A stretch of DNA of 54,816 bases from Minisyncoccota bacterium (GTDB taxonomy: Bacteria; Patescibacteriota; Minisyncoccia; UBA6257; 02-FULL-45-10c), in contig JAQURY010000001.1 in NCBI GenBank assembly GCA_028715395.1, positions 1 to 54,816 of the forward strand. Reading direction: 5' to 3'. Below are positions 1 to 54,816 of the stretch, piece after piece. Positions within the stretch are counted from its first letter, which is position 1. Every line of letters starts with the position of its first letter. Below the pieces are notes generated by a model that saw only the letters and a program-made list of their open reading frames with translations, was not told the origin of the DNA and searched no databases. The position numbers and the translations under genes were made by a program.

Positions 1-109
1 ATTATAATATTAAAAAGTTAAGGATTATGCCTTATTAAATAGTTATTTATATCAAGGCATGCCTTACAAACAGCTATTTTAAATAAAATCCAAAGGAGAG
101 GTGAAAATC

Positions 110-505
110 ATGGAAGAGAAAGAGACCAAGAAGGAGCAGGAGAACATGGCTGCCGAAAGCGCCGCGGAAAACCGCGCTGCCGCCATTCTGGAAACGATAG
201 GGAGCGTGATCGGAAACAAAACAACGATCACCCACATCGTAATGGAACTGAGGCAGAGCGACTGGGATGGCAAGCGTCTCGAGCTTCTGAACACATGCCC
301 GTTCGTTTTCAAGCTCTCTGACGTCAATTCCAAGTGGCTTGTCGGCGCGGCCAAGATCGTTTGGGAGAGCTGCGAGAAGAAGAATCTGAAGCCGGAAATC
401 GTGGAAATAAAACACAGCGCAAACCACGAAACGGCGACAGAGATAGCTCTCAACGAGGGCGATCCCAACACCTACAAGGCCATCCAGATCACGATCGAGA
501 AATAA
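110..505 (+). CDS. hypothetical protein, GC-rich cassette A (131 aa from ATG 110; ORF track starts at GTG 101)
   Basis: Open frame in a locally GC-rich stretch. GGAGAGGTG SD-like motif at 95-103 lies about 7 nt before ATG 110. A strong hairpin terminator follows. No family recognised. Confidence 0.55.
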   Translation: MEEKETKKEQENMAAESAAENRAAAILETIGSVIGNKTTITHIVMELRQSDWDGKRLELLNTCPFVFKLSDVNSKWLVGAAKIVWESCEKKNLKPEIVEIKHSANHETATEIALNEGDPNTYKAIQITIEK

Positions 506-533
506 GTTCTTTCCGATTTTCAACCCCGTGCGA

Positions 534-566
534 CGCCCCCAACTTTACAGTTGGGGGCGATTTTTT
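534..566 (+). terminator. intrinsic terminator after cassette A gene
   Basis: 11-bp stem cgcccccaact / agttgggggcg with loop ttac, followed by a T-run (tttttt). Confidence 0.75.
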
Positions 567-599
567 AATAAAAAGGAGCTGATTTTTAATCAACTCCTT
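566..599 (-). terminator. intrinsic terminator for the convergent minus-strand gene 630-1013
   Basis: aaggagctgatt / aatcaactcctt stem with one mismatch. The A-run on the plus strand gives a T-run on the minus strand. Confidence 0.5.
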
Positions 600-629
600 G
601 ATATTTATGACTACTTTTAAAAATACAGA

Positions 630-1013
630 CTACTCGCCGCTGCAGGCCATTGCCAGCTCTCCCATTTCTTTTTGTACTAGCTTCCTTGTTTCGAAACTGA
701 CACGCTTGCTTATTTTTCTGAAATTGTTGTGGCAGCAGCCGCACTCAATAAGGTTGCACACCCCAAATTCGCATTTGGTAGTGTAGCGGCCATTGGGCAG
801 CAATTCCCGTAAGTTGCAGTCGGGTATTTCCACGATCAGCCTTACAAAGATGTCTTTGGGTCCGGAACTCGTCATGATTTCCTTTCTTGTCATGGCCAAG
901 TCCTTGAACCTTCCGGACTTTTTGAATCTCTTGATGATCGTTGCCTTTTTTCTTGCCTTTACGATGCGGTGCTCGCCACTCTTGAAAATTACGCTGAAAA
1001 ATTTTGTGGTCAT
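630..1013 (-). CDS. hypothetical basic, Cys-rich protein, GC-rich cassette A
   Basis: 127-aa ORF with GGGGGT SD-like motif 7 nt upstream of the ATG. TTGACT-N17-TAAAAT promoter-like element upstream on the minus strand. Cys cluster CEFGVCNLIECGCCH. No family recognised. Confidence 0.5.
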   Translation of the reverse strand: MTTKFFSVIFKSGEHRIVKARKKATIIKRFKKSGRFKDLAMTRKEIMTSSGPKDIFVRLIVEIPDCNLRELLPNGRYTTKCEFGVCNLIECGCCHNNFRKISKRVSFETRKLVQKEMGELAMACSGE

Positions 1014-1142
1014 CTCGGATACCCCCTGTCGGTTTTTAATGTTCAGTACGATAATTATTTTAACAGATTATTTTGATTTAGTCAAATAAAGATAAAAACA
1101 GCCAATTAACTATCAGCCGGTAATTATGTTAAAATTTCATAT

Positions 1143-1664
1143 ATGTTTGAAGCCGTTACTGAAGCCATTGTCTTGGACAAAATAAACCAAGGAGAAGCTG
1201 ATTCAAGAGTTTATCTTTTTACCAAGGATTACGGAAAAATTTCCGCAAAAATCACCAGTGCGAGAAAAATCACTTCCAAGCTGGCGGCGCATTTTGAGCC
1301 GCTTAATGTTGTTGAAGCCAGAATAATAGATAAAAACGGCCCGCTGGCGGTTGACGGCCTTTCAATTAAAAAAGGAAAACGGAGCGGCGGAACGGTGAAA
1401 ATAATGTCGTTGGTGAAAGATTTGGCTGCCGAACATCAAAGAGATTTGACCTTATGGAATTTTTTGAATAAATTATTAGAGAGCGACGCGGAAAGCAGAA
1501 ATTTAGCGGAAGCGCTGAGTTTGCTGGGATACGACCCGAGCTTTGCCAGGTGCGGCCATTGCCACAGGGGCGAACCGGAAGTGTTTTCCGCAAGAGACCT
1601 GGCTTTCTATTGTAAAAAATGTTTATCGGAAGCGAAAGAAAAAGAAGAATATGCTATTAACTAA
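1143..1664 (+). CDS. recO: DNA repair protein RecO, short form
   Basis: N-terminal OB-fold-like segment (EAIVLDKINQGEADSRVYLFTKDYGKISA). C-terminal CxxC...CxxC zinc motif (CGHCHRG...YCKKC). At 173 aa it is shorter than typical RecO. Confidence 0.65.
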   Translation: MFEAVTEAIVLDKINQGEADSRVYLFTKDYGKISAKITSARKITSKLAAHFEPLNVVEARIIDKNGPLAVDGLSIKKGKRSGGTVKIMSLVKDLAAEHQRDLTLWNFLNKLLESDAESRNLAEALSLLGYDPSFARCGHCHRGEPEVFSARDLAFYCKKCLSEAKEKEEYAIN

Positions 1665-3369
1665 ACAATCAAAATTTTTCTTATACGCGATAACCGCCAT
1701 TATTGCCGTTGCCGCTTTTTATTATTTTTCCGATTCCAGCCGCGGCCTCAGCTTGTATTTTGAAGCGCCCGACAAAGTCAGCATCGGAGCGCCGTTTGAT
1801 TTGAAAGTCGGTTTCAGCAATCAGTCGAAAAATGTTTTGGAGGACGCCAAAATGTCCTTAACATTGCCCGAGGGCGCGGTATTTGTCGGCAGCAATGAAA
1901 GCAAGCTTAAGGAAAGCAGGAATTTGGGCAGCATAGGAGAGGGCAGCCTGATATCGGAAACATATAATATAGTTTTTCTTAAAGGAGAAAATTCTGCGGC
2001 AAAAATAAAAGCTTCGGTCACTTATACGTCTTCTTCTTTATCGACTCATTTTGAGAAAACTAAAGAGTATGAAATTGCCGTCGGGGAATCCGGCATATCG
2101 GTTGATTTGGCGGTTTCCGAAGAGATTTTGAGCGGCGAGGAATTTGAAACGGAGGTTGCTTATAAAAATGTTTCCGAAGCGGATTTTTCCAACTTGGAGC
2201 TGAAAATAGAATATCCGGCGAATTTTTCTTTCAAAAATTCTTCATTAAAGCCGGACAAAGCGAATAATGTCTGGGTTTTGGGGGATTTAAGGAAGGGCTC
2301 CGAAGGCAGTTTTTCTTTTAACGGAGAAATCATAGGCCCGGAAAATTCCACTTTTTCTTTCAAAACGGAAATGAAAATGACTCTTGGGGGACAGACCTAT
2401 GTTTTCAATACCAAGGAAACGCAGCTGATGATTTCGCCCTCCGCCATTTCTTTCAATATTATTTTAAACGACAAGCAGGAAGATTATATTTCCGGCCTGG
2501 GAGACGAACTTAATTATGTTTTAAGCTACGTCAATAATACCGACGTTCCGCTGCGCAATGTCGTAATCAGAGCCCAGCTTGTGGGAGAATTGTTTGATTT
2601 TAATTATTTGGAAACTAACGCTTCTTTGCGCCGGAGCGACAATACGCTTATTTGGAATCCGGATAATCTTTCGGAGCTTAATTATCTTGCTCCTAAAAGC
2701 GCGGGCGTGGTTAAATTTAAGATTTTAACCAAAGAGGGTTTTCCGATAAACAGATGGAGCGATAAGAATTTTACTTTGAAAGTTAATGCGGAAATCGAAT
2801 CGCCGACCATACCCGGAACGGCCAAGACAAGCAAAACTTTCGGAATCGCCAAAATGGATACCAAAGTAAAAGGAAATGCCGAAGTGGAAGCGAAAATACT
2901 TTTCAGGGATGCGGATTCAAAAATTTTAAACAAAGGAAGCTTGCCTTTGAAAGTCGGCATTCCGACAAATCTCACGGTTCATTGGCTTTTGAAAAATTAC
3001 GCGGTTGATTCTTCCAATGTGGAAATCAGGGCGCAGTTGGCGAACGGCGTGAAGTTTACGGGCACTACCAAGAGCGATTTCGGAACCGCGCCATTTTATG
3101 ACGACAAGACAAACCAGATGGTCTGGCAGATCAGCAGCATACCGGCCAACAAGGGAGTAATTGACGACCCGGCGGAAGCAATTTTCCAGATTGAGGTTAC
3201 GCCTTCGGCTTCGCAAGTTGGGACATATATGGCGTTGCTGGGAGAAACATCCATTAAAGCAACGGACAATTTTACTTCTTTGGAAATGTCGGGTTTTATG
3301 AGTCCGATGGATTCTTCTTTGTCGGGCGACCCCACAGTCAGTTCTCAGGACGGAGTGGTGCAGCCGTAA
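1651..3369 (+). CDS. membrane-anchored surface protein with repeated Ig-like (DUF11/CARDB-like) segments
   Basis: Start placed at internal Met (MLLTKQSKFFLYAITAIIAVAAFYYF = N-terminal TM). The track start at 1543 would overlap recO. The remainder is long and beta-rich. The domain call is by resemblance only. Confidence 0.55.
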   Translation: MLLTKQSKFFLYAITAIIAVAAFYYFSDSSRGLSLYFEAPDKVSIGAPFDLKVGFSNQSKNVLEDAKMSLTLPEGAVFVGSNESKLKESRNLGSIGEGSLISETYNIVFLKGENSAAKIKASVTYTSSSLSTHFEKTKEYEIAVGESGISVDLAVSEEILSGEEFETEVAYKNVSEADFSNLELKIEYPANFSFKNSSLKPDKANNVWVLGDLRKGSEGSFSFNGEIIGPENSTFSFKTEMKMTLGGQTYVFNTKETQLMISPSAISFNIILNDKQEDYISGLGDELNYVLSYVNNTDVPLRNVVIRAQLVGELFDFNYLETNASLRRSDNTLIWNPDNLSELNYLAPKSAGVVKFKILTKEGFPINRWSDKNFTLKVNAEIESPTIPGTAKTSKTFGIAKMDTKVKGNAEVEAKILFRDADSKILNKGSLPLKVGIPTNLTVHWLLKNYAVDSSNVEIRAQLANGVKFTGTTKSDFGTAPFYDDKTNQMVWQISSIPANKGVIDDPAEAIFQIEVTPSASQVGTYMALLGETSIKATDNFTSLEMSGFMSPMDSSLSGDPTVSSQDGVVQP

Positions 3370-3449
3370 TTGGCTTATAGCTCATGGCTTACGGCTGATA
3401 GCAAATGAAAAATTGGCTTTTGCGGCTTTTTTTGTTATTATTTTTTTAA

Positions 3450-4784
3450 ATGGAAAACTTGATGGATAAAATCGTTTCACTCGCCAAAAGGCGGGGTTTT
3501 ATTTTCCCCGGATCGGAAATATACGGGGGATTCGCCAATTCCTGGGATTATGGACCGCTTGGAGTTGAATTGAAAAACAACATTAAAAACGAATGGTGGA
3601 AAATGTTCGTCCATCAGAGAACGGACGTGGTTGGCGTTGATACCTCGTTAATAATGAATCCCAAAGTCTGGGAGGCCAGCGGCCATCTGAAAGAGTTTTC
3701 CGACCCGCTTACCGAATGCAAAGAATGCCACCATCGTTTCCGCGCCGAAGGCGAAACCAAGCAGATTTTTTGCCCTTCCTGCGGAAGCAAAAATCTTACT
3801 GAGGCAACCCAGTTTAATCTGATGTTTAAAACTTTTATCGGGCCGGCGGAAGACAAAGCCAACATTGCTTACTTCAGGCCTGAAACGGCGCAGGGGCAAT
3901 TTGTGGATTTCAAAAACATTTTGGACAGCTCCCACAGGAAATTGCCTTTCGGAATCGCCCAGATGGGCAAGGCGTTCAGGAACGAAATTACTCCCGGAAA
4001 TTATATTTTCCGGACACGCGAGTTTGAACAAATGGAAATAGAATATTTTATTCCCGCGCCAAAAAAAGACAAAGAGTGGGAAGAATATTTTGACATGTGG
4101 CTGGACGAAATGAAGAGATGGCTTAAGCATTTGGGAATAAATTCAAAACATCTCCATTTTCACGATATTCCCGACGGCGAAAGGGCCCATTATTCGAAAA
4201 GAACGGTGGACATTGAATATGATTATCCGTTTGGCCAGAAGGAGCTTTATGGCTTGGCTTACCGTACCGATTTTGATTTGAAAAATCATATGACGAAAAG
4301 CGGACAGGATTTGCAATATACCGATCCGGAAACCAATGAAAAATATCTGCCGCATGTTATCGAGCCGACTTGGGGAGTGGACAGGTCATTGCTTGTCGCC
4401 ATGCTTGACGCATACCACGAAGAAGATGCTCCGACTGCGAAAGAAGGCGAAAAGGAAGCGAGAGTCGTTATGAAATTCCCGAAATGGCTGGCGCCTGTAA
4501 AAGTGGCGGTATTGCCGCTTTCCAAAAAAGAGGAATTGAGCAAGGTTGCCAAAAAGCTTTATAAAAATTTGGCGGAAGATTTTATTTGCGAATACGACGA
4601 GACCCAGAGCATCGGAAAAAGATATCGCCGCCAAGACGAAATCGGAACGCCTTATTGCGTGACTGTTGATTTTGAAAGTTTGGAAGATAAAGCGGTAACC
4701 GTCCGCGACCGCGACACGATGAAACAGGACAGGATTAAAATCGAAGAACTGGCTGATTATCTGAAAGAAAATCTGAAGAATTAA
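3450..4784 (+). CDS. glyQS: glycine--tRNA ligase (dimeric GlyQS type)
   Basis: 444 aa. N-terminus RGFIFPGSEIYGGFANSWDYGPLG, class II motifs and a C-terminal anticodon-binding region are typical of bacterial/archaeal-type GlyRS. Confidence 0.93.
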   Translation: MENLMDKIVSLAKRRGFIFPGSEIYGGFANSWDYGPLGVELKNNIKNEWWKMFVHQRTDVVGVDTSLIMNPKVWEASGHLKEFSDPLTECKECHHRFRAEGETKQIFCPSCGSKNLTEATQFNLMFKTFIGPAEDKANIAYFRPETAQGQFVDFKNILDSSHRKLPFGIAQMGKAFRNEITPGNYIFRTREFEQMEIEYFIPAPKKDKEWEEYFDMWLDEMKRWLKHLGINSKHLHFHDIPDGERAHYSKRTVDIEYDYPFGQKELYGLAYRTDFDLKNHMTKSGQDLQYTDPETNEKYLPHVIEPTWGVDRSLLVAMLDAYHEEDAPTAKEGEKEARVVMKFPKWLAPVKVAVLPLSKKEELSKVAKKLYKNLAEDFICEYDETQSIGKRYRRQDEIGTPYCVTVDFESLEDKAVTVRDRDTMKQDRIKIEELADYLKENLKN

Positions 4785-4799
4785 TTTCTAAAAGTTAAA

Positions 4800-6071
4800 A
4801 TGAGATTACAAAAAATCTCTTCTTGTTTACGAAGCGAGAAGTCTTTCACCCTTGTCGAACTCCTCATCGTCATCGGCATCCTAGCCGTATTATCGGCAGT
4901 AGCTGTTATAGTATTGAATCCATCTCAATTAATTAAACAATCAAGAGATGCGCAGAGGATGTCGGAGCTTCAGGATATTCATAAGGCTTTAGGCATATAT
5001 CAGTCACTGGGAGGGAACTCTCTCGGAACAGCCACGTATGTATATATTTCTCTTCCAAGCCTGGATGGAGATAATACCTGTACAGACGACTATACCTTAC
5101 CAGCTCTTCCTGCAGGCTATACCTACTATTGTTCAACTTCGGCTAACTACAGGAACATAGACAGTACGGGTTGGATACCGGTTAACTTTTCAACTGCAGC
5201 CGGAGGATTATTTTCGTCTTTACCTATAGATCCAGTCAATACCGTAGCCGGAGGATTTTATACATATGTAATGGGGAGTTCTTGGGAATTGACAGCTAAA
5301 ATAGAAAGTACCAAATATTCTAGTGGGGAAGGAGGATTTGCCGTAACGGATGGCGGAGATTCTTTGGCGAGCTTTGAGGTGGGAACGAATTTAAGGCTTA
5401 CGCCAACGGCCGTAGAAGAATATAAACGAGACCCCAACCTTATAGGTTATTGGCCGCTTGATGAGGGAACGGGAACAACAGTTTATGATGTTAGTGGAAT
5501 TGGAAATGATTTAACTTTTGCCAGCGTTCCTGTTTGGACAACAGGAAAGATTCGAGGAGCCCTTGATTTTGACGGAGCAAATGATTCTGTTAATAAAACA
5601 AGTCCCACAGTTGATTTGAGTACCAACAAAATTACAATGGCAGCTTGGGTGTATATAGAGGGCCATGGAACTAGTGATGGGGCCGATAACAATATTTTCA
5701 GCATTAGGGATGCTTACGATTATTATAAACTTGGCTGGAATTATACGTCGAATTTGGCTTTCACCCAATTAGATTTCACGGACAATACTGCCGCGAGTCT
5801 TCAAAGTACTGTGGCCGTAACCGACGGAACGGGAGTTTGGTATCATATTGCTGCGACTTACGATACTTCTGTCGTAAAAATTTATATCAATGGGGTTTTT
5901 GATACTAGCGTAACAAAAAACAAAACTTTAAGAAGTATTACCACTCCTTTATCGATTGGATCCTTAGTTAATAGCACTCGTTTTTTTAATGGAATAATTG
6001 ACGAAATGCGACTTTATAATCGTGCTCTTTCGGCTGCCGAAATTTTGGAACTTTATAATGAAACAAAATAA
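4800..6071 (+). CDS. type IV pilin-like protein fused to a C-terminal LamG/concanavalin-A-like lectin domain
   Basis: Prepilin N-terminus KS|FTLVELLIVIGILAVL with Glu at +5. C-terminal Laminin_G_3-like signature (WPLDEGTGTTVYD ... FFNGIIDEMRLYNRALSAAEI). Paralog at 42248-43495. Confidence 0.8.
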   Translation: MRLQKISSCLRSEKSFTLVELLIVIGILAVLSAVAVIVLNPSQLIKQSRDAQRMSELQDIHKALGIYQSLGGNSLGTATYVYISLPSLDGDNTCTDDYTLPALPAGYTYYCSTSANYRNIDSTGWIPVNFSTAAGGLFSSLPIDPVNTVAGGFYTYVMGSSWELTAKIESTKYSSGEGGFAVTDGGDSLASFEVGTNLRLTPTAVEEYKRDPNLIGYWPLDEGTGTTVYDVSGIGNDLTFASVPVWTTGKIRGALDFDGANDSVNKTSPTVDLSTNKITMAAWVYIEGHGTSDGADNNIFSIRDAYDYYKLGWNYTSNLAFTQLDFTDNTAASLQSTVAVTDGTGVWYHIAATYDTSVVKIYINGVFDTSVTKNKTLRSITTPLSIGSLVNSTRFFNGIIDEMRLYNRALSAAEILELYNETK

Positions 6072-6112
6072 ATTATTGGATATTTAATTTCAGAAAGGTT
6101 AAAATAAAATCT

Positions 6113-7384
6113 ATGCATCAATTCAAAAAACATATTTTAAAAAACGGATTGCGGGTGATTTTGGCGCCGAATCCGCAAAGTTTGGCGACAACGGCCCTGG
6201 TTCTGGTTGAGGCTGGTTCCGAATATGAAACTAAAAAAATAAACGGAGTATCACATTTTTTGGAACACTTATGTTTTAAAGGAACTAAAAAACGGCCATC
6301 TCCGATGATTATCGCTTCGGAGATGGAATCGCTGGGCGCAGTTTATAACGCTTTTACCAGCAACGAACTTACGGGATATTTCACAAAGGTGAGCCCGGAG
6401 AAAATCGACGCCGGTTTGGATATTATTGCCGACATGTATTTAAATCCCATTTTTGACGAAAAAGAAATTGAAAAAGAAAAAGGAGTGATAATTGAGGAAA
6501 TAAATATGTATGAAGATATGCCGATGAGGAGGGTGCAGGAATATTTCAGCGAATTGCTTTATGGAAATCAGCCGGCGGGCTGGTTGGTTACTGGAGAAAA
6601 ACAAAACATAAAGGATATGACGAAAGCGGATATCGTTAATTACAGAAAAGCTCATTATTCGGGCAAGGCTACGGTTGTTGTTGTTGCCGGATCTTTTGAC
6701 GAAAAGAAGATGCTGGAAAAAATTGAAAAACTTTTTGCCGATACTCCAATAAGCAAAAAAACGGCAAAAATAAAAGTAAAAGAATCTCAAAAATCTCCGC
6801 AATTGGTTTTTAAGCATAAAGATTCTGACCAAACTCATTTAATTCTCGGGGTTAGGGCGTTTGATATGTATGACAAGAGAAAATACATAATTGAAATTTT
6901 GAGTCAAATATTGGGAGGGGGAATGAGCTCCCGTTTGTTCCAAAAAATAAGAGGAGAGATGGGGGCGGCTTATTATGTAAGATGCGGCGCCGATTTGTTT
7001 ACGGATCATGGTTATTTGGCGGTTTCGGCCGGAGTGGACCATACTAAGGCGGATGCCGTAGTTGAGGCCATTTTGGAGGAATTCAATAAGATTAAAAACG
7101 AATCAGTAGGCGCCAAAGAGCTTGAACGCGCCAAAAACCACTTAATCGGCAATTTCCTGATAGGGCTGGAAACTTCGGACGCCCAGGCGATTTTTTATGG
7201 CCAGCAGGAGCTATTCAAGGAAAAGATTAAAGTTCCCGAACAAACTGCCAAGGAAATAAGGAAGGTGACCGCCGCGGATGTCATGAAAGTCGCAAAAGAC
7301 GTTATCCGGAATGGGGGGCTCAATTTGGCAGTCATTGGACCTTTCGAAAATGCCCAAAAGTTTGATAAAATCTTGAAACTTTAG
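6113..7384 (+). CDS. M16 family (pitrilysin/insulinase-like) zinc peptidase
   Basis: Inverted zinc motif HFLEHLCFKG (HxxEH) near the N-terminus. The 423-aa two-lobe length is typical of M16B. Confidence 0.85.
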   Translation: MHQFKKHILKNGLRVILAPNPQSLATTALVLVEAGSEYETKKINGVSHFLEHLCFKGTKKRPSPMIIASEMESLGAVYNAFTSNELTGYFTKVSPEKIDAGLDIIADMYLNPIFDEKEIEKEKGVIIEEINMYEDMPMRRVQEYFSELLYGNQPAGWLVTGEKQNIKDMTKADIVNYRKAHYSGKATVVVVAGSFDEKKMLEKIEKLFADTPISKKTAKIKVKESQKSPQLVFKHKDSDQTHLILGVRAFDMYDKRKYIIEILSQILGGGMSSRLFQKIRGEMGAAYYVRCGADLFTDHGYLAVSAGVDHTKADAVVEAILEEFNKIKNESVGAKELERAKNHLIGNFLIGLETSDAQAIFYGQQELFKEKIKVPEQTAKEIRKVTAADVMKVAKDVIRNGGLNLAVIGPFENAQKFDKILKL

Positions 7385-7459
7385 TATCCTAAAATCGTTA
7401 TATTTTGTATATGCCCGTGGCAGCGGATTTACCCGCCGCAGGAGGGCGGCAAAACTCTT

Positions 7460-8476
7460 ATGGAAAAAGATCAACTGGAAATAAGTTGGGGTAGTTTGTG
7501 GAGAATAGCGGTGATGCTCGGATTAGTCACCTTTTTTTATTTTGTAAGCAATATAATCATTGGCATAATTTTTGCCATAGTTATTTCTTCTGCGCTTGAT
7601 CCGATAGTAAATTTTTTGGAAAAGAAAAAATTTCCGCGCGTGCTGGGAACTCTCTTGATTTTTTTGCTTACCATTGCTTTGTTTTCCCTGTTGCTTTACA
7701 TCGTAGTCCCGATAGCTTTGTCGGAATTGAATACTTTGCTGGAAAATTTAAGCGATATGCAATCTTCGATTTTCGGTCTTAAAGATCTTTCCGGAGTCGT
7801 AAAGCTTCTTAATAGCGATATTACCAGAATTACCAATCTTTTGTTCAGCGGCAGCGTTTCGCTTTCCGATGTGGTGGGCGGGCTTCTTGGCAACTTAACG
7901 ATTGTTTTTTCTGTTTTTATCTTGTCTTTTTATCTTACAGTTGACAGAGACGGTGTTGAAAAATTCTTACGTGCCATTTTGCCGCCGAGATTTGAGGATC
8001 AGGTTTTGGATGTTTATTTCAGGACTCGCGCCAAAATAGGAAAGTGGCTGCAAGGCCAGATTTTCTTGAGCGCTACCGTCGGTTTTGGTGTTTTTCTTGG
8101 TCTTACGCTTTTAGGCGTCAAATACAGTTTAGTTTTGGCAATTTTGGCCGGTCTTTTGGAAATCGTTCCCTTTGTCGGCCCGATTATCAGTGGTTCGCTG
8201 GCTATTCTTATTGCTCTTCCGCAATCGCTTACTACGGCGATTTATGTTTTGATTCTTTTTATCATTATTCAGCAAACGGAAAATTATGTTTTGGTTCCGA
8301 CATTTATGCGCTTGACCACAAGCTTGCATCCGGCTGTCATAATTATCGCGCTTTTGATCGGTGGGCAGTTTTTGGGAGTTATCGGGCTTATTTTGGCGGT
8401 TCCGCTTGCCGTGCTGGCGCAGGAAATCATAAACAATTGGTCTGATTTCAAGTCAAAACGCAAAGTTTTGATTTAA
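7460..8476 (+). CDS. AI-2E family transporter (PerM/UPF0118)
   Basis: 338 aa and polytopic. Conserved C-terminal half (LLEIVPFVGPIISG ... AVPLAVL) is typical of the AI-2E family. Confidence 0.8.
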   Translation: MEKDQLEISWGSLWRIAVMLGLVTFFYFVSNIIIGIIFAIVISSALDPIVNFLEKKKFPRVLGTLLIFLLTIALFSLLLYIVVPIALSELNTLLENLSDMQSSIFGLKDLSGVVKLLNSDITRITNLLFSGSVSLSDVVGGLLGNLTIVFSVFILSFYLTVDRDGVEKFLRAILPPRFEDQVLDVYFRTRAKIGKWLQGQIFLSATVGFGVFLGLTLLGVKYSLVLAILAGLLEIVPFVGPIISGSLAILIALPQSLTTAIYVLILFIIIQQTENYVLVPTFMRLTTSLHPAVIIIALLIGGQFLGVIGLILAVPLAVLAQEIINNWSDFKSKRKVLI

Positions 8477-8504
8477 ACTGAATTTGGTTTAGGATTTAGT
8501 TATA

Positions 8505-9935
8505 GTGTCTGAAAAATTCTACGTAACAACTTCCATAGCTTATGTTAACGCGCCGCCCCACATCGGCTTTGCTTTGGAGTCCGTGCAGGCGGATGTTTTG
8601 GCGCGCTTTTACAGGCAGTCGGGGAAAGATGTTTATTTTTTGACCGGTACCGACGAACATGGCGCGAAAATCGCGCGGGCGGCGGAAGAAGCGGGAGCAA
8701 CCCCCGAGAAATTAACGGATAATCTTTCCGGGAAATTCAAAAATCTTAAAAAGGCTCTCAATTTATCATGGGATAATTTTGTCAGGACATCGGACCAAAA
8801 AGCTCATTGGCCGGTGGCGCAGGAAATTTGGAATATGATTTTAAAAGCGGGCGACTTGGAGCAGAAAATTTACAAAGGCTTATATTGCGTCGGTTGCGAG
8901 GCATTTATAACAGAAAAAGATTTAGTTAATGGAAAATGCGCGATTCACCAGACGGCGCCGGAAAAAATTGAAGAAAAAAACTGGTTTTTCAAGCTTTCCA
9001 AATACGGAAAAGAATTGGAAAAGAAAATAAAAAGCGATGAATTAAAAATAGTTCCGGAAAGCCGGAAAAACGAAGTATTGTCGTTTTTGAAGGAAGGATT
9101 GGACGATGTCAGTTTTTCACGTCCCTCCAAGGATTTAAAATGGGGCGTTCCTGTGCCGGGCGATGATACTCAAACAATGTATGTCTGGGCGGATGCGCTG
9201 ACGAATTATATAAGCGGTTATGGCGGCATAAAGGCGTGGGAAAAACATCCTGCCGATATTCATATCATCGGAAAAGACATTTTGCGTTTTCACGCGATTA
9301 TTTGGCCGGCAATGCTCTTGTCCGCCAAACTGTCTTTGCCGAAAAATATTTATGTTCACGGATTTATTACAGTAGATAGACAAAAAATGTCCAAATCTTT
9401 AGGCAATACCATAAGTCCATTTGATTTAGTTGAGATGTATAAAGGTGCCGATGCAGTGCGCTATTTTCTTTTAAGAGAAATACCATCTTCGGAAGATGGA
9501 GATTTTAATTACATTAAGTTTAAAGAAAGATACAACGGAGATTTGGCGAATGGAATAGGTAATTTTGCTTCCAGGGTTTCAACTTTGGCTTGCAAGGAAA
9601 AAGAATTGGAATATAAGAAATCGTCTCTAAAATATGTAGAATTAGTTGAAAATAATCTAAATAATTTTTCAATAGATAAGGCGCTGGTCGCGATTATGGA
9701 CTTGGTTCGTTATGGTGATGGAATTATGGCGGCCGAAAAGCCGTGGGATAAAGCCGTTACGGAACAAAATCGCCGGAAATGCTTATCGGCCCTAGCGAGC
9801 ATACTATACGATTCCGCCAATTTGTTGAATCCGTTTTTGCCCGAGACTTCGGAAAAAATTCTGGAAAATATGGAAATTAAAGGAAAGAAAATAATTGTTA
9901 AGAAAAAAATAGAAAATCTTTTTCCTCGCCTATAA
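8505..9935 (+). CDS. metG: methionine--tRNA ligase (short form, GTG start)
   Basis: YVNAPPHIGFALE (HIGH-type) and KMSKSLGN (KMSKS) motifs, plus a CVGCEAF...KC zinc knuckle. At 476 aa it has no C-terminal tRNA-binding appendage. Confidence 0.9.
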   Translation: MSEKFYVTTSIAYVNAPPHIGFALESVQADVLARFYRQSGKDVYFLTGTDEHGAKIARAAEEAGATPEKLTDNLSGKFKNLKKALNLSWDNFVRTSDQKAHWPVAQEIWNMILKAGDLEQKIYKGLYCVGCEAFITEKDLVNGKCAIHQTAPEKIEEKNWFFKLSKYGKELEKKIKSDELKIVPESRKNEVLSFLKEGLDDVSFSRPSKDLKWGVPVPGDDTQTMYVWADALTNYISGYGGIKAWEKHPADIHIIGKDILRFHAIIWPAMLLSAKLSLPKNIYVHGFITVDRQKMSKSLGNTISPFDLVEMYKGADAVRYFLLREIPSSEDGDFNYIKFKERYNGDLANGIGNFASRVSTLACKEKELEYKKSSLKYVELVENNLNNFSIDKALVAIMDLVRYGDGIMAAEKPWDKAVTEQNRRKCLSALASILYDSANLLNPFLPETSEKILENMEIKGKKIIVKKKIENLFPRL

Positions 9936-9942
9936 AAAAGGA

Positions 9943-9967
9943 AAGACCTCGCGGAGCGAGGTCTTTT
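9943..9967 (+). terminator. intrinsic terminator after metG
   Basis: Stem gacctcg / cgaggtc with loop cggag, A/T extensions and a trailing tttt. Confidence 0.7.
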
Positions 9968-9977
9968 AAAATGAAAA

Positions 9978-10201
9978 CAGAAGCGGCGGGAGATGAGTAA
10001 TCCCAAGAGTGTTCGAAACTAACAAAGATCGATCCTTGTTAACATTGAGCGCGCATAGCGAACGCCTTAAGCGAATAAATCGCTTATTTTCGCCAGAAAT
10101 TTTTGGCTCGTTGGCAGTTCGTTGTGCCTTGTTGGTGTTACGCGCCCTTTATATTTGAAACAGCTTTGAAAAAGGATAAACCCGATCTCTCCGCCGCTTT
10201 G
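9978..10201. ncRNA. candidate structured RNA or regulatory element of unknown class
   Basis: Non-coding 368-bp gap. About 15 bp of long-range pairing GAAGCGGCGGGAGAT (9980-9994) with ATCTC(T)CCGCCGCTTT (10185-10200) encloses several hairpins, including taagcga/tcgctta plus tttt at 10067-10089. No known RNA family motif recognised. Confidence 0.3.
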
Positions 10202-10303
10202 CTTCCGCAATATTTTAAAGAACTGAATCAGCCAGTAGCTGAACCAGTAAATCCATAATAGTGTGGATTTGCTGATACATTTAGTATAAAATATTGAGTA
10301 TTC

Positions 10304-11164
10304 ATGTCAAATCCACAGAAAATAATAGACGTTCATTCTCATATCCATTTTCCGGAATATGACAAGGACCGCGAAAAAGTCATTAAAAATGCGAGAAAAA
10401 CTGGCATTAAGATGGTAACAGTGGGCGTTACGGCGGCTGATTCGGAAAAGGCCATTTCTTTGGCGCGCGAATATCCGGAAGATATCTGGGCCACAGTCGG
10501 CTTTCATCCCAATGATTTAAATAAAGAAACCATGGAGGGTGAGCCGGAAATTTTTAATGCCGGAAAATTATTGGAATTGGCAAAAGAAAAAAAAGTGATA
10601 GCCATAGGTGAGTGCGGCTTGGAATATTACAGATTAGGAGCTTTTAAGGAAGATGTCGTTGAAAGAATAAAAAAAACGCAGAAGCAGGCATTCGCGGAAC
10701 AAATGGAAATCGCCAAGGCGCTGAACAAGCCTCTGATGATTCATTGCCGCCCCACCAAAGGAACCGATGATTCAAACGAGGACATATTTGAGATTTTAAA
10801 AAGCGGAAATAAGCCGCTAAAAATTATCATGCATTTTTATTCCGGCAGTTTGGACATGGCGAAAAATCTGGCCGAGTTCGGATGTTATTTTTCTTTTGGC
10901 GGCGTGATCACCTTTACGATGGATAAAGATGAAATATTGAAATATCTTCCCATGGAAAGAATTTTGCTGGAAACGGACGCTCCCTATGTGGCGCCCGATC
11001 CTTATCGCGGGAAAAGAAACGAACCGGTATATATTTTAAAAACCGCGGAAAGGCTGGCGCAAGTTAAAAACTATGAAACCGGCGCGATGCTGGAGAAAAT
11101 TTACGAAAATTCCTTGGAAGTATTCGATTTAGACGAAGAAAGAAAGCTCCCCGAGGGCATATAA
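10304..11164 (+). CDS. TatD family metal-dependent hydrolase/DNase
   Basis: IDVHSHIHFPEY metal-binding start, GECGLEYY, MIHCR and LLETDAPY motifs typical of TatD/YchF-type hydrolases. Confidence 0.85.
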   Translation: MSNPQKIIDVHSHIHFPEYDKDREKVIKNARKTGIKMVTVGVTAADSEKAISLAREYPEDIWATVGFHPNDLNKETMEGEPEIFNAGKLLELAKEKKVIAIGECGLEYYRLGAFKEDVVERIKKTQKQAFAEQMEIAKALNKPLMIHCRPTKGTDDSNEDIFEILKSGNKPLKIIMHFYSGSLDMAKNLAEFGCYFSFGGVITFTMDKDEILKYLPMERILLETDAPYVAPDPYRGKRNEPVYILKTAERLAQVKNYETGAMLEKIYENSLEVFDLDEERKLPEGI

Positions 11165-11228
11165 ATCAAAATTGCCCTGTGGATAATTTTATTGCTTATT
11201 AAAATCATCGCCGTTATTATGAAACATA

Positions 11229-13625
11229 ATGTCTTATAATCCTCAAAAGATAGAATCAAAGTGGCAGAAAATTTGGAAAGAAAAAAACATTTATAAAGCC
11301 AAAGATTCGGTAAGAGGCGAAAAGAATTTTTATCATTTGGTAATGTTTCCTTATCCTTCCGGCGACCTTCACATCGGCCACTGGTATAATTTTGCGCCGG
11401 CGGACATTTACGCAAGATTCAAAAAAATGGAAGGGTATAACGTGATGAGCCCTATCGGTTTTGATTCGTTCGGTTTGCCCGCGGAAAATGCCGCCATTAA
11501 AAGAAAAATCCAGCCGGAGAAATGGACGTTGGAGAATATCAAGACAATGACCGCCCAGCTTGAAACGATGGGCAACATGTATGATTGGTCGCGGATGGTG
11601 GTTACCTGCCTTCCCGATTATTACAAATGGAATCAATGGCTATTTTTGAAATTTTTTGAAAAGGGATTGGCTTATCGCAAAAAAGCTTTGGCGAACTGGT
11701 GCCCGAATTGCAAATCAGTTTTGGCCAATGAGCAGGCCGAAGGAAACAAATGCTGGAGGTGCGAAGGACCGGTTGAACAAAAAGAAATAGAACAGTGGTT
11801 CTTAAAAATCACGGATTATGCAGACCGCCTTTTGGAGGACTTGGAGCCGCTTGATTGGCCGGAAAAAACGAAAATAATGCAGAAAAACTGGATCGGCCGT
11901 TCCGAGGGAGCGGAAATTGAATTTCCCGTTGAGGATTCAAACTTGAAGATTAAAATATTTACCACTCGCGCCGATACTTTGCCGGGAGCCACCTATCTTG
12001 TTTTGGCGCCCGAACATCCTCTTATTACCATTCTTGAGGCCCGCATCAGGAACATAAATAGCGTCAAGGAATATATAGAACAAGCCAAGCATAAATCGGA
12101 GCTTGAAAGGGTTGCGGAAACCAAAACAAAAACAGGCATTGAATTGCAGGGAATAACAGTTATAAATCCTTATACAAAAAACGAAATTCCGGTTTTGATT
12201 TCAGATTATGTTTTGGCGGGCTATGGAACGGGCGCCATAATGGCCGTGCCGGCCCATGACGAAAGAGATTTTGATTTTGCCCAGAAATTCAACCTGAAAA
12301 TCATTCCGGTAATCGCTTTTGATGGAAAAGAAGTAAAAGACAAGGTTTATACCGGAGATGGAACGATGATAAATTCCGGCGAAATGGATAATTTGCCGAA
12401 TCATATTGCCAAAGACCGCATCATAGAAATGATAAGCGGCAAGAAAAAAGTTAATTACAAGCTCCGCGATTGGCTGATTTCCCGCCAGAGATACTGGGGT
12501 ACCCCGATTCCCGTGGTTTATTGCAAAAAGTGCGGAGCAGTTCCCGTTCCGGAAAAAGATTTGCCGGTAATTCTTCCCAAGGTTAAAGATTACACTCCAG
12601 AAGAAGGAAAGTCTCCATTGGCGAGAGCCGCTGATTTTGTGAAGACCGTTTGTCCGCAATGCAAAGAGCCGGCCGAAAGGGAAACCGACACAATGGACAC
12701 ATTTGTGGATTCTTCGTGGTATTTTATCCGCTATACCGACCCGAACAATAAAAAGGAATTGGTTGATGAGAAAAAAATGAAAGCGTGGCTGCCCGTGAAA
12801 ATGTATATCGGCGGCCCGGAACATGCCGTTATGCATCTGCTTTATGCCAGATTTTTCACGAAGTTCTTATATGACGAAGGAATAATCAATTTTTCCGAGC
12901 CGTTTTTGTCGCTGCGCCACCAGGGAATGATACTCGGTTCCGACGGCCAAAAGATGTCCAAGTCCCGCGGCAACGTGGTGGATCCGGACGAGCTGGTGAA
13001 AAAATTCGGCGCGGACACGGTAAGGATGTTCCTTTGCTTCATGAGCGAATATGACCAGGGCGGCCCATGGAATCCGGGAGGCATTTTGGGAATTCACAGG
13101 TTCTTAAACAGAGTTTGGAATCTTTACAATGAGCCGGAAAAATCCGACGAAAAAGAAACTCCGGAATTCAGCATGGTTTTCAATAAGACCATTAAAAAAG
13201 TCGGAGAAGATATTCCTGTTTTGAAATTTAACACGGCAATTTCCGCCTTAATGGTTCTTTTAAACGATATGGAAAAAAATCCGGGCTTTTGCAGTCGCTC
13301 CGTAAAGGAAGCGTTTGCTAAGCTTTTGGCTCCTTTCGCTCCGCACATAGCCGAAGAATTATGGGAGATTTTAGGAAATAAAAAATCGATACATCTTGAG
13401 CCGTGGCCGAATTACGATAAGAAAGCTCTCGTCGGAGAAGAATATGAGTTGATTGTCCAGATTAACGGAAAATTACGCGACAAGATTTTCGTTTCAAAAA
13501 ATCTCGCTCAATCGGAAATAGAAAAAATAGTTTTGGAGAGAGAAAAAATCAAGCAGGTGATTGGCGTGAATCCGCCCAAGAAAATAATTTTTGTTGCCGG
13601 AAAGCTTATGAATCTGGTTGTTTAA
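11229..13625 (+). CDS. leuS: leucine--tRNA ligase
   Basis: 798 aa. HIGHWYNF (HIGH) and KMSKSRGN (KMSKS) motifs, with a CP1 editing-domain-length insert. Confidence 0.95.
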   Translation: MSYNPQKIESKWQKIWKEKNIYKAKDSVRGEKNFYHLVMFPYPSGDLHIGHWYNFAPADIYARFKKMEGYNVMSPIGFDSFGLPAENAAIKRKIQPEKWTLENIKTMTAQLETMGNMYDWSRMVVTCLPDYYKWNQWLFLKFFEKGLAYRKKALANWCPNCKSVLANEQAEGNKCWRCEGPVEQKEIEQWFLKITDYADRLLEDLEPLDWPEKTKIMQKNWIGRSEGAEIEFPVEDSNLKIKIFTTRADTLPGATYLVLAPEHPLITILEARIRNINSVKEYIEQAKHKSELERVAETKTKTGIELQGITVINPYTKNEIPVLISDYVLAGYGTGAIMAVPAHDERDFDFAQKFNLKIIPVIAFDGKEVKDKVYTGDGTMINSGEMDNLPNHIAKDRIIEMISGKKKVNYKLRDWLISRQRYWGTPIPVVYCKKCGAVPVPEKDLPVILPKVKDYTPEEGKSPLARAADFVKTVCPQCKEPAERETDTMDTFVDSSWYFIRYTDPNNKKELVDEKKMKAWLPVKMYIGGPEHAVMHLLYARFFTKFLYDEGIINFSEPFLSLRHQGMILGSDGQKMSKSRGNVVDPDELVKKFGADTVRMFLCFMSEYDQGGPWNPGGILGIHRFLNRVWNLYNEPEKSDEKETPEFSMVFNKTIKKVGEDIPVLKFNTAISALMVLLNDMEKNPGFCSRSVKEAFAKLLAPFAPHIAEELWEILGNKKSIHLEPWPNYDKKALVGEEYELIVQINGKLRDKIFVSKNLAQSEIEKIVLEREKIKQVIGVNPPKKIIFVAGKLMNLVV

Positions 13626-13630
13626 AGCAG

Positions 13631-14290
13631 ATGAAAATCGTTAAAATAAAAGCCGGTAATTTTAAGGATTATCCGGAAGCCATTTTGGAAGTCGTGGAAA
13701 TCATTAAAAGTGGCGGAGTTGTCGTTTATCCGACGGATACGGTTTACGGGCTCGGAGCCAATGCCGGCAACGGGCAAGCGATTGAGAAAATTTTCCGGAT
13801 TAAAAAAAGGCCGGAAACCAATCCTTTGATTTTGATTGCGGCCGGCATTGAAATGGCGGAGAAATTTGCGCAAATCGATGCCGAAACTGAAAAGATTTTG
13901 TCTGTTATTTGGCCAAATCCCGTTACGGTAATACTTAAAAACAAAGGCAATTTGCCGGCGGCGGTTACGGCCGGGCAGGCGACTGTGGCCTTGCGCGTTC
14001 CCGACTTTGAATTGGCGAGATATTTATCCGAAAAATCAGGCATGCCTTTAATTTCGACTTCGGCTAATATTTCGGGAATGCCTCCTGCCGTAAAAAGTGC
14101 GCAAGTTATTGATTATTTTGAGAAACAGGAATACCGGCCGGATTTGTTTCTGGACGCGGGAGATCTGTCGGAGCGGATTCCTTCAACGATATTGGATTTG
14201 AGCGGCGGTGAACCGAAAATACTCCGGAAGGGGCCGGTAGGCGAAAAAGAAATTTTTGAGATAATAAATAAAACAAAAAACGCCCGTTAA
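13631..14290 (+). CDS. tsaC: L-threonylcarbamoyladenylate synthase (YrdC/TsaC family)
   Basis: VVYPTDTVYGLGANA and SANISG motifs typical of the YrdC/Sua5 family. The 219-aa length fits a single-domain form. Confidence 0.85.
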   Translation: MKIVKIKAGNFKDYPEAILEVVEIIKSGGVVVYPTDTVYGLGANAGNGQAIEKIFRIKKRPETNPLILIAAGIEMAEKFAQIDAETEKILSVIWPNPVTVILKNKGNLPAAVTAGQATVALRVPDFELARYLSEKSGMPLISTSANISGMPPAVKSAQVIDYFEKQEYRPDLFLDAGDLSERIPSTILDLSGGEPKILRKGPVGEKEIFEIINKTKNAR

Positions 14291-14300
14291 GGCGTTTTTT
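14275..14300. terminator. bidirectional terminator between convergent tsaC and the surface protein gene
   Basis: aaaaaacgcc cgttaa ggcgtttttt. The stem is flanked by an A-run and a T-run, so it can function on both strands. Confidence 0.7.
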
Positions 14301-14312
14301 GTTTTCAGTAGT

Positions 14313-16730
14313 TTATATTATGCTGACCGTTTTTCTTCCTTTGAAGAAGAAGAACGCTCCGGCTGCAGCCGCAATGGCCAAAATCATGTCGATATACCAA
14401 GTTCCAAAAATGGTTCCCATTATATCGATTATTGAAGCCGCGAGTTTAAATCCGCCGCTGACTTTTAATGTAGATTCAGAGGTTATGGTATTGGCTTTTC
14501 CGTTAACATAGGCCAATGAAGAGCTGGCTTTGATTTCTTTGTCCGCTTCAAAATCGGATTTAACAGTTAAATGAACATTGAGAACTCCCTCTTCTCCTGG
14601 ATTGATTTTTCCGACTTCAAATCTCAAAATATTATTTCCTTCAAAAGTAACTGCCGCTGAATCAACGTTTTTATATTCGAGTTCGTCGGGAAGTATCACT
14701 CTTAAAGTAGAATTGGTTACGGCTTTGGTGCTTCCGTTTTTATATTTGACCGTATAGATAACTTCGTCGCCCGCTTTCGGAGATGTATTGTCAAAAGAAG
14801 AGGTCAAAGTTACGAGGGTATTTACCGTAACAGTAGTTGAATTGGCGGTGCTGCTGGAAACGACAGGAGAAGAATTACTGACTGTATTAACTTGAGTAGT
14901 AAGGGTCATTATCGCTCCATAGCTGATGCCAGCTGAATTTTGCGCAACCGCTCTGTAATAATAAGTGGTTTGCGAATTCAATGCGGTTAAAATAGTTTCA
15001 ATTCCAACCGAAGTGTTGCCGTATCCGATTGAAACGCGGGTCGCGGCATTGCCCAAAGAAGATGTGGTGCCCCATTCAAACCAGGCTTCAGTAGCCGAAT
15101 TGTTGGGGATTATAGTTCCTTTAAGTTGCGCTGAACCGATGTAGATGAAAGCGGCCGGAAGAGTGGTAACTATCGGCGCGTTGCCCGTGTAGTTAACTAC
15201 CTGATTTGTATTTGTGGTTGTAAAACTCATTACTGCGCCATAAACGGTTCCATAGGAACTTTGCGCTCCGGCTCTGTAATAGTAAGTAGTGTTCGGAGAA
15301 AGTCCGCTTAATGTGGCATAAATGCTTACGGCGGAAGTTCCATTGCCAACCGACTGATTGTTGGCGCTGTAGCTTAAAGAGTTCGGATTGGTTCCGTATT
15401 CAAACCATCCGTTGGTGGATGTGCCGTTCGGATTAACCGTTCCGTTTAACAAAGCGGAATTATTTGTAATTGAAGTAGCGATAACAGTTGTAACAACCGG
15501 AGGCGTATTATTAACCGTATTTTGCAATGTAGTGAAACTCATAAGAGCTCCGCGGTTTACGCCGTAAGAGTTTTGCGCGACAGCCTGGAAATAATAAGTT
15601 GTATTGGCGTTAAGTCCGGAAATATAAGTTGTAGGCATATTGACCAAAGAAGTTCCGCTGCCGATATTCTGGTTGCCGGCTGAATAACCCAAAGAGTTTG
15701 CATTAGTTCCGTATTCAAACCAGACATTTGTGCTGTTGCCGTTCGGATTAACCGCTCCGTTCAAATAAGCATTGTTGTAATTGATTGTGCTCGCGGCATA
15801 AGTCGTGGCGGTCGGAGCAGAACCGGTTTGAGTTGTGGTATTGGTGGTTGTAAAACTCATTACGGTTCCGTAAGCGGGGGATCCGTAAGAATTTTGCGCC
15901 ACAATTCTGAAATAATAAGTTGTGTTTTGATTAAGTCCCCCCAAATAAGAAGAAACGTTTGTGGAAGAAGTTCCATTGCCGATTGTTTGATTGCCGACGG
16001 TTCCGATAACGGAATTCAATGTTGAATCAGTTCCATATTGGAACCAGACAGTTGTGTTTGATCCGTTCGGATTAACCGAAGCGTTTAAAGTCGCCGAATT
16101 TGTATTGATAGAAGAAGCCGAATTTGTCGTAACGCTCGGCGCAGAACCGTTTGTTCCTCCTCCGGTAGTTCCGCCGACTAAAGCTCTGAATACGACATAT
16201 CCTTTAGCTCCCGGTTCCAAATCGCCCAAATAAAGGCCGTTGGTGGAGCCGCTGTTGATAGTTACCTCAGAACCGTTTTGTCCATTAGGAAGAGTGGCAA
16301 TATAAGAAAGATTATTTCTGTTGGGATACCATTTTGTGGAACCGGAAACATAACCGAGCGTCTGGCTGGAAGACAGCGAAACGTTGACATTGGTAATTAC
16401 CGCGCTGGACATTCCGTTAGCGGCTACTTTTGCTTGAAGATTAAAAGAAGAAGAAGCGCTTGTCGGCAGTTCTATTTTAACTTTCGTGCCGTGGGCAATC
16501 TCATTAGAGGTATTGTTATAAGAAATCAGAAAAGAAATTTGTTCTCCCGCGTCCGCTGAAACAGAGTCGGACCAGTTGACGCTGGAATTCGGGTGATCGG
16601 TATAGTTTGAAACATAAGAATCCGAGCTGAAAGTGACTGCGGCCTGAACGGATGTCATTGGAACAAAAATTCCCGCAAGCATAATAGCGCTTAAAGAACC
16701 GATTGAAATTTTTTGTATTAAATTTTTCAT
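14313..16730 (-). CDS. large secreted surface protein: signal peptide, DUF11-like ends, four tandem Fn3-like repeats, C-terminal TM anchor
   Basis: N-terminal signal MKNLIQKISIGSLSAIMLAGIFVPMTSVQA. Four ~105-aa repeats share NPNG..T..WFEYGT...NTTYYYR.VAQNSYG...G..MSFTT. C-terminal MILAIAAAAGAFFFF followed by KGRK. Confidence 0.8.
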   Translation of the reverse strand: MKNLIQKISIGSLSAIMLAGIFVPMTSVQAAVTFSSDSYVSNYTDHPNSSVNWSDSVSADAGEQISFLISYNNTSNEIAHGTKVKIELPTSASSSFNLQAKVAANGMSSAVITNVNVSLSSSQTLGYVSGSTKWYPNRNNLSYIATLPNGQNGSEVTINSGSTNGLYLGDLEPGAKGYVVFRALVGGTTGGGTNGSAPSVTTNSASSINTNSATLNASVNPNGSNTTVWFQYGTDSTLNSVIGTVGNQTIGNGTSSTNVSSYLGGLNQNTTYYFRIVAQNSYGSPAYGTVMSFTTTNTTTQTGSAPTATTYAASTINYNNAYLNGAVNPNGNSTNVWFEYGTNANSLGYSAGNQNIGSGTSLVNMPTTYISGLNANTTYYFQAVAQNSYGVNRGALMSFTTLQNTVNNTPPVVTTVIATSITNNSALLNGTVNPNGTSTNGWFEYGTNPNSLSYSANNQSVGNGTSAVSIYATLSGLSPNTTYYYRAGAQSSYGTVYGAVMSFTTTNTNQVVNYTGNAPIVTTLPAAFIYIGSAQLKGTIIPNNSATEAWFEWGTTSSLGNAATRVSIGYGNTSVGIETILTALNSQTTYYYRAVAQNSAGISYGAIMTLTTQVNTVSNSSPVVSSSTANSTTVTVNTLVTLTSSFDNTSPKAGDEVIYTVKYKNGSTKAVTNSTLRVILPDELEYKNVDSAAVTFEGNNILRFEVGKINPGEEGVLNVHLTVKSDFEADKEIKASSSLAYVNGKANTITSESTLKVSGGFKLAASIIDIMGTIFGTWYIDMILAIAAAAGAFFFFKGRKTVSII
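14880..16145 (-). repeat. four tandem coding repeats (~315 nt each) inside the surface protein gene
   Basis: Repeat units recognised at protein level from about aa 196 to 616. Coordinates are approximate. Confidence 0.7.
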
Positions 16731-16803
16731 ATTTTTTTATTTATATTTTTAGCGGACCTTTGTCCACTCTAAAAATTTCAAATCTTAAAATCTTTAGAGT
16801 GGA

Positions 16804-16830
16804 GGAGAGAAGCTTTTAGGGCTTCTCTCC
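16804..16830 (-). terminator. hairpin terminator downstream of 16855-17421 (minus)
   Basis: 10-bp stem ggagagaagc / gcttctctcc with a 7-nt loop. A second 10-bp hairpin ccactctaaa / tttagagtgg lies at 16764-16802. Confidence 0.5.
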
Positions 16831-16854
16831 GCTCCTGAAAATCTCTGGACGAGA

Positions 16855-17421
16855 TCAGTGTGTCTGCGAGTTTCCTCGCGTCTTTCCTTTTCCGAATTGC
16901 CACTCGATGTAAACGAGCGGGATGAAGGGTGCTATCGTTTTCAGCGAGCCGAGAGAACTGTTCGTCCTTTCGTCTGAGCTGTAATTCGAAGGCAGTCCGT
17001 CATCGTCGTTTCCGTCGTCGTTGGTGTCTGTGGGGAATGGGTTATTCGCGATGATGGAATCGGCTGTTGCCGCTCCTGCCGCGAACGCGACTACGTTTGA
17101 AAGTATCTTCGCCCATTTCTCCCACTGGGATTCCTGGTACTTGTCCTTGGCGTTGATGTCGGGCTTGTTCGCCTTTATGGCGATAAGCGAGCCACCTCCG
17201 CAAAGTCCTGCGCCGATGCACAGGTATTGTACCGGAGCGTCGGGCTGGATTGTCATCCTGAGTCCCGCGCCTGCCATGAACATCCCGAGCATGGACGGAA
17301 CCATCCTGTAACCGGTCGGCTCCTTCTTCACGGTCAGGTCGATTTCCTGCGCGTGAAGCGCGGGAACCAGCGTTGCTATGAATGAAACTACGACCAGCAA
17401 AACAAGCATTTTCTTGTTCAT
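16855..17421 (-). CDS. hypothetical secreted protein, GC-rich cassette B
   Basis: Sec-type signal MNKKMLVLLVVVSFIATLVPALHA|QE. GGAG SD 5 nt upstream of the ATG. TTTACA-N17-TATATT with a TG extension upstream. Gly/Ala-rich hydrophobic core and an Asp-rich segment. No family recognised. Confidence 0.5.
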   Translation of the reverse strand: MNKKMLVLLVVVSFIATLVPALHAQEIDLTVKKEPTGYRMVPSMLGMFMAGAGLRMTIQPDAPVQYLCIGAGLCGGGSLIAIKANKPDINAKDKYQESQWEKWAKILSNVVAFAAGAATADSIIANNPFPTDTNDDGNDDDGLPSNYSSDERTNSSLGSLKTIAPFIPLVYIEWQFGKGKTRGNSQTH

Positions 17422-17632
17422 TTTGTCTCCTTTTTGGGTTTTTTAAACCTCGTCCAGGGGTTTATTATTCCAAGGTACTACGGTGCATAATATACCATAA
17501 TGTCAAAAATTTGTAAAGAGGGGGTGCCGAATAGGCATATTCTCCTTAATTTGACAAAAATGGCATTTGGTTATACTATATTATTCAGAACTTTGAAGTC
17601 AATATCCTATTGAAATAAAAAGGAGACTAAGA

Positions 17633-18328
17633 ATGGAGGAACAGGGAGCAAAGGCAGCGAAGAAAACGAACGTCTGGATTTTCGTTGGCGTGGCTGTCGC
17701 CATTTTGGCAATAGCTGCGTTTGTCGCGATGAAATATATCGCGCCGAAAACACCGGCGGTGAAGCAAGAGACAGTTGCGATCAGTTCCGCTCCGGCAAGC
17801 GTAGCCGTAGCCAAATCAACGGCGCCGGCTGTATCGGCTAAGGTGAAGCCGCAGCCGAAAAAGAAAGCCGCGCCGCAGGAAGCCGTGGCAGCGAAGCCGG
17901 AGGTAAAGCCAAAAGCCGAACCGAAAGCCGAACCGCCCAAGGAAACTGCAAAAGCTCCGGCCAAGCCCGAGAACATGATTTTTGAAAAAATGAACGATCA
18001 GGTTGCCAGAGCCAAGAGCAAACTGACTGCGGAAGAAATTCAGCGCTGGTTATGCTGGATGTTCAAAATTCCCGACAGCCAGAAAGACGCCAAGGTTTCG
18101 CTCGGATGGATAAGAGAACAAAACGGAATCTGGGGCGCGAAGCTTATGTATGACGAATCCGGCATGGCGGCGAAATTCCCGCAAAAGCAGAAGGCCAAAG
18201 ATTTTTTGATTGAATATAACACGGCTTTCAGCGAAAAGCAGGACGAAGATTTCGACAAATTCGTCGAAACAGTGCCCGGAAAAGCTGCGGGAGACGTGTC
18301 CATGGTAGCGGCAATGGAGAAAAAATAG
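17633..18328 (+). CDS. hypothetical membrane-anchored protein with Pro/Ala/Lys-rich linker, GC-rich cassette B
   Basis: AGGAGA SD 6-7 nt upstream of the ATG. N-terminal TM WIFVGVAVAILAIAAFVAM. Low-complexity PAK-rich stretch followed by a ~110-aa C-terminal domain. No family recognised. Confidence 0.5.
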   Translation: MEEQGAKAAKKTNVWIFVGVAVAILAIAAFVAMKYIAPKTPAVKQETVAISSAPASVAVAKSTAPAVSAKVKPQPKKKAAPQEAVAAKPEVKPKAEPKAEPPKETAKAPAKPENMIFEKMNDQVARAKSKLTAEEIQRWLCWMFKIPDSQKDAKVSLGWIREQNGIWGAKLMYDESGMAAKFPQKQKAKDFLIEYNTAFSEKQDEDFDKFVETVPGKAAGDVSMVAAMEKK

Positions 18329-18351
18329 GAGTTCTCCGATAAAGAAAATAA

Positions 18352-18388
18352 AATCGCCTAAAACAGAATATGTTCTAGGCGATTTTTT
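18352..18388. terminator. bidirectional terminator between convergent 17633-18328 and htrA
   Basis: 9-bp stem aatcgccta / taggcgatt with a 15-nt loop, followed by a T-run. It overlaps the htrA stop codon. Confidence 0.6.
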
Positions 18389-19436
18389 ATTTCTTTTCGG
18401 CCAATACCACTTTTATTTCCAGCTGTTTTTTGCCTCGGAGGACTTTTAAGCTTAAAATGTCTCCCGGCGCCATGTTCTCCAGGAAATCCTGGATTGTTTT
18501 CTGGGGAGTCAGGCATTCTCCGTTGCATTCGGTAATAACATCTCCTTCTTTGATGCCGAATTTTTCCGCCGGAGTGTTCGGGACGACTCCTTGGACTTTC
18601 GGATCTTTGGCTCCGGCAACCAGCGCGCCGTGGTCAACGGGTAATTTCATTTTTTCCTGGAAGTTTTTATCTATGTTTATGTAAAGCAATCCAAGTAGTG
18701 GCCGTTTTACCTTGCCGTATTTTTTAACATCATCCAAATCCCGCTTGGCGGAATTTATTGGAATCGCAAAACCTATATTTTGCGCTCCGAAAACCACTGC
18801 CGCATTGATAGCAACAACTTTTCCATTCTCATCTATCAGCGGCCCGCCGGAGTTTCCCGGATTGATTGCCGCGTCGGTCTGAATTAATCCGCGGAGTTCT
18901 TGAATCGGGGAGTTCATATCTGCTTGAGCCGCGACCGCCCGCGATAAACCGGAAACGATTCCGCGCGAAACTGTATTTTGAAAAATTCCCAGCGCGTTCC
19001 CGATAGCATAAACAGTTTGTCCTAAATCCAAATGAGATGAGTCTCCCAGATTTATTGTGGGAAGTCCATTTGCCTGTATTTTTAAAATAGCCACATCATT
19101 TATCGGATCAAGGGCCGTTACCTCGGCTTTATATTTTTTCCCGTCGGCTGTAACCACGGCATACTCCGATTTTTTGTCCGCAATAACGTGTTTGTTGGTA
19201 AGGATAAGTCCGTTGGAATCAACAATAAAACCCGAGCCGCCTCCAACTTGAATCATGCCGTGGATATCGGCGTGCTGTTTAAGATTCTTTTTTAATTCGG
19301 GCAAGCCAAACGGCAAAAGCGGAATCATTTCCGCCGGTATTTCTTTTTCCACATTTTCCAGGCTTTTTGATATGACAATTGCGACTATTGCCGGAAGAAC
19401 GCCTTTAATTGTTTCGGTAACATTTTTTTCCATCAT
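18387..19436 (-). CDS. htrA: HtrA/DegP family serine protease with PDZ domain
   Basis: Trypsin-like triad context (LTNKHV, DVAILKI, GNSGGPL) plus a C-terminal PDZ-like region. Confidence 0.9.
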   Translation of the reverse strand: MMEKNVTETIKGVLPAIVAIVISKSLENVEKEIPAEMIPLLPFGLPELKKNLKQHADIHGMIQVGGGSGFIVDSNGLILTNKHVIADKKSEYAVVTADGKKYKAEVTALDPINDVAILKIQANGLPTINLGDSSHLDLGQTVYAIGNALGIFQNTVSRGIVSGLSRAVAAQADMNSPIQELRGLIQTDAAINPGNSGGPLIDENGKVVAINAAVVFGAQNIGFAIPINSAKRDLDDVKKYGKVKRPLLGLLYINIDKNFQEKMKLPVDHGALVAGAKDPKVQGVVPNTPAEKFGIKEGDVITECNGECLTPQKTIQDFLENMAPGDILSLKVLRGKKQLEIKVVLAEKK

Positions 19437-19527
19437 GTGATTATTTTAACACTTGCGATTAGAAAGTGATATGCACAATTTTAAATTGGCGGACTTGTCC
19501 GCCGTAGGTCGCCTTTGCGACCGGAGG

Positions 19528-19614
19528 CGGAAGGTGGAGGATTCGAACCTCCGAGAGGCTTTCGCCCCAACCGCATTTCGAGTGCGGCGCACTAGACCAC
19601 TATGCGAACCTTCC
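19528..19614 (-). tRNA. tRNA-Ser (CGA)
   Basis: Hand-folded cloverleaf. Acceptor ggaaggt/accttcc, 3-bp D stem, anticodon arm ccgca-CTCGAAA-tgcgg, 18-nt variable arm, T arm ggagg-ttcgaat-cctcc. CCA not encoded. Confidence 0.9.
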
Positions 19615-19653
19615 TAATATATTCATTATATAATACATATCTTTTCTAAAAAC

Positions 19654-19680
19654 AAAAATGTCCGCTTGCGCGGGCACTTT
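19654..19680. terminator. hairpin terminator downstream of the DUF5679-like gene
   Basis: Stem tgtccgc / gcgggca with loop ttgc, flanked by an A-run and a T-run. Confidence 0.5.
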
Positions 19681-19758
19681 TGATGGCTTCCTCACAAAGC
19701 CTTTTTTCTATCTATCCTATTTAGAATGATAGCAAGATGAAAATTTCTGTCCAGCGGC

Positions 19759-19917
19759 TTATTTCGCTCCCATGATTCTGAACATCTTTGTTCCGCAATT
19801 CGGGCAAATGCCGGTCATCGCTCTCCTTTCTTTTCCTCCTTTTCCTTGCATTGAGACCTCTTTGGCGTCTTTCATTTCTCTTTTCGCCTTACATTTTACG
19901 CAATATGCTTCTGTCAT
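19759..19917 (-). CDS. small zinc-ribbon protein, DUF5679-like (52 aa; not in the ORF track)
   Basis: Hand translation: MTEAYCVKCKAKREMKDAKEVSMQGKGGKERRAMTGICPNCGTKMFRIMGAK. The CxxC...CxxC layout and length match my memory of the DUF5679 family. Confidence 0.6.
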   Translation of the reverse strand: MTEAYCVKCKAKREMKDAKEVSMQGKGGKERRAMTGICPNCGTKMFRIMGAK

Positions 19918-20089
19918 AGTTATTTAAATAGGTTTTTTGTGGTCGCGACCTTTCTAAGAAGACGACCCACCCTTATTTTTACTTAAAATAAGTATACCAC
20001 CCCTTAAAATAAGGGGCAACCGCCTTAAAATCCTTAAAAAGTTTGCTCTTTCGCCATAATAATATAGTATTTTATATGTAATTAGGCTC

Positions 20090-20161
20090 GCCCCTGTAGT
20101 TCAATGGATAGAACAGATCCGTCCTAAGGATAAGATGGGAGTTCGATTCTTCCCGGGGGCA
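20090..20161 (+). tRNA. tRNA-Arg (CCT)
   Basis: Acceptor gcccctg/cgggggc, D arm gttc-aatggata-gaac, anticodon loop gTCCTaa, T arm gggag-ttcgatt-cttcc. The D arm resembles E. coli tRNA-Arg(CCU). Confidence 0.85.
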
Positions 20162-20208
20162 CAAAATTGAAAAAATATTCAATTTGATTATTATATTAAG
20201 AGTTGGTT

Positions 20209-20279
20209 GGGCCTATAGTATAGCGGTAGAACGCCTCCATGGCATGGAGGAGGTAGGAGTTCGACTCTCCTTAGGTCCA
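20209..20279 (+). tRNA. tRNA-Ala (GGC)
   Basis: Acceptor gggccta/taggtcc with the G3:U70 identity pair. Anticodon arm cctcc-atGGCat-ggagg. T arm aggag-ttcgact-ctcct. One D-stem mismatch. Confidence 0.8.
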
Positions 20280-20292
20280 CAGAGAAATTAAA

Positions 20293-20313
20293 AACGCCAA
20301 GAGGCGTTATTTT
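20293..20313 (+). terminator. terminator after the tRNA-Arg / tRNA-Ala pair
   Basis: aacgcc aaga ggcgtt followed by atttt. Confidence 0.6.
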
Positions 20314-20317
20314 GTCC

Positions 20318-20346
20318 TTGACTTTTTGCTTAAAATATGCTATATT
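20318..20346 (+). promoter_or_regulatory. sigma70-like promoter for cassette C gene
   Basis: TTGACT (20318-20323), 17-nt spacer, TATATT (20341-20346). Confidence 0.55.
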
Positions 20347-20352
20347 TTTTCC

Positions 20353-20374
20353 AACGCTGAAAAAGCGTTTTTTA
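20353..20374 (+). promoter_or_regulatory. terminator-like hairpin in the 5' leader of the cassette C gene (possible attenuator)
   Basis: aacgct gaaaa agcgtt followed by ttttt. It sits immediately downstream of the predicted transcription start and about 60 nt before the ATG. Confidence 0.4.
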
Positions 20375-20434
20375 GTTAAAGATCCTTTACATATAGAGGT
20401 GGAATAGGGCGTCTTACTTAAATGGAGGGTGAGA

Positions 20435-21592
20435 ATGGAAACAAAGTACAGCGAGATCGTGATTCCGAAAGAACCGAGTTTGCTGGTGGTTGTCATCGTA
20501 TGGCTTCTGAGCAGATTCGGGGAAAATAAATTTCCTGGAATCAAGAAGGCCAGGGTTCTGTCCTGCGAGAACATGAGCAAGAACGTTTCTCTCCAGGAAT
20601 ACGAACTGAGAGGCACGGTGTTCGCCGGCTTTGCGGGAGGATGTCTCGAAAAATTCTCCTTCAACATGGCCGCAAACATATGGCGCGTGTGCGCTGCGTG
20701 TTTCTTGCGGGAGCTGGAAGTCGTCAACTCCGTTTTGAGCGAAATGCTCAGGTTTGTTTTAAAAGAACCCAACGGATCGGCGACCCTTCTCACCTTCAGC
20801 GGCGAACTGGAAAGCCAGCTGAAGAAAAATCCTGATCACCCCGAAAAGGCGGTCGAATGGATGATGGCCGTGCTGGACGCGAGGTATCAGTCAGAGCTGG
20901 ATGTCATCGAAGAAAAGAGGCAGAAGGCCCTGGAGAAGATGAAGGCGAAGGAGCTGGCGGAACTGGAGAAAAAGAAGGCGGAAGCAAGAAGGAGGCTCGC
21001 GAAAGGAGAGTTCAAAACCATCAACGGTGCCAAAGGAAAAAAGCTGACGATGCTCAGCATTTATTCCAATGGCGATCTCTCCGGCGACGACGTTTGCAAA
21101 TATGCCCTTATCTTGGGCATAGACGTGGTCGTTATGGCGAAGCGTTCGGGATATCCCGAGATTTACCTGAGCGAAAGCTCTGGTATGAAGCTGTGGGATA
21201 CCGCGCGGGTACTCCGGTACTTCGAGCGGAAATCCAAGCCCATCGCGGACCCGAAAGAGCTTGCGGCCACAGGAGTGGTTGCGGAATGGTTCTTGCATGA
21301 ATCCGGGCTGATACTGCTGAACAGAGGGAACAGAACCAGCAGTTCTTTCGAACGGATAAAGAACCTCGTCGAGACGGTCCTGGATCAGGACTCTTTCGAT
21401 CCGCAGTGCGCCGAGGAATGCAAAAAGGGAAATTGCGCGGCGAAAAACAGAAAACACTGCGCGATGTTTCCCTGGGGGCTCTGGCGCTGCCGCTACATGA
21501 GATGGGCGATGTGCCACAGAGCTGAGGCCAAGCAGAACCAGGACCAAAAGGAAGCTCGGGAGGAGCTTCAGAAAGAAACGGTTTTGGCTTAA
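20435..21592 (+). CDS. hypothetical protein, GC-rich cassette C (385 aa; central coiled coil, C-terminal Cys/Trp/Arg-rich tail)
   Basis: GGAGGG SD 6 nt before ATG 20435 (track start is GTG 20429). Charged heptad-like stretch EEKRQKALEKMKAKELAELEKKKAEARRRL. C-terminus CAEECKKGNCAAKNRKHCAMFPWGLWRCRYMRWAMCH. No family recognised. Confidence 0.55.
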   Translation: METKYSEIVIPKEPSLLVVVIVWLLSRFGENKFPGIKKARVLSCENMSKNVSLQEYELRGTVFAGFAGGCLEKFSFNMAANIWRVCAACFLRELEVVNSVLSEMLRFVLKEPNGSATLLTFSGELESQLKKNPDHPEKAVEWMMAVLDARYQSELDVIEEKRQKALEKMKAKELAELEKKKAEARRRLAKGEFKTINGAKGKKLTMLSIYSNGDLSGDDVCKYALILGIDVVVMAKRSGYPEIYLSESSGMKLWDTARVLRYFERKSKPIADPKELAATGVVAEWFLHESGLILLNRGNRTSSSFERIKNLVETVLDQDSFDPQCAEECKKGNCAAKNRKHCAMFPWGLWRCRYMRWAMCHRAEAKQNQDQKEAREELQKETVLA

Positions 21593-21673
21593 TAGCAAAA
21601 ATCCAAAAAGGAGAATCTGCCTATGTCCAACAATGGCTCTATAAAAAAATAGGGTTCGAGCCAACCCTAACGA

Positions 21674-21727
21674 CCCCCATTGGAATGTCGGCCACAAGCT
21701 GACAATCCAATGGGGGGTTTCTTTTTA
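21674..21727 (+). terminator. compound hairpin terminator after the cassette C gene
   Basis: 11-bp outer stem cccccattgga / tccaatggggg, inner stem gtcggc / gctgac, then gtttcttttt. Confidence 0.7.
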
Positions 21728-21738
21728 CGGTAATTTGC
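21719..21738 (+). repeat. direct repeat, left copy (ttctttttacggtaatttgc)
   Basis: Matches 21870-21887 (ttcttttcggtaatttgc) apart from a 2-nt indel. The two copies bracket tRNA-Ser(TGA). Confidence 0.6.
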
Positions 21739-21774
21739 CGAAGAAAAATAATCCTGTTAAGATTTTTAAATAAT

Positions 21775-21864
21775 GGTGGGGTGTGTGAGTGGTTTAAACA
21801 GACAGTCTTGAAAACTGTTATGCCTGAAAGGGCATCGTGAGTTCGAATCTCACCCCCACCGCCA
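21775..21864 (+). tRNA. tRNA-Ser (TGA), CCA encoded
   Basis: Acceptor ggtgggg/ccccacc, anticodon arm acagt-cTTGAaa-actgt, 18-nt variable arm, T arm gtgag-ttcgaat-ctcac, 3' gCCA. Confidence 0.9.
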
Positions 21865-21869
21865 TTTTG

Positions 21870-21887
21870 TTCTTTTCGGTAATTTGC
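21870..21887 (+). repeat. direct repeat, right copy (ttcttttcggtaatttgc)
   Basis: See 21719-21738. It runs directly into an extended -10 element tgcTATAAT at 21885-21893. Confidence 0.6.
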
Positions 21888-21925
21888 TATAATAATTTAG
21901 AGGTTAAAAAATTAAAGATAAAAAT

Positions 21926-22219
21926 ATGAGCGAAGCAATTAAAACAAACGAAAAAAATTTGGTCGCATTATTCAGTTATTTGGGACTTTTAATTTTAATT
22001 CCTTTATTTGCCGTTAAGCATGACAGGTTTGTCCATTTTCATTTAAGACAGGGGTTGGTTTTGTTGGTTATAGGAGTATGTGCGGCAGTGCCTGTCGTAG
22101 GACCAGCATTTGCTTTGGCTTACATGATTTTTATGATTATTGGAATACTCAATGTTTTGAAAGGTGAAGAAAAACATTTGCCGCTTATTGGTCAATATGC
22201 GGAAAAATTTAAAATATAA
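21926..22219 (+). CDS. small membrane protein, DUF4870-like
   Basis: 97 aa with predicted TM helices. The FVHFHLRQGLVLLVIG motif resembles the DUF4870 family. Confidence 0.55.
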   Translation: MSEAIKTNEKNLVALFSYLGLLILIPLFAVKHDRFVHFHLRQGLVLLVIGVCAAVPVVGPAFALAYMIFMIIGILNVLKGEEKHLPLIGQYAEKFKI

Positions 22220-22223
22220 AATA

Positions 22224-22787
22224 ATGAGCAAAACTATAAAAATAATAATTATTGCAGTTGTAATTATCGGCGCTATCATTTTGTACGCGACATCCGTTTA
22301 TAACAAATTAGTCACTATGAGCACATCGGTTGACGCTCAGTGGGCGCAAGTGGAAACGCAATATCAGCGGAGAGTTGATTTAATACCGAATCTTGTAGAG
22401 TCGGTCAAAGGAGTCATGAAACAGGAGACAACAGTATTTCTTGGTATTGCCGAGGCCAGAAAAAGCTATGCGGGAGCCACTTCTGTTGAAGAAAAAGTAA
22501 AAGCCGGCAATCAGGTTGAAAGCGCTCTGGGCAAACTTTTGGTTATAATGGAAAATTATCCTCAACTTAATTCTTCTCAGTCGGTTCAGACCTTAATGGC
22601 CCAGCTTGAGGGAGCGGAAAACAGAATTAGTGTTGAGAGAACGCGATATAATGATGCTGTTAAAACATTTAATTTGACGATAAAGAAATTACCGGTAAAT
22701 ATATTTGCCGGAATGTTTGGATTTATTCAAAGAGATTATTTTGAGGCCGCTCCCGGAGCCGAGAACGCGCCTTCCGTAAGTTTTTAA
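22224..22787 (+). CDS. lemA: LemA family protein
   Basis: Start moved to MSKTIKIIIIAVVIIGAIILY (TM). Contains YNKLV...VDAQWAQVETQYQRRVDLIPNLV and RYNDAVKTFN, typical of LemA. Confidence 0.85.
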   Translation: MSKTIKIIIIAVVIIGAIILYATSVYNKLVTMSTSVDAQWAQVETQYQRRVDLIPNLVESVKGVMKQETTVFLGIAEARKSYAGATSVEEKVKAGNQVESALGKLLVIMENYPQLNSSQSVQTLMAQLEGAENRISVERTRYNDAVKTFNLTIKKLPVNIFAGMFGFIQRDYFEAAPGAENAPSVSF

Positions 22788-22795
22788 CATTTCCA

Positions 22796-23662
22796 ATGAA
22801 TTTTTCCGTTAAAAAGTGGATTATTACCGCGGTTATTTTATTGCCGGTTATTTCTTTCGCCTATGTTAATCCGGGCGTGCCGACCGGTTTTGTTAACGAT
22901 TTTACCGGAACTTTGACTGCAGATCAGAAACAGCAGCTGGAAACGAAAATATCGGCATTTGAAAAATCTTCAAGCAATGAAATATCCATTGCGATTATTC
23001 CCGATTTGGGCGGAGACACGATTGAAAATTTCGCGGTAAAACTTTTTGAAGACTGGAAAATAGGAAAAGAAAAAAATGATAATGGAGTTCTGGTTTTAGT
23101 GGCCATGAAAGACAGGGAAATGAGAATCGAGGTGGGTTACGGCTTGGAAGGAGCGCTTACGGACGCGCAGAGTTATTGGATTATTAATAATGAAATGACA
23201 CCGAATTTCAAAGCGGGAAATTATTATGCGGGAATAAACAGCGCGGTTGATAAAATAATCGCGGCTACGCAGGGGGAATATATTCCGTCCGAAAGCAAAA
23301 AAAGCGGCAATATAAATTTCCCCGGAATTTTATTTTGGGGCGCCATTACTTTTACTTTTTTGGCCAGGATATTGGGCGTTTCCAAGTCGTGGTGGGAGGG
23401 CGGCGCGCTTGGCGCGGTCGCGGGACTGATAGTCGGATTTATAAACGGATTTACAATTGTCGGAATTATTTGGTTTATATTTTTGGTTATATTCGGATTT
23501 TTATTTGATTTCTTCGTTTCCAAAAGTTACACAAAAGGAAAAACTACCGGAGTAATGCCGTGGTGGTGGCACAGCGGAGGGCATGGTGGTCATGGCGGAG
23601 GAGGGTTCGGCGGTTTTGGCGGAGGCGGTTCCGGCGGCGGCGGCGCCAGCGGAAGATGGTAA
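22796..23662 (+). CDS. TPM domain protein (YgcG-like) with TM segments and Gly-rich tail
   Basis: VNDFTGTLTADQKQQLE...EISIAIIPDLGG...GVLVLVAMKDREMRIEVGYGLEG matches the TPM_phosphatase pattern. The usual LemA neighbour is present. Confidence 0.8.
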   Translation: MNFSVKKWIITAVILLPVISFAYVNPGVPTGFVNDFTGTLTADQKQQLETKISAFEKSSSNEISIAIIPDLGGDTIENFAVKLFEDWKIGKEKNDNGVLVLVAMKDREMRIEVGYGLEGALTDAQSYWIINNEMTPNFKAGNYYAGINSAVDKIIAATQGEYIPSESKKSGNINFPGILFWGAITFTFLARILGVSKSWWEGGALGAVAGLIVGFINGFTIVGIIWFIFLVIFGFLFDFFVSKSYTKGKTTGVMPWWWHSGGHGGHGGGGFGGFGGGGSGGGGASGRW

Positions 23663-23709
23663 AACTTTGTATAGTATATGCTAATATTAGCATATACTAT
23701 ACAAAGTTT
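23662..23709. repeat. perfect 48-bp palindrome (24+24, no spacer)
   Basis: aaactttgtatagtatatgctaat | attagcatatactatacaaagttt, verified base by base. It starts at the last base of the TPM gene stop codon. Confidence 0.9.
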
Positions 23710-23712
23710 AGG

Positions 23713-23740
23713 AGCCGTTTTGTTATGCAAAACGGCTTTT
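23713..23740 (+). terminator. intrinsic terminator after the TPM gene
   Basis: 10-bp stem agccgttttg / caaaacggct with a 5-nt loop, then tttt. Confidence 0.7.
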
Positions 23741-23776
23741 GAATTTACGGGGAAATGTATCTATTATAAAGAAAGA

Positions 23777-25306
23777 ATGTCTAACTTGTTTTTATCCAAA
23801 TTCAGGCCGTATGCCTGGATTGCTCTCGCGGTTTTTTTGCTTTATGCGCAAACTTTGTTTTTTAATTTTTCCTATCTGGACGACAATGTTTTGATTCTTA
23901 ATAATCAGCGTTTTCTGGCGGGAAATATCGGGGCTGCTTTTACGAATAACGCTTTTTTTTCCGCCACGCAGTCGTTTTATCGCCCGATTCTTACTCTTTC
24001 GCTCATGCTTGATTACCAGATTGGGGGATTGTCGCCTTTTATTTATCATTTTTCAAATGTCATTTATCACGCCGTTGCCTGTTGCCTGCTTTTTGCTTTT
24101 TTGTTTAAGCTCGGATTCAGGCGCGATTTAAGTTTTATTTTCTCATTATTTTTTGCGGTGAGTCCGGTTTTGAATCATGCGGTGGCTTGGATTCCGGGAA
24201 GAAACGATATTTTGTTCGCGATATTCGCTCTGGCAAGCTTTATTTTTTTGTTAAATTTTTGGAAAAATAAAAAATGGGGATATCTTGCGGCCCATTTCGT
24301 TTTTCTCGGCCTGGCTTTTCTGACAAAAGAAAGCGCGGTTGTTTTGCCCGCACTGGCATCGATTTATTATTTTTTGGTTAAAAAAGGAAATTGGCGAGAA
24401 ATGATTGTGCCGGCGGCAGGGTGGATTGCGGTTGCGGGGCTTTGGGTATTTGTCAGGCATCTGGTTTTTACCCAGTCTTTTGTTTTTGGAATTTCCGACA
24501 GCCTGAATTATTTGGTTCGGGGCGTTCCGGCCCTGATGGTTTATTTGGGCAAAGCGATTTTTCCGTTTAATCTTTCGGTTTATCCCGTGATGGCCGATTC
24601 AACTCTTGTATTCGGGCTTATGGTCTTGGCCGCATTGGCCTTCCTCATATTCATTTCAAAAGGAAATCAGACGGGCTGGATTATTTTTGGCGCGTTCTGG
24701 TTTATTTCGTTTTTGGCAGTTTCTTTTCTGGTTCCAACCGATAATTTTTTGGAACACCGCGCGTATTTGCCTCTGGCGGGAATAATAATTTTAATGCTGG
24801 GAATCGGCTGGATTGAAAAAATAAATCTGGAAAATGTTTATAGCGCGGGAATTGTGATTTCCGTATTTTTGGGATTATTTTTAATTTCTTTTTTAAACAG
24901 CGGAAATTACAGCGACAGGCTGTCTTTCTGGCAGAGCGCTTCCCGGTCATCGTCTCATTCGGGCATAGTATGGAATAATTTGGGAGCGATACATTATCTG
25001 AATGGCGATTTTTCCGCCGCTGAGGATAAATTCAAGCGGGCGCTGGAAGCAAATCCTAATGAGCCGCTTGCGCACAACAACTTGGGACTGATTTATCACC
25101 AAAGGGGAGAGCTTGGCAAGGCGGAAGCGGAATATCTGGCCGAATTAAAAATTAATCCGTACAGCGGAGAATCTTATTACAATTTGGGAATTCTTTATGC
25201 AAATGAAAATAAAATTGGATTGGCGGTGGAGTCCTGGAAAAAGGTCTTGGAAATAAATCCGAACAGCCAGGACGCAATTAATGCTTTGAAATCGCTGGCG
25301 CGATAG
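23777..25306 (+). CDS. polytopic membrane protein with C-terminal TPR repeats (PMT/ArnT-like glycosyltransferase fold suspected)
   Basis: Start moved to MSNLFLSKFRPYAWIALAVFLLY. There are about 10 TM helices followed by TPR-like repeats (WNNLGAIHYLNGDFSAAEDKFKRALEANP...). The glycosyltransferase assignment is by architecture only. Confidence 0.6.
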   Translation: MSNLFLSKFRPYAWIALAVFLLYAQTLFFNFSYLDDNVLILNNQRFLAGNIGAAFTNNAFFSATQSFYRPILTLSLMLDYQIGGLSPFIYHFSNVIYHAVACCLLFAFLFKLGFRRDLSFIFSLFFAVSPVLNHAVAWIPGRNDILFAIFALASFIFLLNFWKNKKWGYLAAHFVFLGLAFLTKESAVVLPALASIYYFLVKKGNWREMIVPAAGWIAVAGLWVFVRHLVFTQSFVFGISDSLNYLVRGVPALMVYLGKAIFPFNLSVYPVMADSTLVFGLMVLAALAFLIFISKGNQTGWIIFGAFWFISFLAVSFLVPTDNFLEHRAYLPLAGIIILMLGIGWIEKINLENVYSAGIVISVFLGLFLISFLNSGNYSDRLSFWQSASRSSSHSGIVWNNLGAIHYLNGDFSAAEDKFKRALEANPNEPLAHNNLGLIYHQRGELGKAEAEYLAELKINPYSGESYYNLGILYANENKIGLAVESWKKVLEINPNSQDAINALKSLAR

Positions 25307-25348
25307 CTTTATTTTTTAACACAATTTCATTAATATACTAAAATAAGC

Positions 25349-25419
25349 GGGCCTATAGCTTAGTGGTAGAGCACCCGGTTTGCATCCGGGAGAGAGGAGT
25401 TCGATTCTCCTTAGGTCCA
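25349..25419 (+). tRNA. tRNA-Ala (TGC)
   Basis: Acceptor gggccta/taggtcc with G3:U70. Anticodon arm cccgg-ttTGCat-ccggg. T arm aggag-ttcgatt-ctcct. Confidence 0.9.
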
Positions 25420-25456
25420 CAAAATCCATCAGGGCGTCATTGAAGAAAAAATAAAT

Positions 25457-26173
25457 TTAACTCGCCTTCGCCGCAACAAAGGCGATTATTTTTTTGGCGC
25501 CGTTCGCGCGCAAAACATTCACGGCTTCGTTTATGGTTGAACCGGAAGTGAAGACATCGTCTATAAGCAGGATGTTTTTGTCGCGGATTAAATCAGGATT
25601 TTCAACAAAGAAGCAATTTGCGACATTCTTTTTTCTTAGTTCGTGATTTTTGAGCTCTGCCTGCGTGGCGGTATTTTTGATTCGTTTCAAACAGCGAGCT
25701 TCCATCACAATGTTGAGATGTTCAGCCGCTATTTTTCCCAGAATTTCGGCCTGATTAAATCCTCGTTTCCTCTGTTTGTTTTTATGGAGCGGGACAGGAA
25801 CAATAATAAATGCTTCAAAATTTGTATTTAATGTTTGAAGATAGCCGGTTAAAAAATTGCCCAAGATATTTTGGAGTTTTTGCCAGCCCCTGTATTTAAA
25901 ATGCCAAATAATGTTTTTAACCGCGTCGTTATTATAATTTGCCGCGGCGGCAAGCAGATATTTTGAATCTTTGTGGCAAGTTTTTATGCCGTCTGGCAGG
26001 CGCGCCTTGCAAATAGGGCAGAAAAAAGAAGAGTTTAAAACAATGCCATTCAGGCATTTCCAGCACATGCCGGTTTTAATCTCTTCCTTTTCCATGTGCG
26101 TCCGGCAATTCAGGCACAAGGGAGGAAAAAGAATGTCCAAAATCAGCGTCTTGAGGTTTTTAATTGGGTTCAT
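25457..26173 (-). CDS. comFC: ComF family protein (phosphoribosyltransferase-type competence protein)
   Basis: N-terminal Cys clusters (CLNC...CWKC, CPIC) and the PRTase motif ILLIDDVFTSGSTINEA. Confidence 0.8.
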   Translation of the reverse strand: MNPIKNLKTLILDILFPPLCLNCRTHMEKEEIKTGMCWKCLNGIVLNSSFFCPICKARLPDGIKTCHKDSKYLLAAAANYNNDAVKNIIWHFKYRGWQKLQNILGNFLTGYLQTLNTNFEAFIIVPVPLHKNKQRKRGFNQAEILGKIAAEHLNIVMEARCLKRIKNTATQAELKNHELRKKNVANCFFVENPDLIRDKNILLIDDVFTSGSTINEAVNVLRANGAKKIIAFVAAKAS

Positions 26174-26226
26174 ATCTGATATAATTCATTATAAAGCAAG
26201 CGATATTTTGATTATATATTTAACCC

Positions 26227-27306
26227 ATGTCTTTTAGCCTTTTAAGAAAAATTTTTCCCACTAATTCGTATCTTGGCGTTGATATCGGAACGACTTCAAT
26301 TAAAGTTGTTGAGCTGGCCAAGAAAAAAGGATTGCCCTTGCTTAAGTCGTATGGTTTTTTGGAAAGCTATGGTCATTTGGAGCGGCTGAATAATGCCATT
26401 CAAACCAGCACCTTGAAAATGCTGGAGCAGGAAACGGCGGGACTTTTGGTGGCCATAATAAAACAAATTGACGCCGGCACCAAAAGCGCCATCGCGTCTC
26501 TTCCTGCATTTTCCGCTTTTACGACTCTTTTGGAATTGCCTTTGATGTCCGAAGGCGACACGGCGCAGGCGATGAGTTTTCAGGCTAAGCAATATATTCC
26601 TTTGCCCATGGCTTCGGTAACAATCGATTGGATGAAAGTTGGCGAAAGAAAAGACGAAGAAACCGGCGAGATGAAGCAGCAGGTTCTTTTGATTTCCGTT
26701 CCTAACGAGATAATAAGAAAATATAAAACTATTTTTAAAAATGCCGGTTTGAATCTTGTGGCCTTGGAAATTGAGGGAATAAGCACGGCCAGAGTTTTAA
26801 CTCCTCGTACCGATAAAAATATTCTTATTGTTGATATAGGTTCCCGTTCTACCGCAATCAGCATAGCGCGCAACGGACTTTTGAAATTTTCCGGCCAGAC
26901 GGATTTTGCCGGCGGTTCATTAACGCAAACCGTAGCGTCCGGTCTTAACATCCGCGTCAGAAGAGCCGAGGATTTGAAGAAAAAACGCGGCCTTACCGGC
27001 GTGGGCGGAGAGTACGAGTTATCCACATTAATGATGCCCATGTTAGATGTTATAATAAGTGAGGTAAAGAGAGTAAAAAATAATTTTGAAAATAACTATA
27101 AAGAGAGCGTGGAAAGCGTGATTTTAGCCGGCGGAGGCGCAAATTTGATGGGAATAGAACAGTATTTTTCCGGACAGTTGGGCCTGCCGGTATCCAGGGC
27201 GAATCCTTTTTCTGAAGTGGAATATCCGAATGAAATAGGTCCGTTTGTGAAAGAGCTTGGGCCGGAATTCGTTGTGGCGCTAGGCTTAGGAATCAAGGCG
27301 TTTTAA
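26227..27306 (+). CDS. pilM: type IV pilus assembly ATPase-fold protein PilM
   Basis: Actin-like fold start YLGVDIGTTSIKVVEL. The 359-aa length and the position at the head of a pilN/pilO-like pair fit PilM. Confidence 0.85.
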   Translation: MSFSLLRKIFPTNSYLGVDIGTTSIKVVELAKKKGLPLLKSYGFLESYGHLERLNNAIQTSTLKMLEQETAGLLVAIIKQIDAGTKSAIASLPAFSAFTTLLELPLMSEGDTAQAMSFQAKQYIPLPMASVTIDWMKVGERKDEETGEMKQQVLLISVPNEIIRKYKTIFKNAGLNLVALEIEGISTARVLTPRTDKNILIVDIGSRSTAISIARNGLLKFSGQTDFAGGSLTQTVASGLNIRVRRAEDLKKKRGLTGVGGEYELSTLMMPMLDVIISEVKRVKNNFENNYKESVESVILAGGGANLMGIEQYFSGQLGLPVSRANPFSEVEYPNEIGPFVKELGPEFVVALGLGIKAF

Positions 27307-27314
27307 AAAAATAA

Positions 27315-27860
27315 ATGGCGCAATTTAACCAAAATAACGCTGAACAATTTAAATCAGACCACTTGCCTGTTGGTTGGCCGTGGAGGTTTTTGGTTTTTTC
27401 TTCTCTTTTGCTTTTCATATCTGTTTTAAGTTTTGCGGGACTGACTTTGGGTTATGAGCCTTATTTAAACAGCCAGATTAAAAAAATTGATGCTAATTTG
27501 GCCAGTCTGTCTGCTGGCATCAAACAGGAAGATAAAGAACGGCTGATCACGACTTATTCGCAGTCCGTAAATTTGAAAAAAATTCTTGATAGCCACGTTT
27601 TATCTTCGAAAGTTTTTACTATGCTTGAAAAAAACACCAGCCCGCGTGTTTATTTTACAAACATGGATTTGGATGTGGCGAATAAAAGAGTGAGCTTAAA
27701 TGGAGTGGCGGACTCTTATGTTGTTCTTTCCCAGCAATTGGCGGCTTTTGATAATGAGCCGGACATTAAAAGTTTTTTGCTGGAAGATTCGCAAATGAGA
27801 GAAAACGGGTCAGTGCAATTCAGGGCGCTTCTTAATGTTTCTGACAATTTATTTAAATAA
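27315..27860 (+). CDS. pilN: PilN-like pilus assembly protein
   Basis: Single N-terminal TM (FLVFSSLLLFISVLSFAGL), then a coiled segment. The call rests on position directly after pilM. Confidence 0.5.
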   Translation: MAQFNQNNAEQFKSDHLPVGWPWRFLVFSSLLLFISVLSFAGLTLGYEPYLNSQIKKIDANLASLSAGIKQEDKERLITTYSQSVNLKKILDSHVLSSKVFTMLEKNTSPRVYFTNMDLDVANKRVSLNGVADSYVVLSQQLAAFDNEPDIKSFLLEDSQMRENGSVQFRALLNVSDNLFK

Positions 27861-27865
27861 ATAAT

Positions 27866-28414
27866 ATGAAAGCTTCTACAAAAAGGATTTTAAGTTTAAT
27901 GGTGGCAGTTCTTATAATTATTGTGGCTATTATTATTTATGCCAATTTTGTTAAACCGGAATATGACGCGGCTCAGGCATTGCGCGGAAAAATGGCGGCT
28001 AAATTAAAAATTTATCAGGACCAATCCGAGGCTGTTACCAAAATTCAGCAATTGATTACGAAAAACACGTCCGCTTCTTTGGGGCGTTTATCGCTGGCAT
28101 TGCCGTTGAAGGAATCTTCCGAGGATATTGTCGATCAGATGCAGGCTATTGCGCAGGCGAGCGGGGTTTCTATTTCCAGCTTGAGCCTGAATTATATGCC
28201 GGTAACGCCCGGTACTTCTTTGGGGATAATAAAAGGTTACGGAACATTAAAAGTCCTTGCTAAAATTTCCGGATCTTATGATTCTTTCAAAAATTTCTTA
28301 AAATCGCTTGAAACCAATATCAGGGTTATGGATGTAAGCTCTCTTAAAGTTTCTTCGACCGGCAGTCTGGTTTACGATTTAACGGTCAATACTTATTATC
28401 AATTATCAAAATAA
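27866..28414 (+). CDS. pilO: PilO-like pilus assembly protein
   Basis: Single N-terminal TM, coiled coil, and a C-terminal ferredoxin-like-length domain. The call rests on position after pilN. Confidence 0.5.
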   Translation: MKASTKRILSLMVAVLIIIVAIIIYANFVKPEYDAAQALRGKMAAKLKIYQDQSEAVTKIQQLITKNTSASLGRLSLALPLKESSEDIVDQMQAIAQASGVSISSLSLNYMPVTPGTSLGIIKGYGTLKVLAKISGSYDSFKNFLKSLETNIRVMDVSSLKVSSTGSLVYDLTVNTYYQLSK

Positions 28415-28422
28415 ATAAATTT

Positions 28423-28707
28423 ATGGCAATTTTAGTTGAAGAAAAAAAATCGTTTAACTGGACATCTTTACTGATAGTGGTTTTGATATTCGCATTCGCG
28501 TTCGGAGTCATTTATTTCCTTCTTTTGGCGCCCAAGCCGGGAGTTGAAATTGTGGTTCCCAGCGATCAAAAGCTTACCTCCGAGCTTTCCAAAATAAGCT
28601 TTGACCCGGCTTCTCTTTCTGAAAGCGACGCCTTCAAGCAGCTTAAAGAATATACCGGCGTACCGGTTACCGGAAACATCGGAAAATCGAATCCGTTTGC
28701 CCGTTAA
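28423..28707 (+). CDS. small membrane protein in the pilus operon (PilP-like by C-terminal G-x-x-NPF motif)
   Basis: 94 aa with one TM. It ends in GNIGKSNPFAR, which resembles the (R/K)xDPF/NPF motif of PilP-type proteins. Weak call. Confidence 0.35.
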   Translation: MAILVEEKKSFNWTSLLIVVLIFAFAFGVIYFLLLAPKPGVEIVVPSDQKLTSELSKISFDPASLSESDAFKQLKEYTGVPVTGNIGKSNPFAR

Positions 28708-28753
28708 TTCCGAGTTGTAGGTTTTTAGTTTCAAGTTTGCAAGTCATTTATAT

Positions 28754-30493
28754 ATGAACTCCCAAATTTTATTAAAAGCGTTAGTTGATAAAAATCTTTT
28801 ATTGCAGGATGCCGCCGATAAACTTACCAAAGAATCGGCGCTGATCCGAAAAACTCCGGAGGAGCTTATTTATGATCGCCGCTTGGTTGACGAAGTTGAA
28901 GTTGCGAAAATAAAAAGCGGCATTTTAAAAATTCCTTATAAAAAAATTTCCGCGGAAGAAATTCCCAAGGAAATTCTGAGTTTGATAAATGAAGAAATAG
29001 CCAGAACTTACAAATTAGTCCCTGTTTCTAAAACGAGGGACTTGCTGGTTGTGGGCATGCTGAATCCGGATGACCAAAAAGCGCAGGACGCTTTGCGGTT
29101 TATCGCCAAACAGCAGCAGATTAATTTGGGAATCTATCTGGTAACTCCGGGGGATTTGGAAACCGTGCTCAGAAAATATTCTCCGTTTAAAGACCAAGTT
29201 GAAGCTGCGGTAAAATCATTGAATATAAAAACCGGCAAAGGCGGGTCTTCAAATGATAGAATTATCCAGCTTGATGAAGGAACGGCGGTGGGAGAAGAAG
29301 CTCCTATTATTAAAATTGTTGCCTCGGCGCTGAAAGAAGCGGTTAATTTGGGCGCGTCCGATGTTCACATTGAGCCGCAGAGAGGATATATGAGAATCCG
29401 TTTTAGGGTAGATGGGGAATTGCACGAGGTCAGCCAAATGCCCATGGAATTGCACCAGCCGGTGATTTCCAGAATAAAAATAATGGCCAATTTGAAAACG
29501 GACGAAAACCGTATTCCGCAAGACGGCCGTTTCCGCAGCGTGATTTTTGGACGGGATATAGATTTCCGTGTCGCTACCTTTCCCACTCCGGCCGGAGAAA
29601 AAGTTGCGATCCGTGTTTTGGATCCGACTACGGGCCTGAAGAGTTTGGATGATTTGGGGCTTACCGGAAAAAATCTTGAAACCGTAAAACAGGGGATCAA
29701 CAAGCCGTACGGAATGGTTTTGATTTCCGGACCTACAGGTTCCGGTAAAACGACGACTCTTTACGCGCTTTTGCAGATTTTAAACAATGTAGGAATAAAT
29801 ATCGTGAGCTTGGAAGATCCGGTGGAATATTATGTTGATGGGATCAATCAGTCCCAGGTCAGGCCGGAAATTGGATATGATTTTGCCGCCGGACTTCGCC
29901 AGATTTTGCGCCAGGATCCCGACGTTATAATGGTAGGTGAAATTCGCGATAATGAAACGGCGGCGCTTGGCGTGCATGCGGCTTTAACTGGACATATCGT
30001 GCTCTCCACACTACATACCAACAATGCGGTCGGAGTCATTCCGCGTTTGATAGATATGAAAGTGGATTCTTTTCTTTTGCCGTCGGCATTGAATTTAATG
30101 CTTTCCCAAAGATTAGTTTCAAAACTTTGCCAGAAATGCAAAGAAGCCACTGAGATGTCCGATTCCGTCAAGGAAATAGTTAAAAAAGAAATGGAAAAAT
30201 TGCCGACAAATATCAGACTGAAATCCGAAGTAAAAGAACCGTACAGAATTTACCGTTCTCCCGGATGCCCGGCATGCAAAGGCAAGGGCTCGGCCGGAAG
30301 AATCGCGCTTTTTGAAGTTTTGGAAATGACGCCGGCGCTTCAGGAAATAGTTAGCTCTGGCGCGGGCGAATCAAAATTAGTGGAAGAATCAAAAAAGCAG
30401 GGAATGATAACATTGCGCCAGGACGGAATTATCAAGGCGCTTAAGGGGCTAGTTAATATAGAAGAAGTTTTGACGGAAACTTCCGAAATGTAA
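28754..30493 (+). CDS. pilB: type IV pilus assembly ATPase PilB (GspE family)
   Basis: Walker A GPTGSGKTTTLYA, Asp box, His box, and the tetracysteine motif CQKC...CPACKGKG. Confidence 0.92.
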   Translation: MNSQILLKALVDKNLLLQDAADKLTKESALIRKTPEELIYDRRLVDEVEVAKIKSGILKIPYKKISAEEIPKEILSLINEEIARTYKLVPVSKTRDLLVVGMLNPDDQKAQDALRFIAKQQQINLGIYLVTPGDLETVLRKYSPFKDQVEAAVKSLNIKTGKGGSSNDRIIQLDEGTAVGEEAPIIKIVASALKEAVNLGASDVHIEPQRGYMRIRFRVDGELHEVSQMPMELHQPVISRIKIMANLKTDENRIPQDGRFRSVIFGRDIDFRVATFPTPAGEKVAIRVLDPTTGLKSLDDLGLTGKNLETVKQGINKPYGMVLISGPTGSGKTTTLYALLQILNNVGINIVSLEDPVEYYVDGINQSQVRPEIGYDFAAGLRQILRQDPDVIMVGEIRDNETAALGVHAALTGHIVLSTLHTNNAVGVIPRLIDMKVDSFLLPSALNLMLSQRLVSKLCQKCKEATEMSDSVKEIVKKEMEKLPTNIRLKSEVKEPYRIYRSPGCPACKGKGSAGRIALFEVLEMTPALQEIVSSGAGESKLVEESKKQGMITLRQDGIIKALKGLVNIEEVLTETSEM

Positions 30494-30519
30494 TTAAAAT
30501 TATGATATAATTAAAACAA

Positions 30520-31596
30520 ATGGCGGATAATTTTACCGAAAAATTAAACAATCTTTTATTGACGACAGCGAAGCAAAATGCTTCCGATTTGCATATTTCG
30601 GCAGGAAGGAGACCGACTATCAGAATTGACGGCGTTCTTGTCGGCTTGCAGAAAGAACCTATTTTAACTGCCGACGAAGTCCAGGGTTTGGTTTTTGCGC
30701 TTTTAAATCCGATGCAAAAAGAGCAATTTTTAAAAGATAAACAGCTGGATTTTTCTTTTGCGTTTGAAGACAAAGCCAGATTTCGCGTAAACGTTTATTT
30801 TCAGCGCGGCCTTCCGGCGGCGGCTTTGCGTCTTATTCCGGCGCAGATCAGAACCGTGGAAGAATTAAGTTTACCGCCAATTCTGCACGATCTCGCCAAA
30901 CTTTCCCAGGGATTCGTTTTGGTTGTGGGGCCGGCCGGACACGGAAAATCAACTACTCTTGCGTCAATTTTGGATGAAATCAACCATCAGAGAACGGAGC
31001 ATATAATCACCATAGAAGATCCGGTTGAGTATTTATTTTCGCAGGACAGAAGCATTATTTCGCAAAGAGAAGTTTTGGCGGACACGTTGTCTTTTCATGA
31101 CGCCTTAAGGACTCTTTTGCGCCAAGACCCTGACGTTGTCATGATCGGTGAAATGCGCGATTCGGAATCAATCGCCACAGCCATGACCGCTTCCGAAACC
31201 GGCCACTTGGTATTTTCAACTTTGCACACCAATTCGGCTTCGCAAACAATCGACAGAATTATCGACAGTTTTCCGCCCAATCAGCAGGGACAGATTATTT
31301 CCCAGTTGTCAGCCACCTTGGTAGCAATAATTTCTCAGAGGTTGATTCCGCGCATAGACGGCGGCAGAGTTCCGGCCTGTGAAATTATGATAGTCAATTC
31401 TGCGGTTAGGAATTTAATCCGTGAAAGAAAATCTTATCAGATTGATTTGGTTATCGAAACCAGCTCGCAAGAAGGAATGTCCACTCTTAACCGCGCCCTC
31501 GTTGATTTGGTAAGAAAAAAACAAATTTCTTTGGAAAATGCGGAATTATATTCTTTAAATCCCTCAGAGCTCAGAATTTTATTGGAAAGAGGGTAA
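30520..31596 (+). CDS. pilT: twitching motility (retraction) ATPase PilT
   Basis: ASDLHISAG, Walker A GPAGHGKSTTLAS and HIITIEDPVEY. The 358-aa length fits PilT. Confidence 0.9.
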   Translation: MADNFTEKLNNLLLTTAKQNASDLHISAGRRPTIRIDGVLVGLQKEPILTADEVQGLVFALLNPMQKEQFLKDKQLDFSFAFEDKARFRVNVYFQRGLPAAALRLIPAQIRTVEELSLPPILHDLAKLSQGFVLVVGPAGHGKSTTLASILDEINHQRTEHIITIEDPVEYLFSQDRSIISQREVLADTLSFHDALRTLLRQDPDVVMIGEMRDSESIATAMTASETGHLVFSTLHTNSASQTIDRIIDSFPPNQQGQIISQLSATLVAIISQRLIPRIDGGRVPACEIMIVNSAVRNLIRERKSYQIDLVIETSSQEGMSTLNRALVDLVRKKQISLENAELYSLNPSELRILLERG

Positions 31597-31626
31597 TTTA
31601 CGGTTATCAGTTAATAAGTTAAATGT

Positions 31627-32835
31627 ATGAAGTTTAAATATACTGCCAGAACTAAATCGGGGGAATTACAGATGGGGTTTGTTGAGGCGGTAAATCAGGA
31701 AGCCGCTACAAACATCTTGGGCGGACATGAGCTGTTTATTTTAAGCTTGGCTTCGGCTGAAGTTGTCACTTGGTATGACAAGGTTTTGAATTTTTTCAAA
31801 CGTGTTAAGCCGCAGGATTTAATGGTTTTCACGAGGCAATTTGCGACTTTGATGGAAGCGGATATTTCTTTGGGTGACAGCTTAAAAAATCTTTTTCGCC
31901 AGACTCGCAATCCGGTTTTGAAAGAAGCGATTTTTGAAATTTCTTCCGATGTTGATGCGGGATTATCTTTGTCTCAGGCGCTTGAAAGGCACAGCGAGAT
32001 TTTTTCCCAATTTTATATCAGCATGGTCCGCTCGGCGGAAATTACCGGAAGAATGTCCGAGGTTATAGGATTTTTGGCCGATTACATAGAAAAAGAGACA
32101 TCTTTAATTTCAAAAGTTAAAAATGCCTTAATTTATCCGGCCGTGGTAATCAGCTTGCTTGTTATTGTCGCAGGAATAATGATTGGATTCGTTTTTCCCC
32201 AGATTAAGCCGATATTTGAAGAAACCGGAGCGGACGTTCCTATGGTAACTCAAGTTCTTTTAGGAATCGGAACTTTTGTCGGCCAGTGGTGGTACGCGAT
32301 TATTCTGGTTTTAGCGGTGCTTATATTTTTAATAATAGATTATTTCAAGACATTGGAAGGAAAAACTCTTTTTGATGAACTGTCTCTTAAAGTTCCGGTA
32401 CTTGGAGATTTATTCACAAAAGTTTATGTTGCCAGATTTGCGGAATCAACCAGCGTTTTGATAAAAGGCGGCGTGCCTATTGCGCAGGCATTAGAGATTT
32501 CCGGCCATACGATAGGGAGCTTGGTATATATGGAAGCAATTCATGATATTGCGGATTCGGTGCGGGAAGGTGTTTTATTATCCCAGGCCCTGGAGCAAAA
32601 AGGGGAATATTTCCCTCCATTGGTCAGTCAAATGGTAGCCGTAGGCGAAAGCACCGGAAAATTAGACAATTTATTGTCCAGAATCTCGGTTTTTTACACG
32701 AAAGAAGTCGATGATTTGCTGGGAAACTTGGTGGAGCTGATTCAGCCAATATTAATGATAGTGGTAGGCGTAGCCGTAGGGCTTTTGTTTGCCGCCGTGT
32801 TATTACCAATTTACAGTTTGGTACAGCAATTTTAA
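31627..32835 (+). CDS. pilC: type IV pilus platform protein PilC (T2SS F family)
   Basis: 402 aa with two T2SSF-like repeats and three TM regions. Located between pilT and the pilin gene. Confidence 0.9.
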   Translation: MKFKYTARTKSGELQMGFVEAVNQEAATNILGGHELFILSLASAEVVTWYDKVLNFFKRVKPQDLMVFTRQFATLMEADISLGDSLKNLFRQTRNPVLKEAIFEISSDVDAGLSLSQALERHSEIFSQFYISMVRSAEITGRMSEVIGFLADYIEKETSLISKVKNALIYPAVVISLLVIVAGIMIGFVFPQIKPIFEETGADVPMVTQVLLGIGTFVGQWWYAIILVLAVLIFLIIDYFKTLEGKTLFDELSLKVPVLGDLFTKVYVARFAESTSVLIKGGVPIAQALEISGHTIGSLVYMEAIHDIADSVREGVLLSQALEQKGEYFPPLVSQMVAVGESTGKLDNLLSRISVFYTKEVDDLLGNLVELIQPILMIVVGVAVGLLFAAVLLPIYSLVQQF

Positions 32836-32866
32836 ATATGTTATTATAATAATAATCTTATAAAAC

Positions 32867-33322
32867 ATGAACGAAATTAAATCCAATAAAGGTTTTACGC
32901 TGATAGAAGTCTTGGTAGTTATTTCCATAATCGGTCTTTTGGCTTCGGTTATTTTAATCGGTTTAGGAGGATTTAGGGCAAGGGGAAGAGATGCTAAAAA
33001 AGTTTCGGAATTAAAAACCATCCAAAACGGATTGGAACTTTATTATGCAAGACATAACGCTTATCCCGCTCATTACGCGGATATCGCCAATGCGGATGAA
33101 AAACTTGGAATAAGCAAAGTTCCTCCGGGTTACAGTTATGCGGTGTGCGAAAACAGCCAGTGGTATGTTTTAGCCGCTGTGCTGGAAGCGGCCGCGGGTG
33201 ATTCTTTGTATGATGGAAGCAATGATACTGCCGATGATGGAAAAGTGTGCAGCTGGAATGACACTCCCGATGCGGGTTTAAGCCAGAATTGCACAGAGCC
33301 GACATATTGCGTTTCACCTTAA
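32867..33322 (+). CDS. type IV pilin (candidate major pilin)
   Basis: Canonical class III signal NKG|FTLIEVLVVISIIGLLASV with Glu at +5. 151 aa with C-terminal Cys residues. Confidence 0.8.
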   Translation: MNEIKSNKGFTLIEVLVVISIIGLLASVILIGLGGFRARGRDAKKVSELKTIQNGLELYYARHNAYPAHYADIANADEKLGISKVPPGYSYAVCENSQWYVLAAVLEAAAGDSLYDGSNDTADDGKVCSWNDTPDAGLSQNCTEPTYCVSP

Positions 33323-33335
33323 TATTTAAAATAAA

Positions 33336-34205
33336 ATGACAACATCAAGTTACATAATACTTTTCATTCTTGGCTTGATTTTCGGAAGTTTTTTGAACGT
33401 GGTTATTTTCCGTTACACTCCGGAGAAAAGTTTATTTGATGTAAAAAAACTTAAAGGACGCTCAAAATGCATGTCTTGTCTGAAGCAATTGTCTTGGTAC
33501 GAGCTTATACCGCTAGTAAGTTTTATTATTCAAAGAAAAAAATGCCGAGGATGCGGCTCATCGCTTTCGTGGCAATATTTTTTGGTTGAATTAGCAACCG
33601 GTTTTATTTTTTTGATTCCGGCTTGGCTGGCCTCTCCGCTTGTTTCAATAACTTATGTGTATCTTGCCAGTATTGTTTGGATTTTGATACTTCTCGGATT
33701 TTTGCTTGTTTGGGTTATTGATTACAGGTTGAATATTATTCCCAACGAATTAAATTTAACGCTGGCCATTCTTGGAATAATTTTAGTTGCTATCAGGGAA
33801 TATTACGACAAATTTGGAGCCTTTGCCGGTTCTTTTGTGGGAAGTTATGCCGCTCTTTTCGGAATGAGAGAAAATATTTGGGCAAATCATTTCTTTGGCG
33901 CGCTTGTAGGATTTTTAATTATCGGCTTGATCGTGTTTTTGACGAAAACAAGGGGAATGGGAGTCGGCGATTTGAAATTGGCCGTGGTTCTCGGATTGAT
34001 TTTCGGATGGCCGGATGTATTCTTTATTCTTATTTTTTCTTTTATAATCGGCGCGTTATTTAGCTTGTATTTGCTGATTTCCGGCAAGAAAACGTTTAAA
34101 GAGGCGGTGCCTTTCGGTCCGTTTTTAGTCATCGGTTCTTTGGCTGCGATGTTTTTCGGCGAAGCGATTTTAAGCGCTTATTTCAAGTTTTTTAACCTTT
34201 TTTAA
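33336..34205 (+). CDS. pilD: prepilin peptidase / N-methyltransferase PilD (A24 family)
   Basis: Polytopic. Cytoplasmic CMSC...CRGC zinc motif and the catalytic Asp context GMGVGDLKL. Confidence 0.9.
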   Translation: MTTSSYIILFILGLIFGSFLNVVIFRYTPEKSLFDVKKLKGRSKCMSCLKQLSWYELIPLVSFIIQRKKCRGCGSSLSWQYFLVELATGFIFLIPAWLASPLVSITYVYLASIVWILILLGFLLVWVIDYRLNIIPNELNLTLAILGIILVAIREYYDKFGAFAGSFVGSYAALFGMRENIWANHFFGALVGFLIIGLIVFLTKTRGMGVGDLKLAVVLGLIFGWPDVFFILIFSFIIGALFSLYLLISGKKTFKEAVPFGPFLVIGSLAAMFFGEAILSAYFKFFNLF

Positions 34206-34234
34206 TCTGTTTTTTATCGGCTATTGATTTCAAA

Positions 34235-34262
34235 ATACCGCAATTCTGCGGTATAATTTTTA
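34235..34262 (+). terminator. hairpin between pilD and the minor pilin genes
   Basis: 8-bp stem ataccgca / tgcggtat with loop attc, then aattttt. Confidence 0.5.
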
Positions 34263-34273
34263 TATACAAAAAC

Positions 34274-34801
34274 ATGCCGTTTTTAAAAAAAGCCCTTAAA
34301 AACAATAAAGGATTTACCATTATTGAATTATTGGTCACCTTAAGCATATTGACCGTGATTTCCGGAATGATGATTGTTTATTCGCGCGGAGGAGAGAGGC
34401 AATTATTGCTGATTAAAGAGCAGACCGAAATTGCTAACGCGATAACGCGGGCCAAATCGCTGGCGATACAGGGTTTTGAAGTGGAAAATATTTGCGGTTA
34501 TGGAGTTCATTTCTATCAGGAGCCTACCGGTAACGGGGGGTTTGATATTTCCAGTTATGAAGATTGCGGCAATTTCGACCCGCCTTCCCGGAAAGTTTAT
34601 CAGAGCAACACCCTGGATCCCAGAGTAAAATTTACGGCTTTTTTCAGCGATGTGATTTTTATGCCGCCTGATCCGGAAGTGAGTTTTAATCCCCAGGTTG
34701 GCATTGACCCGCGGGTTATAGAAATAAATTCCACAAGCTTGGATTTTTATCCATTGCAAATAAAAATTAACGGAGCAGGGCAAATTTCAACGACTCAATG
34801 A
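34274..34801 (+). CDS. minor pilin (GspH/FimT-like)
   Basis: NKG|FTIIELLVTLSILTVISGMMIV prepilin N-terminus with Glu at +5. Confidence 0.7.
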   Translation: MPFLKKALKNNKGFTIIELLVTLSILTVISGMMIVYSRGGERQLLLIKEQTEIANAITRAKSLAIQGFEVENICGYGVHFYQEPTGNGGFDISSYEDCGNFDPPSRKVYQSNTLDPRVKFTAFFSDVIFMPPDPEVSFNPQVGIDPRVIEINSTSLDFYPLQIKINGAGQISTTQ

Positions 34802-35313
34802 TTAAAAATTTTAAAAAAAGAGAAGGACAAGTAATTGTGGAATCTATTATTGCCATAACTATTGCCTTGGTGGGAGTTTTAAGCGTTTTCACTCTTTTGA
34901 ATAAATCTTTAAGTTCCAATGTTTTTGTCGCCGACCAATATATCGCGTCAAATTTGGCTGCCGAAGGTATCGAAATAATTAAAAATCTTATTGATAGCAA
35001 CGTAAAGCAAGGATTGGCATGGAATACGGGAATAGGCATCGGTAATTTTAAAATCGACTACAACGATAAAGTTTTAACGGATTATGATCCGGCCTCTCAT
35101 GAAAAGCTTAAAATGGACAGTGCAACCGGAATTTACAGTTATGGCGGAGACACTGAAACAAAATATGAACGGAATATTTCAATCAGCCAAAATAAAGTCG
35201 GCGATTCCGAGGGAAATGACGAGATAGTAGTGACCTCGACGGTTTTATGGAGCGGCCAAGGCGGTTCGGAATTTGATGTCCGACTGGAAGATCATTTCTT
35301 TAATTGGAGATAA
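34798..35313 (+). CDS. pilin-like protein (PilV-like) with atypical Gln at +1
   Basis: REG|QVIVESIIAITIALVGVLSVF, hydrophobic N-terminus with Glu at +5. ATGA overlap with the upstream gene. Confidence 0.5.
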   Translation: MIKNFKKREGQVIVESIIAITIALVGVLSVFTLLNKSLSSNVFVADQYIASNLAAEGIEIIKNLIDSNVKQGLAWNTGIGIGNFKIDYNDKVLTDYDPASHEKLKMDSATGIYSYGGDTETKYERNISISQNKVGDSEGNDEIVVTSTVLWSGQGGSEFDVRLEDHFFNWR

Positions 35314-35317
35314 TTTT

Positions 35318-35815
35318 ATGGAAAACAAATCTAAAAACAATTCTGGATTTACAATAGTGGAGCTGCTGGTGGCCATGTCTTTGTTTATGGTGGTGACGGC
35401 GATTGTCGCGGGAGTTTTTATCAGATCCTTGAGAACCCAAAGGATATCAATGGCGCTGGTTTCCGCGAATAATAACGCCGAATTATCCGTTGAGCAGATG
35501 GCGAGAGAAATAAGAACAGGCTTTGATTTTTTGGTTTCAGGAGACGGAAGAATAATTAATTTTACTTCAAAAGGAAAAGAAATTTCTTATAAAATTGAAG
35601 GCGGTTCTTTGCAGCGGTCAGTTAATGGCGGAATATACAGCAAAATAACCGCCGACGACGTAACTGTTTACGACACTTCTAAATTTATCAGGCTGGAAGA
35701 CGCTCTTTTTCCGGAACGCATTACCATAATAATGAGAGTTGGTTCTCCGAAAGCTTTTGACGCGGAAGAATCGCTTATTGATATTCAGACAACCGTAAGT
35801 TCGAGAATTCTATAA
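35318..35815 (+). CDS. minor pilin (PilW-like)
   Basis: Start moved to MENKSKNNSG|FTIVELLVAMSLFMVV. Canonical prepilin motif. Confidence 0.65.
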   Translation: MENKSKNNSGFTIVELLVAMSLFMVVTAIVAGVFIRSLRTQRISMALVSANNNAELSVEQMAREIRTGFDFLVSGDGRIINFTSKGKEISYKIEGGSLQRSVNGGIYSKITADDVTVYDTSKFIRLEDALFPERITIIMRVGSPKAFDAEESLIDIQTTVSSRIL

Positions 35816-35816
35816 T

Positions 35817-38248
<2,432 letters not shown>

Positions 38249-38252
38249 GGCT

Positions 38253-38540
38253 ATGAGCGAAATTAACAAGCAAGAATTAGAACATTTGGCCGAATTGGCC
38301 AGATTGGAATTGCCCGAAAAACAAGAGAAAAAATTTGTAGAAGATTTGGGTAAAATTTTAGACCATTTTAAGGAGCTGCAAGAGATTAATACGGATAATG
38401 TTGAACCGATGATCGGCGGCACTGAATTAAAAAATGTTTCAAGAGAAGATATTGCCGGCGGAACGGATGATACCGGCAAAGGGGCGGGCGACTTTCCCGA
38501 TTCAAAGGACGGATATTTAAAAGTTCCGCCCGTATTTTAA
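38253..38540 (+). CDS. gatC: Asp/Glu-tRNA(Asn/Gln) amidotransferase subunit C
   Basis: 95 aa. LAELARLELPEKQEKKF...IL..F..LQEI pattern, and it directly precedes gatA. Confidence 0.85.
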   Translation: MSEINKQELEHLAELARLELPEKQEKKFVEDLGKILDHFKELQEINTDNVEPMIGGTELKNVSREDIAGGTDDTGKGAGDFPDSKDGYLKVPPVF

Positions 38541-38544
38541 ATAT

Positions 38545-39972
38545 ATGCACTTGCACGATTTAACGATTAAAAAATATCACGAGGGATTGCTGAATAAGGA
38601 TTTTAAGGCGCTGGAGATGACGCAGGAATTTTTTGATTACATTAAAAAAGAAGACAAAAAAATAAACGCCTATCTGAGCTTGAGCGAGAAGACGGCCTTG
38701 GAACAGGCAGAACAGGCCGATTTGAAAATAACAAAAGAAGAAAATGTTGGAATGCTGGCGGGAGTTCCGTTGGCTATTAAAGATATTATTTTGGTGGAAG
38801 GATTGCCTGCGACAGCGGCCTCAAAAATTTTGGAAAATTATGTAGCGAGTTATGATGCCACCGTGATTAAAAAATTAAAAAACGCGGGGGCGGTTTTGCT
38901 GGGCAAGACCAATATGGATGAGTTTGCAATGGGTTCTTCTACGGAAAATTCGGCTTTTAAGGCAACTAAAAACCCCCATGATTTGACGAGGGTTCCAGGC
39001 GGTTCTTCCGGCGGTTCGGCGGCGGCTGTGGCGGCGAATATGGCGGTTGCCGCGCTTGGTACCGATACGGGAGGTTCAATCCGCCAGCCGGCGGCATTTT
39101 GCGGTGTTGTCGGATTTAAGCCGACATACGGAGCTGTTTCGCGTTTTGGAACGATGGCGATGGCTTCCAGTTTGGACCAGATTGGGCCATTCGCAAAAAC
39201 CGTTGAAGATGCGGCAATTTTATTTAAAGAAATTTCCGGTCAGGATAAGCTGGATTCTACAAGTGCGGACATTAAATATGGCGATGAGATTTTAAATCCA
39301 AAATTGGAAGATATTAAAAAATTAACAGTTGGTATTCCCGAAGAATATTTTGTGGAGGGGATGGACAAGGAAGTTTCAAAAGCCGTTGATTCGGCAATTA
39401 AAAGCATAGAAAGTTTGGGAATCAAAACCAAAAAAATAAGCTTGCCCCATACCAAATACGCTTTGTCGGATTATTATATTATTATGCCCGCCGAAGTCAG
39501 CGCCAATCTGGAAAGATTTGACGGAATTAGGTATGGGACGCGTGAGAAATCAAAAAATCTCATTGAACTTTATAAGAAAAACAGAAGTGCCGGATTTGGC
39601 GATGAGGCCAAGAGGAGAATAATTTTGGGGACGTTTGTCTTGTCATCCGGTTATTACGACGCTTATTACGCCAAGGCGCAGAAGGTTAGAAGCTTGATAA
39701 AAAAAGATTTTATTGAGGCCTTTGAAAAAGTTGATGTTATTTTAACGCCAGTAACGCCGACTACCGCGTTTAAAATAGGGGAAAAAGTTGATGACCCGCT
39801 TTCGATGTATCTTTCGGATATTTTTACTATTCCTGCCAATTTAGCGGGATTGCCCGCCATTTCCATCCCGGTAAGCGGAATTACTGGCTTGCCGATAGGT
39901 TTTCAATTAATGGGGAAGCCGTGGCGCGAGGTTGATATTTTAGGCATTGGGCAATATTATCAAAGAATATAG
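38545..39972 (+). CDS. gatA: Asp/Glu-tRNA(Asn/Gln) amidotransferase subunit A
   Basis: Amidase signature GGSSGGSAAAVA and NMDEFAMGSSTENS. 475 aa. Confidence 0.95.
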   Translation: MHLHDLTIKKYHEGLLNKDFKALEMTQEFFDYIKKEDKKINAYLSLSEKTALEQAEQADLKITKEENVGMLAGVPLAIKDIILVEGLPATAASKILENYVASYDATVIKKLKNAGAVLLGKTNMDEFAMGSSTENSAFKATKNPHDLTRVPGGSSGGSAAAVAANMAVAALGTDTGGSIRQPAAFCGVVGFKPTYGAVSRFGTMAMASSLDQIGPFAKTVEDAAILFKEISGQDKLDSTSADIKYGDEILNPKLEDIKKLTVGIPEEYFVEGMDKEVSKAVDSAIKSIESLGIKTKKISLPHTKYALSDYYIIMPAEVSANLERFDGIRYGTREKSKNLIELYKKNRSAGFGDEAKRRIILGTFVLSSGYYDAYYAKAQKVRSLIKKDFIEAFEKVDVILTPVTPTTAFKIGEKVDDPLSMYLSDIFTIPANLAGLPAISIPVSGITGLPIGFQLMGKPWREVDILGIGQYYQRI

Positions 39973-40521
39973 ATGAAAGAAGCTATTAATATATCGATAA
40001 AGTTTTTGGTTGATAATTTCCTCCACATCAGGAGTTTTTTTGGTAACATTCTCGGCGAGCATTATACGCTGATAATTACAATATCTCTTATTTTGACCGC
40101 GCTGTTTGTGTGGGGCTTTCTTAATATTACGTTAAAATCCGGCTGGTACATTTTTAAAATGGAGGATTATATGGATAAATACGGCATAGGAAATCTTTTT
40201 CGGACCAGGGCCAAAAGAATTTGGAAAAAAGTTAAGGTTAAGATAAGTTCTCAGAATTCCGCGGACTGGAAAGAAGCGATAACGGACACAGATAGATTAT
40301 TCAATGATTTCCTGAAATATATCGGATATTTGGGCGCGAATTTGGAAAACAAGCTTAAAAATATAACCGCTGAGCAGATTCCCAATCTGGAAGAAATAAA
40401 AAAGGCGCACGACTTAACTCTTAAAATTAAAAACGAGGCGGATCTGGTTATTACGCAGGCGGAAGCCCTTGAAGCGCTCAGATCATTCAAGAAGGCGTTT
40501 GTGGATTTGAAACTGTTTTAA
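39973..40521 (+). CDS. hypothetical membrane protein
   Basis: 182-aa ORF with one TM (LIITISLILTALFVWGFLNI), directly abutting the gatA stop. No family recognised. Confidence 0.45.
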   Translation: MKEAINISIKFLVDNFLHIRSFFGNILGEHYTLIITISLILTALFVWGFLNITLKSGWYIFKMEDYMDKYGIGNLFRTRAKRIWKKVKVKISSQNSADWKEAITDTDRLFNDFLKYIGYLGANLENKLKNITAEQIPNLEEIKKAHDLTLKIKNEADLVITQAEALEALRSFKKAFVDLKLF

Positions 40522-40551
40522 AAAAAAGAAGCGATTAATCGCTTCTTTTTT
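40522..40551 (+). terminator. intrinsic terminator ending the ligA-gatCA-39973 transcription unit
   Basis: aaaagaagcga ttaa tcgcttctttt with A/T extensions and a T-run. Confidence 0.75.
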
Positions 40552-40695
40552 ATTGGATGCGCGGTGTCGTGGACGATATACGACTAAAATTATAGAAATT
40601 GGAGAAATTTATGTGCTAGAATTAACTCTCCCTAATAGACGTTATTAGTTTACTGGCGGAAAAATGATTTTTGGATTGAATTTTATTATTCATAT

Positions 40696-42003
40696 CTATC
40701 TCTCGTATGTAAATGGATTAATAAATGATTCACTTGTGCCGCAGACTCCGGGTTGTCGCTCGGCTTTGATATGTGTATCATCAACTAACTGCAATAAAAA
40801 TTTAGAACCATTGTTACCGCTATTAATATTCTCTTCTCTTTGATAGCAGTAAATCTCACCGTCAGCAGTAACTTCTGAAAACTCCCGATTAATTGACCCA
40901 TTATGAGTCGGGGCAAAAATAAAACTCGTCACATTAGCCCAAGACATTTTTGCCATTTCCGGCTGGATATTATCGTGAATAAGAACTAGCGCATCATTAT
41001 CATTTATGCCTACTTGCTTGATTGGATTTTTGAACCAGTTACCCGAAGCAGTACCGGCAACGTCCCACATTACTTTGCCACAAACCGGCGGAATTATACG
41101 ACGAATAAATGTTGAATATTGTCCTAAAGGTTTATCAACTGCACCAAATTTTTCCTCATACTTTGCCTTTAGCTCCGGAATATAATAATCGGCAAAGCAG
41201 GCAGTATGAACAGTATCTTTATAATACCGGTCGGGATTAATAAATCCGAGAGCTGGCTTGTTGTAGTCATACATGCCTATATCAAAACCCGAATTTGATT
41301 TATCGCTTTGGCCGCTGAAATAACCGATTATTTCTCCGGCTGAAATTTTGATTTTTTGAATATCCGGATGACAGGTTACATAATATGTTGGAATTCCATT
41401 TTGTATACCATAATCCATTTTTTGATCATTATTACAATTGGAATTTTCATCTCCGATGGCTTTTTTAAGTCTATCTGACAATGTCTTTAGGTGGATAAAA
41501 GCCAAGTTTAAACCCCTGCAAGGGGCAAAGTTCAACTGATAATCAGCAGCAGTAATTGCGCCGGTGTCTTTGTTGTGCATTTGTTTATTTTCAACCCAGA
41601 TTAAAGTTAAATTGCCTGGGGCATAAACTGTCACATTTTCCTCATAACCATTATCCGTAGGGTAAACATGATCAACCGGAACAACATGGCCGGTTTCGTT
41701 GGAATTACCCAGAGGAGTAATATAGTCAGGTTTATCACCATCCATAAATGGTTTAGTAAAAAGCGTTGACGTATCCACAGGGCAAATAGGCAGATCTTTA
41801 GCTAAAGATATATTTTCTTCTTTTTTATTAGATGGGTCTTTGGACTCTTGCGTTGCCACATATTTTTCTTTATTAGACAAGTTCTTGGACTCTTGCATCT
41901 CAGTCTTATTCTTCTGCCAATAATAAACTCCTCCGCCGATAGCTAAAATAATAACTACTAACACAATTACTTTTAATGTAGAAAATCCTTTTTTGCTATT
42001 CAT
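40696..42003 (-). CDS. hypothetical exported protein with pilin-like N-terminal leader module
   Basis: N-terminus MNSKKG|FSTLKVIVLVVIILAIGGGVYYWQKNK is nearly identical to that of 44387-44956. The ~390-aa C-terminal domain is unrecognised, with a faint M23-like pattern ISAGEIIGYFSG but no HxH. Confidence 0.6.
   Translation of the reverse strand: MNSKKGFSTLKVIVLVVIILAIGGGVYYWQKNKTEMQESKNLSNKEKYVATQESKDPSNKKEENISLAKDLPICPVDTSTLFTKPFMDGDKPDYITPLGNSNETGHVVPVDHVYPTDNGYEENVTVYAPGNLTLIWVENKQMHNKDTGAITAADYQLNFAPCRGLNLAFIHLKTLSDRLKKAIGDENSNCNNDQKMDYGIQNGIPTYYVTCHPDIQKIKISAGEIIGYFSGQSDKSNSGFDIGMYDYNKPALGFINPDRYYKDTVHTACFADYYIPELKAKYEEKFGAVDKPLGQYSTFIRRIIPPVCGKVMWDVAGTASGNWFKNPIKQVGINDNDALVLIHDNIQPEMAKMSWANVTSFIFAPTHNGSINREFSEVTADGEIYCYQREENINSGNNGSKFLLQLVDDTHIKAERQPGVCGTSESFINPFTYER
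41905..42003 (-). repeat. leader-module repeat, copy 1 (5' end of 40696-42003)
   Basis: 99 nt. By hand alignment 80 of 99 positions are identical to 44387-44485, in inverted orientation. Confidence 0.7.
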
Positions 42004-42013
42004 TTTATAATTA

Positions 42014-42041
42014 TATCAAAAATCGCCCTTGGGGCGATTTT
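42014..42041 (-). terminator. hairpin terminator downstream of tRNA-Asp
   Basis: 8-bp stem aatcgccc / gggcgatt with a 3-nt loop. The A-run on the plus strand gives a T-run on the minus strand. Confidence 0.6.
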
Positions 42042-42046
42042 AAATG

Positions 42047-42121
42047 CGCGGTGAACGGGATTTGAACCCGTGATCTCCTCCGTGACAGGGAGGCGCTTTA
42101 AACCAGCTAAGCTACCACCGC
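42047..42121 (-). tRNA. tRNA-Asp (GTC)
   Basis: Acceptor gcggtgg/tcaccgc, D arm gctt-agctggttta-aagc, anticodon arm cctcc-ctGTCac-ggagg, T arm acggg-ttcaaat-cccgt. Confidence 0.9.
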
Positions 42122-42247
42122 ATTGTTTTAAATCTACATTATTTTTATCAGAGTTTCAATCATTTGATTGAATAAGCCACAGAATAGCGTCTAATTGAAA
42201 CAAATTGTCACAGGGCTGATTTTTGTTATTATATATAGATAATATCC

Positions 42248-43495
42248 ATGAAATCCCAATCGGCTTTCACTCTCGTCGAGCTCCTTATCGTCATCGGCAT
42301 CGTAGCCGTATTATCATCCGTAGTCATACTCGTTATCAATCCAACCCAGGTAAATAAACAGTCCAGAGACAGCCAAAGAATGGCTGAATTGGGGACCATA
42401 AACAGCGCCATCGCATACTATGTATCGTTAGGCTATACCCAAACAGGCACAACCAATACGGTATATACATCTCTACCCAGCGCTCAAGCAGACTGCTCAG
42501 ACCTTGGTCTTCCGGCTCTCCCAGCTGGCTGGGACTATGCCTGTGTCACATCAGCCAACTACAGAAAAATAGACGGCACAGGCTGGATACCCGTAGATTT
42601 CACCCAGGCCCAATCAGCGGCAGGAGCTTTATTCACGTCTCTGCCAATAGACCCCGTCAATACCGTAGCCGGAGGTCTCTACTATACATACGTCAAAGGA
42701 TCATGGGCTCTATCAGCCGCTTTGGAATCCACCAAATATCTTGCCGATAATGCCGTCAACGACGGAGGAGCCACTACTACCAGATATGAAATCGGAGGAG
42801 GCGGAGACGATCTTGCCACTAATCAAGCTTGGACGGCGGCGGTGGAGGCAGAAGCCGCAACGGTTGTTGCAGATGGTTTAATTCATTGGTGGAAAACCGA
42901 TGAGGGAACGGGTTCAAGTTGTGATGATTTTATAGATTCAAACGATGGAACAATTGGAGGAACTTATGCCTGGACTACGCGAACAAAGGAAGATAGTTCT
43001 ACGGTTCCGGCAGTCGGAATGACAAATAATGGATATATAAATGTCGGGACCAATGCAGATTTTTTATTCGGCAGCAATGAATTTACTATTGATTGGTGGA
43101 TGGAAAATAGCCGTTCAGGTATTTATCCGATATCTAAAAATACGACCCCTTGGCAATTTTATGTAGATAATTCACCACTACTTCTTGCTCCAATACAGGC
43201 CGAACCCCAAGAACCATATTCAGTTTCAGAGCCTACTGACGGTACTTGGCATCATTTTGTTTATGTAAGACAATACGATCCAGTAGGTGCAAGCAGATTG
43301 TATATTGATGGTGTTTCTCATACTACCACCGGTACGGCGGACCCTCATGCTTTAACAGCAACCGGTGAATTAGTTTTCGGTAATCTATCTTGGAATTTGG
43401 CATACGGAATAAGTGGAGCTATGCAGTCAATTAAAATATATAATCGAGCGTTAACATCGGATGAAGTATTGCAAAATTACAATGCTGAAAAATAA
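42248..43495 (+). CDS. type IV pilin-like protein fused to a LamG domain (paralog of 4800-6071)
   Basis: QSA|FTLVELLIVIGIVAVL prepilin N-terminus. It shares blocks such as SLPIDPVNTVAGG and GWIPV.F with the first copy. C-terminal LamG signature WKTDEGTGSS ... IKIYNRALTSDEV. Confidence 0.8.
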   Translation: MKSQSAFTLVELLIVIGIVAVLSSVVILVINPTQVNKQSRDSQRMAELGTINSAIAYYVSLGYTQTGTTNTVYTSLPSAQADCSDLGLPALPAGWDYACVTSANYRKIDGTGWIPVDFTQAQSAAGALFTSLPIDPVNTVAGGLYYTYVKGSWALSAALESTKYLADNAVNDGGATTTRYEIGGGGDDLATNQAWTAAVEAEAATVVADGLIHWWKTDEGTGSSCDDFIDSNDGTIGGTYAWTTRTKEDSSTVPAVGMTNNGYINVGTNADFLFGSNEFTIDWWMENSRSGIYPISKNTTPWQFYVDNSPLLLAPIQAEPQEPYSVSEPTDGTWHHFVYVRQYDPVGASRLYIDGVSHTTTGTADPHALTATGELVFGNLSWNLAYGISGAMQSIKIYNRALTSDEVLQNYNAEK

Positions 43496-43554
43496 GACAA
43501 AACATTTAATTGAACTAAATCGCAAAAGAGGAGATTTTTTGATATAATTTATTT

Positions 43555-43938
43555 ATGAGCAAATCATATACAGCGCGAATGAACTCTCTTCTTTTGGTGT
43601 CATTTTTACTTGCGGTGGCGGTAGTTCTTTTCGGCGGGCTAAAAGAGAAAGAAACGATAGAAATCATCGGCTTGGTCGTGACATTGTCGGTGACAATGGC
43701 CGGCTTCGGCTTAGTCGCTTTTCAGATCGGACACAGCACGGACGAACTTAAAAAAGATTTTATAGAATCAAGCATAATAATGATTTTAAGCACTATTTCC
43801 GGATTTTTCTTTTTGGTATACCCGAATAAATCATTTTTTGGCTTGAATTTCGGAGAAGTAAGCATTTTCCTATTTTTCTGGTCTTTTATTTTATTTTTGA
43901 TAATTCTTATAGACAGAAGGTTTGATATTCTAAAATAG
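43555..43938 (+). CDS. hypothetical membrane protein
   Basis: 127 aa with four predicted hydrophobic helices. No family recognised. Confidence 0.45.
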   Translation: MSKSYTARMNSLLLVSFLLAVAVVLFGGLKEKETIEIIGLVVTLSVTMAGFGLVAFQIGHSTDELKKDFIESSIIMILSTISGFFFLVYPNKSFFGLNFGEVSIFLFFWSFILFLIILIDRRFDILK

Positions 43939-43949
43939 AATTTATTAAT

Positions 43950-44372
43950 ATGTGGTTAATTTTTGCTTTTCTTTCTTCAATTACGGCAGCCCTGGTGGCA
44001 ATTTTCGGGAAAATCGGATTAAGGGGGGCTGATCCCACTTTGGCGGCCACTATCCGTTCAATTATTATGGCCATTTTTTTGGCCGTGGTTAGTTTTTCTT
44101 TAAATAAATTTCAAGATTTTTCCTTAAAATCTTTCAGTTCAAAAGATTGGATATTAATAATTTTAGCCGGCGTTGCTAGCGCTCTTTCTTGGCTTTTTTA
44201 TTTTCTTGCTTTAAAAACGGGGCTGGCAACCAAGGTGGTAGCCATAGACCGGCTTAGTTTGATATTTGTTATAATCTTAGCATCTGTTTTCCTTGGCGAG
44301 CAGCTTGGATGGAAGGTAATTATTGGCGCGCTTTTAATGATCGCCGGAGCTATTACAATAACTTTAAAATAA
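43950..44372 (+). CDS. single-domain EamA-like (DMT superfamily) transporter
   Basis: 140 aa and four to five TM helices. The ALVAIFGKIGL ... pattern is typical of half-size EamA proteins. Confidence 0.65.
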   Translation: MWLIFAFLSSITAALVAIFGKIGLRGADPTLAATIRSIIMAIFLAVVSFSLNKFQDFSLKSFSSKDWILIILAGVASALSWLFYFLALKTGLATKVVAIDRLSLIFVIILASVFLGEQLGWKVIIGALLMIAGAITITLK

Positions 44373-44386
44373 ATAAAATATTTAAT

Positions 44387-44485
44387 ATGAATAATCAAAA
44401 AGGCTTTTCTGTATTAGAAGTAATTGTGTTGGCGGCTATTATTCTGGCTATTGGCGGCGGAGTTTATTATTGGCAAACAAATAAA
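44387..44485 (+). repeat. leader-module repeat, copy 2
   Basis: See 41905-42003. The longest identical run I found is ggagtttattattggca (17 nt). Confidence 0.7.
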
Positions 44486-44956
44486 TCTTCTAATCAAACA
44501 GCTTGTACTATGGAGGCTAAAATTTGTCCTAATGGGACAGCCGTTGGACGCACCGGCCCAAGTTGCGAATTTGCGGAATGTCCTAACAGTTTTGAAAAAT
44601 ATTTTCCTTTAATTGGCCTGACCAGAGAGCAGCTTATTGCAACGCTTGGAGAACAGCCCAATCCCATTGATGAGGGCGGGCTAGAATTTATCAAGGCGAA
44701 TATCAGGGTTTGGTTTGACCAAAAAGAGCATAAAACAGTAGAACAAGTTCTTATCTGGGATAAAACGGTAAGTTATAAAGGGCTTGGGATTGGGAATAAT
44801 ATAAGTGAATTCAAAAAAATTTTTGGCCAGCCGACAATAGAGGATGTAAATTCGGCTTATGCTAATTTTGATTATAAGGGTTTGATTTTGAATGTTTATT
44901 ACAAGCCCGAAACGGGGGAAACTACGGGCGCTTATGTTTTGAGCGTGTGGTATTAA
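44387..44956 (+). CDS. hypothetical exported protein with pilin-like N-terminal leader module
   Basis: Start moved to MNNQKG|FSVLEVIVLAAIILAIGGGVYYWQTNK (Glu at +5). This is followed by the Cys motif CTMEAKICPNGTAVGRTGPSCEFAECP and a ~130-aa domain. Confidence 0.6.
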   Translation: MNNQKGFSVLEVIVLAAIILAIGGGVYYWQTNKSSNQTACTMEAKICPNGTAVGRTGPSCEFAECPNSFEKYFPLIGLTREQLIATLGEQPNPIDEGGLEFIKANIRVWFDQKEHKTVEQVLIWDKTVSYKGLGIGNNISEFKKIFGQPTIEDVNSAYANFDYKGLILNVYYKPETGETTGAYVLSVWY

Positions 44957-44968
44957 TTTGATTTTTAA

Positions 44969-45307
44969 ATGGCAGCTGTTTTAACTGACGAAAATTTTGA
45001 GAAAGAGATATCTTCCACGGATCAGCTTGTAATGGTTGATTTTTTTGCTCCTTGGTGCGAGCCGTGCAATATGCTTGCTCCCGCCCTAGAAAAAGTGGCC
45101 AAAGATTTAGAGGGGAAATTTGCTTTTATGAAGGCCAATTTGGATGAAGCTCCTTTAATGGCTCAAAAATTCGGAATAGAGGTAGTTCCGACAGTTGTTC
45201 TTTTTAAAAACGGAAAACCGATTAGCGGTTTTGTCGGACTGGCATATGAGTCGGTAATTAAAGATTGGCTGGAAAAAAAGATAAAAGAAACAGAAAATAT
45301 TAAATAG
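44969..45307 (+). CDS. trxA: thioredoxin (WCEPC active site)
   Basis: 112 aa. VDFFAPWCEPCNMLAP and VPTVVLFKNG thioredoxin fold motifs. Confidence 0.85.
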   Translation: MAAVLTDENFEKEISSTDQLVMVDFFAPWCEPCNMLAPALEKVAKDLEGKFAFMKANLDEAPLMAQKFGIEVVPTVVLFKNGKPISGFVGLAYESVIKDWLEKKIKETENIK

Positions 45308-45308
45308 T

Positions 45309-45569
45309 ATGGAAAAAGACAAATTAATTGAAGAATATGCCGAGCATGCCAGAAAAAACAGCTTTCAATTAAATACCAATACAAAAATTGTTGAGGGGAT
45401 AATCGGGGGCTTGTTGAAAAACGAAGAAAGGTATGGGAAAAAATATTGCCCATGCAGGAGGATTTCCGGAAATCAAGAAGAGGATTCAAAAAAAATTTGT
45501 CCCTGTATTTATCATAAAGACGAAATTAAAAAAGACGGGCATTGTTTTTGCGGATTGTTTATAAAATAA
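45309..45569 (+). CDS. ferredoxin-thioredoxin reductase catalytic-subunit-like protein
   Basis: The CPC-x-CPC-x-HCxC pattern (YCPCRR...ICPCIYH...GHCFCGLF) matches the FTR catalytic chain Cys layout as I recall it. The gene starts 1 nt after the thioredoxin stop. Confidence 0.7.
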   Translation: MEKDKLIEEYAEHARKNSFQLNTNTKIVEGIIGGLLKNEERYGKKYCPCRRISGNQEEDSKKICPCIYHKDEIKKDGHCFCGLFIK

Positions 45570-45580
45570 TTTTTAGCGGA

Positions 45581-45609
45581 TTGAAAATTAAAGGGGTTTA
45601 TTGTATAAT
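45581..45609 (+). promoter_or_regulatory. near-consensus sigma70 promoter for tRNA-fMet
   Basis: TTGAAA (45581-45586), 17-nt spacer, TATAAT (45604-45609). The mature tRNA 5' end lies at 45615. Confidence 0.6.
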
Positions 45610-45614
45610 ACATT

Positions 45615-45687
45615 CGCGGGATGGAGCAGTGGTTAGCTCGTCTGGCTCATAACCAGAAGGTCGTTGGTTCAAGTCCAACTCCCGCAA
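45615..45687 (+). tRNA. initiator tRNA-fMet (CAT)
   Basis: C1:A72 mismatch and anticodon loop cTCATaa. Strong overall similarity to E. coli tRNA-fMet (CGCGGG.UGGAGCAG...GCUCAUAACC...AGGUCG..GGUUCAA.UCC...CCCGCAA). Confidence 0.9.
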
Positions 45688-45700
45688 CCGCGAAAAATGA

Positions 45701-45727
45701 AAAAGCAGCTCTTTGAGCTGTTTTTTC
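45701..45727 (+). terminator. terminator after tRNA-fMet
   Basis: cagctc ttt gagctg stem with A/T extension and tttttt. Confidence 0.7.
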
Positions 45728-45797
45728 ATTTGACAATAAAGATAAGTTATTTTAATCTATTTTGGCACGTTTAAAATTTATAATATAGGAGGACGGA

Positions 45798-46394
45798 ATG
45801 CCACCAGTAGCAGGCGAGAAAAGAGTCCCCAGGAATTACCACGCTGTAATCAGCAGAGAGATCGAAGGGAGGGCGGGAAAAAAATTCACGTACCGCGACA
45901 TAGTCTTGGCGACAGGACTGCCGGCGGGAGTTGTTTGTCGTTATCTATCGCTGTATTACAAAAAGGGGTATTTCCATCGTGAAAAGAAACAGGTAAAAAA
46001 TACGAGGCCCCTTATTGACGGCAACAGAGGGAATTTTCCTTTCAGATGGAAAACTCCCCGCAGTTGCGTGCGCTCTTTTTATTGGCAGAGAAAGCCCCTG
46101 CCGAAAATGGCGCGAGTAGGAGATGTCGTAGACGGCGTCTGGAAAGTTTTACAGGACGCCAGTCGTGTCGGCGCGTTTATTTCCGGAAAGGAGATCTGGG
46201 AAATAACTTGCGAATGTAAACGCAAGAGCATTATAAACGCGATGTCGCGGCTGTATCGGCTGGGATATCTTGACAGACAGAGCTCAAAATACAGATTGAA
46301 AAAGTGGTTTGAAGGGGAGAAGCGGCCGACGATGGTAAGTATTCCGAAGTATGAAATACTGCCTTCGGTCAGATATGCCAATGTCGCCTCCTAG
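45798..46394 (+). CDS. hypothetical protein with two winged-helix-like segments, GC-rich cassette D
   Basis: AGGAGG SD 7 nt upstream of the ATG. Two HTH-like stretches (FTYRDIVLATGLPAGVVCRYLSLYYKKGYFHRE and ISGKEIWEITCECKRKSIINAMSRLYRLGYLDRQ). The fold call is by pattern only. Confidence 0.5.
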   Translation: MPPVAGEKRVPRNYHAVISREIEGRAGKKFTYRDIVLATGLPAGVVCRYLSLYYKKGYFHREKKQVKNTRPLIDGNRGNFPFRWKTPRSCVRSFYWQRKPLPKMARVGDVVDGVWKVLQDASRVGAFISGKEIWEITCECKRKSIINAMSRLYRLGYLDRQSSKYRLKKWFEGEKRPTMVSIPKYEILPSVRYANVAS

Positions 46395-46408
46395 CGATTT
46401 AAAAATTC

Positions 46409-46445
46409 ATCCCCGCATTGTTCAACGCAACGCGGGGATTTTTTA
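46409..46445 (+). terminator. terminator after the first cassette D gene
   Basis: 8-bp GC-rich stem atccccgc / gcggggat plus an inner 3 bp, then a T-run. Confidence 0.65.
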
Positions 46446-46556
46446 TCCCGAAAAAGTTATCAACATATTGATTTATTTTCCAGTTGCCCTATTATTTTAT
46501 TTACAAGTTTTGTTTTTTTGAAAATAAAATATTTCAAATTAAAGGAGGGCGCCGGA

Positions 46557-46949
46557 ATGGACGATGGCAGTAGCGTCGGGGTTCGCGGAGCCCCAAAGGG
46601 AAAGTATAATCCTTCGGGGCAAAAAGTCGCTTACAAAGGCAGTGCGCTTAACGTGGTGTGGGAAATTTTTCAGACAATGGACAGGCCGTTGTTTGAAGAA
46701 GACGTTGCCCACTTCGCGGATATTTTTTCCGAAAAGAAATTCAGCGCAAGCAGAATCAAGGAGAAAATTTCTTTTTTGGAAGGAAGCGGCTGTTTTGAGC
46801 GGATCGGCGAGAAATATATTCTTAAACGGGAGTTTTTGAACAAAGGAATTCCCTTTGTGAAAAAGGAGGAAATAGAAAAATTGATGCAAGGAGAGCCGGC
46901 AAAGCAGGAAGAAAAACAGAAAGGCGGCTTTGTGTCGGCTTTACAATAA
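46557..46949 (+). CDS. hypothetical protein with one winged-helix-like segment, GC-rich cassette D
   Basis: GGAGGG SD 7 nt before ATG 46557 (track start is TTG 46518). SALNVVWEIFQTMDRPLFEEDVAHFADI...ISFLEGSGCFERIGEKYILK resembles a wHTH. Confidence 0.45.
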   Translation: MDDGSSVGVRGAPKGKYNPSGQKVAYKGSALNVVWEIFQTMDRPLFEEDVAHFADIFSEKKFSASRIKEKISFLEGSGCFERIGEKYILKREFLNKGIPFVKKEEIEKLMQGEPAKQEEKQKGGFVSALQ

Positions 46950-46956
46950 GCTTTCA

Positions 46957-46986
46957 GGCCCGGATTTAAAAAGTCCAGGCTTTTTG
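46957..46986 (+). terminator. terminator after the second cassette D gene
   Basis: Imperfect stem ggcccgga / tccaggc followed by ttttt. Confidence 0.45.
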
Positions 46987-47032
46987 TTTCTTGTCAAAAA
47001 TCCGATAATTCACTATTATTTTATATATAAAT

Positions 47033-47105
47033 GGCGGCGTAGCTCAGTGGTTAGAGCGATCGCTTCATAAGCGATAGGTCGGTAGTTCGATCCTACCCGC
47101 CGCTA
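47033..47105 (+). tRNA. tRNA with CAT anticodon: elongator tRNA-Met or tRNA-Ile2 (lysidine type)
   Basis: Acceptor ggcggcg/cgccgct, anticodon arm atcgc-ttCATaa-gcgat, T arm ggtag-ttcgatc-ctacc. It is not initiator-like, since 1:72 is paired. Met versus Ile2 cannot be decided by eye. Confidence 0.85.
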
Positions 47106-47109
47106 CTAG

Positions 47110-47793
47110 ATGACGGAAAAAATCAAAAATCATCCTTTTATAACAATTATATTGGTTATCGCGATAGCGGCTGGAGCTTATTTTTTATTAAATAAGGAAA
47201 AGACGTATTCTTATAGTTTTTCGGACTTCAGTTCCAGCACTGTTTTTTCCGGCGTTAAAAAAATTGGAGAAAAAGGGGCGGATTTTGTTTCAGAAAGCAT
47301 TTCGAAAGCCGCCAATGTTGTTGCGGATAAAACCGGAGAAATTGTTTCCGGAGCGGTTACAGCCGTCAAGCAGGAAGCTTTTAAGATTTTGAAAAATACG
47401 GTCAATAAGGAATTGGATAATCTTGGGGAAGATCTAAAAGTTGGCGATACAAATAAGCAGTTGCCGATGGAGGAGCCGTCGGCTGCCGGCCAGGCAAGCG
47501 CTATTAATATAATAGCGGGTTCGCCGTCTAACAATATAAATTCCCATCCCGAAATTAAATTTACCGTAAAAACCGGAGTTTTATCTTATTTTACAATTCA
47601 AAATGTTGAGGGAGAAACAATTATATATGATGTGAACTGGAAAGACGGCGCAACGGATAAAAATTCATTAAGCAAGGGCAGCATGGTCACTTTATCCCAT
47701 AGTTGGAGCAAAGAAGGCGATTTTTTGGTAGAATTTAATATAACGGCTTCGGGCGTGGAAAAAAATTATATTATACCCGTTACCGTATTTTAG
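47110..47793 (+). CDS. hypothetical membrane-anchored protein
   Basis: 227 aa with an N-terminal TM (FITIILVIAIAAGAYFLL) and a C-terminal beta-rich ~90 aa. No family recognised. Confidence 0.45.
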   Translation: MTEKIKNHPFITIILVIAIAAGAYFLLNKEKTYSYSFSDFSSSTVFSGVKKIGEKGADFVSESISKAANVVADKTGEIVSGAVTAVKQEAFKILKNTVNKELDNLGEDLKVGDTNKQLPMEEPSAAGQASAINIIAGSPSNNINSHPEIKFTVKTGVLSYFTIQNVEGETIIYDVNWKDGATDKNSLSKGSMVTLSHSWSKEGDFLVEFNITASGVEKNYIIPVTVF

Positions 47794-47794
47794 G

Positions 47795-48850
47795 ATGATT
47801 AAAAAAATAGAGGATTTAAAACTAAAAATTTTTAAACTTATTGAAGACGCGGCTGATGTCGCGGCTTTGGAGAATTTGCGTGTCCAATATCTTGGCAGGA
47901 AAGGGGAAGTTACCAATTTGCTTAAAACCTTGAAGGATATTTCCATTGAAGAAAGAAAAAAAGTGGGCCCGCAGCTTCAGACATTTAAAAAGGAAATTGA
48001 ATTGGCGCTTGACGACAAAGTGGGGAAATTTATGGAAATAGCGGCGGCGGCTCCGGAAATTGACATTACCATTCCCGGAAAGAAAATATCGGTGGGACAT
48101 TATCACCCGCTTTCTATAGTTGAAAAAGATGTCAGGAGGATTTTTAAGGCCATGAATTTTTCCGTGGTTGAGGGACCGGAAATTGAATCGGATTATTATA
48201 ATTTTGATGCGCTGAATATTCCCAAAAGCCATCCGGCACGGGATATGTGGGATACATTTTGGCTGCAAGATGGCCAGAAATTGGCAAAGGGCGGCGATAA
48301 GCTATCGGCTATAAGCCATAAGCTATTATTGCGCACCCATACTTCTCCTGTACAAATGCGTTACATGGAAACGCACAAGCCGCCTTTTCAAATAATTGTT
48401 CCGGGCAGAGTTTTCAGATATGAAGCTACAGACGCTTCCCATGAAACCAATTTCAATCAGATTGAAGGCTTGATGGTGGGCAAAGACGTGAATTTGGCTA
48501 ATTTTAAATTTGTGATTCAGGAGTTTTTTAAGCGCCTTTTCGGAAAAAATCTGGAAATTCGCTTAAGGCCCAGTTATTTTCCTTTTGTTGAACCCGGTTT
48601 GGAGGTTGATTTGCAATGCGTAAAGTGCGGAGGGAAAGGATGCAATATTTGCGGGAATAGCGGCTGGCTTGAAATAATGGGGGCCGGAATGGTGCATCCC
48701 AAAGTTTTTGAAGCGGCTCATTATAACCCCCGCGAATTACAGGGATTTGCTTTTGGCATGGGGCTGGAAAGAATCGCGATGATAAAATACAACATTCCAG
48801 ACATCAGGATGTTTTATTCCGGCGATTTAAGATTTATTAACCAATTTTAA
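47795..48850 (+). CDS. pheS: phenylalanine--tRNA ligase alpha subunit
   Basis: HPARDMWDTFW, class II motifs 2 and 3 (FRYEATDASHE, GFAFGMGLERIAM). An inserted CVKCGGKGCNIC zinc knuckle is present. Confidence 0.95.
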   Translation: MIKKIEDLKLKIFKLIEDAADVAALENLRVQYLGRKGEVTNLLKTLKDISIEERKKVGPQLQTFKKEIELALDDKVGKFMEIAAAAPEIDITIPGKKISVGHYHPLSIVEKDVRRIFKAMNFSVVEGPEIESDYYNFDALNIPKSHPARDMWDTFWLQDGQKLAKGGDKLSAISHKLLLRTHTSPVQMRYMETHKPPFQIIVPGRVFRYEATDASHETNFNQIEGLMVGKDVNLANFKFVIQEFFKRLFGKNLEIRLRPSYFPFVEPGLEVDLQCVKCGGKGCNICGNSGWLEIMGAGMVHPKVFEAAHYNPRELQGFAFGMGLERIAMIKYNIPDIRMFYSGDLRFINQF

Positions 48851-48853
48851 TTT

Positions 48854-50821
48854 ATGAAATTCAGCTTTTCTTTAATTAAAAAATTAGCGCCGGGAAAATA
48901 TACCAAGCAGGATTTAATCGAGAAATTAAATATCTATTCTTTTGAGGCGGTTGATTTTGGCGAAGATGTCATTGAAATCGGCGTATCGGCAAACCGTTAT
49001 TCTGACGCGGCATCTCATATCGGAATTGCCAGAGAAGTCGCGACAATTTACGGAACGCCGTTAAAACTTCCTGATATTGATTCTCTGAAATTTGATTTTA
49101 AAAATACGGGAGTATTTACCGTAAGCGTAAAAGACGCAAAAATGTGCCCGCGATACATGGCGGCTTATGTTACGGACGTGAAAGTCGGTCCGTCGCCGGA
49201 TTGGATGAAAGATGTTTTGGAGTCCTGCGGATTGCGGCCGATAAATAATGTTGTGGATATTATGAATTATGTAATGCTGGAAATCGGCCAGCCGATGCAC
49301 GCTTTTGATGCAGATAAGGTGAAGGGGGGAATTATTGTCCGTCATGCCGAAGAAAAAGAAAAAATAAAAACTCTTGATGGCGGAGATTTTACTTTAAGCA
49401 AACACAATCTTGTGATAGCCGATAATGACCGGGCGTTGGCGATTGCGGGAATCAAGGGGGGAGAGTTCAGCGGAGTCACAATGAAAACAGCCAGGCTTTT
49501 GGTGGAAGCGGCGAATTTTGACGGTACGGGAATTTATAATTCCTCGCGTTTATTGAATTTGAAAACGGATGCATCTCTCCGTTTTGCGCATAATCTTAGT
49601 CCGGCTTTGGCAGAAATGGGAATCAAGCGAGCTTTGAAACTTTTGAAAGATCTGGCTGGCGCCAAAATTTATAAAATTGATGATGTTTATCCGAAGAAGC
49701 AGGCGAAAGAGGTTATTAAGCTTGATTTGGCCAAATTGGAAAAATTTATCGGCGCGCAATTCAAGCCCGCGGAAGTGTCAAAAACCTTAAAAAGTCTTGG
49801 TTTCGCCCAGATGAAAGATTTATGGTCAGTGCCGCTTGTCAGAGCCGATGTCGTTAATTTTGAGGATTTGGCGGAAGAAGTGGCGAGATTCAGCGATTAT
49901 AACAAGCTTGAATATGTTCCTCCGCATATTGCTCTGGGAATCGCCGAAGAAGATGAGGAAATAATTTTGAAAGACAAAATCAGGAAATTTTTCACGGCCG
50001 CCGGTTTCAGCGAAGTTTATAATTATTCTTTTTCTTCAAAAGAGGAGGTTTCTGCGGCGCCTAGGATTTTTGGCGACAATGAGCCTGTTGTTTTAGCCAA
50101 TCCAATGAGCAATCAATTCGCTTTTATGCGGGACAGTTTGTGTCCGGCAATCGTGAAAAATCTCAAAAGCAATTCCAGGTTTTATGATGAGGTCAGAATT
50201 TTTGAAATAGGAAATATTTTTGGAAAAGCTGTTGATGGAAGCGTCGTTGAAAAACTGGCAATCGGCGCGGGCATTATCGCCAAGAACGGGCTTTTTGAAA
50301 TGAAAGGACTGGCGGATGCTTTATTCAGCCAGTTGGGATTAACCGATTATTCAATGATTGATTTGAATTTTCCCTCAAAACTTTTGAAGACCAGCGAGGC
50401 GTTACGGATAGAAACCGATCACACGGTACTGGGTTATTTGGGGACCGCCAATGGAACCAGAAAGGCCGCTGTTCTGGAATTTGATTTGGAAAAGCTGATG
50501 AACGCCGTAACCGAAGAAAGAGAATATGAGCCGATTTCAAAATACCCGGCCGTGGAAAGGGATTTGTCTATTTTAATTTCAAACGAAATTCGGGTGGGCA
50601 AAATTCTTGAACTTATACAAAGCGTTAATGCCCAGCTTATCAGAGATGTTGATTTGATAGATTTTTATGAAAACGACGAGCTCGGAGAAAATAAAAAAAG
50701 CCTGACTTTCAGGATAGTTTTTCAAGCGGATGACAGAACTTTGACTGACGAGGAAGTAAATAAAGAAATGGCCATTGTCAGCAAGGTGGTGGAAGACGAG
50801 TTTAACGCGGAATTGAGATAA
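48854..50821 (+). CDS. pheT: phenylalanine--tRNA ligase beta subunit (short form)
   Basis: B3/B4, B5 and FDX-ACB-like C-terminus (YPAVERDLSILI...). At 655 aa it appears to lack the N-terminal tRNA-binding (EMAP-like) domain. Confidence 0.9.
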   Translation: MKFSFSLIKKLAPGKYTKQDLIEKLNIYSFEAVDFGEDVIEIGVSANRYSDAASHIGIAREVATIYGTPLKLPDIDSLKFDFKNTGVFTVSVKDAKMCPRYMAAYVTDVKVGPSPDWMKDVLESCGLRPINNVVDIMNYVMLEIGQPMHAFDADKVKGGIIVRHAEEKEKIKTLDGGDFTLSKHNLVIADNDRALAIAGIKGGEFSGVTMKTARLLVEAANFDGTGIYNSSRLLNLKTDASLRFAHNLSPALAEMGIKRALKLLKDLAGAKIYKIDDVYPKKQAKEVIKLDLAKLEKFIGAQFKPAEVSKTLKSLGFAQMKDLWSVPLVRADVVNFEDLAEEVARFSDYNKLEYVPPHIALGIAEEDEEIILKDKIRKFFTAAGFSEVYNYSFSSKEEVSAAPRIFGDNEPVVLANPMSNQFAFMRDSLCPAIVKNLKSNSRFYDEVRIFEIGNIFGKAVDGSVVEKLAIGAGIIAKNGLFEMKGLADALFSQLGLTDYSMIDLNFPSKLLKTSEALRIETDHTVLGYLGTANGTRKAAVLEFDLEKLMNAVTEEREYEPISKYPAVERDLSILISNEIRVGKILELIQSVNAQLIRDVDLIDFYENDELGENKKSLTFRIVFQADDRTLTDEEVNKEMAIVSKVVEDEFNAELR

Positions 50822-50878
50822 ATTGCGGGGAGTTGACTCTGAAAAATAAAGATTGTAAACTATAAACTACTTATGTTA

Positions 50879-51214
50879 ATGATCCGATTACAGCGCAGAG
50901 GAAAGATTCGCCAGGCGACCTTTCGTTTGGTTGTGGGAGAAAAGAAATCAAAACTTAAAGGGGAACAGCTTGAAGAATTGGGCTGGTTTGATTCCAATCA
51001 AAATAAATCATCTTTTAATAAAGAGAGAATTTTGCATTGGATGAGCAAGGGCGCCAAATTGTCGCCAACGGTCAACAATCTTTTAATAGGCAGCAAAATT
51101 ATAGAAGGCAAAAAAATTGCCGTTCACAAACAGCCGAAAAAAGGAGAGGAGGCCAAGGCGGCCGAAGCTCCAAAAGAAGCGGCTCCGGCGGCAGAAGCCC
51201 CAAAGGCAGAGTAA
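50879..51214 (+). CDS. rpsP: 30S ribosomal protein S16 with Ala/Pro/Lys/Glu-rich C-terminal tail
   Basis: MIRLQRRGKIRQATFRLVV matches the S16 N-terminus. The start is ambiguous between 50873 and 50879. Confidence 0.85.
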   Translation: MIRLQRRGKIRQATFRLVVGEKKSKLKGEQLEELGWFDSNQNKSSFNKERILHWMSKGAKLSPTVNNLLIGSKIIEGKKIAVHKQPKKGEEAKAAEAPKEAAPAAEAPKAE

Positions 51215-51222
51215 GATTTAGA

Positions 51223-51251
51223 TTGACAAAATCAGTTTTATTTGTTATAAT
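51223..51251 (+). promoter_or_regulatory. consensus sigma70 promoter upstream of KH-trmD
   Basis: TTGACA (51223-51228), exactly 17 nt, TATAAT (51246-51251). Confidence 0.65.
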
Positions 51252-51318
51252 ATAAAAATTAAATTAGCGATTGAAAATTAATTGAAAAGGTCGCAGATAA
51301 GTAATAAAGAAAATCAGA

Positions 51319-51627
51319 ATGGCTAATCAAGCATCAGATCAGGAATTCTTGGAATATTTAGTAAAATCCATAGTAGAAAATCCTGACAAAGTCCAAGTGG
51401 AACGCAAGGTAGATGAAATGGGAGTGCTTCTTTCTTTGAAAGTTGCTCCTCAGGATATGGGCCTTATCGTTGGCCGCCAGGGTTCCACCGCAAAAGCTAT
51501 TCGTTCTCTTTTGAGAATCGTCGGTATCAGAAATAATGCCCGCGTAAATCTCAAGATCGAGGAACCGGAGGGTTCAACCCACGTTCCGAGACCGAGAACC
51601 GAAAGAGCTCCAGAATCAGGATTTTAA
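51319..51627 (+). CDS. KH-domain RNA-binding protein (YlqC/UPF0109 family)
   Basis: The GLIVGRQGSTAKAIRSLL GxxG KH motif, and the classical position between rpsP and trmD. Confidence 0.8.
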   Translation: MANQASDQEFLEYLVKSIVENPDKVQVERKVDEMGVLLSLKVAPQDMGLIVGRQGSTAKAIRSLLRIVGIRNNARVNLKIEEPEGSTHVPRPRTERAPESGF

Positions 51628-51646
51628 GATTTTAAAACTTAAAAAT

Positions 51647-51675
51647 AAAAAGCCACACACCGTGGCTTTTTATTT
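51647..51675 (+). terminator. hairpin after the KH gene
   Basis: aaagccac acacc gtggcttt followed by ttatttttc. Confidence 0.65.
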
Positions 51676-51705
51676 TTCTAAGACAAAAGTTATACTTACA
51701 TTATT

Positions 51706-52344
51706 ATGAAATTTGATATCATTACAATTTTTCCCAAAATCTTAGATTCTTATTTCCAAGAGTCCATTTTAAAGCGCGCTCAGAAAAACGGCTTGATTGA
51801 AATAAAAACCCATAATTTGCGGGACTTTACCGCCGATAAGCATCATAAGGTTGACGATTCGCCGTACGGAGGCGGGCCGGGAATGGTCATGAAAGTTGAG
51901 CCGATTGTTAAAGCAATTGAGAGCGTCAAGCGTCAGGCATCGGGCATTAAGAAATCCAGAGTAATTTTATTTTCTTTGCGCGGGAAAAAATTTGACCAAA
52001 AAGAAGCCCATCGTTTGTCCAAATATAAACAATTGATTTTTATTTGCGGGCGTTACGAGGGGATAGACGAACGGGTGGCGGAATATGTCGCTGACGAAGA
52101 AATTTCAGTAGGCGATTATATTTTATCGGGCGGAGAATTGCCCGCGGCCGTCGTGATTGAAGCGGTTTCAAGATTGATTCCGGGAGTATTGGGAAAACAC
52201 GAATCGCTTGAAGAATTAAAAGGTTCGTACGCGGTTTATACGCGTCCCGAAGCCGTAAAAGTCAAAAATAAAACAAGAAAAGTTCCCAAAGAACTGCTTT
52301 CGGGAAATCATAAGGAAATAGAACGCTGGAGGAACGGGCAATAA
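51706..52344 (+). CDS. trmD: tRNA (guanine37-N1)-methyltransferase
   Basis: FDIITIFP start, GGGPGMVMK and ICGRYEGIDERV motifs. Confidence 0.92.
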   Translation: MKFDIITIFPKILDSYFQESILKRAQKNGLIEIKTHNLRDFTADKHHKVDDSPYGGGPGMVMKVEPIVKAIESVKRQASGIKKSRVILFSLRGKKFDQKEAHRLSKYKQLIFICGRYEGIDERVAEYVADEEISVGDYILSGGELPAAVVIEAVSRLIPGVLGKHESLEELKGSYAVYTRPEAVKVKNKTRKVPKELLSGNHKEIERWRNGQ

Positions 52345-52390
52345 TAAGCACTTGTCTTATCGGAAATAATTTAATATAATATAAACTTAT

Positions 52391-53143
52391 ATGAAAGAAA
52401 CAATCTTAGCCGATTTAAACCAGGAAAGCAGCGGAGAAAATTCCGCCGATTTGGCGATTTTGGAGGAAATGATGAAAGCCGGACTTTCCGGCGGACGCGG
52501 GAAAGCGAAAACTCATCCCCGGATGAAGCCTTTTATTTTTACAACCCGCAACGGAATGGAGGTTATTGATTTGCACCAGACATTGCAGTTTTTGAATAAT
52601 GCCCTTGAATTTATCAAGGAAAAATTAACCGATAAGAAAAATCTTTTATTGGTTGGAACGACTCCGGCTTCCAAGGCCGCGGTTGAAGAGTTTGCCAAAA
52701 AGCACGGCTGCGCGTATGTAACCGAAAGGTGGCTTGGCGGAATTCTTACGAATTACAAAACTCTTTCCAAAAGAATCAGCCATTTCAAGAAATTAAAAGA
52801 AGGGCGTTCTTCGGGAAAGTTTGAAAAATACACCAAAAAAGAAAGATTGGATATAGACAGAGAAATAGAAAAGCTTCATACCAAATTCAGCGGAGTGGAA
52901 AATATGGAAAAGCTCCCTGAGATTGTTTTTGTTATCGATGCTTCCCATCATATGACGGCCGTCAAAGAAGCGAAGATATTGAAGATTCCGGTAGTGGCGA
53001 TGATAAGCACGGATATTAATCCGGAAATTATTGATTATCCGATTCCTTCCAATGACCGCAGCAAGTCGGCAATTGAATGGGTTTTGGGAAAACTGGAAGA
53101 AGTGATTGGTAAAATAAAAGAAAAAAAGATAGAATCTAAATAA
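52391..53143 (+). CDS. rpsB: 30S ribosomal protein S2 (with N-terminal extension)
   Basis: PRMKPFIFTTRNGMEVIDL, LLVGT, YVTERWLGGILTN and IPVVAMISTD match S2. Confidence 0.9.
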   Translation: MKETILADLNQESSGENSADLAILEEMMKAGLSGGRGKAKTHPRMKPFIFTTRNGMEVIDLHQTLQFLNNALEFIKEKLTDKKNLLLVGTTPASKAAVEEFAKKHGCAYVTERWLGGILTNYKTLSKRISHFKKLKEGRSSGKFEKYTKKERLDIDREIEKLHTKFSGVENMEKLPEIVFVIDASHHMTAVKEAKILKIPVVAMISTDINPEIIDYPIPSNDRSKSAIEWVLGKLEEVIGKIKEKKIESK

Positions 53144-53589
53144 TGGCGAAAACAGAGGACATTCAAAAATTAAGAGAGATGACCGGTGCGGGAGTCATGG
53201 ATTGCATGAAGGCGCTGAAAGACGCTAATGGCGATTTCGACAAAGCTCAGGAATTAATAAACGAAAGAGGCCTTATAAAAGCCGAAAAAAAGAGTTCTAG
53301 AACTACCGGAGCGGGAATTTTGGAGTCTTATATTCATAACGAAAGAGTAGGCGTTCTTTTGGAATTGCGCTGCGAAACCGATTTTGCCGCCCACTCGGAT
53401 CCTTTCAAAGAATTGGCCCATAATTTGGTTATGCACATTGCGGCTATGGATCCTGAAAACGTTGAGGCGCTTTTGGCCCAGCCTTATGTTAAAGATGAAT
53501 CTTTGACAGTTGAAAATTTCATTAAGCAGACAACCGCCAAAGTTGGCGAGAATATTCAAGTTGGCCGTTTCATGAGATACGAGCTTTAA
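53143..53589 (+). CDS. tsf: elongation factor Ts (short form, 148 aa)
   Basis: UBA-like N-terminus IQKLREMTGAGVMDCMKALKDANGDFDKAQELI, and ESYIH...GVLLELRCETDFAA. The start overlaps the rpsB stop. Confidence 0.85.
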   Translation: MAKTEDIQKLREMTGAGVMDCMKALKDANGDFDKAQELINERGLIKAEKKSSRTTGAGILESYIHNERVGVLLELRCETDFAAHSDPFKELAHNLVMHIAAMDPENVEALLAQPYVKDESLTVENFIKQTTAKVGENIQVGRFMRYEL

Positions 53590-53688
53590 AAAGATGAATA
53601 CTCCGACGGTTGTCGGAGTGCTCAATGTTGTTATTAAATTTATGTCGTTCAACATTGGGTTTCACTAATAAATTTAAACAACATTGGC

Positions 53689-54054
53689 ATGTACGACTTT
53701 ATTCTTCAAATTTTTGTAATGTCGAGCTTGGCGATAATGATTTACATGGTTGCCAGGAATATTCCGCGTGTCAGCGAAGTAAATATCTCCTCGGGAAGGA
53801 AAAATCGCGTCAGCGAACTTTTTGAACGTATCCCGTGGCACAAGTTTGACGCTTTTGTTAATTCCATGAGCGAAAAATCATTGCGGAAATTAAAGCTATT
53901 TTTATTGAAAGCCGACAATTCGGTAAACAGGCAATTAAAAAAATTCAAATCTTCCGGAGAGAAAGAAATTTCCAAGCCGGATATCTTTTCTCAATCGTCT
54001 TCTGATAGTATTGAACAAAGTCAGAAGATTGATACAATAGAGCATAAGGAATAA
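53689..54054 (+). CDS. hypothetical small membrane protein
   Basis: 121 aa with an N-terminal TM (ILQIFVMSSLAIMIYMVA). It ends 2 nt before tRNA-Tyr. No family recognised. Confidence 0.4.
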   Translation: MYDFILQIFVMSSLAIMIYMVARNIPRVSEVNISSGRKNRVSELFERIPWHKFDAFVNSMSEKSLRKLKLFLLKADNSVNRQLKKFKSSGEKEISKPDIFSQSSSDSIEQSQKIDTIEHKE

Positions 54055-54056
54055 AT

Positions 54057-54142
54057 GGGCGCTTCGCATAGCGGCAATTGCATGTGGCTGTAGACCACAC
54101 GTCCTTGTGACTACGGGGGTTCGAGTCCCTCAGCGCCCACCA
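54057..54142 (+). tRNA. tRNA-Tyr (GTA), CCA encoded
   Basis: Acceptor gggcgct/agcgccc, anticodon arm tgtgg-ctGTAga-ccaca, 15-nt variable arm, T arm ggggg-ttcgagt-ccctc, 3' aCCA. Confidence 0.9.
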
Positions 54143-54143
54143 G

Positions 54144-54215
54144 GCCGGCATAGCTCAGTGGTAGAGCAGCGCTTTTGTAAAGCGAAGGTCGGGGGTTCAA
54201 ATCCCTTTGCCGGCT
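54144..54215 (+). tRNA. tRNA-Thr (TGT)
   Basis: Acceptor gccggca/tgccggc, D arm gctc-agtggta-gagc, anticodon loop ttTGTaa, T loop ttcaaat. Confidence 0.88.
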
Positions 54216-54231
54216 CAGAATTTAATAAGGT

Positions 54232-54303
54232 GCCGATGTAGCTCAGTGGTAGAGCAACTCCATGGTAAGGAGTAGGTCGTCAGTTCAATCCTGACCATCG
54301 GCT
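54232..54303 (+). tRNA. tRNA-Thr (GGT)
   Basis: Acceptor gccgatg/catcggc, anticodon arm actcc-atGGTaa-ggagt, T arm gtcag-ttcaatc-ctgac. Confidence 0.9.
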
Positions 54304-54304
54304 C

Positions 54305-54347
54305 AAAAATTTCCAAGGGAAATTTTTGTCCCGATAATCATCGGGAC
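54305..54347 (+). terminator. two hairpins after the Tyr-Thr-Thr tRNA cluster
   Basis: aaaatttcc aag ggaaatttt, then gtcccgat aatc atcgggac. Confidence 0.55.
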
Positions 54348-54389
54348 ATCCATTGATTTATATATAACAATCTGTTAAATTAAAACCCT

Positions 54390-54560
54390 ATGGCCGAGTC
54401 AAAAATTACGCCCAATTTAATAAAGTTTAGATGCGAGACCTGTAAAAGGATTAATTATTATTCCCACAAGAATAAGAAAAAAGTGGAAAGAAAGCTGGAA
54501 TATAAGAAATATTGCAGCTGGTGCAGGAAACACACTAAACATAAGGAAGGCAAAAAATAA
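54390..54560 (+). CDS. rpmG: 50S ribosomal protein L33 (56 aa; not in the ORF track)
   Basis: Hand translation MAESKITPNLIKFRCETCKRINYYSHKNKKKVERKLEYKKYCSWCRKHTKHKEGKK. The CxxC...CxxC layout and the KYC..C.KHT.HKE tail match L33. Confidence 0.85.
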   Translation: MAESKITPNLIKFRCETCKRINYYSHKNKKKVERKLEYKKYCSWCRKHTKHKEGKK

Positions 54561-54590
54561 AAAATGGGCGCAATTGCCCATTTTTTATTT
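54561..54590 (+). terminator. terminator after rpmG
   Basis: aatgggc gcaatt gcccatt followed by ttttattttt. Confidence 0.7.
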
Positions 54591-54614
54591 TTAATTTAAA
54601 CTGAACATTATTAA

Positions 54615-54688
54615 GGGGGTGTCGTCCAACGGTAGGACTCTGGTCTCCAAAACCAGTTATTGGGGTTCAAATCCTCACGCCCCCGCCA
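54615..54688 (+). tRNA. tRNA-Trp (CCA), 3' CCA encoded
   Basis: Acceptor gggggtg/cgccccc, D arm gtcc-aacggta-ggac, anticodon arm ctggt-ctCCAaa-accag, T arm tgggg-ttcaaat-cctca. Confidence 0.9.
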
Positions 54689-54765
54689 GAGGCGGGCGAG
54701 CCCTCCAAGGGCGGGTGAAATAGCTAATTTGTACTTTTCAAAATAAAACTGAACAGGAGGAAGTA

Positions 54766-54816
54766 ATGGAATTGAATATCCGGAAAAACAAGACCGAGGG
54801 ATTGATTCAGCTTATG
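54766..54816 (+). CDS. partial ORF running off the window (MELNIRKNKTEGLIQLM...)
   Basis: AGGAGG SD 6 nt before the ATG. Only 17 codons are visible. By the common rpmG-tRNA-Trp-secE-nusG synteny it could be secE, but the sequence is too short to say. Confidence 0.3.
   Translation, partial: MELNIRKNKTEGLIQLM

Follow-up and report, generated by a model that had tools for sequence, protein, structure and literature searches.

The locus examined here raises the question of how a GC-rich gene of no recognised family came to stand alone between two tRNA genes, and what its product may do. In the window, that is, the whole stretch of 54,816 nucleotides that was analysed, a conserved tRNA array opens with tRNA-Arg(CCU) (20090-20162; ARAGORN and the Rfam tRNA model) followed by tRNA-Ala(GGC) (20209-20280; ARAGORN). 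The transcript of these two genes is closed by an intrinsic-terminator-like hairpin with a T-run (20293-20314), in place of which the only congeneric genome (G001, hereafter the congener) has another hairpin. tRNA-Ala(GGC) forms the left edge of a variable slot and tRNA-Ser(UGA) (21775-21864; ARAGORN and Rfam) its right edge; an Rfam scan of the 3-kb region returned the tRNAs and no further match. The slot holds a 385-aa ORF (20435-21592), and all features are on the forward strand unless otherwise stated. Every sequence feature listed in an earlier account made from the letters of this DNA (the sequence-only reading) was found at its given position, and the description of a self-contained unit was borne out, one gene that carries its own promoter and terminator and lacks a recombinase, the single ORF encoding the DHH-like protein described below.

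The sequence-only reading had recognised no family for the protein, which does belong to one. Six-frame searches of related genomes led to this family, and a profile of 36 sequences matched the ORF over its full length (positions 2-357 of 359, E = 4.1e-51). A profile search identified the ORF as the sole family copy in the genome. The family comprises proteins of approximately 350 aa that are widespread in Patescibacteria, forming over 295 clusters at the 90% identity level, and the window protein has diverged very far from the other members, with which it shares about 30% identity. A phmmer search with the window protein recovered 241 representatives at E <= 1e-3. A word-indexed homology search with the same protein returned only its self-match, scans against Pfam, PHROGs, NCBIfam and PADLOC gave nothing meaningful, and the family profile found only chance matches among PDB sequences. 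A sizeable family for which neither Pfam nor NCBIfam holds a model is thus exposed.

Structure prediction, which the sequence-only reading had called for, placed the 385-aa protein in the DHH/DHHA1 fold. The AlphaFold models have pLDDT values of 88 (window) and 91 (congener). In Foldseek searches, the congener model matched the yeast exopolyphosphatase PPX1, NrN and 6mtz at probabilities of 0.98-1.0; the window model matched PAP phosphatase at a probability of 0.84 (E = 2e-3), 6mtz at about 0.5, and GdpP and DhhP at 0.2-0.3, with E-values of up to 0.1. TM-scores were low (0.2-0.3), as is expected where domain orientations differ. Judged from these models, the family belongs to the two-domain DHH/DHHA1 phosphoesterase superfamily, whose members include NrnA, pAp phosphatase, GdpP, DhhP, PPX1, NrN, RecJ and MYG1 and with which it shares two domains joined by a long helix. 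The central charged coiled coil recognised earlier corresponds to this helix, modelled as long and charged over residues 136-187.

The family also resembles the superfamily in having an N-terminal His/Asp/Glu motif, T-H-x-x-P-H-x-D-E, and a second motif, G-G-G-x-F-D-E/H-H, where the superfamily has its DHH motif; this reads F-D-E-H in the family, with F-D-H-H in some members. The two motifs resemble HxxxHxDE and GG..R-F/Y-D-x-H of MYG1. By analogy with DHH enzymes, the residues concerned are presumed to be catalytic or metal-binding. Mutation of the DHH motif inactivates MYG1 (PMC6582341). At the level of sequence profiles, the Pfam DHH and DHHA1 models found no significant match in the window protein or in the 36 family members, and with the MYG1/UPF0160 model (PF03690) nothing was found at E <= 10 in three genomes, those of the window, the congener and G051. 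Weak matches of the N-terminal domain to PF09828 (ChrB_C) were seen in 16 of the 36 members (best E 9e-6); the congener protein scored 22.7 bits, below the curated cut-off of 25, the window protein did not match, and no functional inference is drawn.

Unlike other members of the superfamily, the family carries a C-terminal four-cysteine tail and an invariant cysteine in the N-terminal domain. Both are retained in the window protein: the tail, C-x4-C-x7-C-x9-C, occupies codons 329-352 (21419-21490) of a C-terminal region that is, as earlier described, rich in Cys, Trp and Arg, and the N-domain residue is C86 in the segment ECAATL. C334, C342 and C352 are invariant family columns, and C329 is common to the window, G001 and G051 copies.

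The window protein departs from both its family and the superfamily in lacking every motif residue. Alignments show that T-H-x-x-P-H-x-D-E has become I-P-K-E-P-S-L-L-V at codons 10-18 (20462-20488), and that F-D-E-H (F-D-H-H in some) has become L-E-K-F at codons 71-74 (20645-20656), E-K-F thus standing in place of DEH/DHH. None of the seven motif residues (HxxxHxDE, DEH) remains, whereas all seven are present in most of the 70 copies surveyed, and the window copy is the sole case with none. The grouping of this copy with another, L125, in a "dead" subfamily was considered and rejected, L125 having an intact N-domain together with a second, degenerate one; the two proteins match over 77 aa at 30% identity. 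A tandem 33-nt duplication (20915-20980), encoding KRQKALEKMKA / KELAELEKKKA and identified by repeat search, appears as 22 inserted residues when aligned with the family and lengthens the inter-domain helix, modelled over residues 141-173 in the congener. The terminal branch of the window copy is 2.02 compared with 0.43 for its sister (about five times longer), and in another tree it is 3.06 compared with a median of 0.34. The two copies share 33% identity, compared with 66% for the neighbouring HtrA.

A gene that has lost every motif residue and sits on so long a branch might be a decaying relic, its activity gone, under relaxed selection and heading for deletion, with the open frame a leftover aided by high GC. 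Two further observations fit such decay: the gene has been parted from iscS-iscU, which flank the congener copy across the tRNA array and adjoin family genes in four other lineages, and a terminator-like hairpin is present in the leader of the window copy alone, which could indicate a gene in the course of being silenced. The manner in which the protein has changed argues against decay. At least 12 indels separate the window copy from the family, every one in frame, and structural conserved columns are far better kept (35 of 52) than polar ones (9 of 34; Fisher p = 3.5e-4). The cysteine tail and C86 are retained, and the promoter and Shine-Dalgarno sequence are intact and conserved. Moreover, 385 open codons after about 2-3 substitutions per site are very unlikely without selection, the chance in random sequence of the same composition being about 5e-9. 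Decay is therefore considered the less probable outcome, though it retains an appreciable share of the likelihood. Because the frame has been held through at least 12 indels, with the structural core and the cysteines kept, the window protein is probably a pseudoenzyme with an intact, fast-evolving frame, and it is presumably still made and useful.

When the gene arrived was addressed by the state of the slot in relatives. The tRNA array is present in eight genera of the same taxonomic family. The sequence-only reading had proposed an insertion into the tRNA cluster and asked whether tRNA-Ala is directly followed by tRNA-Ser in relatives, as was seen: the distance from tRNA-Ala(GGC) to tRNA-Ser(UGA) is 2, 7, 21, 68 and 81 bp in five other genera of the family (2 bp in G004). 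In one further genome the slot is 316 bp wide, and in three genera it holds unrelated cargo. The gene itself was found in three of 61 related genomes. In the congener, however, the order is tRNA-Arg, tRNA-Ala(GGC), an intact homologue and tRNA-Ser(UGA), the same slot being occupied by a gene of similarly high GC3 (0.650), so the insertion is real but not recent. tRNA-Ala(GGC) is 94% identical between the two genomes.

These findings also bear on whether the unit is a recent mobile cassette, a recombinase-independent arrival in the tRNA cluster, controlled by attenuation and followed by a mini-ORF. A compositional outlier with its own promoter and terminator, in a site that is empty in related genera, would suit that reading, which is nevertheless largely refuted by the congener synteny: gene and slot are common to two genomes whose synonymous sites have diverged nearly to saturation. 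There is no integrase, and a repeat search gave no directly repeated tRNA 3' end at the opposite border, only T-arm words shared by the three tRNAs. Searches of viral contigs (IMG/VR), phages (INPHARED) and plasmids (PLSDB) found no relatives of the gene, and neither the leader hairpin nor the mini-ORF is conserved. A recent arrival is accordingly regarded as highly improbable. The locus resembles tRNA-flanked genomic islets in that the slot is full or empty by genus, the composition is foreign and tRNA genes adjoin; it differs from them in lacking an integrase and an att-like tRNA 3'-end repeat, in holding one gene, and in being fixed and old.

The gene has a GC content of 52.7% and a GC3 of 67.6%, compared with a genome GC of 41.3% and a mean GC3 of 0.437 (sd 0.065). 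Its GC3 lies 3.7 sd above that mean, and only one of the 614 ORFs of 120 aa or more ranks higher, in agreement with its earlier description as a compositional outlier. High GC3 is not, however, peculiar to this cassette, GC3 exceeding that of neighbouring genes in 55 of 69 family loci, and in this gene it is no evidence for recent arrival. Expression-linked codon bias was rejected as its source because EF-Tu, GroEL, RplN and RpoB/C have GC3 values of 0.40-0.46. The antisense ORF of 268 aa noted earlier (20891-21697, reverse strand) is present, opposite a gene with family-wide homology; it is a by-product of high GC3 and not a gene, since the homology and structure evidence is all on the forward strand. 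A neighbouring GC-rich ORF (16855-17421) was compared with a GC-rich ORF of the congener as a possible homologue, and the match was not significant.

In the trees, the window and congener copies are sisters (SH-aLRT 86), and a tree constrained to a window-plus-congener clade was not rejected (p-AU 0.89). Their sister clade, labelled "candidate division WOR-3" at NCBI, has gene GC3 values of 0.77-0.85. Support for the window-congener link (86) and for the link to the GC-rich clade (88) is moderate, and long-branch effects are possible. The gene is an old horizontal acquisition into the tRNA array, common to the sister species. We infer from composition and phylogeny which way the gene moved and from what source; the donor was probably a GC-rich lineage, because the GC3 of the gene (0.68) exceeds the genome mean (0.44) and the sister clade is GC-rich.

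The grouping of the two copies is also relevant to a xenologous replacement, in which a separately acquired, divergent allele was swapped in by recombination within conserved flanks. Such an exchange would account for flanks that are 77-80% identical to the congener around a coding region of 55% nucleotide and 32-33% protein identity. What is conserved in the flanks, however, consists of promoters and terminators, in which constraint is expected, and at conserved residues the fourfold sites of the gene are 59% identical, not below the 47% of HtrA. In addition, a search of 1.84 billion representatives yielded no closer relative of the window protein, the best match reaching 35% identity, and the window copy groups with the congener copy. 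Replacement is thus judged improbable, though somewhat less so than a recent arrival.

The best overall explanation, to which a probability of roughly 60% is assigned, is an in-place pseudoenzyme derived from an anciently acquired DHH/DHHA1-like gene. The ancestor of the genus would have gained the gene, probably from a GC-rich lineage, and the gene, bringing a promoter and a terminator of its own, would have come to rest between tRNA-Ala(GGC) and tRNA-Ser(UGA). The sister species kept an intact enzyme. In the window lineage, all seven presumed metal-binding or catalytic residues (HxxxHxDE, DEH) were replaced, the 33-nt tandem duplication lengthened the inter-domain helix, an extra C-terminal helix was gained, and the rate of protein evolution rose to some five times that of the sister copy. 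Retained nonetheless were the frame, the structural core, the DHHA1-like C-terminal domain for the most part, and the cysteine tail, and therefore the present role of the protein is most likely binding or scaffolding without hydrolysis.

There is a precedent for such a change. Cdc45, a subunit of the eukaryotic replicative helicase, has the DHH fold without nuclease activity and now serves as a scaffold; it is ancient and universally conserved in eukaryotes. The window protein is like Cdc45 in keeping the superfamily fold with catalysis apparently lost, and unlike it in having arisen within one lineage from a family that is otherwise active; no sequence relationship between the two is expected. 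What appeared to be an orphan cassette thereby becomes an interpretable case of a dated acquisition, followed in one species by complete loss of the presumed catalytic site with the fold kept. Intact and putatively dead orthologues in the same slot of sister species offer a natural experiment on the DHH scaffold without catalysis.

The genomic surroundings of the family offer further leads. Family genes recur beside tRNA genes, cca and iscSU; they directly adjoin a tRNA gene about five times more often than neighbouring genes do, and in four independent lineages they directly adjoin iscS-iscU, accompanied or not by an Rrf2 regulator. Five conserved cysteines, tRNA-gene adjacency and iscS-iscU adjacency together led to a more specific and rather doubtful suggestion: that the family may be a DHH phosphoesterase or exonuclease that carries a metal or Fe-S centre and is functionally linked to tRNA loci and IscS-IscU, and the window protein a domesticated, non-catalytic RNA or nucleotide binder, e.g. 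a regulator or decoy. These neighbourhoods can be tested, and the RNA and sulfur metabolism of the organisms concerned is poorly known.

The putative sigma-70-type promoter, TTGACT-N17-(TG)-TATATT (20318-20346), matches the consensus at 10 of 12 positions and has TG before TATATT. Hexamers and spacer are shared with the congener except at one position, the promoter thus being kept although synonymous sites are nearly saturated. Between promoter and gene lies a hairpin, AACGCTGAAAAAGCGTT, followed by a T-run (20353-20374), which had been taken to suggest attenuation-type control. An attenuator would call for a conserved leader terminator with an alternative structure; this hairpin is absent from the congener, the Rfam scan gave no match for it, and the leader folds no better than shuffles (z = -1.2 in the window and -0.4 in the congener). 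The attenuator reading was dropped; the hairpin appears lineage-specific and its function is doubtful. It resembles the terminator of tRNA-Ala. The Shine-Dalgarno sequence GGAGGG (20425-20430) lies five nt before the ATG at 20435, and the congener has GGGAGG at equivalent spacing. An alternative in-frame GTG at 20429 is worse placed relative to the Shine-Dalgarno sequence.

Downstream of the gene, the nine-codon mini-ORF MSNNGSIKK (ATG 21623 to TAG 21652), preceded by the Shine-Dalgarno-like AAAGGAGAA (21610-21652 in all), is present in the window as described. The congener retains AAAAGGAGAA and an ATG, and the ORF there reads Met-Leu-stop after a 12-nt indel; the mini-ORF was therefore rejected as a gene, its peptide not being conserved. 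The hairpin that follows was likewise found, with a stem of 7 bp (21650-21669) rather than the 6 bp first given, and it is conserved, with two compensatory pair changes (TAGGGTT/AACCCTA in the window compared with TGAGGTT/AACCTCA in the congener). Its reading as a tRNA-like att remnant was rejected, since comparing it by eye with the tRNA-Ala and tRNA-Ser 3' ends gave no convincing alignment and the repeat search was negative. The compound intrinsic terminator of the gene (21674-21727) has the 11-bp outer stem previously reported, its inner stem being 7 bp with one G-U instead of 6 bp, and it is kept in the congener with covarying stems. The 3' UTR folds more stably than shuffles in both genomes (z = -5.5 in the window, -4.35 in the congener). 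Directly before tRNA-Ser(UGA) there is a promoter-like region, TTTACG-N17-AATAAT (21724-21774), of which about 50 nt are nearly identical in the congener. The segment 21724-21738 recurs as a direct repeat at 21873-21887.

The product of the 385-codon ORF at 20435-21592 (plus strand), in which the sequence-only reading recognised no family, is a member of the unnamed DHH-like family, proteins of approximately 350 aa in Patescibacteria that resemble DHH/DHHA1 phosphoesterases. A profile of 36 family members matched the ORF end to end (E = 4e-51), and the same profile found no second copy in the window genome. Family libraries gave no match to the window protein, a word-indexed homology search returned only the protein itself, and an exhaustive phmmer search against 1.84 billion representatives recovered 241 relatives at E ≤ 1e-3, all at 35% identity or less. 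A search started from the congener's protein retrieved over 295 clusters of hypothetical proteins ~350 aa long, nearly all labelled Patescibacteria, and a scan of GTDB representatives yielded 76 family loci. Six-frame searches of 60 related genomes gave homologues in two, one of 368 aa in the sole congeneric genome (G001) and one of 352 aa in G051, which belongs to a different family of the same order. These two proteins are 50% identical, and the window protein is ~32-33% identical to either.

AlphaFold models computed with the family alignment (pLDDT 88 for the window protein, 91 for the congener's) both show two alpha/beta domains linked via a long helix. Foldseek comparison of the congener model with the PDB gave yeast exopolyphosphatase PPX1, the phosphodiesterase NrN and the uncharacterised protein 6mtz at probabilities of 0.98-1.0; for the window model the top match was an archaeal PAP phosphatase (probability 0.84, E = 2e-3), followed by 6mtz (~0.5) and GdpP and DhhP (0.2-0.3), with E-values of up to 0.1. 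PPX1, GdpP and DhhP are DHH/DHHA1 phosphoesterases, as presumably are the PAP phosphatase and NrN. The invariant motifs of the family, T-H-x-x-P-H-x-D-E close to the N-terminus and G-G-G-x-F-D-E-H, with a literal F-D-H-H in place of F-D-E-H in several members, fit this superfamily. The link is a structural one, since none of the Pfam DHH, DHHA1 and MYG1 profiles gave a significant match; ChrB_C matched 16 of the 36 members, at sub-threshold scores only. Further family features are an invariant cysteine within an ECAATL segment and, at the C-terminus, a tail of the form C-x4-C-x7-9-C-x9-C, possibly a metal or Fe-S site; it is this tail that had been noticed as the Cys/Trp/Arg-rich C-terminus of the window protein.

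MYG1, a DHH-family RNA exonuclease, loses its function when the DHH motif is mutated (PMC6582341). The window protein carries a substitution at each of the seven motif positions (H11P, H15S, D17L, E18V, D72E, E73K and H74F). In a set of 70 full-length family ORFs taken from GTDB representatives, almost every member retains 7/7 or the DHH variant, and 0/7 was seen in the window copy alone. The other poor aligner, locus L125, owes its poor alignment solely to a second, degenerate N-domain that follows an intact one. The L125 ORF (3342-5057) encodes 571 aa, and its degenerate domain begins with IVVPAYPSL, resembling IVIPKEPSL at the window protein's apparently dead motif. The window protein keeps 44 of the 86 columns that are conserved across 85% or more of the 36 members; the second most deviant member retains 77% of its own. 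This loss is selective, falling on polar columns (9/34 kept) over structural ones (Gly, Pro, hydrophobic, aromatic and Cys; 35/52 kept; Fisher p = 3.5e-4), and by our own count 23 of 37 columns are kept in the C-terminal domain and tail against 19 of 41 in the N-domain. Taken together, the analysis indicates a uniquely degenerate, probably catalytically dead orthologue. Its terminal branch is exceptionally long (3.06 against a median of 0.34 in the smaller tree; 2.02 against 0.43 for its sister in the larger tree), and a slowly decaying relic is one reading of such a copy. At the same time, all of the insertions (at least five) and deletions (at least seven) relative to the family are in frame. 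A tandem duplication of 33 nt (20915-20947 and 20948-20980), whose copies encode KRQKALEKMKA and KELAELEKKKA, extends the inter-domain helix, hence the central coiled coil remarked on earlier. The relic is considered rather unlikely, and the copy is presently maintained as a non-catalytic protein with a probability of about 0.6.

The gene lies within a tRNA array in which ARAGORN placed tRNA-Ser(CGA) at 19526-19614 (minus strand) and, on the plus strand, tRNA-Arg(CCU) at 20090-20162, tRNA-Ala(GGC) at 20209-20280 and tRNA-Ser(UGA) at 21775-21864. A terminator-like hairpin after tRNA-Ala (20293-20308) is followed by a strong sigma-70-type promoter, TTGACT-N17-TATATT with TG ahead of the -10 (20318-20346), a further hairpin plus T-run in the leader (20353-20374) and the SD GGAGGG, 5 nt before the ATG at 20435. 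Beyond the ORF come an SD-like AAAGGAGAA and a 9-codon mini-ORF (21623-21652; 21610-21652 with the SD-like element), a hairpin (21650-21669) and a compound terminator (21674-21727). The promoter, leader hairpin, SD, ORF, mini-ORF and compound terminator noted in the sequence-only reading are all present, as is the 268-aa ORF antisense to the gene; the 3' hairpin is also present, with a stem of 7 bp in place of 6 bp.

The flanks of the gene are 77-80% identical between window and congener despite synonymous sites near saturation. The promoter differs at one position, the SD is kept, the 3' hairpin is kept with two compensatory pair changes, the compound terminator is kept with covarying stems, and the region before tRNA-Ser(UGA) is nearly identical for ~50 nt; such conservation argues that these are functional elements. 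The 3' UTR fold has z = -5.5 in the window and -4.35 in the congener. The leader hairpin, from which attenuation-type control had been proposed, is missing from the congener. Folding of the leader is no stronger than that of shuffled sequences, and the proposal finds no support. The hairpin resembles the tRNA-Ala terminator immediately upstream and, if it truly terminates, would lower expression in the window copy alone. At the mini-ORF, the 3' UTRs of the two species share an SD-like AAAAGGAGAA with a similarly spaced ATG behind it (window 21610-21652; 8197-8222 in the congener region L006), but the nine-codon peptide is not conserved, the congener reading Met-Leu-stop following a 12-nt indel. 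A 15-nt direct repeat (TTTACGGTAATTTGC / TTTTCGGTAATTTGC) flanks tRNA-Ser(UGA); its left copy (21724-21738) falls within the promoter-like stretch that is also conserved in the congener, while its right copy (21873-21887) extends into the next gene's -10.

The congener has the order tRNA-Ser(CGA) (minus strand), tRNA-Arg(CCU), tRNA-Ala(GGC), homologue, tRNA-Ser(UGA). Across genomes of the same taxonomic family, tRNA-Ala(GGC) and tRNA-Ser(UGA) follow each other with an empty interval in G004 (2 bp), G009 (7 bp), G021 (21 bp), G002 (68 bp) and G013 (81 bp), and are 316 bp apart in G011. The interval is 1476 and 1494 bp in the two genomes of the window's genus, with the DHH-like gene; 1812 and 1980 bp in genus g3, with a hemerythrin-like gene and three small opposite-strand genes; 2370 bp in G006, with an O-acetylhomoserine-sulfhydrylase-like gene and others; and 5330 bp in G017, with GC-rich cargo. 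Interval contents thus differ across the family, and of 61 related genomes just 3 have the DHH-like gene; the slot is therefore variable, and the gene was gained in the genus ancestor. Unrelated cargo occupies 2278-4257 of L040 (G003), 1327-3623 of L041 (G014), 5658-8027 of L042 (G006) and 1774-7103 of L043 (G017), the 5.3-kb GC-rich block of G017 including a ComEC-like gene. Between tRNA-Arg and tRNA-Ala, G014 has an 87-aa GIY-YIG ORF and G011 has 1.6 kb.

The window and congener copies are sisters (SH-aLRT 86), and a tree constrained to one window and congener clade was not rejected, its likelihood being better. For the neighbouring HtrA, the two genomes share 43.5% identity at third positions in general and 47% at those fourfold sites whose residues are conserved; the corresponding fourfold value for the DHH-like gene is 59%. 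By our own Jukes-Cantor arithmetic these fourfold identities amount to ~0.9 (HtrA) and ~0.6 (DHH-like gene) substitutions per site, and the divergence of the copies is therefore about as old as that of the genomes. The proposed insertion into a tRNA cluster thus stands, given the empty slots in relatives, and it is an old one, with a homologue in the congener's same slot: a single gene, gained horizontally long ago and since fixed, occupies a variable slot of the tRNA array.

The GC-rich character of the unit is borne out, with a gene GC of 52.7% (genome 41.3%) and a GC3 of 67.6%, which ranks second among 614 ORFs (mean 0.437, sd 0.065). GC3 is 0.676, 0.650 and 0.422 in the window, congener and G051 copies. 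Expression-linked codon bias was ruled out as the source, because housekeeping genes (EF-Tu, GroEL, RplN, RpoB/C) have a GC3 of just 0.40-0.46. The sister clade of the window and congener copies (SH-aLRT 88) belongs to genomes that are themselves rich in GC (gene GC3 0.77-0.85, host GC3 0.75-0.81) and bear the NCBI label 'candidate division WOR-3', a label only. The GC3 values would agree with acquisition from a GC-rich donor, such as the lineage of this sister clade, and partial amelioration thereafter across ~0.3-0.45 substitutions per site per lineage. Family genes exceed their neighbours in GC3 in 55 of 69 loci (mean excess +0.10; Wilcoxon p = 1e-8), by more than 0.2 in 14 loci and by up to +0.38, with the greatest excess in AT-rich hosts. 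Deviant composition is thus a habit of the family, suggesting repeated transfer toward AT-rich hosts, and high GC3 was discarded as a sign of recent arrival. Viral, phage and plasmid collections yielded no relatives.

Within the 76 family loci (L053-L128), a tRNA gene lies within 400 bp upstream of 17 of 64 family genes, compared with 25 of 393 neighbouring ORFs (6.4%; odds ratio 5.3, p = 7e-6). These tRNAs have at least 12 identities and both orientations, the family gene being downstream of, or divergent from, the tRNA; no enrichment was found downstream of family genes. Four lineages have the family gene right beside iscS-iscU, in some cases together with an Rrf2 regulator (L062, L083 and L089/L090; Rrf2 then iscS in L099 and L057). 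For the congener (L053), iscS-iscU is found just across the tRNA array, and the window genome has its iscU-like gene on a different contig (C5, ~40.7 kb). The CCA-adding enzyme gene recurs as a neighbour in 5-7 loci, and genes for an S1-domain protein, infC and htrA in four each. These neighbours are leads, not proof, pointing toward RNA or nucleotide metabolism.

Two more GC3-rich ORFs adjoin htrA in the window, at 16855-17421 (minus strand, GC3 0.68) and 17633-18328 (plus strand, GC3 0.60); the former has no significant similarity to the GC-rich ORF adjoining htrA in the congener (E = 0.16). The surroundings of the array (window 19400-25450 against L006) are rearranged between the two congeners: htrA is upstream of tRNA-Ser(CGA) in the window and downstream of tRNA-Ser(UGA) in G001, and tRNA-Ala(UGC), 3.5 kb downstream in the window genome, adjoins tRNA-Ser(CGA) in G001. 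The assembly also has two different full-length RpoB-like ORFs (contig C37, 5034-8198; contig C38, 641-3865), consistent with the 6% contamination reported for this MAG.

Follow-up and report, generated by a model that had tools for sequence, protein, structure and literature searches.

Hotspots of horizontal gene transfer that contain no mobile elements, and whose cargo turns over by recombination at core genes on either side, have been described (Oliveira et al. 2017, PMC5635113). In SD-blind Bacteroidia, the genes that carry an SD are specific conserved genes, such as rpsU and prfB, with a known autoregulatory logic (PMC9976891, PMC7797042, and PMC13000453). CPR/Patescibacteria genomes are small and rich in unannotated genes, and little is known of how they gain genes and start translation. 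We analyzed a stretch of 54,816 nucleotides (the window) from a Candidatus Pacebacteria (CPR) MAG contig, which starts at the first annotated gene of that contig and carries four small groups of SD-led genes, islets A to D. Islet D, with the genes D1 and D2, lies between two tRNA genes.

Islet D resembles the MGE-free hotspots of PMC5635113 in that different accessory content is found between conserved genes, here the two tRNAs, and no integrase, transposase, or other mobility protein is present; homologous recombination at the conserved flanks is plausible here too, in a genome with DNA-uptake genes. Those hotspots were defined within species from many genomes, whereas islet D is known from species-level relatives only. 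Furthermore, the islet cargo stands apart by having an SD and a leader where the host is leaderless, and we did not find this trait in the parts of PMC5635113 used for this comparison.

Compared with tRNA-targeting islands, the locus shows varying presence at a tRNA site but neither a recombinase gene nor an attL/attR repeat. Phage morons (Hendrix and colleagues) are reportedly autonomous promoter-gene-terminator units of deviant composition. The islet genes are likewise self-contained units with their own promoter and terminator and a composition unlike that of their neighbors; unlike morons, the islets lie outside any recognizable prophage or mobile element, have no phage homologues that we could find, and, in the case of D, are stable in two species. 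As for integron cassettes, we found no repeated attC-like elements and no integrase, and each islet gene has its own promoter. The genome is SD-poor with a few strong, conserved SD genes, as in the SD-blind Bacteroidia, but the SD-led genes here are ORFans confined to this lineage, unrelated to one another and deviant in their codon usage.

Organization of islet D

A preliminary description of this DNA placed two genes between tRNA-fMet and a second CAT tRNA gene, each with its own promoter-like element, SD, and terminator. Our analysis confirms this anatomy, with both tRNAs called as tRNA-Met(CAT), and NCBI annotates identical gene starts; the terminator of D2 is weak. The features are as follows.

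45581-45609, + strand: promoter of the initiator-type tRNA-Met, TTGAAA-17-TATAAT (promoter scan)
45615-45689, + strand: tRNA-Met(CAT), initiator type, left border of islet D (ARAGORN; Rfam tRNA, 66.6 bits)
45695-45731, unstranded: terminator hairpin behind tRNA-fMet, its 17-bp stem bordered by a U/A run at each side (inverted-repeat search)
45730-45758, + strand: probable D1 promoter, TTGACA-17-TAATCT (read by eye; not flagged by the consensus scan)
45787-45792, + strand: D1 SD site, AGGAGG, 5 nt before the ATG (anti-SD duplex -10.2 kcal/mol)
45798-46394, + strand: D1 (PHP03_00275), ORF of 198 aa, tandem winged-helix by AF2 model, lineage-restricted
46409-46446, + strand: D1 intrinsic terminator, GC-rich stem plus U6 (scan; -18.0 kcal/mol, z -4.8)
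46452-46480, unstranded: conserved non-coding element AAAAAGTTATCAACATATTGATTTATTTT, 29/30 identical to the sister locus L003, putative operator
46459-46472, unstranded: palindrome ATCAAcataTTGAT inside this element, overlapping the D2 -35
46468-46495, + strand: D2 promoter, TTGATT-16-TATTAT (scan), leader of ~55-60 nt
46543-46548, + strand: D2 SD site, AGGAGG, 8 nt before the ATG (anti-SD duplex -12.1 kcal/mol)
46557-46949, + strand: D2 (PHP03_00280), ORF of 130 aa with one probable winged-helix domain (BLASTP to D1)
46956-46988, + strand: weak D2 terminator, imperfect stem plus U-run (-11.7 kcal/mol, z -1.8)
46991-47019, + strand: promoter of the second tRNA(CAT), TTGTCA-17-TATTAT (scan; kept in L003)
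47033-47106, + strand: right border of islet D, formed by the second tRNA(CAT), an elongator Met or Ile2 tRNA (ARAGORN, Rfam)

The left tRNA looks like an initiator because of a C1xA72 mismatch read from its sequence, and the hairpin behind it has a folding energy of -21.4 kcal/mol (z -6.5). The D1 leader is predicted to be ~30-35 nt long. The islet is flanked by trx, FTR, pheST, and the tRNAs. The D module is made up of two monocistronic units. In each, a -35/-10 promoter and a ~30-60 nt leader come before a strong SD, and an intrinsic terminator closes the unit.

Taken as a block, 45690-47032 has a GC content of 0.428, no higher than the 68th percentile of 1.34-kb windows, and the GC3 z-scores of D1 (2.6) and D2 (1.8) are the weakest outliers among the islet genes. 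An earlier hand count of G+C, 53 in the first 100 nt of D1 versus 36 in pilB, is exact. Islet D had, however, been called the clearest copy of its kind; it is the compositionally weakest, and islets B and C are the clearest.

Two gene classes in the window

AGGAG-type SDs precede seven genes in the four islets and an eighth gene starting at 54767, and leaders of ~35-90 nt and GC-rich codons are further traits of the SD-led islet genes. Outside islet D, these genes and the borders of islet C are:

110-505, + strand: A1 (PHP03_00005), 131 aa, first gene of the contig; SD AAAGGAGAGG; GC3 0.73
630-1013, - strand: A2, 127 aa, Cys-rich; SD-like GGGGGT; GC3 0.62
16855-17421, - strand: B1, 188 aa, signal-peptide-like N-terminus; SD AAAGGAGA; GC3 0.68
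17633-18328, + strand: B2, 231 aa, N-terminal hydrophobic (TM-like) segment and Ala/Pro/Lys-rich linker; SD AAAGGAGA; GC3 0.59
20209-20280: tRNA-Ala, border of islet C
20435-21592, + strand: C gene, 385 aa, coiled-coil region and Cys-rich C-terminus; SD GGAGGGTGA; GC3 0.68
21775-21864: tRNA-Ser, border of islet C
54767-54816, + strand: start of the eighth SD-led gene, with AGGAGG at 6 nt from its ATG, directly after tRNA-Trp; the window ends inside the gene

We scored the SDs of the 7 islet genes and 50 background genes of the window by the energy of the anti-SD duplex, with a cut-off of <= -6 kcal/mol. All seven islet genes pass, compared with 3/50 background genes (Fisher p=4.5e-7), and on inspection none of these three has the site at a proper SD spacing, in agreement with the earlier claim that the surrounding genes essentially lack SDs. 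The GC3 of the islet genes ranges from 0.50 to 0.73, whereas that of the background is 0.42 +/- 0.05 and nowhere exceeds 0.51 (Mann-Whitney p=7.6e-9). The signature said to recur at four islets does so. Codon usage in the islets leans to NNC, AAG, and CTG, and the NNC fraction falls from 0.76 in the A, B, and C genes through 0.42-0.50 in D to 0.20-0.30 in the background. A leaderless look is common among the native genes, with a -10 hexamer located 4-12 nt from the start codon in 18/51, whereas the promoters of the islet genes lie 40-90 nt upstream. The genes of the window thus fall into two classes, set apart by their use of SDs, the length of their leaders, their type of promoter, and their codon usage.

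Pfam annotation of the other long ORFs (51 native genes, rpmG excepted) shows nothing but genes for housekeeping, type IV pili, and the envelope. SDs are infrequent in 75 related loci as well, each at least 10 kb long. We asked whether translational selection for high expression might explain the NNC bias and rejected this, because the genes for S16, S2, EF-Ts, and L33 lack an SD and show the codon usage of the background. The SD, the leader, the -35 promoter, and the NNC/G-ending codons together tell accessory ORFans from core genes, a combined signature by which the accessory genes of CPR MAGs could be delimited.

The tRNA-Met gap in the sister species and other relatives

The closest GTDB species is a sister with a PheS 75% identical, represented by an independent MAG from another study (JAQUPE010000001.1, locus L003). 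Orthologues of both D1 (41% identity) and D2 (58% over the core) are located in the same tRNA-Met/tRNA-Met gap of L003, and trx, FTR, and pheS flank it there too. The D1 orthologue has a promoter at the matching position, TTGACT-17-TAATAT, and the SD GGGGAGGG 3 nt before its ATG (GGAGG core 4 nt); the D2 orthologue has the promoter TTGATT-16-TATATT and AAGGAGG 6 nt before its ATG. Hairpins occupy the terminator positions in L003 too: the one after D1, which differs from the hairpin here, reaches -14.5, and the one after D2 is strong (-16.5). The GC3 of the L003 orthologues is 0.59 (D1) and 0.46 (D2) versus a background of 0.35, and the GC3 excess of D1 is larger in this lower-GC sister (+0.24) than here (+0.12).

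Synonymous sites are saturated between the two genomes, with pS values of 0.60-0.84 for islet and flanking genes alike, and yet the SD core survives at a working spacing in 4/4 cases (D1, D2, and both orthologues), a conservation that shows these sites to be functional. The sites would have been retained by purifying selection; if so, the host ribosome can use an SD although its own genes are leaderless or SD-less. The conserved SDs point to a ribosome that still uses SD pairing in this lineage, which bears on the loss of the anti-SD reported for part of the Parcubacteria (PMC9297842); no 16S rRNA turned up in the window or in the related loci analyzed.

Islet D is, by a refuting criterion set out earlier, ancestral at least at the genus level, because its genes, SDs, terminators, and intergenic motif stand at the same site in a sister at saturated divergence. 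The same observations, in an independently assembled genome, speak against D as a recent or strain-specific insertion. They also bear on the possibility that the GC-richer, SD-led segments come from a different organism and became linked to the contig through conserved tRNA sequences. A Logan contig from the same run spans exactly 45639-47060 and breaks inside both tRNA genes, another Logan break falls between B1 and B2, and the Logan assembly has no record of A1, B2, or C (exact-protein look-up, no contigs). However, with any metagenome the graph is expected to break at conserved tRNA k-mers, the independent Logan contig L002 joins B1 straight to low-GC neighbors, and the sister MAG carries the orthologous module with the same flanks; we therefore regard such an assembly artefact as very improbable.

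Comparison of syntenic tRNA loci, which had been proposed earlier, did reveal empty sites. Among relatives more distant than the sister, the tRNA-Met gap is empty (9-85 bp) in L029, L013, L020, and L024, and unrelated cargo fills it in L004, L005, and L006; with cargo, the gap measures 0.7-2.8 kb in L003-L006. The gap of L003 also holds a GIY-YIG homing-endonuclease-like gene that is low-GC, leaderless, and of the native composition class. The cargo in relatives other than L003 is neither SD-led nor GC3-rich.

The D1 and D2 proteins and a candidate operator

The AF2 model of D1 (pLDDT 71) shows winged-helix domains at residues 12-63 plus 93-97 and at 107-167, each with an H-H-H-beta-beta arrangement. 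The top Foldseek matches of the model are all winged-helix proteins of a generic tandem type (E>=1.5e-3, whole-chain TM<=0.3). In the PDB profile search, the second domain weakly resembles MecI/BlaI (E=0.006), and the first domain is weakly matched by phrog_6336 (E=1.4e-4) in PHROG. The model thus gives D1 a tandem winged-helix fold. No Pfam family, such as Penicillinase_R or MarR, matches D1 at E<=0.1. The identities of ScpB or a kite protein and of a plasmid Rep protein were each considered for D1 and dropped, as neither a Pfam match nor a specific Foldseek match was found.

In the case of D2, BLASTP aligns the protein with residues 103-171 of D1, that is, with the second domain, at 28% identity (E=0.009, weak), and a single-sequence AF2 model is poor (pLDDT 52) with three core helices. 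D1 and D2 appear to be distantly related winged-helix proteins, D2 probably with one domain. The winged-helix assignment made earlier stands for the two domains of D1, on the AF2 model and Foldseek; for D2, it extends to one domain, on the weak likeness to D1 and a low-confidence model.

Like the BlaI/MecI/MarR repressors, D1 has a domain with a weak match to the DNA-binding domain of MecI and a conserved palindrome at the adjacent promoter; unlike the dimeric single-domain BlaI and MarR, it has a tandem architecture in 198 aa. Two predicted winged-helix domains are likewise shared with tandem winged-helix proteins such as the SelB C-terminus, RPC62, and the kite proteins. D1 and D2 are most likely sequence-specific DNA-binding regulators. 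An exhaustive HMMER search with D1 over 1.84 bn representatives returned 2 homologues only, so the family has 3 members.

The element AAAAAGTTATCAACATATTGATTTATTTT occurs once in the window, and the non-coding DNA around it, like the synonymous sites, is saturated with respect to L003. The palindrome within it is a likely candidate for an operator of D1/D2, through which D1 might control D2 or itself. The D1/D2 pair and its candidate operator would make up a small regulatory module open to direct testing.

Both genes are protein-coding because pN lies below pS in comparison with the L003 orthologues (D1, 0.36 < 0.84; D2, 0.39 < 0.68). This result speaks against the idea that the GC-rich stretches are structured non-coding RNAs and the ORFs mere by-products of GC. 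Such RNAs would fit the raised GC, the long ORFs on both strands, and the location next to tRNAs, but Rfam finds only 12 tRNAs in the whole window, the rise in GC is greatest at codon position 3 (GC1/GC2/GC3 0.51/0.40/0.63), every sense ORF is headed by an SD and an ATG, and D1 folds into its two domains in the AF2 model. For islet D, this extremely improbable reading is effectively refuted.

Searches for mobility genes and donors

Pfam annotation of the islet genes and the other long ORFs of the window found no integrase, transposase, or reverse transcriptase. A repeat search at the four islets found neither att-like direct repeats of the tRNA 3' part nor terminal inverted repeats, only terminator hairpins and short AT-rich chance repeats. 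The earlier statement that mobility genes and flanking repeats are absent is thereby upheld. The donor that had been suggested, a phage, a plasmid, or the host bacterium, was not found: the seven islet proteins, joined as one tblastn query, had no match in 50,697 phage records (INPHARED) or 72,556 plasmids, and IMG/VR viral contigs scanned with the D1 alignment, the D2 alignment, C, B2, and the conserved DNA motif gave nothing. Neither did Pfam, PHROGs, or PADLOC return anything significant for the seven islet proteins; a match of B2 to PD-T4-6 is of low complexity and was taken as noise. A word-index protein search with D1, D2, and C retrieved self matches only, which is a weak negative, as the search missed the 58%-identical D2 orthologue in its own database and its singleton results for C and D2 therefore carry little weight. 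The proteins had been called ORFans, which is correct as far as Pfam, PHROGs, and PADLOC are concerned; the sister species, however, has an orthologue of D1 and one of D2.

These searches weigh on the view that islet D is the remnant of an integrated mobile element, such as a tRNA-targeting island, a prophage, or a satellite, in which D1 and D2 would be surviving repressor-type regulators comparable with morons or immunity modules. The islet adjoins the 3' end of a tRNA gene, its units are autonomous and differ in composition from their surroundings, and regulators of mobile elements are typically small winged-helix proteins; the match of phrog_6336 and the GIY-YIG gene in the gap of the sister also fit. 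On the other hand, no integrase, att duplication of the tRNA end, or structural or replication gene was found, the phages, viral contigs, and plasmids searched hold no homologues, the GIY-YIG gene belongs to the native composition class, and the module is stable under purifying selection in two species. We consider a decayed element quite unlikely.

Origin of the islets

We think it probable, though far from certain, that islet D is a long-standing accessory module passed on vertically, and that the site it occupies in this Paceibacteria (CPR) genome, from tRNA-fMet to the tRNA(CAT) that follows, is a hotspot where genes turn over without mobile elements. The best reading is an old accessory insertion, as opposed to a novel molecular system. 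Islets A, B, C, and D and the gene after tRNA-Trp most likely arrived on separate occasions from a gene pool that is richer in GC and uses SDs, with integrase-free recombination as the likely route; uptake of DNA is plausible because the genome encodes type IV pili and ComFC. Islet D would be older than the split from the sister and would have drifted partly to the codon usage of the host. In Paceibacteria, inter-tRNA spacers would then serve as sites where genes are exchanged without an integrase.

Because no donor homologue was found, the argument for a foreign origin of the islets is one of composition. The distribution of the D1 family counts against a foreign donor, and the larger GC3 excess of D1 in the sister is contrary to simple amelioration. 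The earlier reading of repeated acquisition thus survives in part: the gap is variable and the codon gradient fits different ages, but D is old and the donor was not found.

The main alternative, which we regard as rather unlikely, is that the SD-led genes are not foreign but a native SD-dependent class, leadered and GC3-rich, kept by selection in an otherwise leaderless, SD-independent genome; their translation might depend on certain conditions or on a sub-population of ribosomes, as with rpsU and the bS21-lacking ribosomes of Bacteroidia. This would explain why the SD, promoter type, terminators, and raised GC3 persist in both D orthologues despite synonymous saturation, and why the excess of D1 is greater in the sister; regulatory minorities of SD-bearing genes do exist in SD-blind Bacteroidia (PMC9976891, PMC7797042, and PMC13000453). 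In pooled loci of other Paceibacteria, moreover, GC3 outliers make up 10.5% of strong-SD genes vs 2.1%, i.e., a 5-fold association, and the strong-SD genes are mostly without a Pfam family. This pooled association, which fits the acquisition reading as well, is modest, however, and ThyX is among its members. ThyX is often horizontally transferred or phage-borne. The graded codon signature better suits different ages than one selective regime, the gap cargo of the other relatives lacks both traits, and part of the Parcubacteria is reported to be without the anti-SD motif (PMC9297842).

A native class would also be expected to cohere, and no functional coherence emerged for the SD-led set. An all-against-all BLAST of the islet proteins and ten SD-led GC3-rich proteins of other loci found no relations, and the seven islet proteins are, by sequence, unrelated to one another apart from the weak D1/D2 similarity; they are ORFans of very narrow distribution. 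The upstream regions of the eight islet-type genes have no cis-motif in common besides the SD and the -35, and no operator common to the islet promoters was found. For these reasons, the suggestion of an undescribed system is not retained.

An extended form of the native-class reading, which we hold to be unlikely, would see two initiation regimes in this CPR lineage: a leaderless/SD-less core and a selected SD-dependent GC3-rich class, gated by the anti-SD or a ribosome sub-population and housed in tRNA-flanking spacers. If true, this would be a CPR counterpart of the bS21/anti-SD switch of Bacteroidia, and the SD class would encode lineage-specific envelope, Cys-rich, and D1/D2 winged-helix proteins.

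tRNA neighborhood of the islets

It had been noted that most of the islets touch tRNA genes. This is true of C and D, which are bounded by tRNAs, but B is parted from tRNA-Ser by htrA, and A begins with the first annotated gene of the contig; the association, in 2/4 islets plus the eighth gene, is suggestive and not statistically compelling. An htrA-anchored metagenome scan for islets B and C in relatives returned loci at most 62% identical and with poor synteny, in which no A, B, or C homologues were found. The possible fifth case after tRNA-Trp proved to be the start of an SD-led gene at 54767. In addition, L003 contains an SD-led gene with a GC3 of 0.63 (18313-18780, - strand) near its own tRNA-Trp.

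Gene content of the window

The first gene annotated on an 81-kb contig from a Candidatus Pacebacteria/Paceibacterota MAG (CPR, Parcubacteria) marks the start of the window, whose overall GC is 0.42. Outside the islets, the long ORFs with Pfam matches form the ordinary mix of a reduced genome: RecO, MetS, LeuS, PheST, TatD, Sua5, an M16 peptidase, HtrA, LemA, LigA, GatCA, a thioredoxin with the ferredoxin-thioredoxin reductase catalytic subunit, TrmD, the ribosomal proteins S16 and S2, EF-Ts, a ComFC-like protein, and a type IV pilus cluster (PilM, PilN, PilB, PilT, PilC, pilins, and a prepilin peptidase). The window also carries 12 tRNA genes. Two further native genes are located as follows:

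3450-4784, class II aminoacyl-tRNA synthetase (Pfam)
54391-54561, ribosomal protein L33 (rpmG), identified from its translation without Pfam

The seven genes led by a Shine-Dalgarno (SD) sequence in islets A (A1, A2), B (B1, B2), C (one gene), and D (D1, D2) are annotated by NCBI as hypothetical proteins (PHP03_00005, 00010, 00070, 00075, 00105, 00275, and 00280), with start codons identical to those chosen here. As the preliminary description had stated for the islets, Pfam finds no integrase, transposase, reverse transcriptase, or phage structural gene among the ORFs of the window.

Two classes of genes differ in SD, leader, and codon usage

An anti-SD duplex of -6 kcal/mol or lower was found for all seven islet genes versus 3/50 background genes (Fisher p=4.5e-7; within the window), and in these three the SD is mis-spaced or lies inside hairpins. 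The islet genes also occupy the top ranks of third-position GC (GC3), with values of 0.50-0.73 versus a background of 0.42 +/- 0.05 (Mann-Whitney p=7.6e-9; within the window), and their codon usage has moved towards C-ending two-fold codons, AAG/GAG/CAG, and CTG. Both differences bear out the described syndrome of SD-led islets in SD-less surroundings, and a recount of the first 100 nt reproduces the earlier hand count exactly (53 G+C in D1 versus 36 in pilB). We considered this codon bias as a mark of highly expressed native genes and rejected it, since S16, S2, EF-Ts, and L33 have background codons and no SD.

The native genes start differently. In 18/51 of them a TATAAT-like hexamer, often as TTTTTGATATAAT, ends 4-12 nt upstream of the start codon. 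These genes look leaderless, and mRNAs without a leader therefore seem to serve a large part of the core genome. Examples of native genes with such a start-proximal -10 element are:

30520-31596
40696-42003, minus strand
43555-43938
52391-53143

The islet-gene promoters, of the -35/-10 or extended -10 type, are located 40-90 nt upstream, and the tRNA genes have classical -35/-10 promoters.

Islet D had been presented as the clearest copy; D1 (z=2.6) and D2 (z=1.8) are instead the weakest outliers, and B and C are the clearest cases. The GC of the islet D block, 0.428, is at the 68th percentile of same-size windows. Similarly, the proposed link to tRNA genes holds for C and D, the only islets bounded by tRNAs, and is suggestive but not significant. 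The possible fifth case after tRNA-Trp proved to be an eighth SD-led gene, beginning at 54767 with a perfect AGGAGG; just before it, rpmG, between tRNA-Thr and tRNA-Trp, has no SD and low GC. In islet C, a terminator-like hairpin with U6 (CCAACGCTGAAAAAGCGTTTTTT, 20353-20380) lies in the 5' leader of the gene, right after the promoter TTGACT-17-TATATT; it is possibly an attenuator, or else an additional terminator of the upstream tRNA-Arg/tRNA-Ala unit. A nine-codon SD-led mini-ORF (AAAGGAGaatctgcctATG...TAG, MSNNGSIKK; 21609-21653) is located between the stop codon of the same gene and the terminator at 21674-21716.

Architecture of islet D

45615-45689, tRNA-Met(CAT), left border, with a C1xA72 mismatch and therefore initiator-like
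45798-46394, D1 (PHP03_00275), 198 aa
46452-46480, non-coding element with a palindrome at 46459-46472
46557-46949, D2 (PHP03_00280), 130 aa
47033-47106, tRNA(CAT), right border

The interval 45690-47032 is flanked exactly by the two tRNAs and contains two genes, as first described, and each gene forms a separate transcription unit with an SD-led leader. The SD is an AGGAGG in both cases, 5 nt (D1) and 8 nt (D2) upstream of the ATG. The promoter reported for each gene is, for D2, TTGATT-16-TATTAT from the scan and, for D1, TTGACA-17-TAATCT, recognized by eye and unflagged by the scan. The expected terminators, hairpins followed by U residues, are present after D1 (-18.0 kcal/mol) and D2 (-11.7 kcal/mol, weak), and another follows tRNA-fMet (-21.4 kcal/mol). 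The motif CTATTATTTTAT(T/A)TA is common to the -10 regions of D2 (46489-46506) and the downstream tRNA(CAT) (47013-47030), so the promoter of the accessory gene D2 resembles that of the adjoining tRNA.

The tRNA-Met gap in related genomes

We anchored the comparison on PheS, encoded 0.7 kb past the right-hand tRNA, and fetched 80 syntenic loci from GTDB species representatives. The spacing of the two tRNA(CAT) genes is highly variable: 9-85 bp, too small for a gene, in L029, L013, L020, and L024; 202 bp in L007; and 0.7-2.8 kb in the closest relatives. The gap is a variable locus without mobility genes. Its cargo in three of the relatives, none of it (0/3) with an SD or high GC3, is:

L004, 869-2578, secreted protein of 569 aa
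L005, 6590-9130, surface protein of 846 aa
L006, 7960-8541, protein of 193 aa, superoxide-dismutase-like by eye alone

The closest relative (L003; PheS 75% identical) is a 146-kb contig, JAQUPE010000001.1, of an independent MAG from another study. Its gap holds orthologues of D1 (41% identity, BLASTP E=2e-43) and D2 (58% identity over the core, E=6e-32) in unchanged order. Between the two genomes, a native hypothetical gene next to islet D (47110-47793) has 42% identity, so D1 and D2 have diverged to a degree that vertical descent allows. The orthologues have strong SDs at working distance (GGGGAGGG for D1, AAGGAGG for D2), promoters of the same architecture, terminators at matching positions with different sequences, GC3 of 0.59 and 0.46 versus a genome background of ~0.35, and a codon shift of the same kind. 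Saturation of synonymous sites extends to islet and flanking genes (pS 0.60-0.84). With pN far lower than pS, D1 (0.36 vs 0.84) and D2 (0.39 vs 0.68) are genuine protein-coding genes under purifying selection. The comparison shows a coding pair that both species have conserved in synteny. Islet D, earlier read as an acquired cassette, is not a recent insertion: it is older than the divergence of these two species, at which synonymous sites have reached saturation.

The non-coding DNA that separates the D1 terminator from the D2 promoter contains AAAAAGTTATYAACATATTGATTTATTT, which occurs once in the window and is identical at 29/30 positions across the two species; within it, the palindrome ATCAAcataTTGAT overlaps the D2 -35. 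In L003, an additional gene for an 87-aa GIY-YIG protein (homing-endonuclease-like; 7557-7820, GC 0.29, apparently leaderless) lies between tRNA-fMet and the D1 orthologue, a further insertion taken up by the same gap. Close to its tRNA-Trp, the sister genome also has a gene with an SD and a GC3 of 0.63.

A chimeric assembly, a concern raised at the outset, is excluded for D because the independent MAG shows the same arrangement, and for B1 because a Logan contig connects it to low-GC neighbors. Of the Logan contigs of run SRR22315506, the one covering islet D (45639-47060) breaks inside both tRNA(CAT) genes, as conserved tRNA k-mers yield in any metagenome graph, and the one covering B1 ends at ~17476, inside the divergent B1/B2 promoter region. 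A1, B2, and C have no record in Logan; together with the breaks, their absence hints that the islets are poorly covered or vary between strains.

Two genes in two lineages give four SD cores, all kept in leaders that are otherwise unalignable. By an informal reckoning from substitution estimates, such survival under neutral decay is very unlikely at the divergence of D, which argues that the SD sites are functional and that the ribosome of this lineage can use SD. The CCTCCT motif has been reported missing in part of Parcubacteria (PMC9297842).

Islet proteins

None of the islet proteins has a convincing match in Pfam, PHROGs, or PADLOC, in keeping with their description as ORFans, which fits D1 and D2, with their sister-species orthologues, only loosely. 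The word-index protein search with D2 returned only the query, though the 58%-identical orthologue (P0011, PHN74_00240) is in that database; its "no homologue" results are therefore weak for short, fast-evolving islet proteins. With D1 as the query, an exhaustive HMMER search of 1.84 billion representatives recovered, besides D1, just the sister orthologue and a 167-aa relative on a metagenome contig of 1.4 kb, the latter likewise an autonomous promoter-gene-terminator unit.

The proposed winged-helix domains are seen twice in the D1 AlphaFold2 model (three-sequence alignment, pLDDT 71), at residues 12-63 plus 93-97 and at 107-167; for D2, whose single-sequence model is unreliable (pLDDT 52), one such domain is suggested by the weak similarity of its core to the second D1 domain (28% identity, E=0.009), so the two proteins may be distant paralogues. 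Foldseek with D1 recovers generic tandem winged-helix proteins only (SelB C-terminus, RPC62, kite proteins, MarR), all with E of at least 1.5e-3, and in a profile search of PDB sequences the second domain has a weak MecI/BlaI match (E=0.006). D1 thus represents a new winged-helix family of very narrow distribution. B1 and B2 appear by sequence to be secreted or anchored in the membrane; in C a coiled-coil region is combined with a Cys-rich tail, and A2 is rich in Cys as well.

Origin and maintenance of the islets

The A, B, and C genes have an NNC codon fraction of 0.76 and D1 and D2 together one of 0.42 (0.50 in their orthologues), against backgrounds of 0.30 in the window and 0.20 in the sister genome. 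If D started like A, B, and C, ~0.26-0.54 of the original excess is left. The Nei-Gojobori dS between the species is ~1.2-3, a lower bound through saturation, and in a rough calculation simple two-state relaxation at that divergence leaves a residue of the same order. This agreement and the gradient from A, B, and C through D to the background fit, without proving, a series of acquisitions from a GC-richer, SD-using pool, of which D would be the oldest and partly ameliorated. The acquisition first proposed gains the gradient; a phage or plasmid donor did not emerge, as no islet protein matched phage, plasmid, or IMG/VR sequences.

A clade-wide minority class of SD-led genes would account equally well for the failure to find a donor and for two other observations contrary to acquisition: the GC3 excess of D1 is greater in the lower-GC sister genome, and in 75 other Paceibacteria loci (each at least 10 kb; pooled L003-L109), where strong SD sites are rare, GC3 outliers show a 5-fold enrichment among strong-SD genes (10.5% vs 2.1%). 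Of ten strong-SD GC3 outliers, eight or nine lack a Pfam family; the one with a clear match encodes ThyX (L077, 12132-12788). A co-regulated, SD-dependent regulon would be more interesting than acquisition, but we consider it unlikely: coherence was looked for in eight upstream regions and in the proteins and was not found, the former sharing only the SD (7/8) and a TTTGACAA -35 (5/8) and the latter being mutually unrelated.

Under serial acquisition, the cassettes would have entered tRNA-flanking spacers by integrase-free recombination, a route suggested by the type IV pili and ComFC encoded in this genome and by the described hotspots free of mobile genetic elements (MGEs), which are commoner in naturally transformable bacteria (PMC5635113). 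D1 and D2 might act as DNA-binding regulators whose target is the palindrome conserved at the D2 promoter, and the SD would be kept since leadered, GC-richer mRNAs need it, while native mRNAs would start without leader or SD.

The locus behaves like the horizontal-transfer hotspots without mobile elements described in PMC5635113. The islets are neither integrase-type tRNA islands nor integrons, because they have no integrase and no att or attC sites; their units are moron-like and autonomous but, with no phage context, differ from prophage morons. They are accessory content of a gene-turnover hotspot, a kind already known, and the candidate for an undescribed system gives way to this likeness. 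SD-bearing minority genes of SD-blind Bacteroidia (PMC9976891, PMC7797042, PMC13000453) are similar only in that a few strong SDs persist in an SD-poor genome. What makes the locus moderately interesting is that translation-initiation signals distinguish the core genes of a CPR genome from the accessory ones here, and that the conserved SDs suggest that SD pairing is still in use in a CPR lineage.
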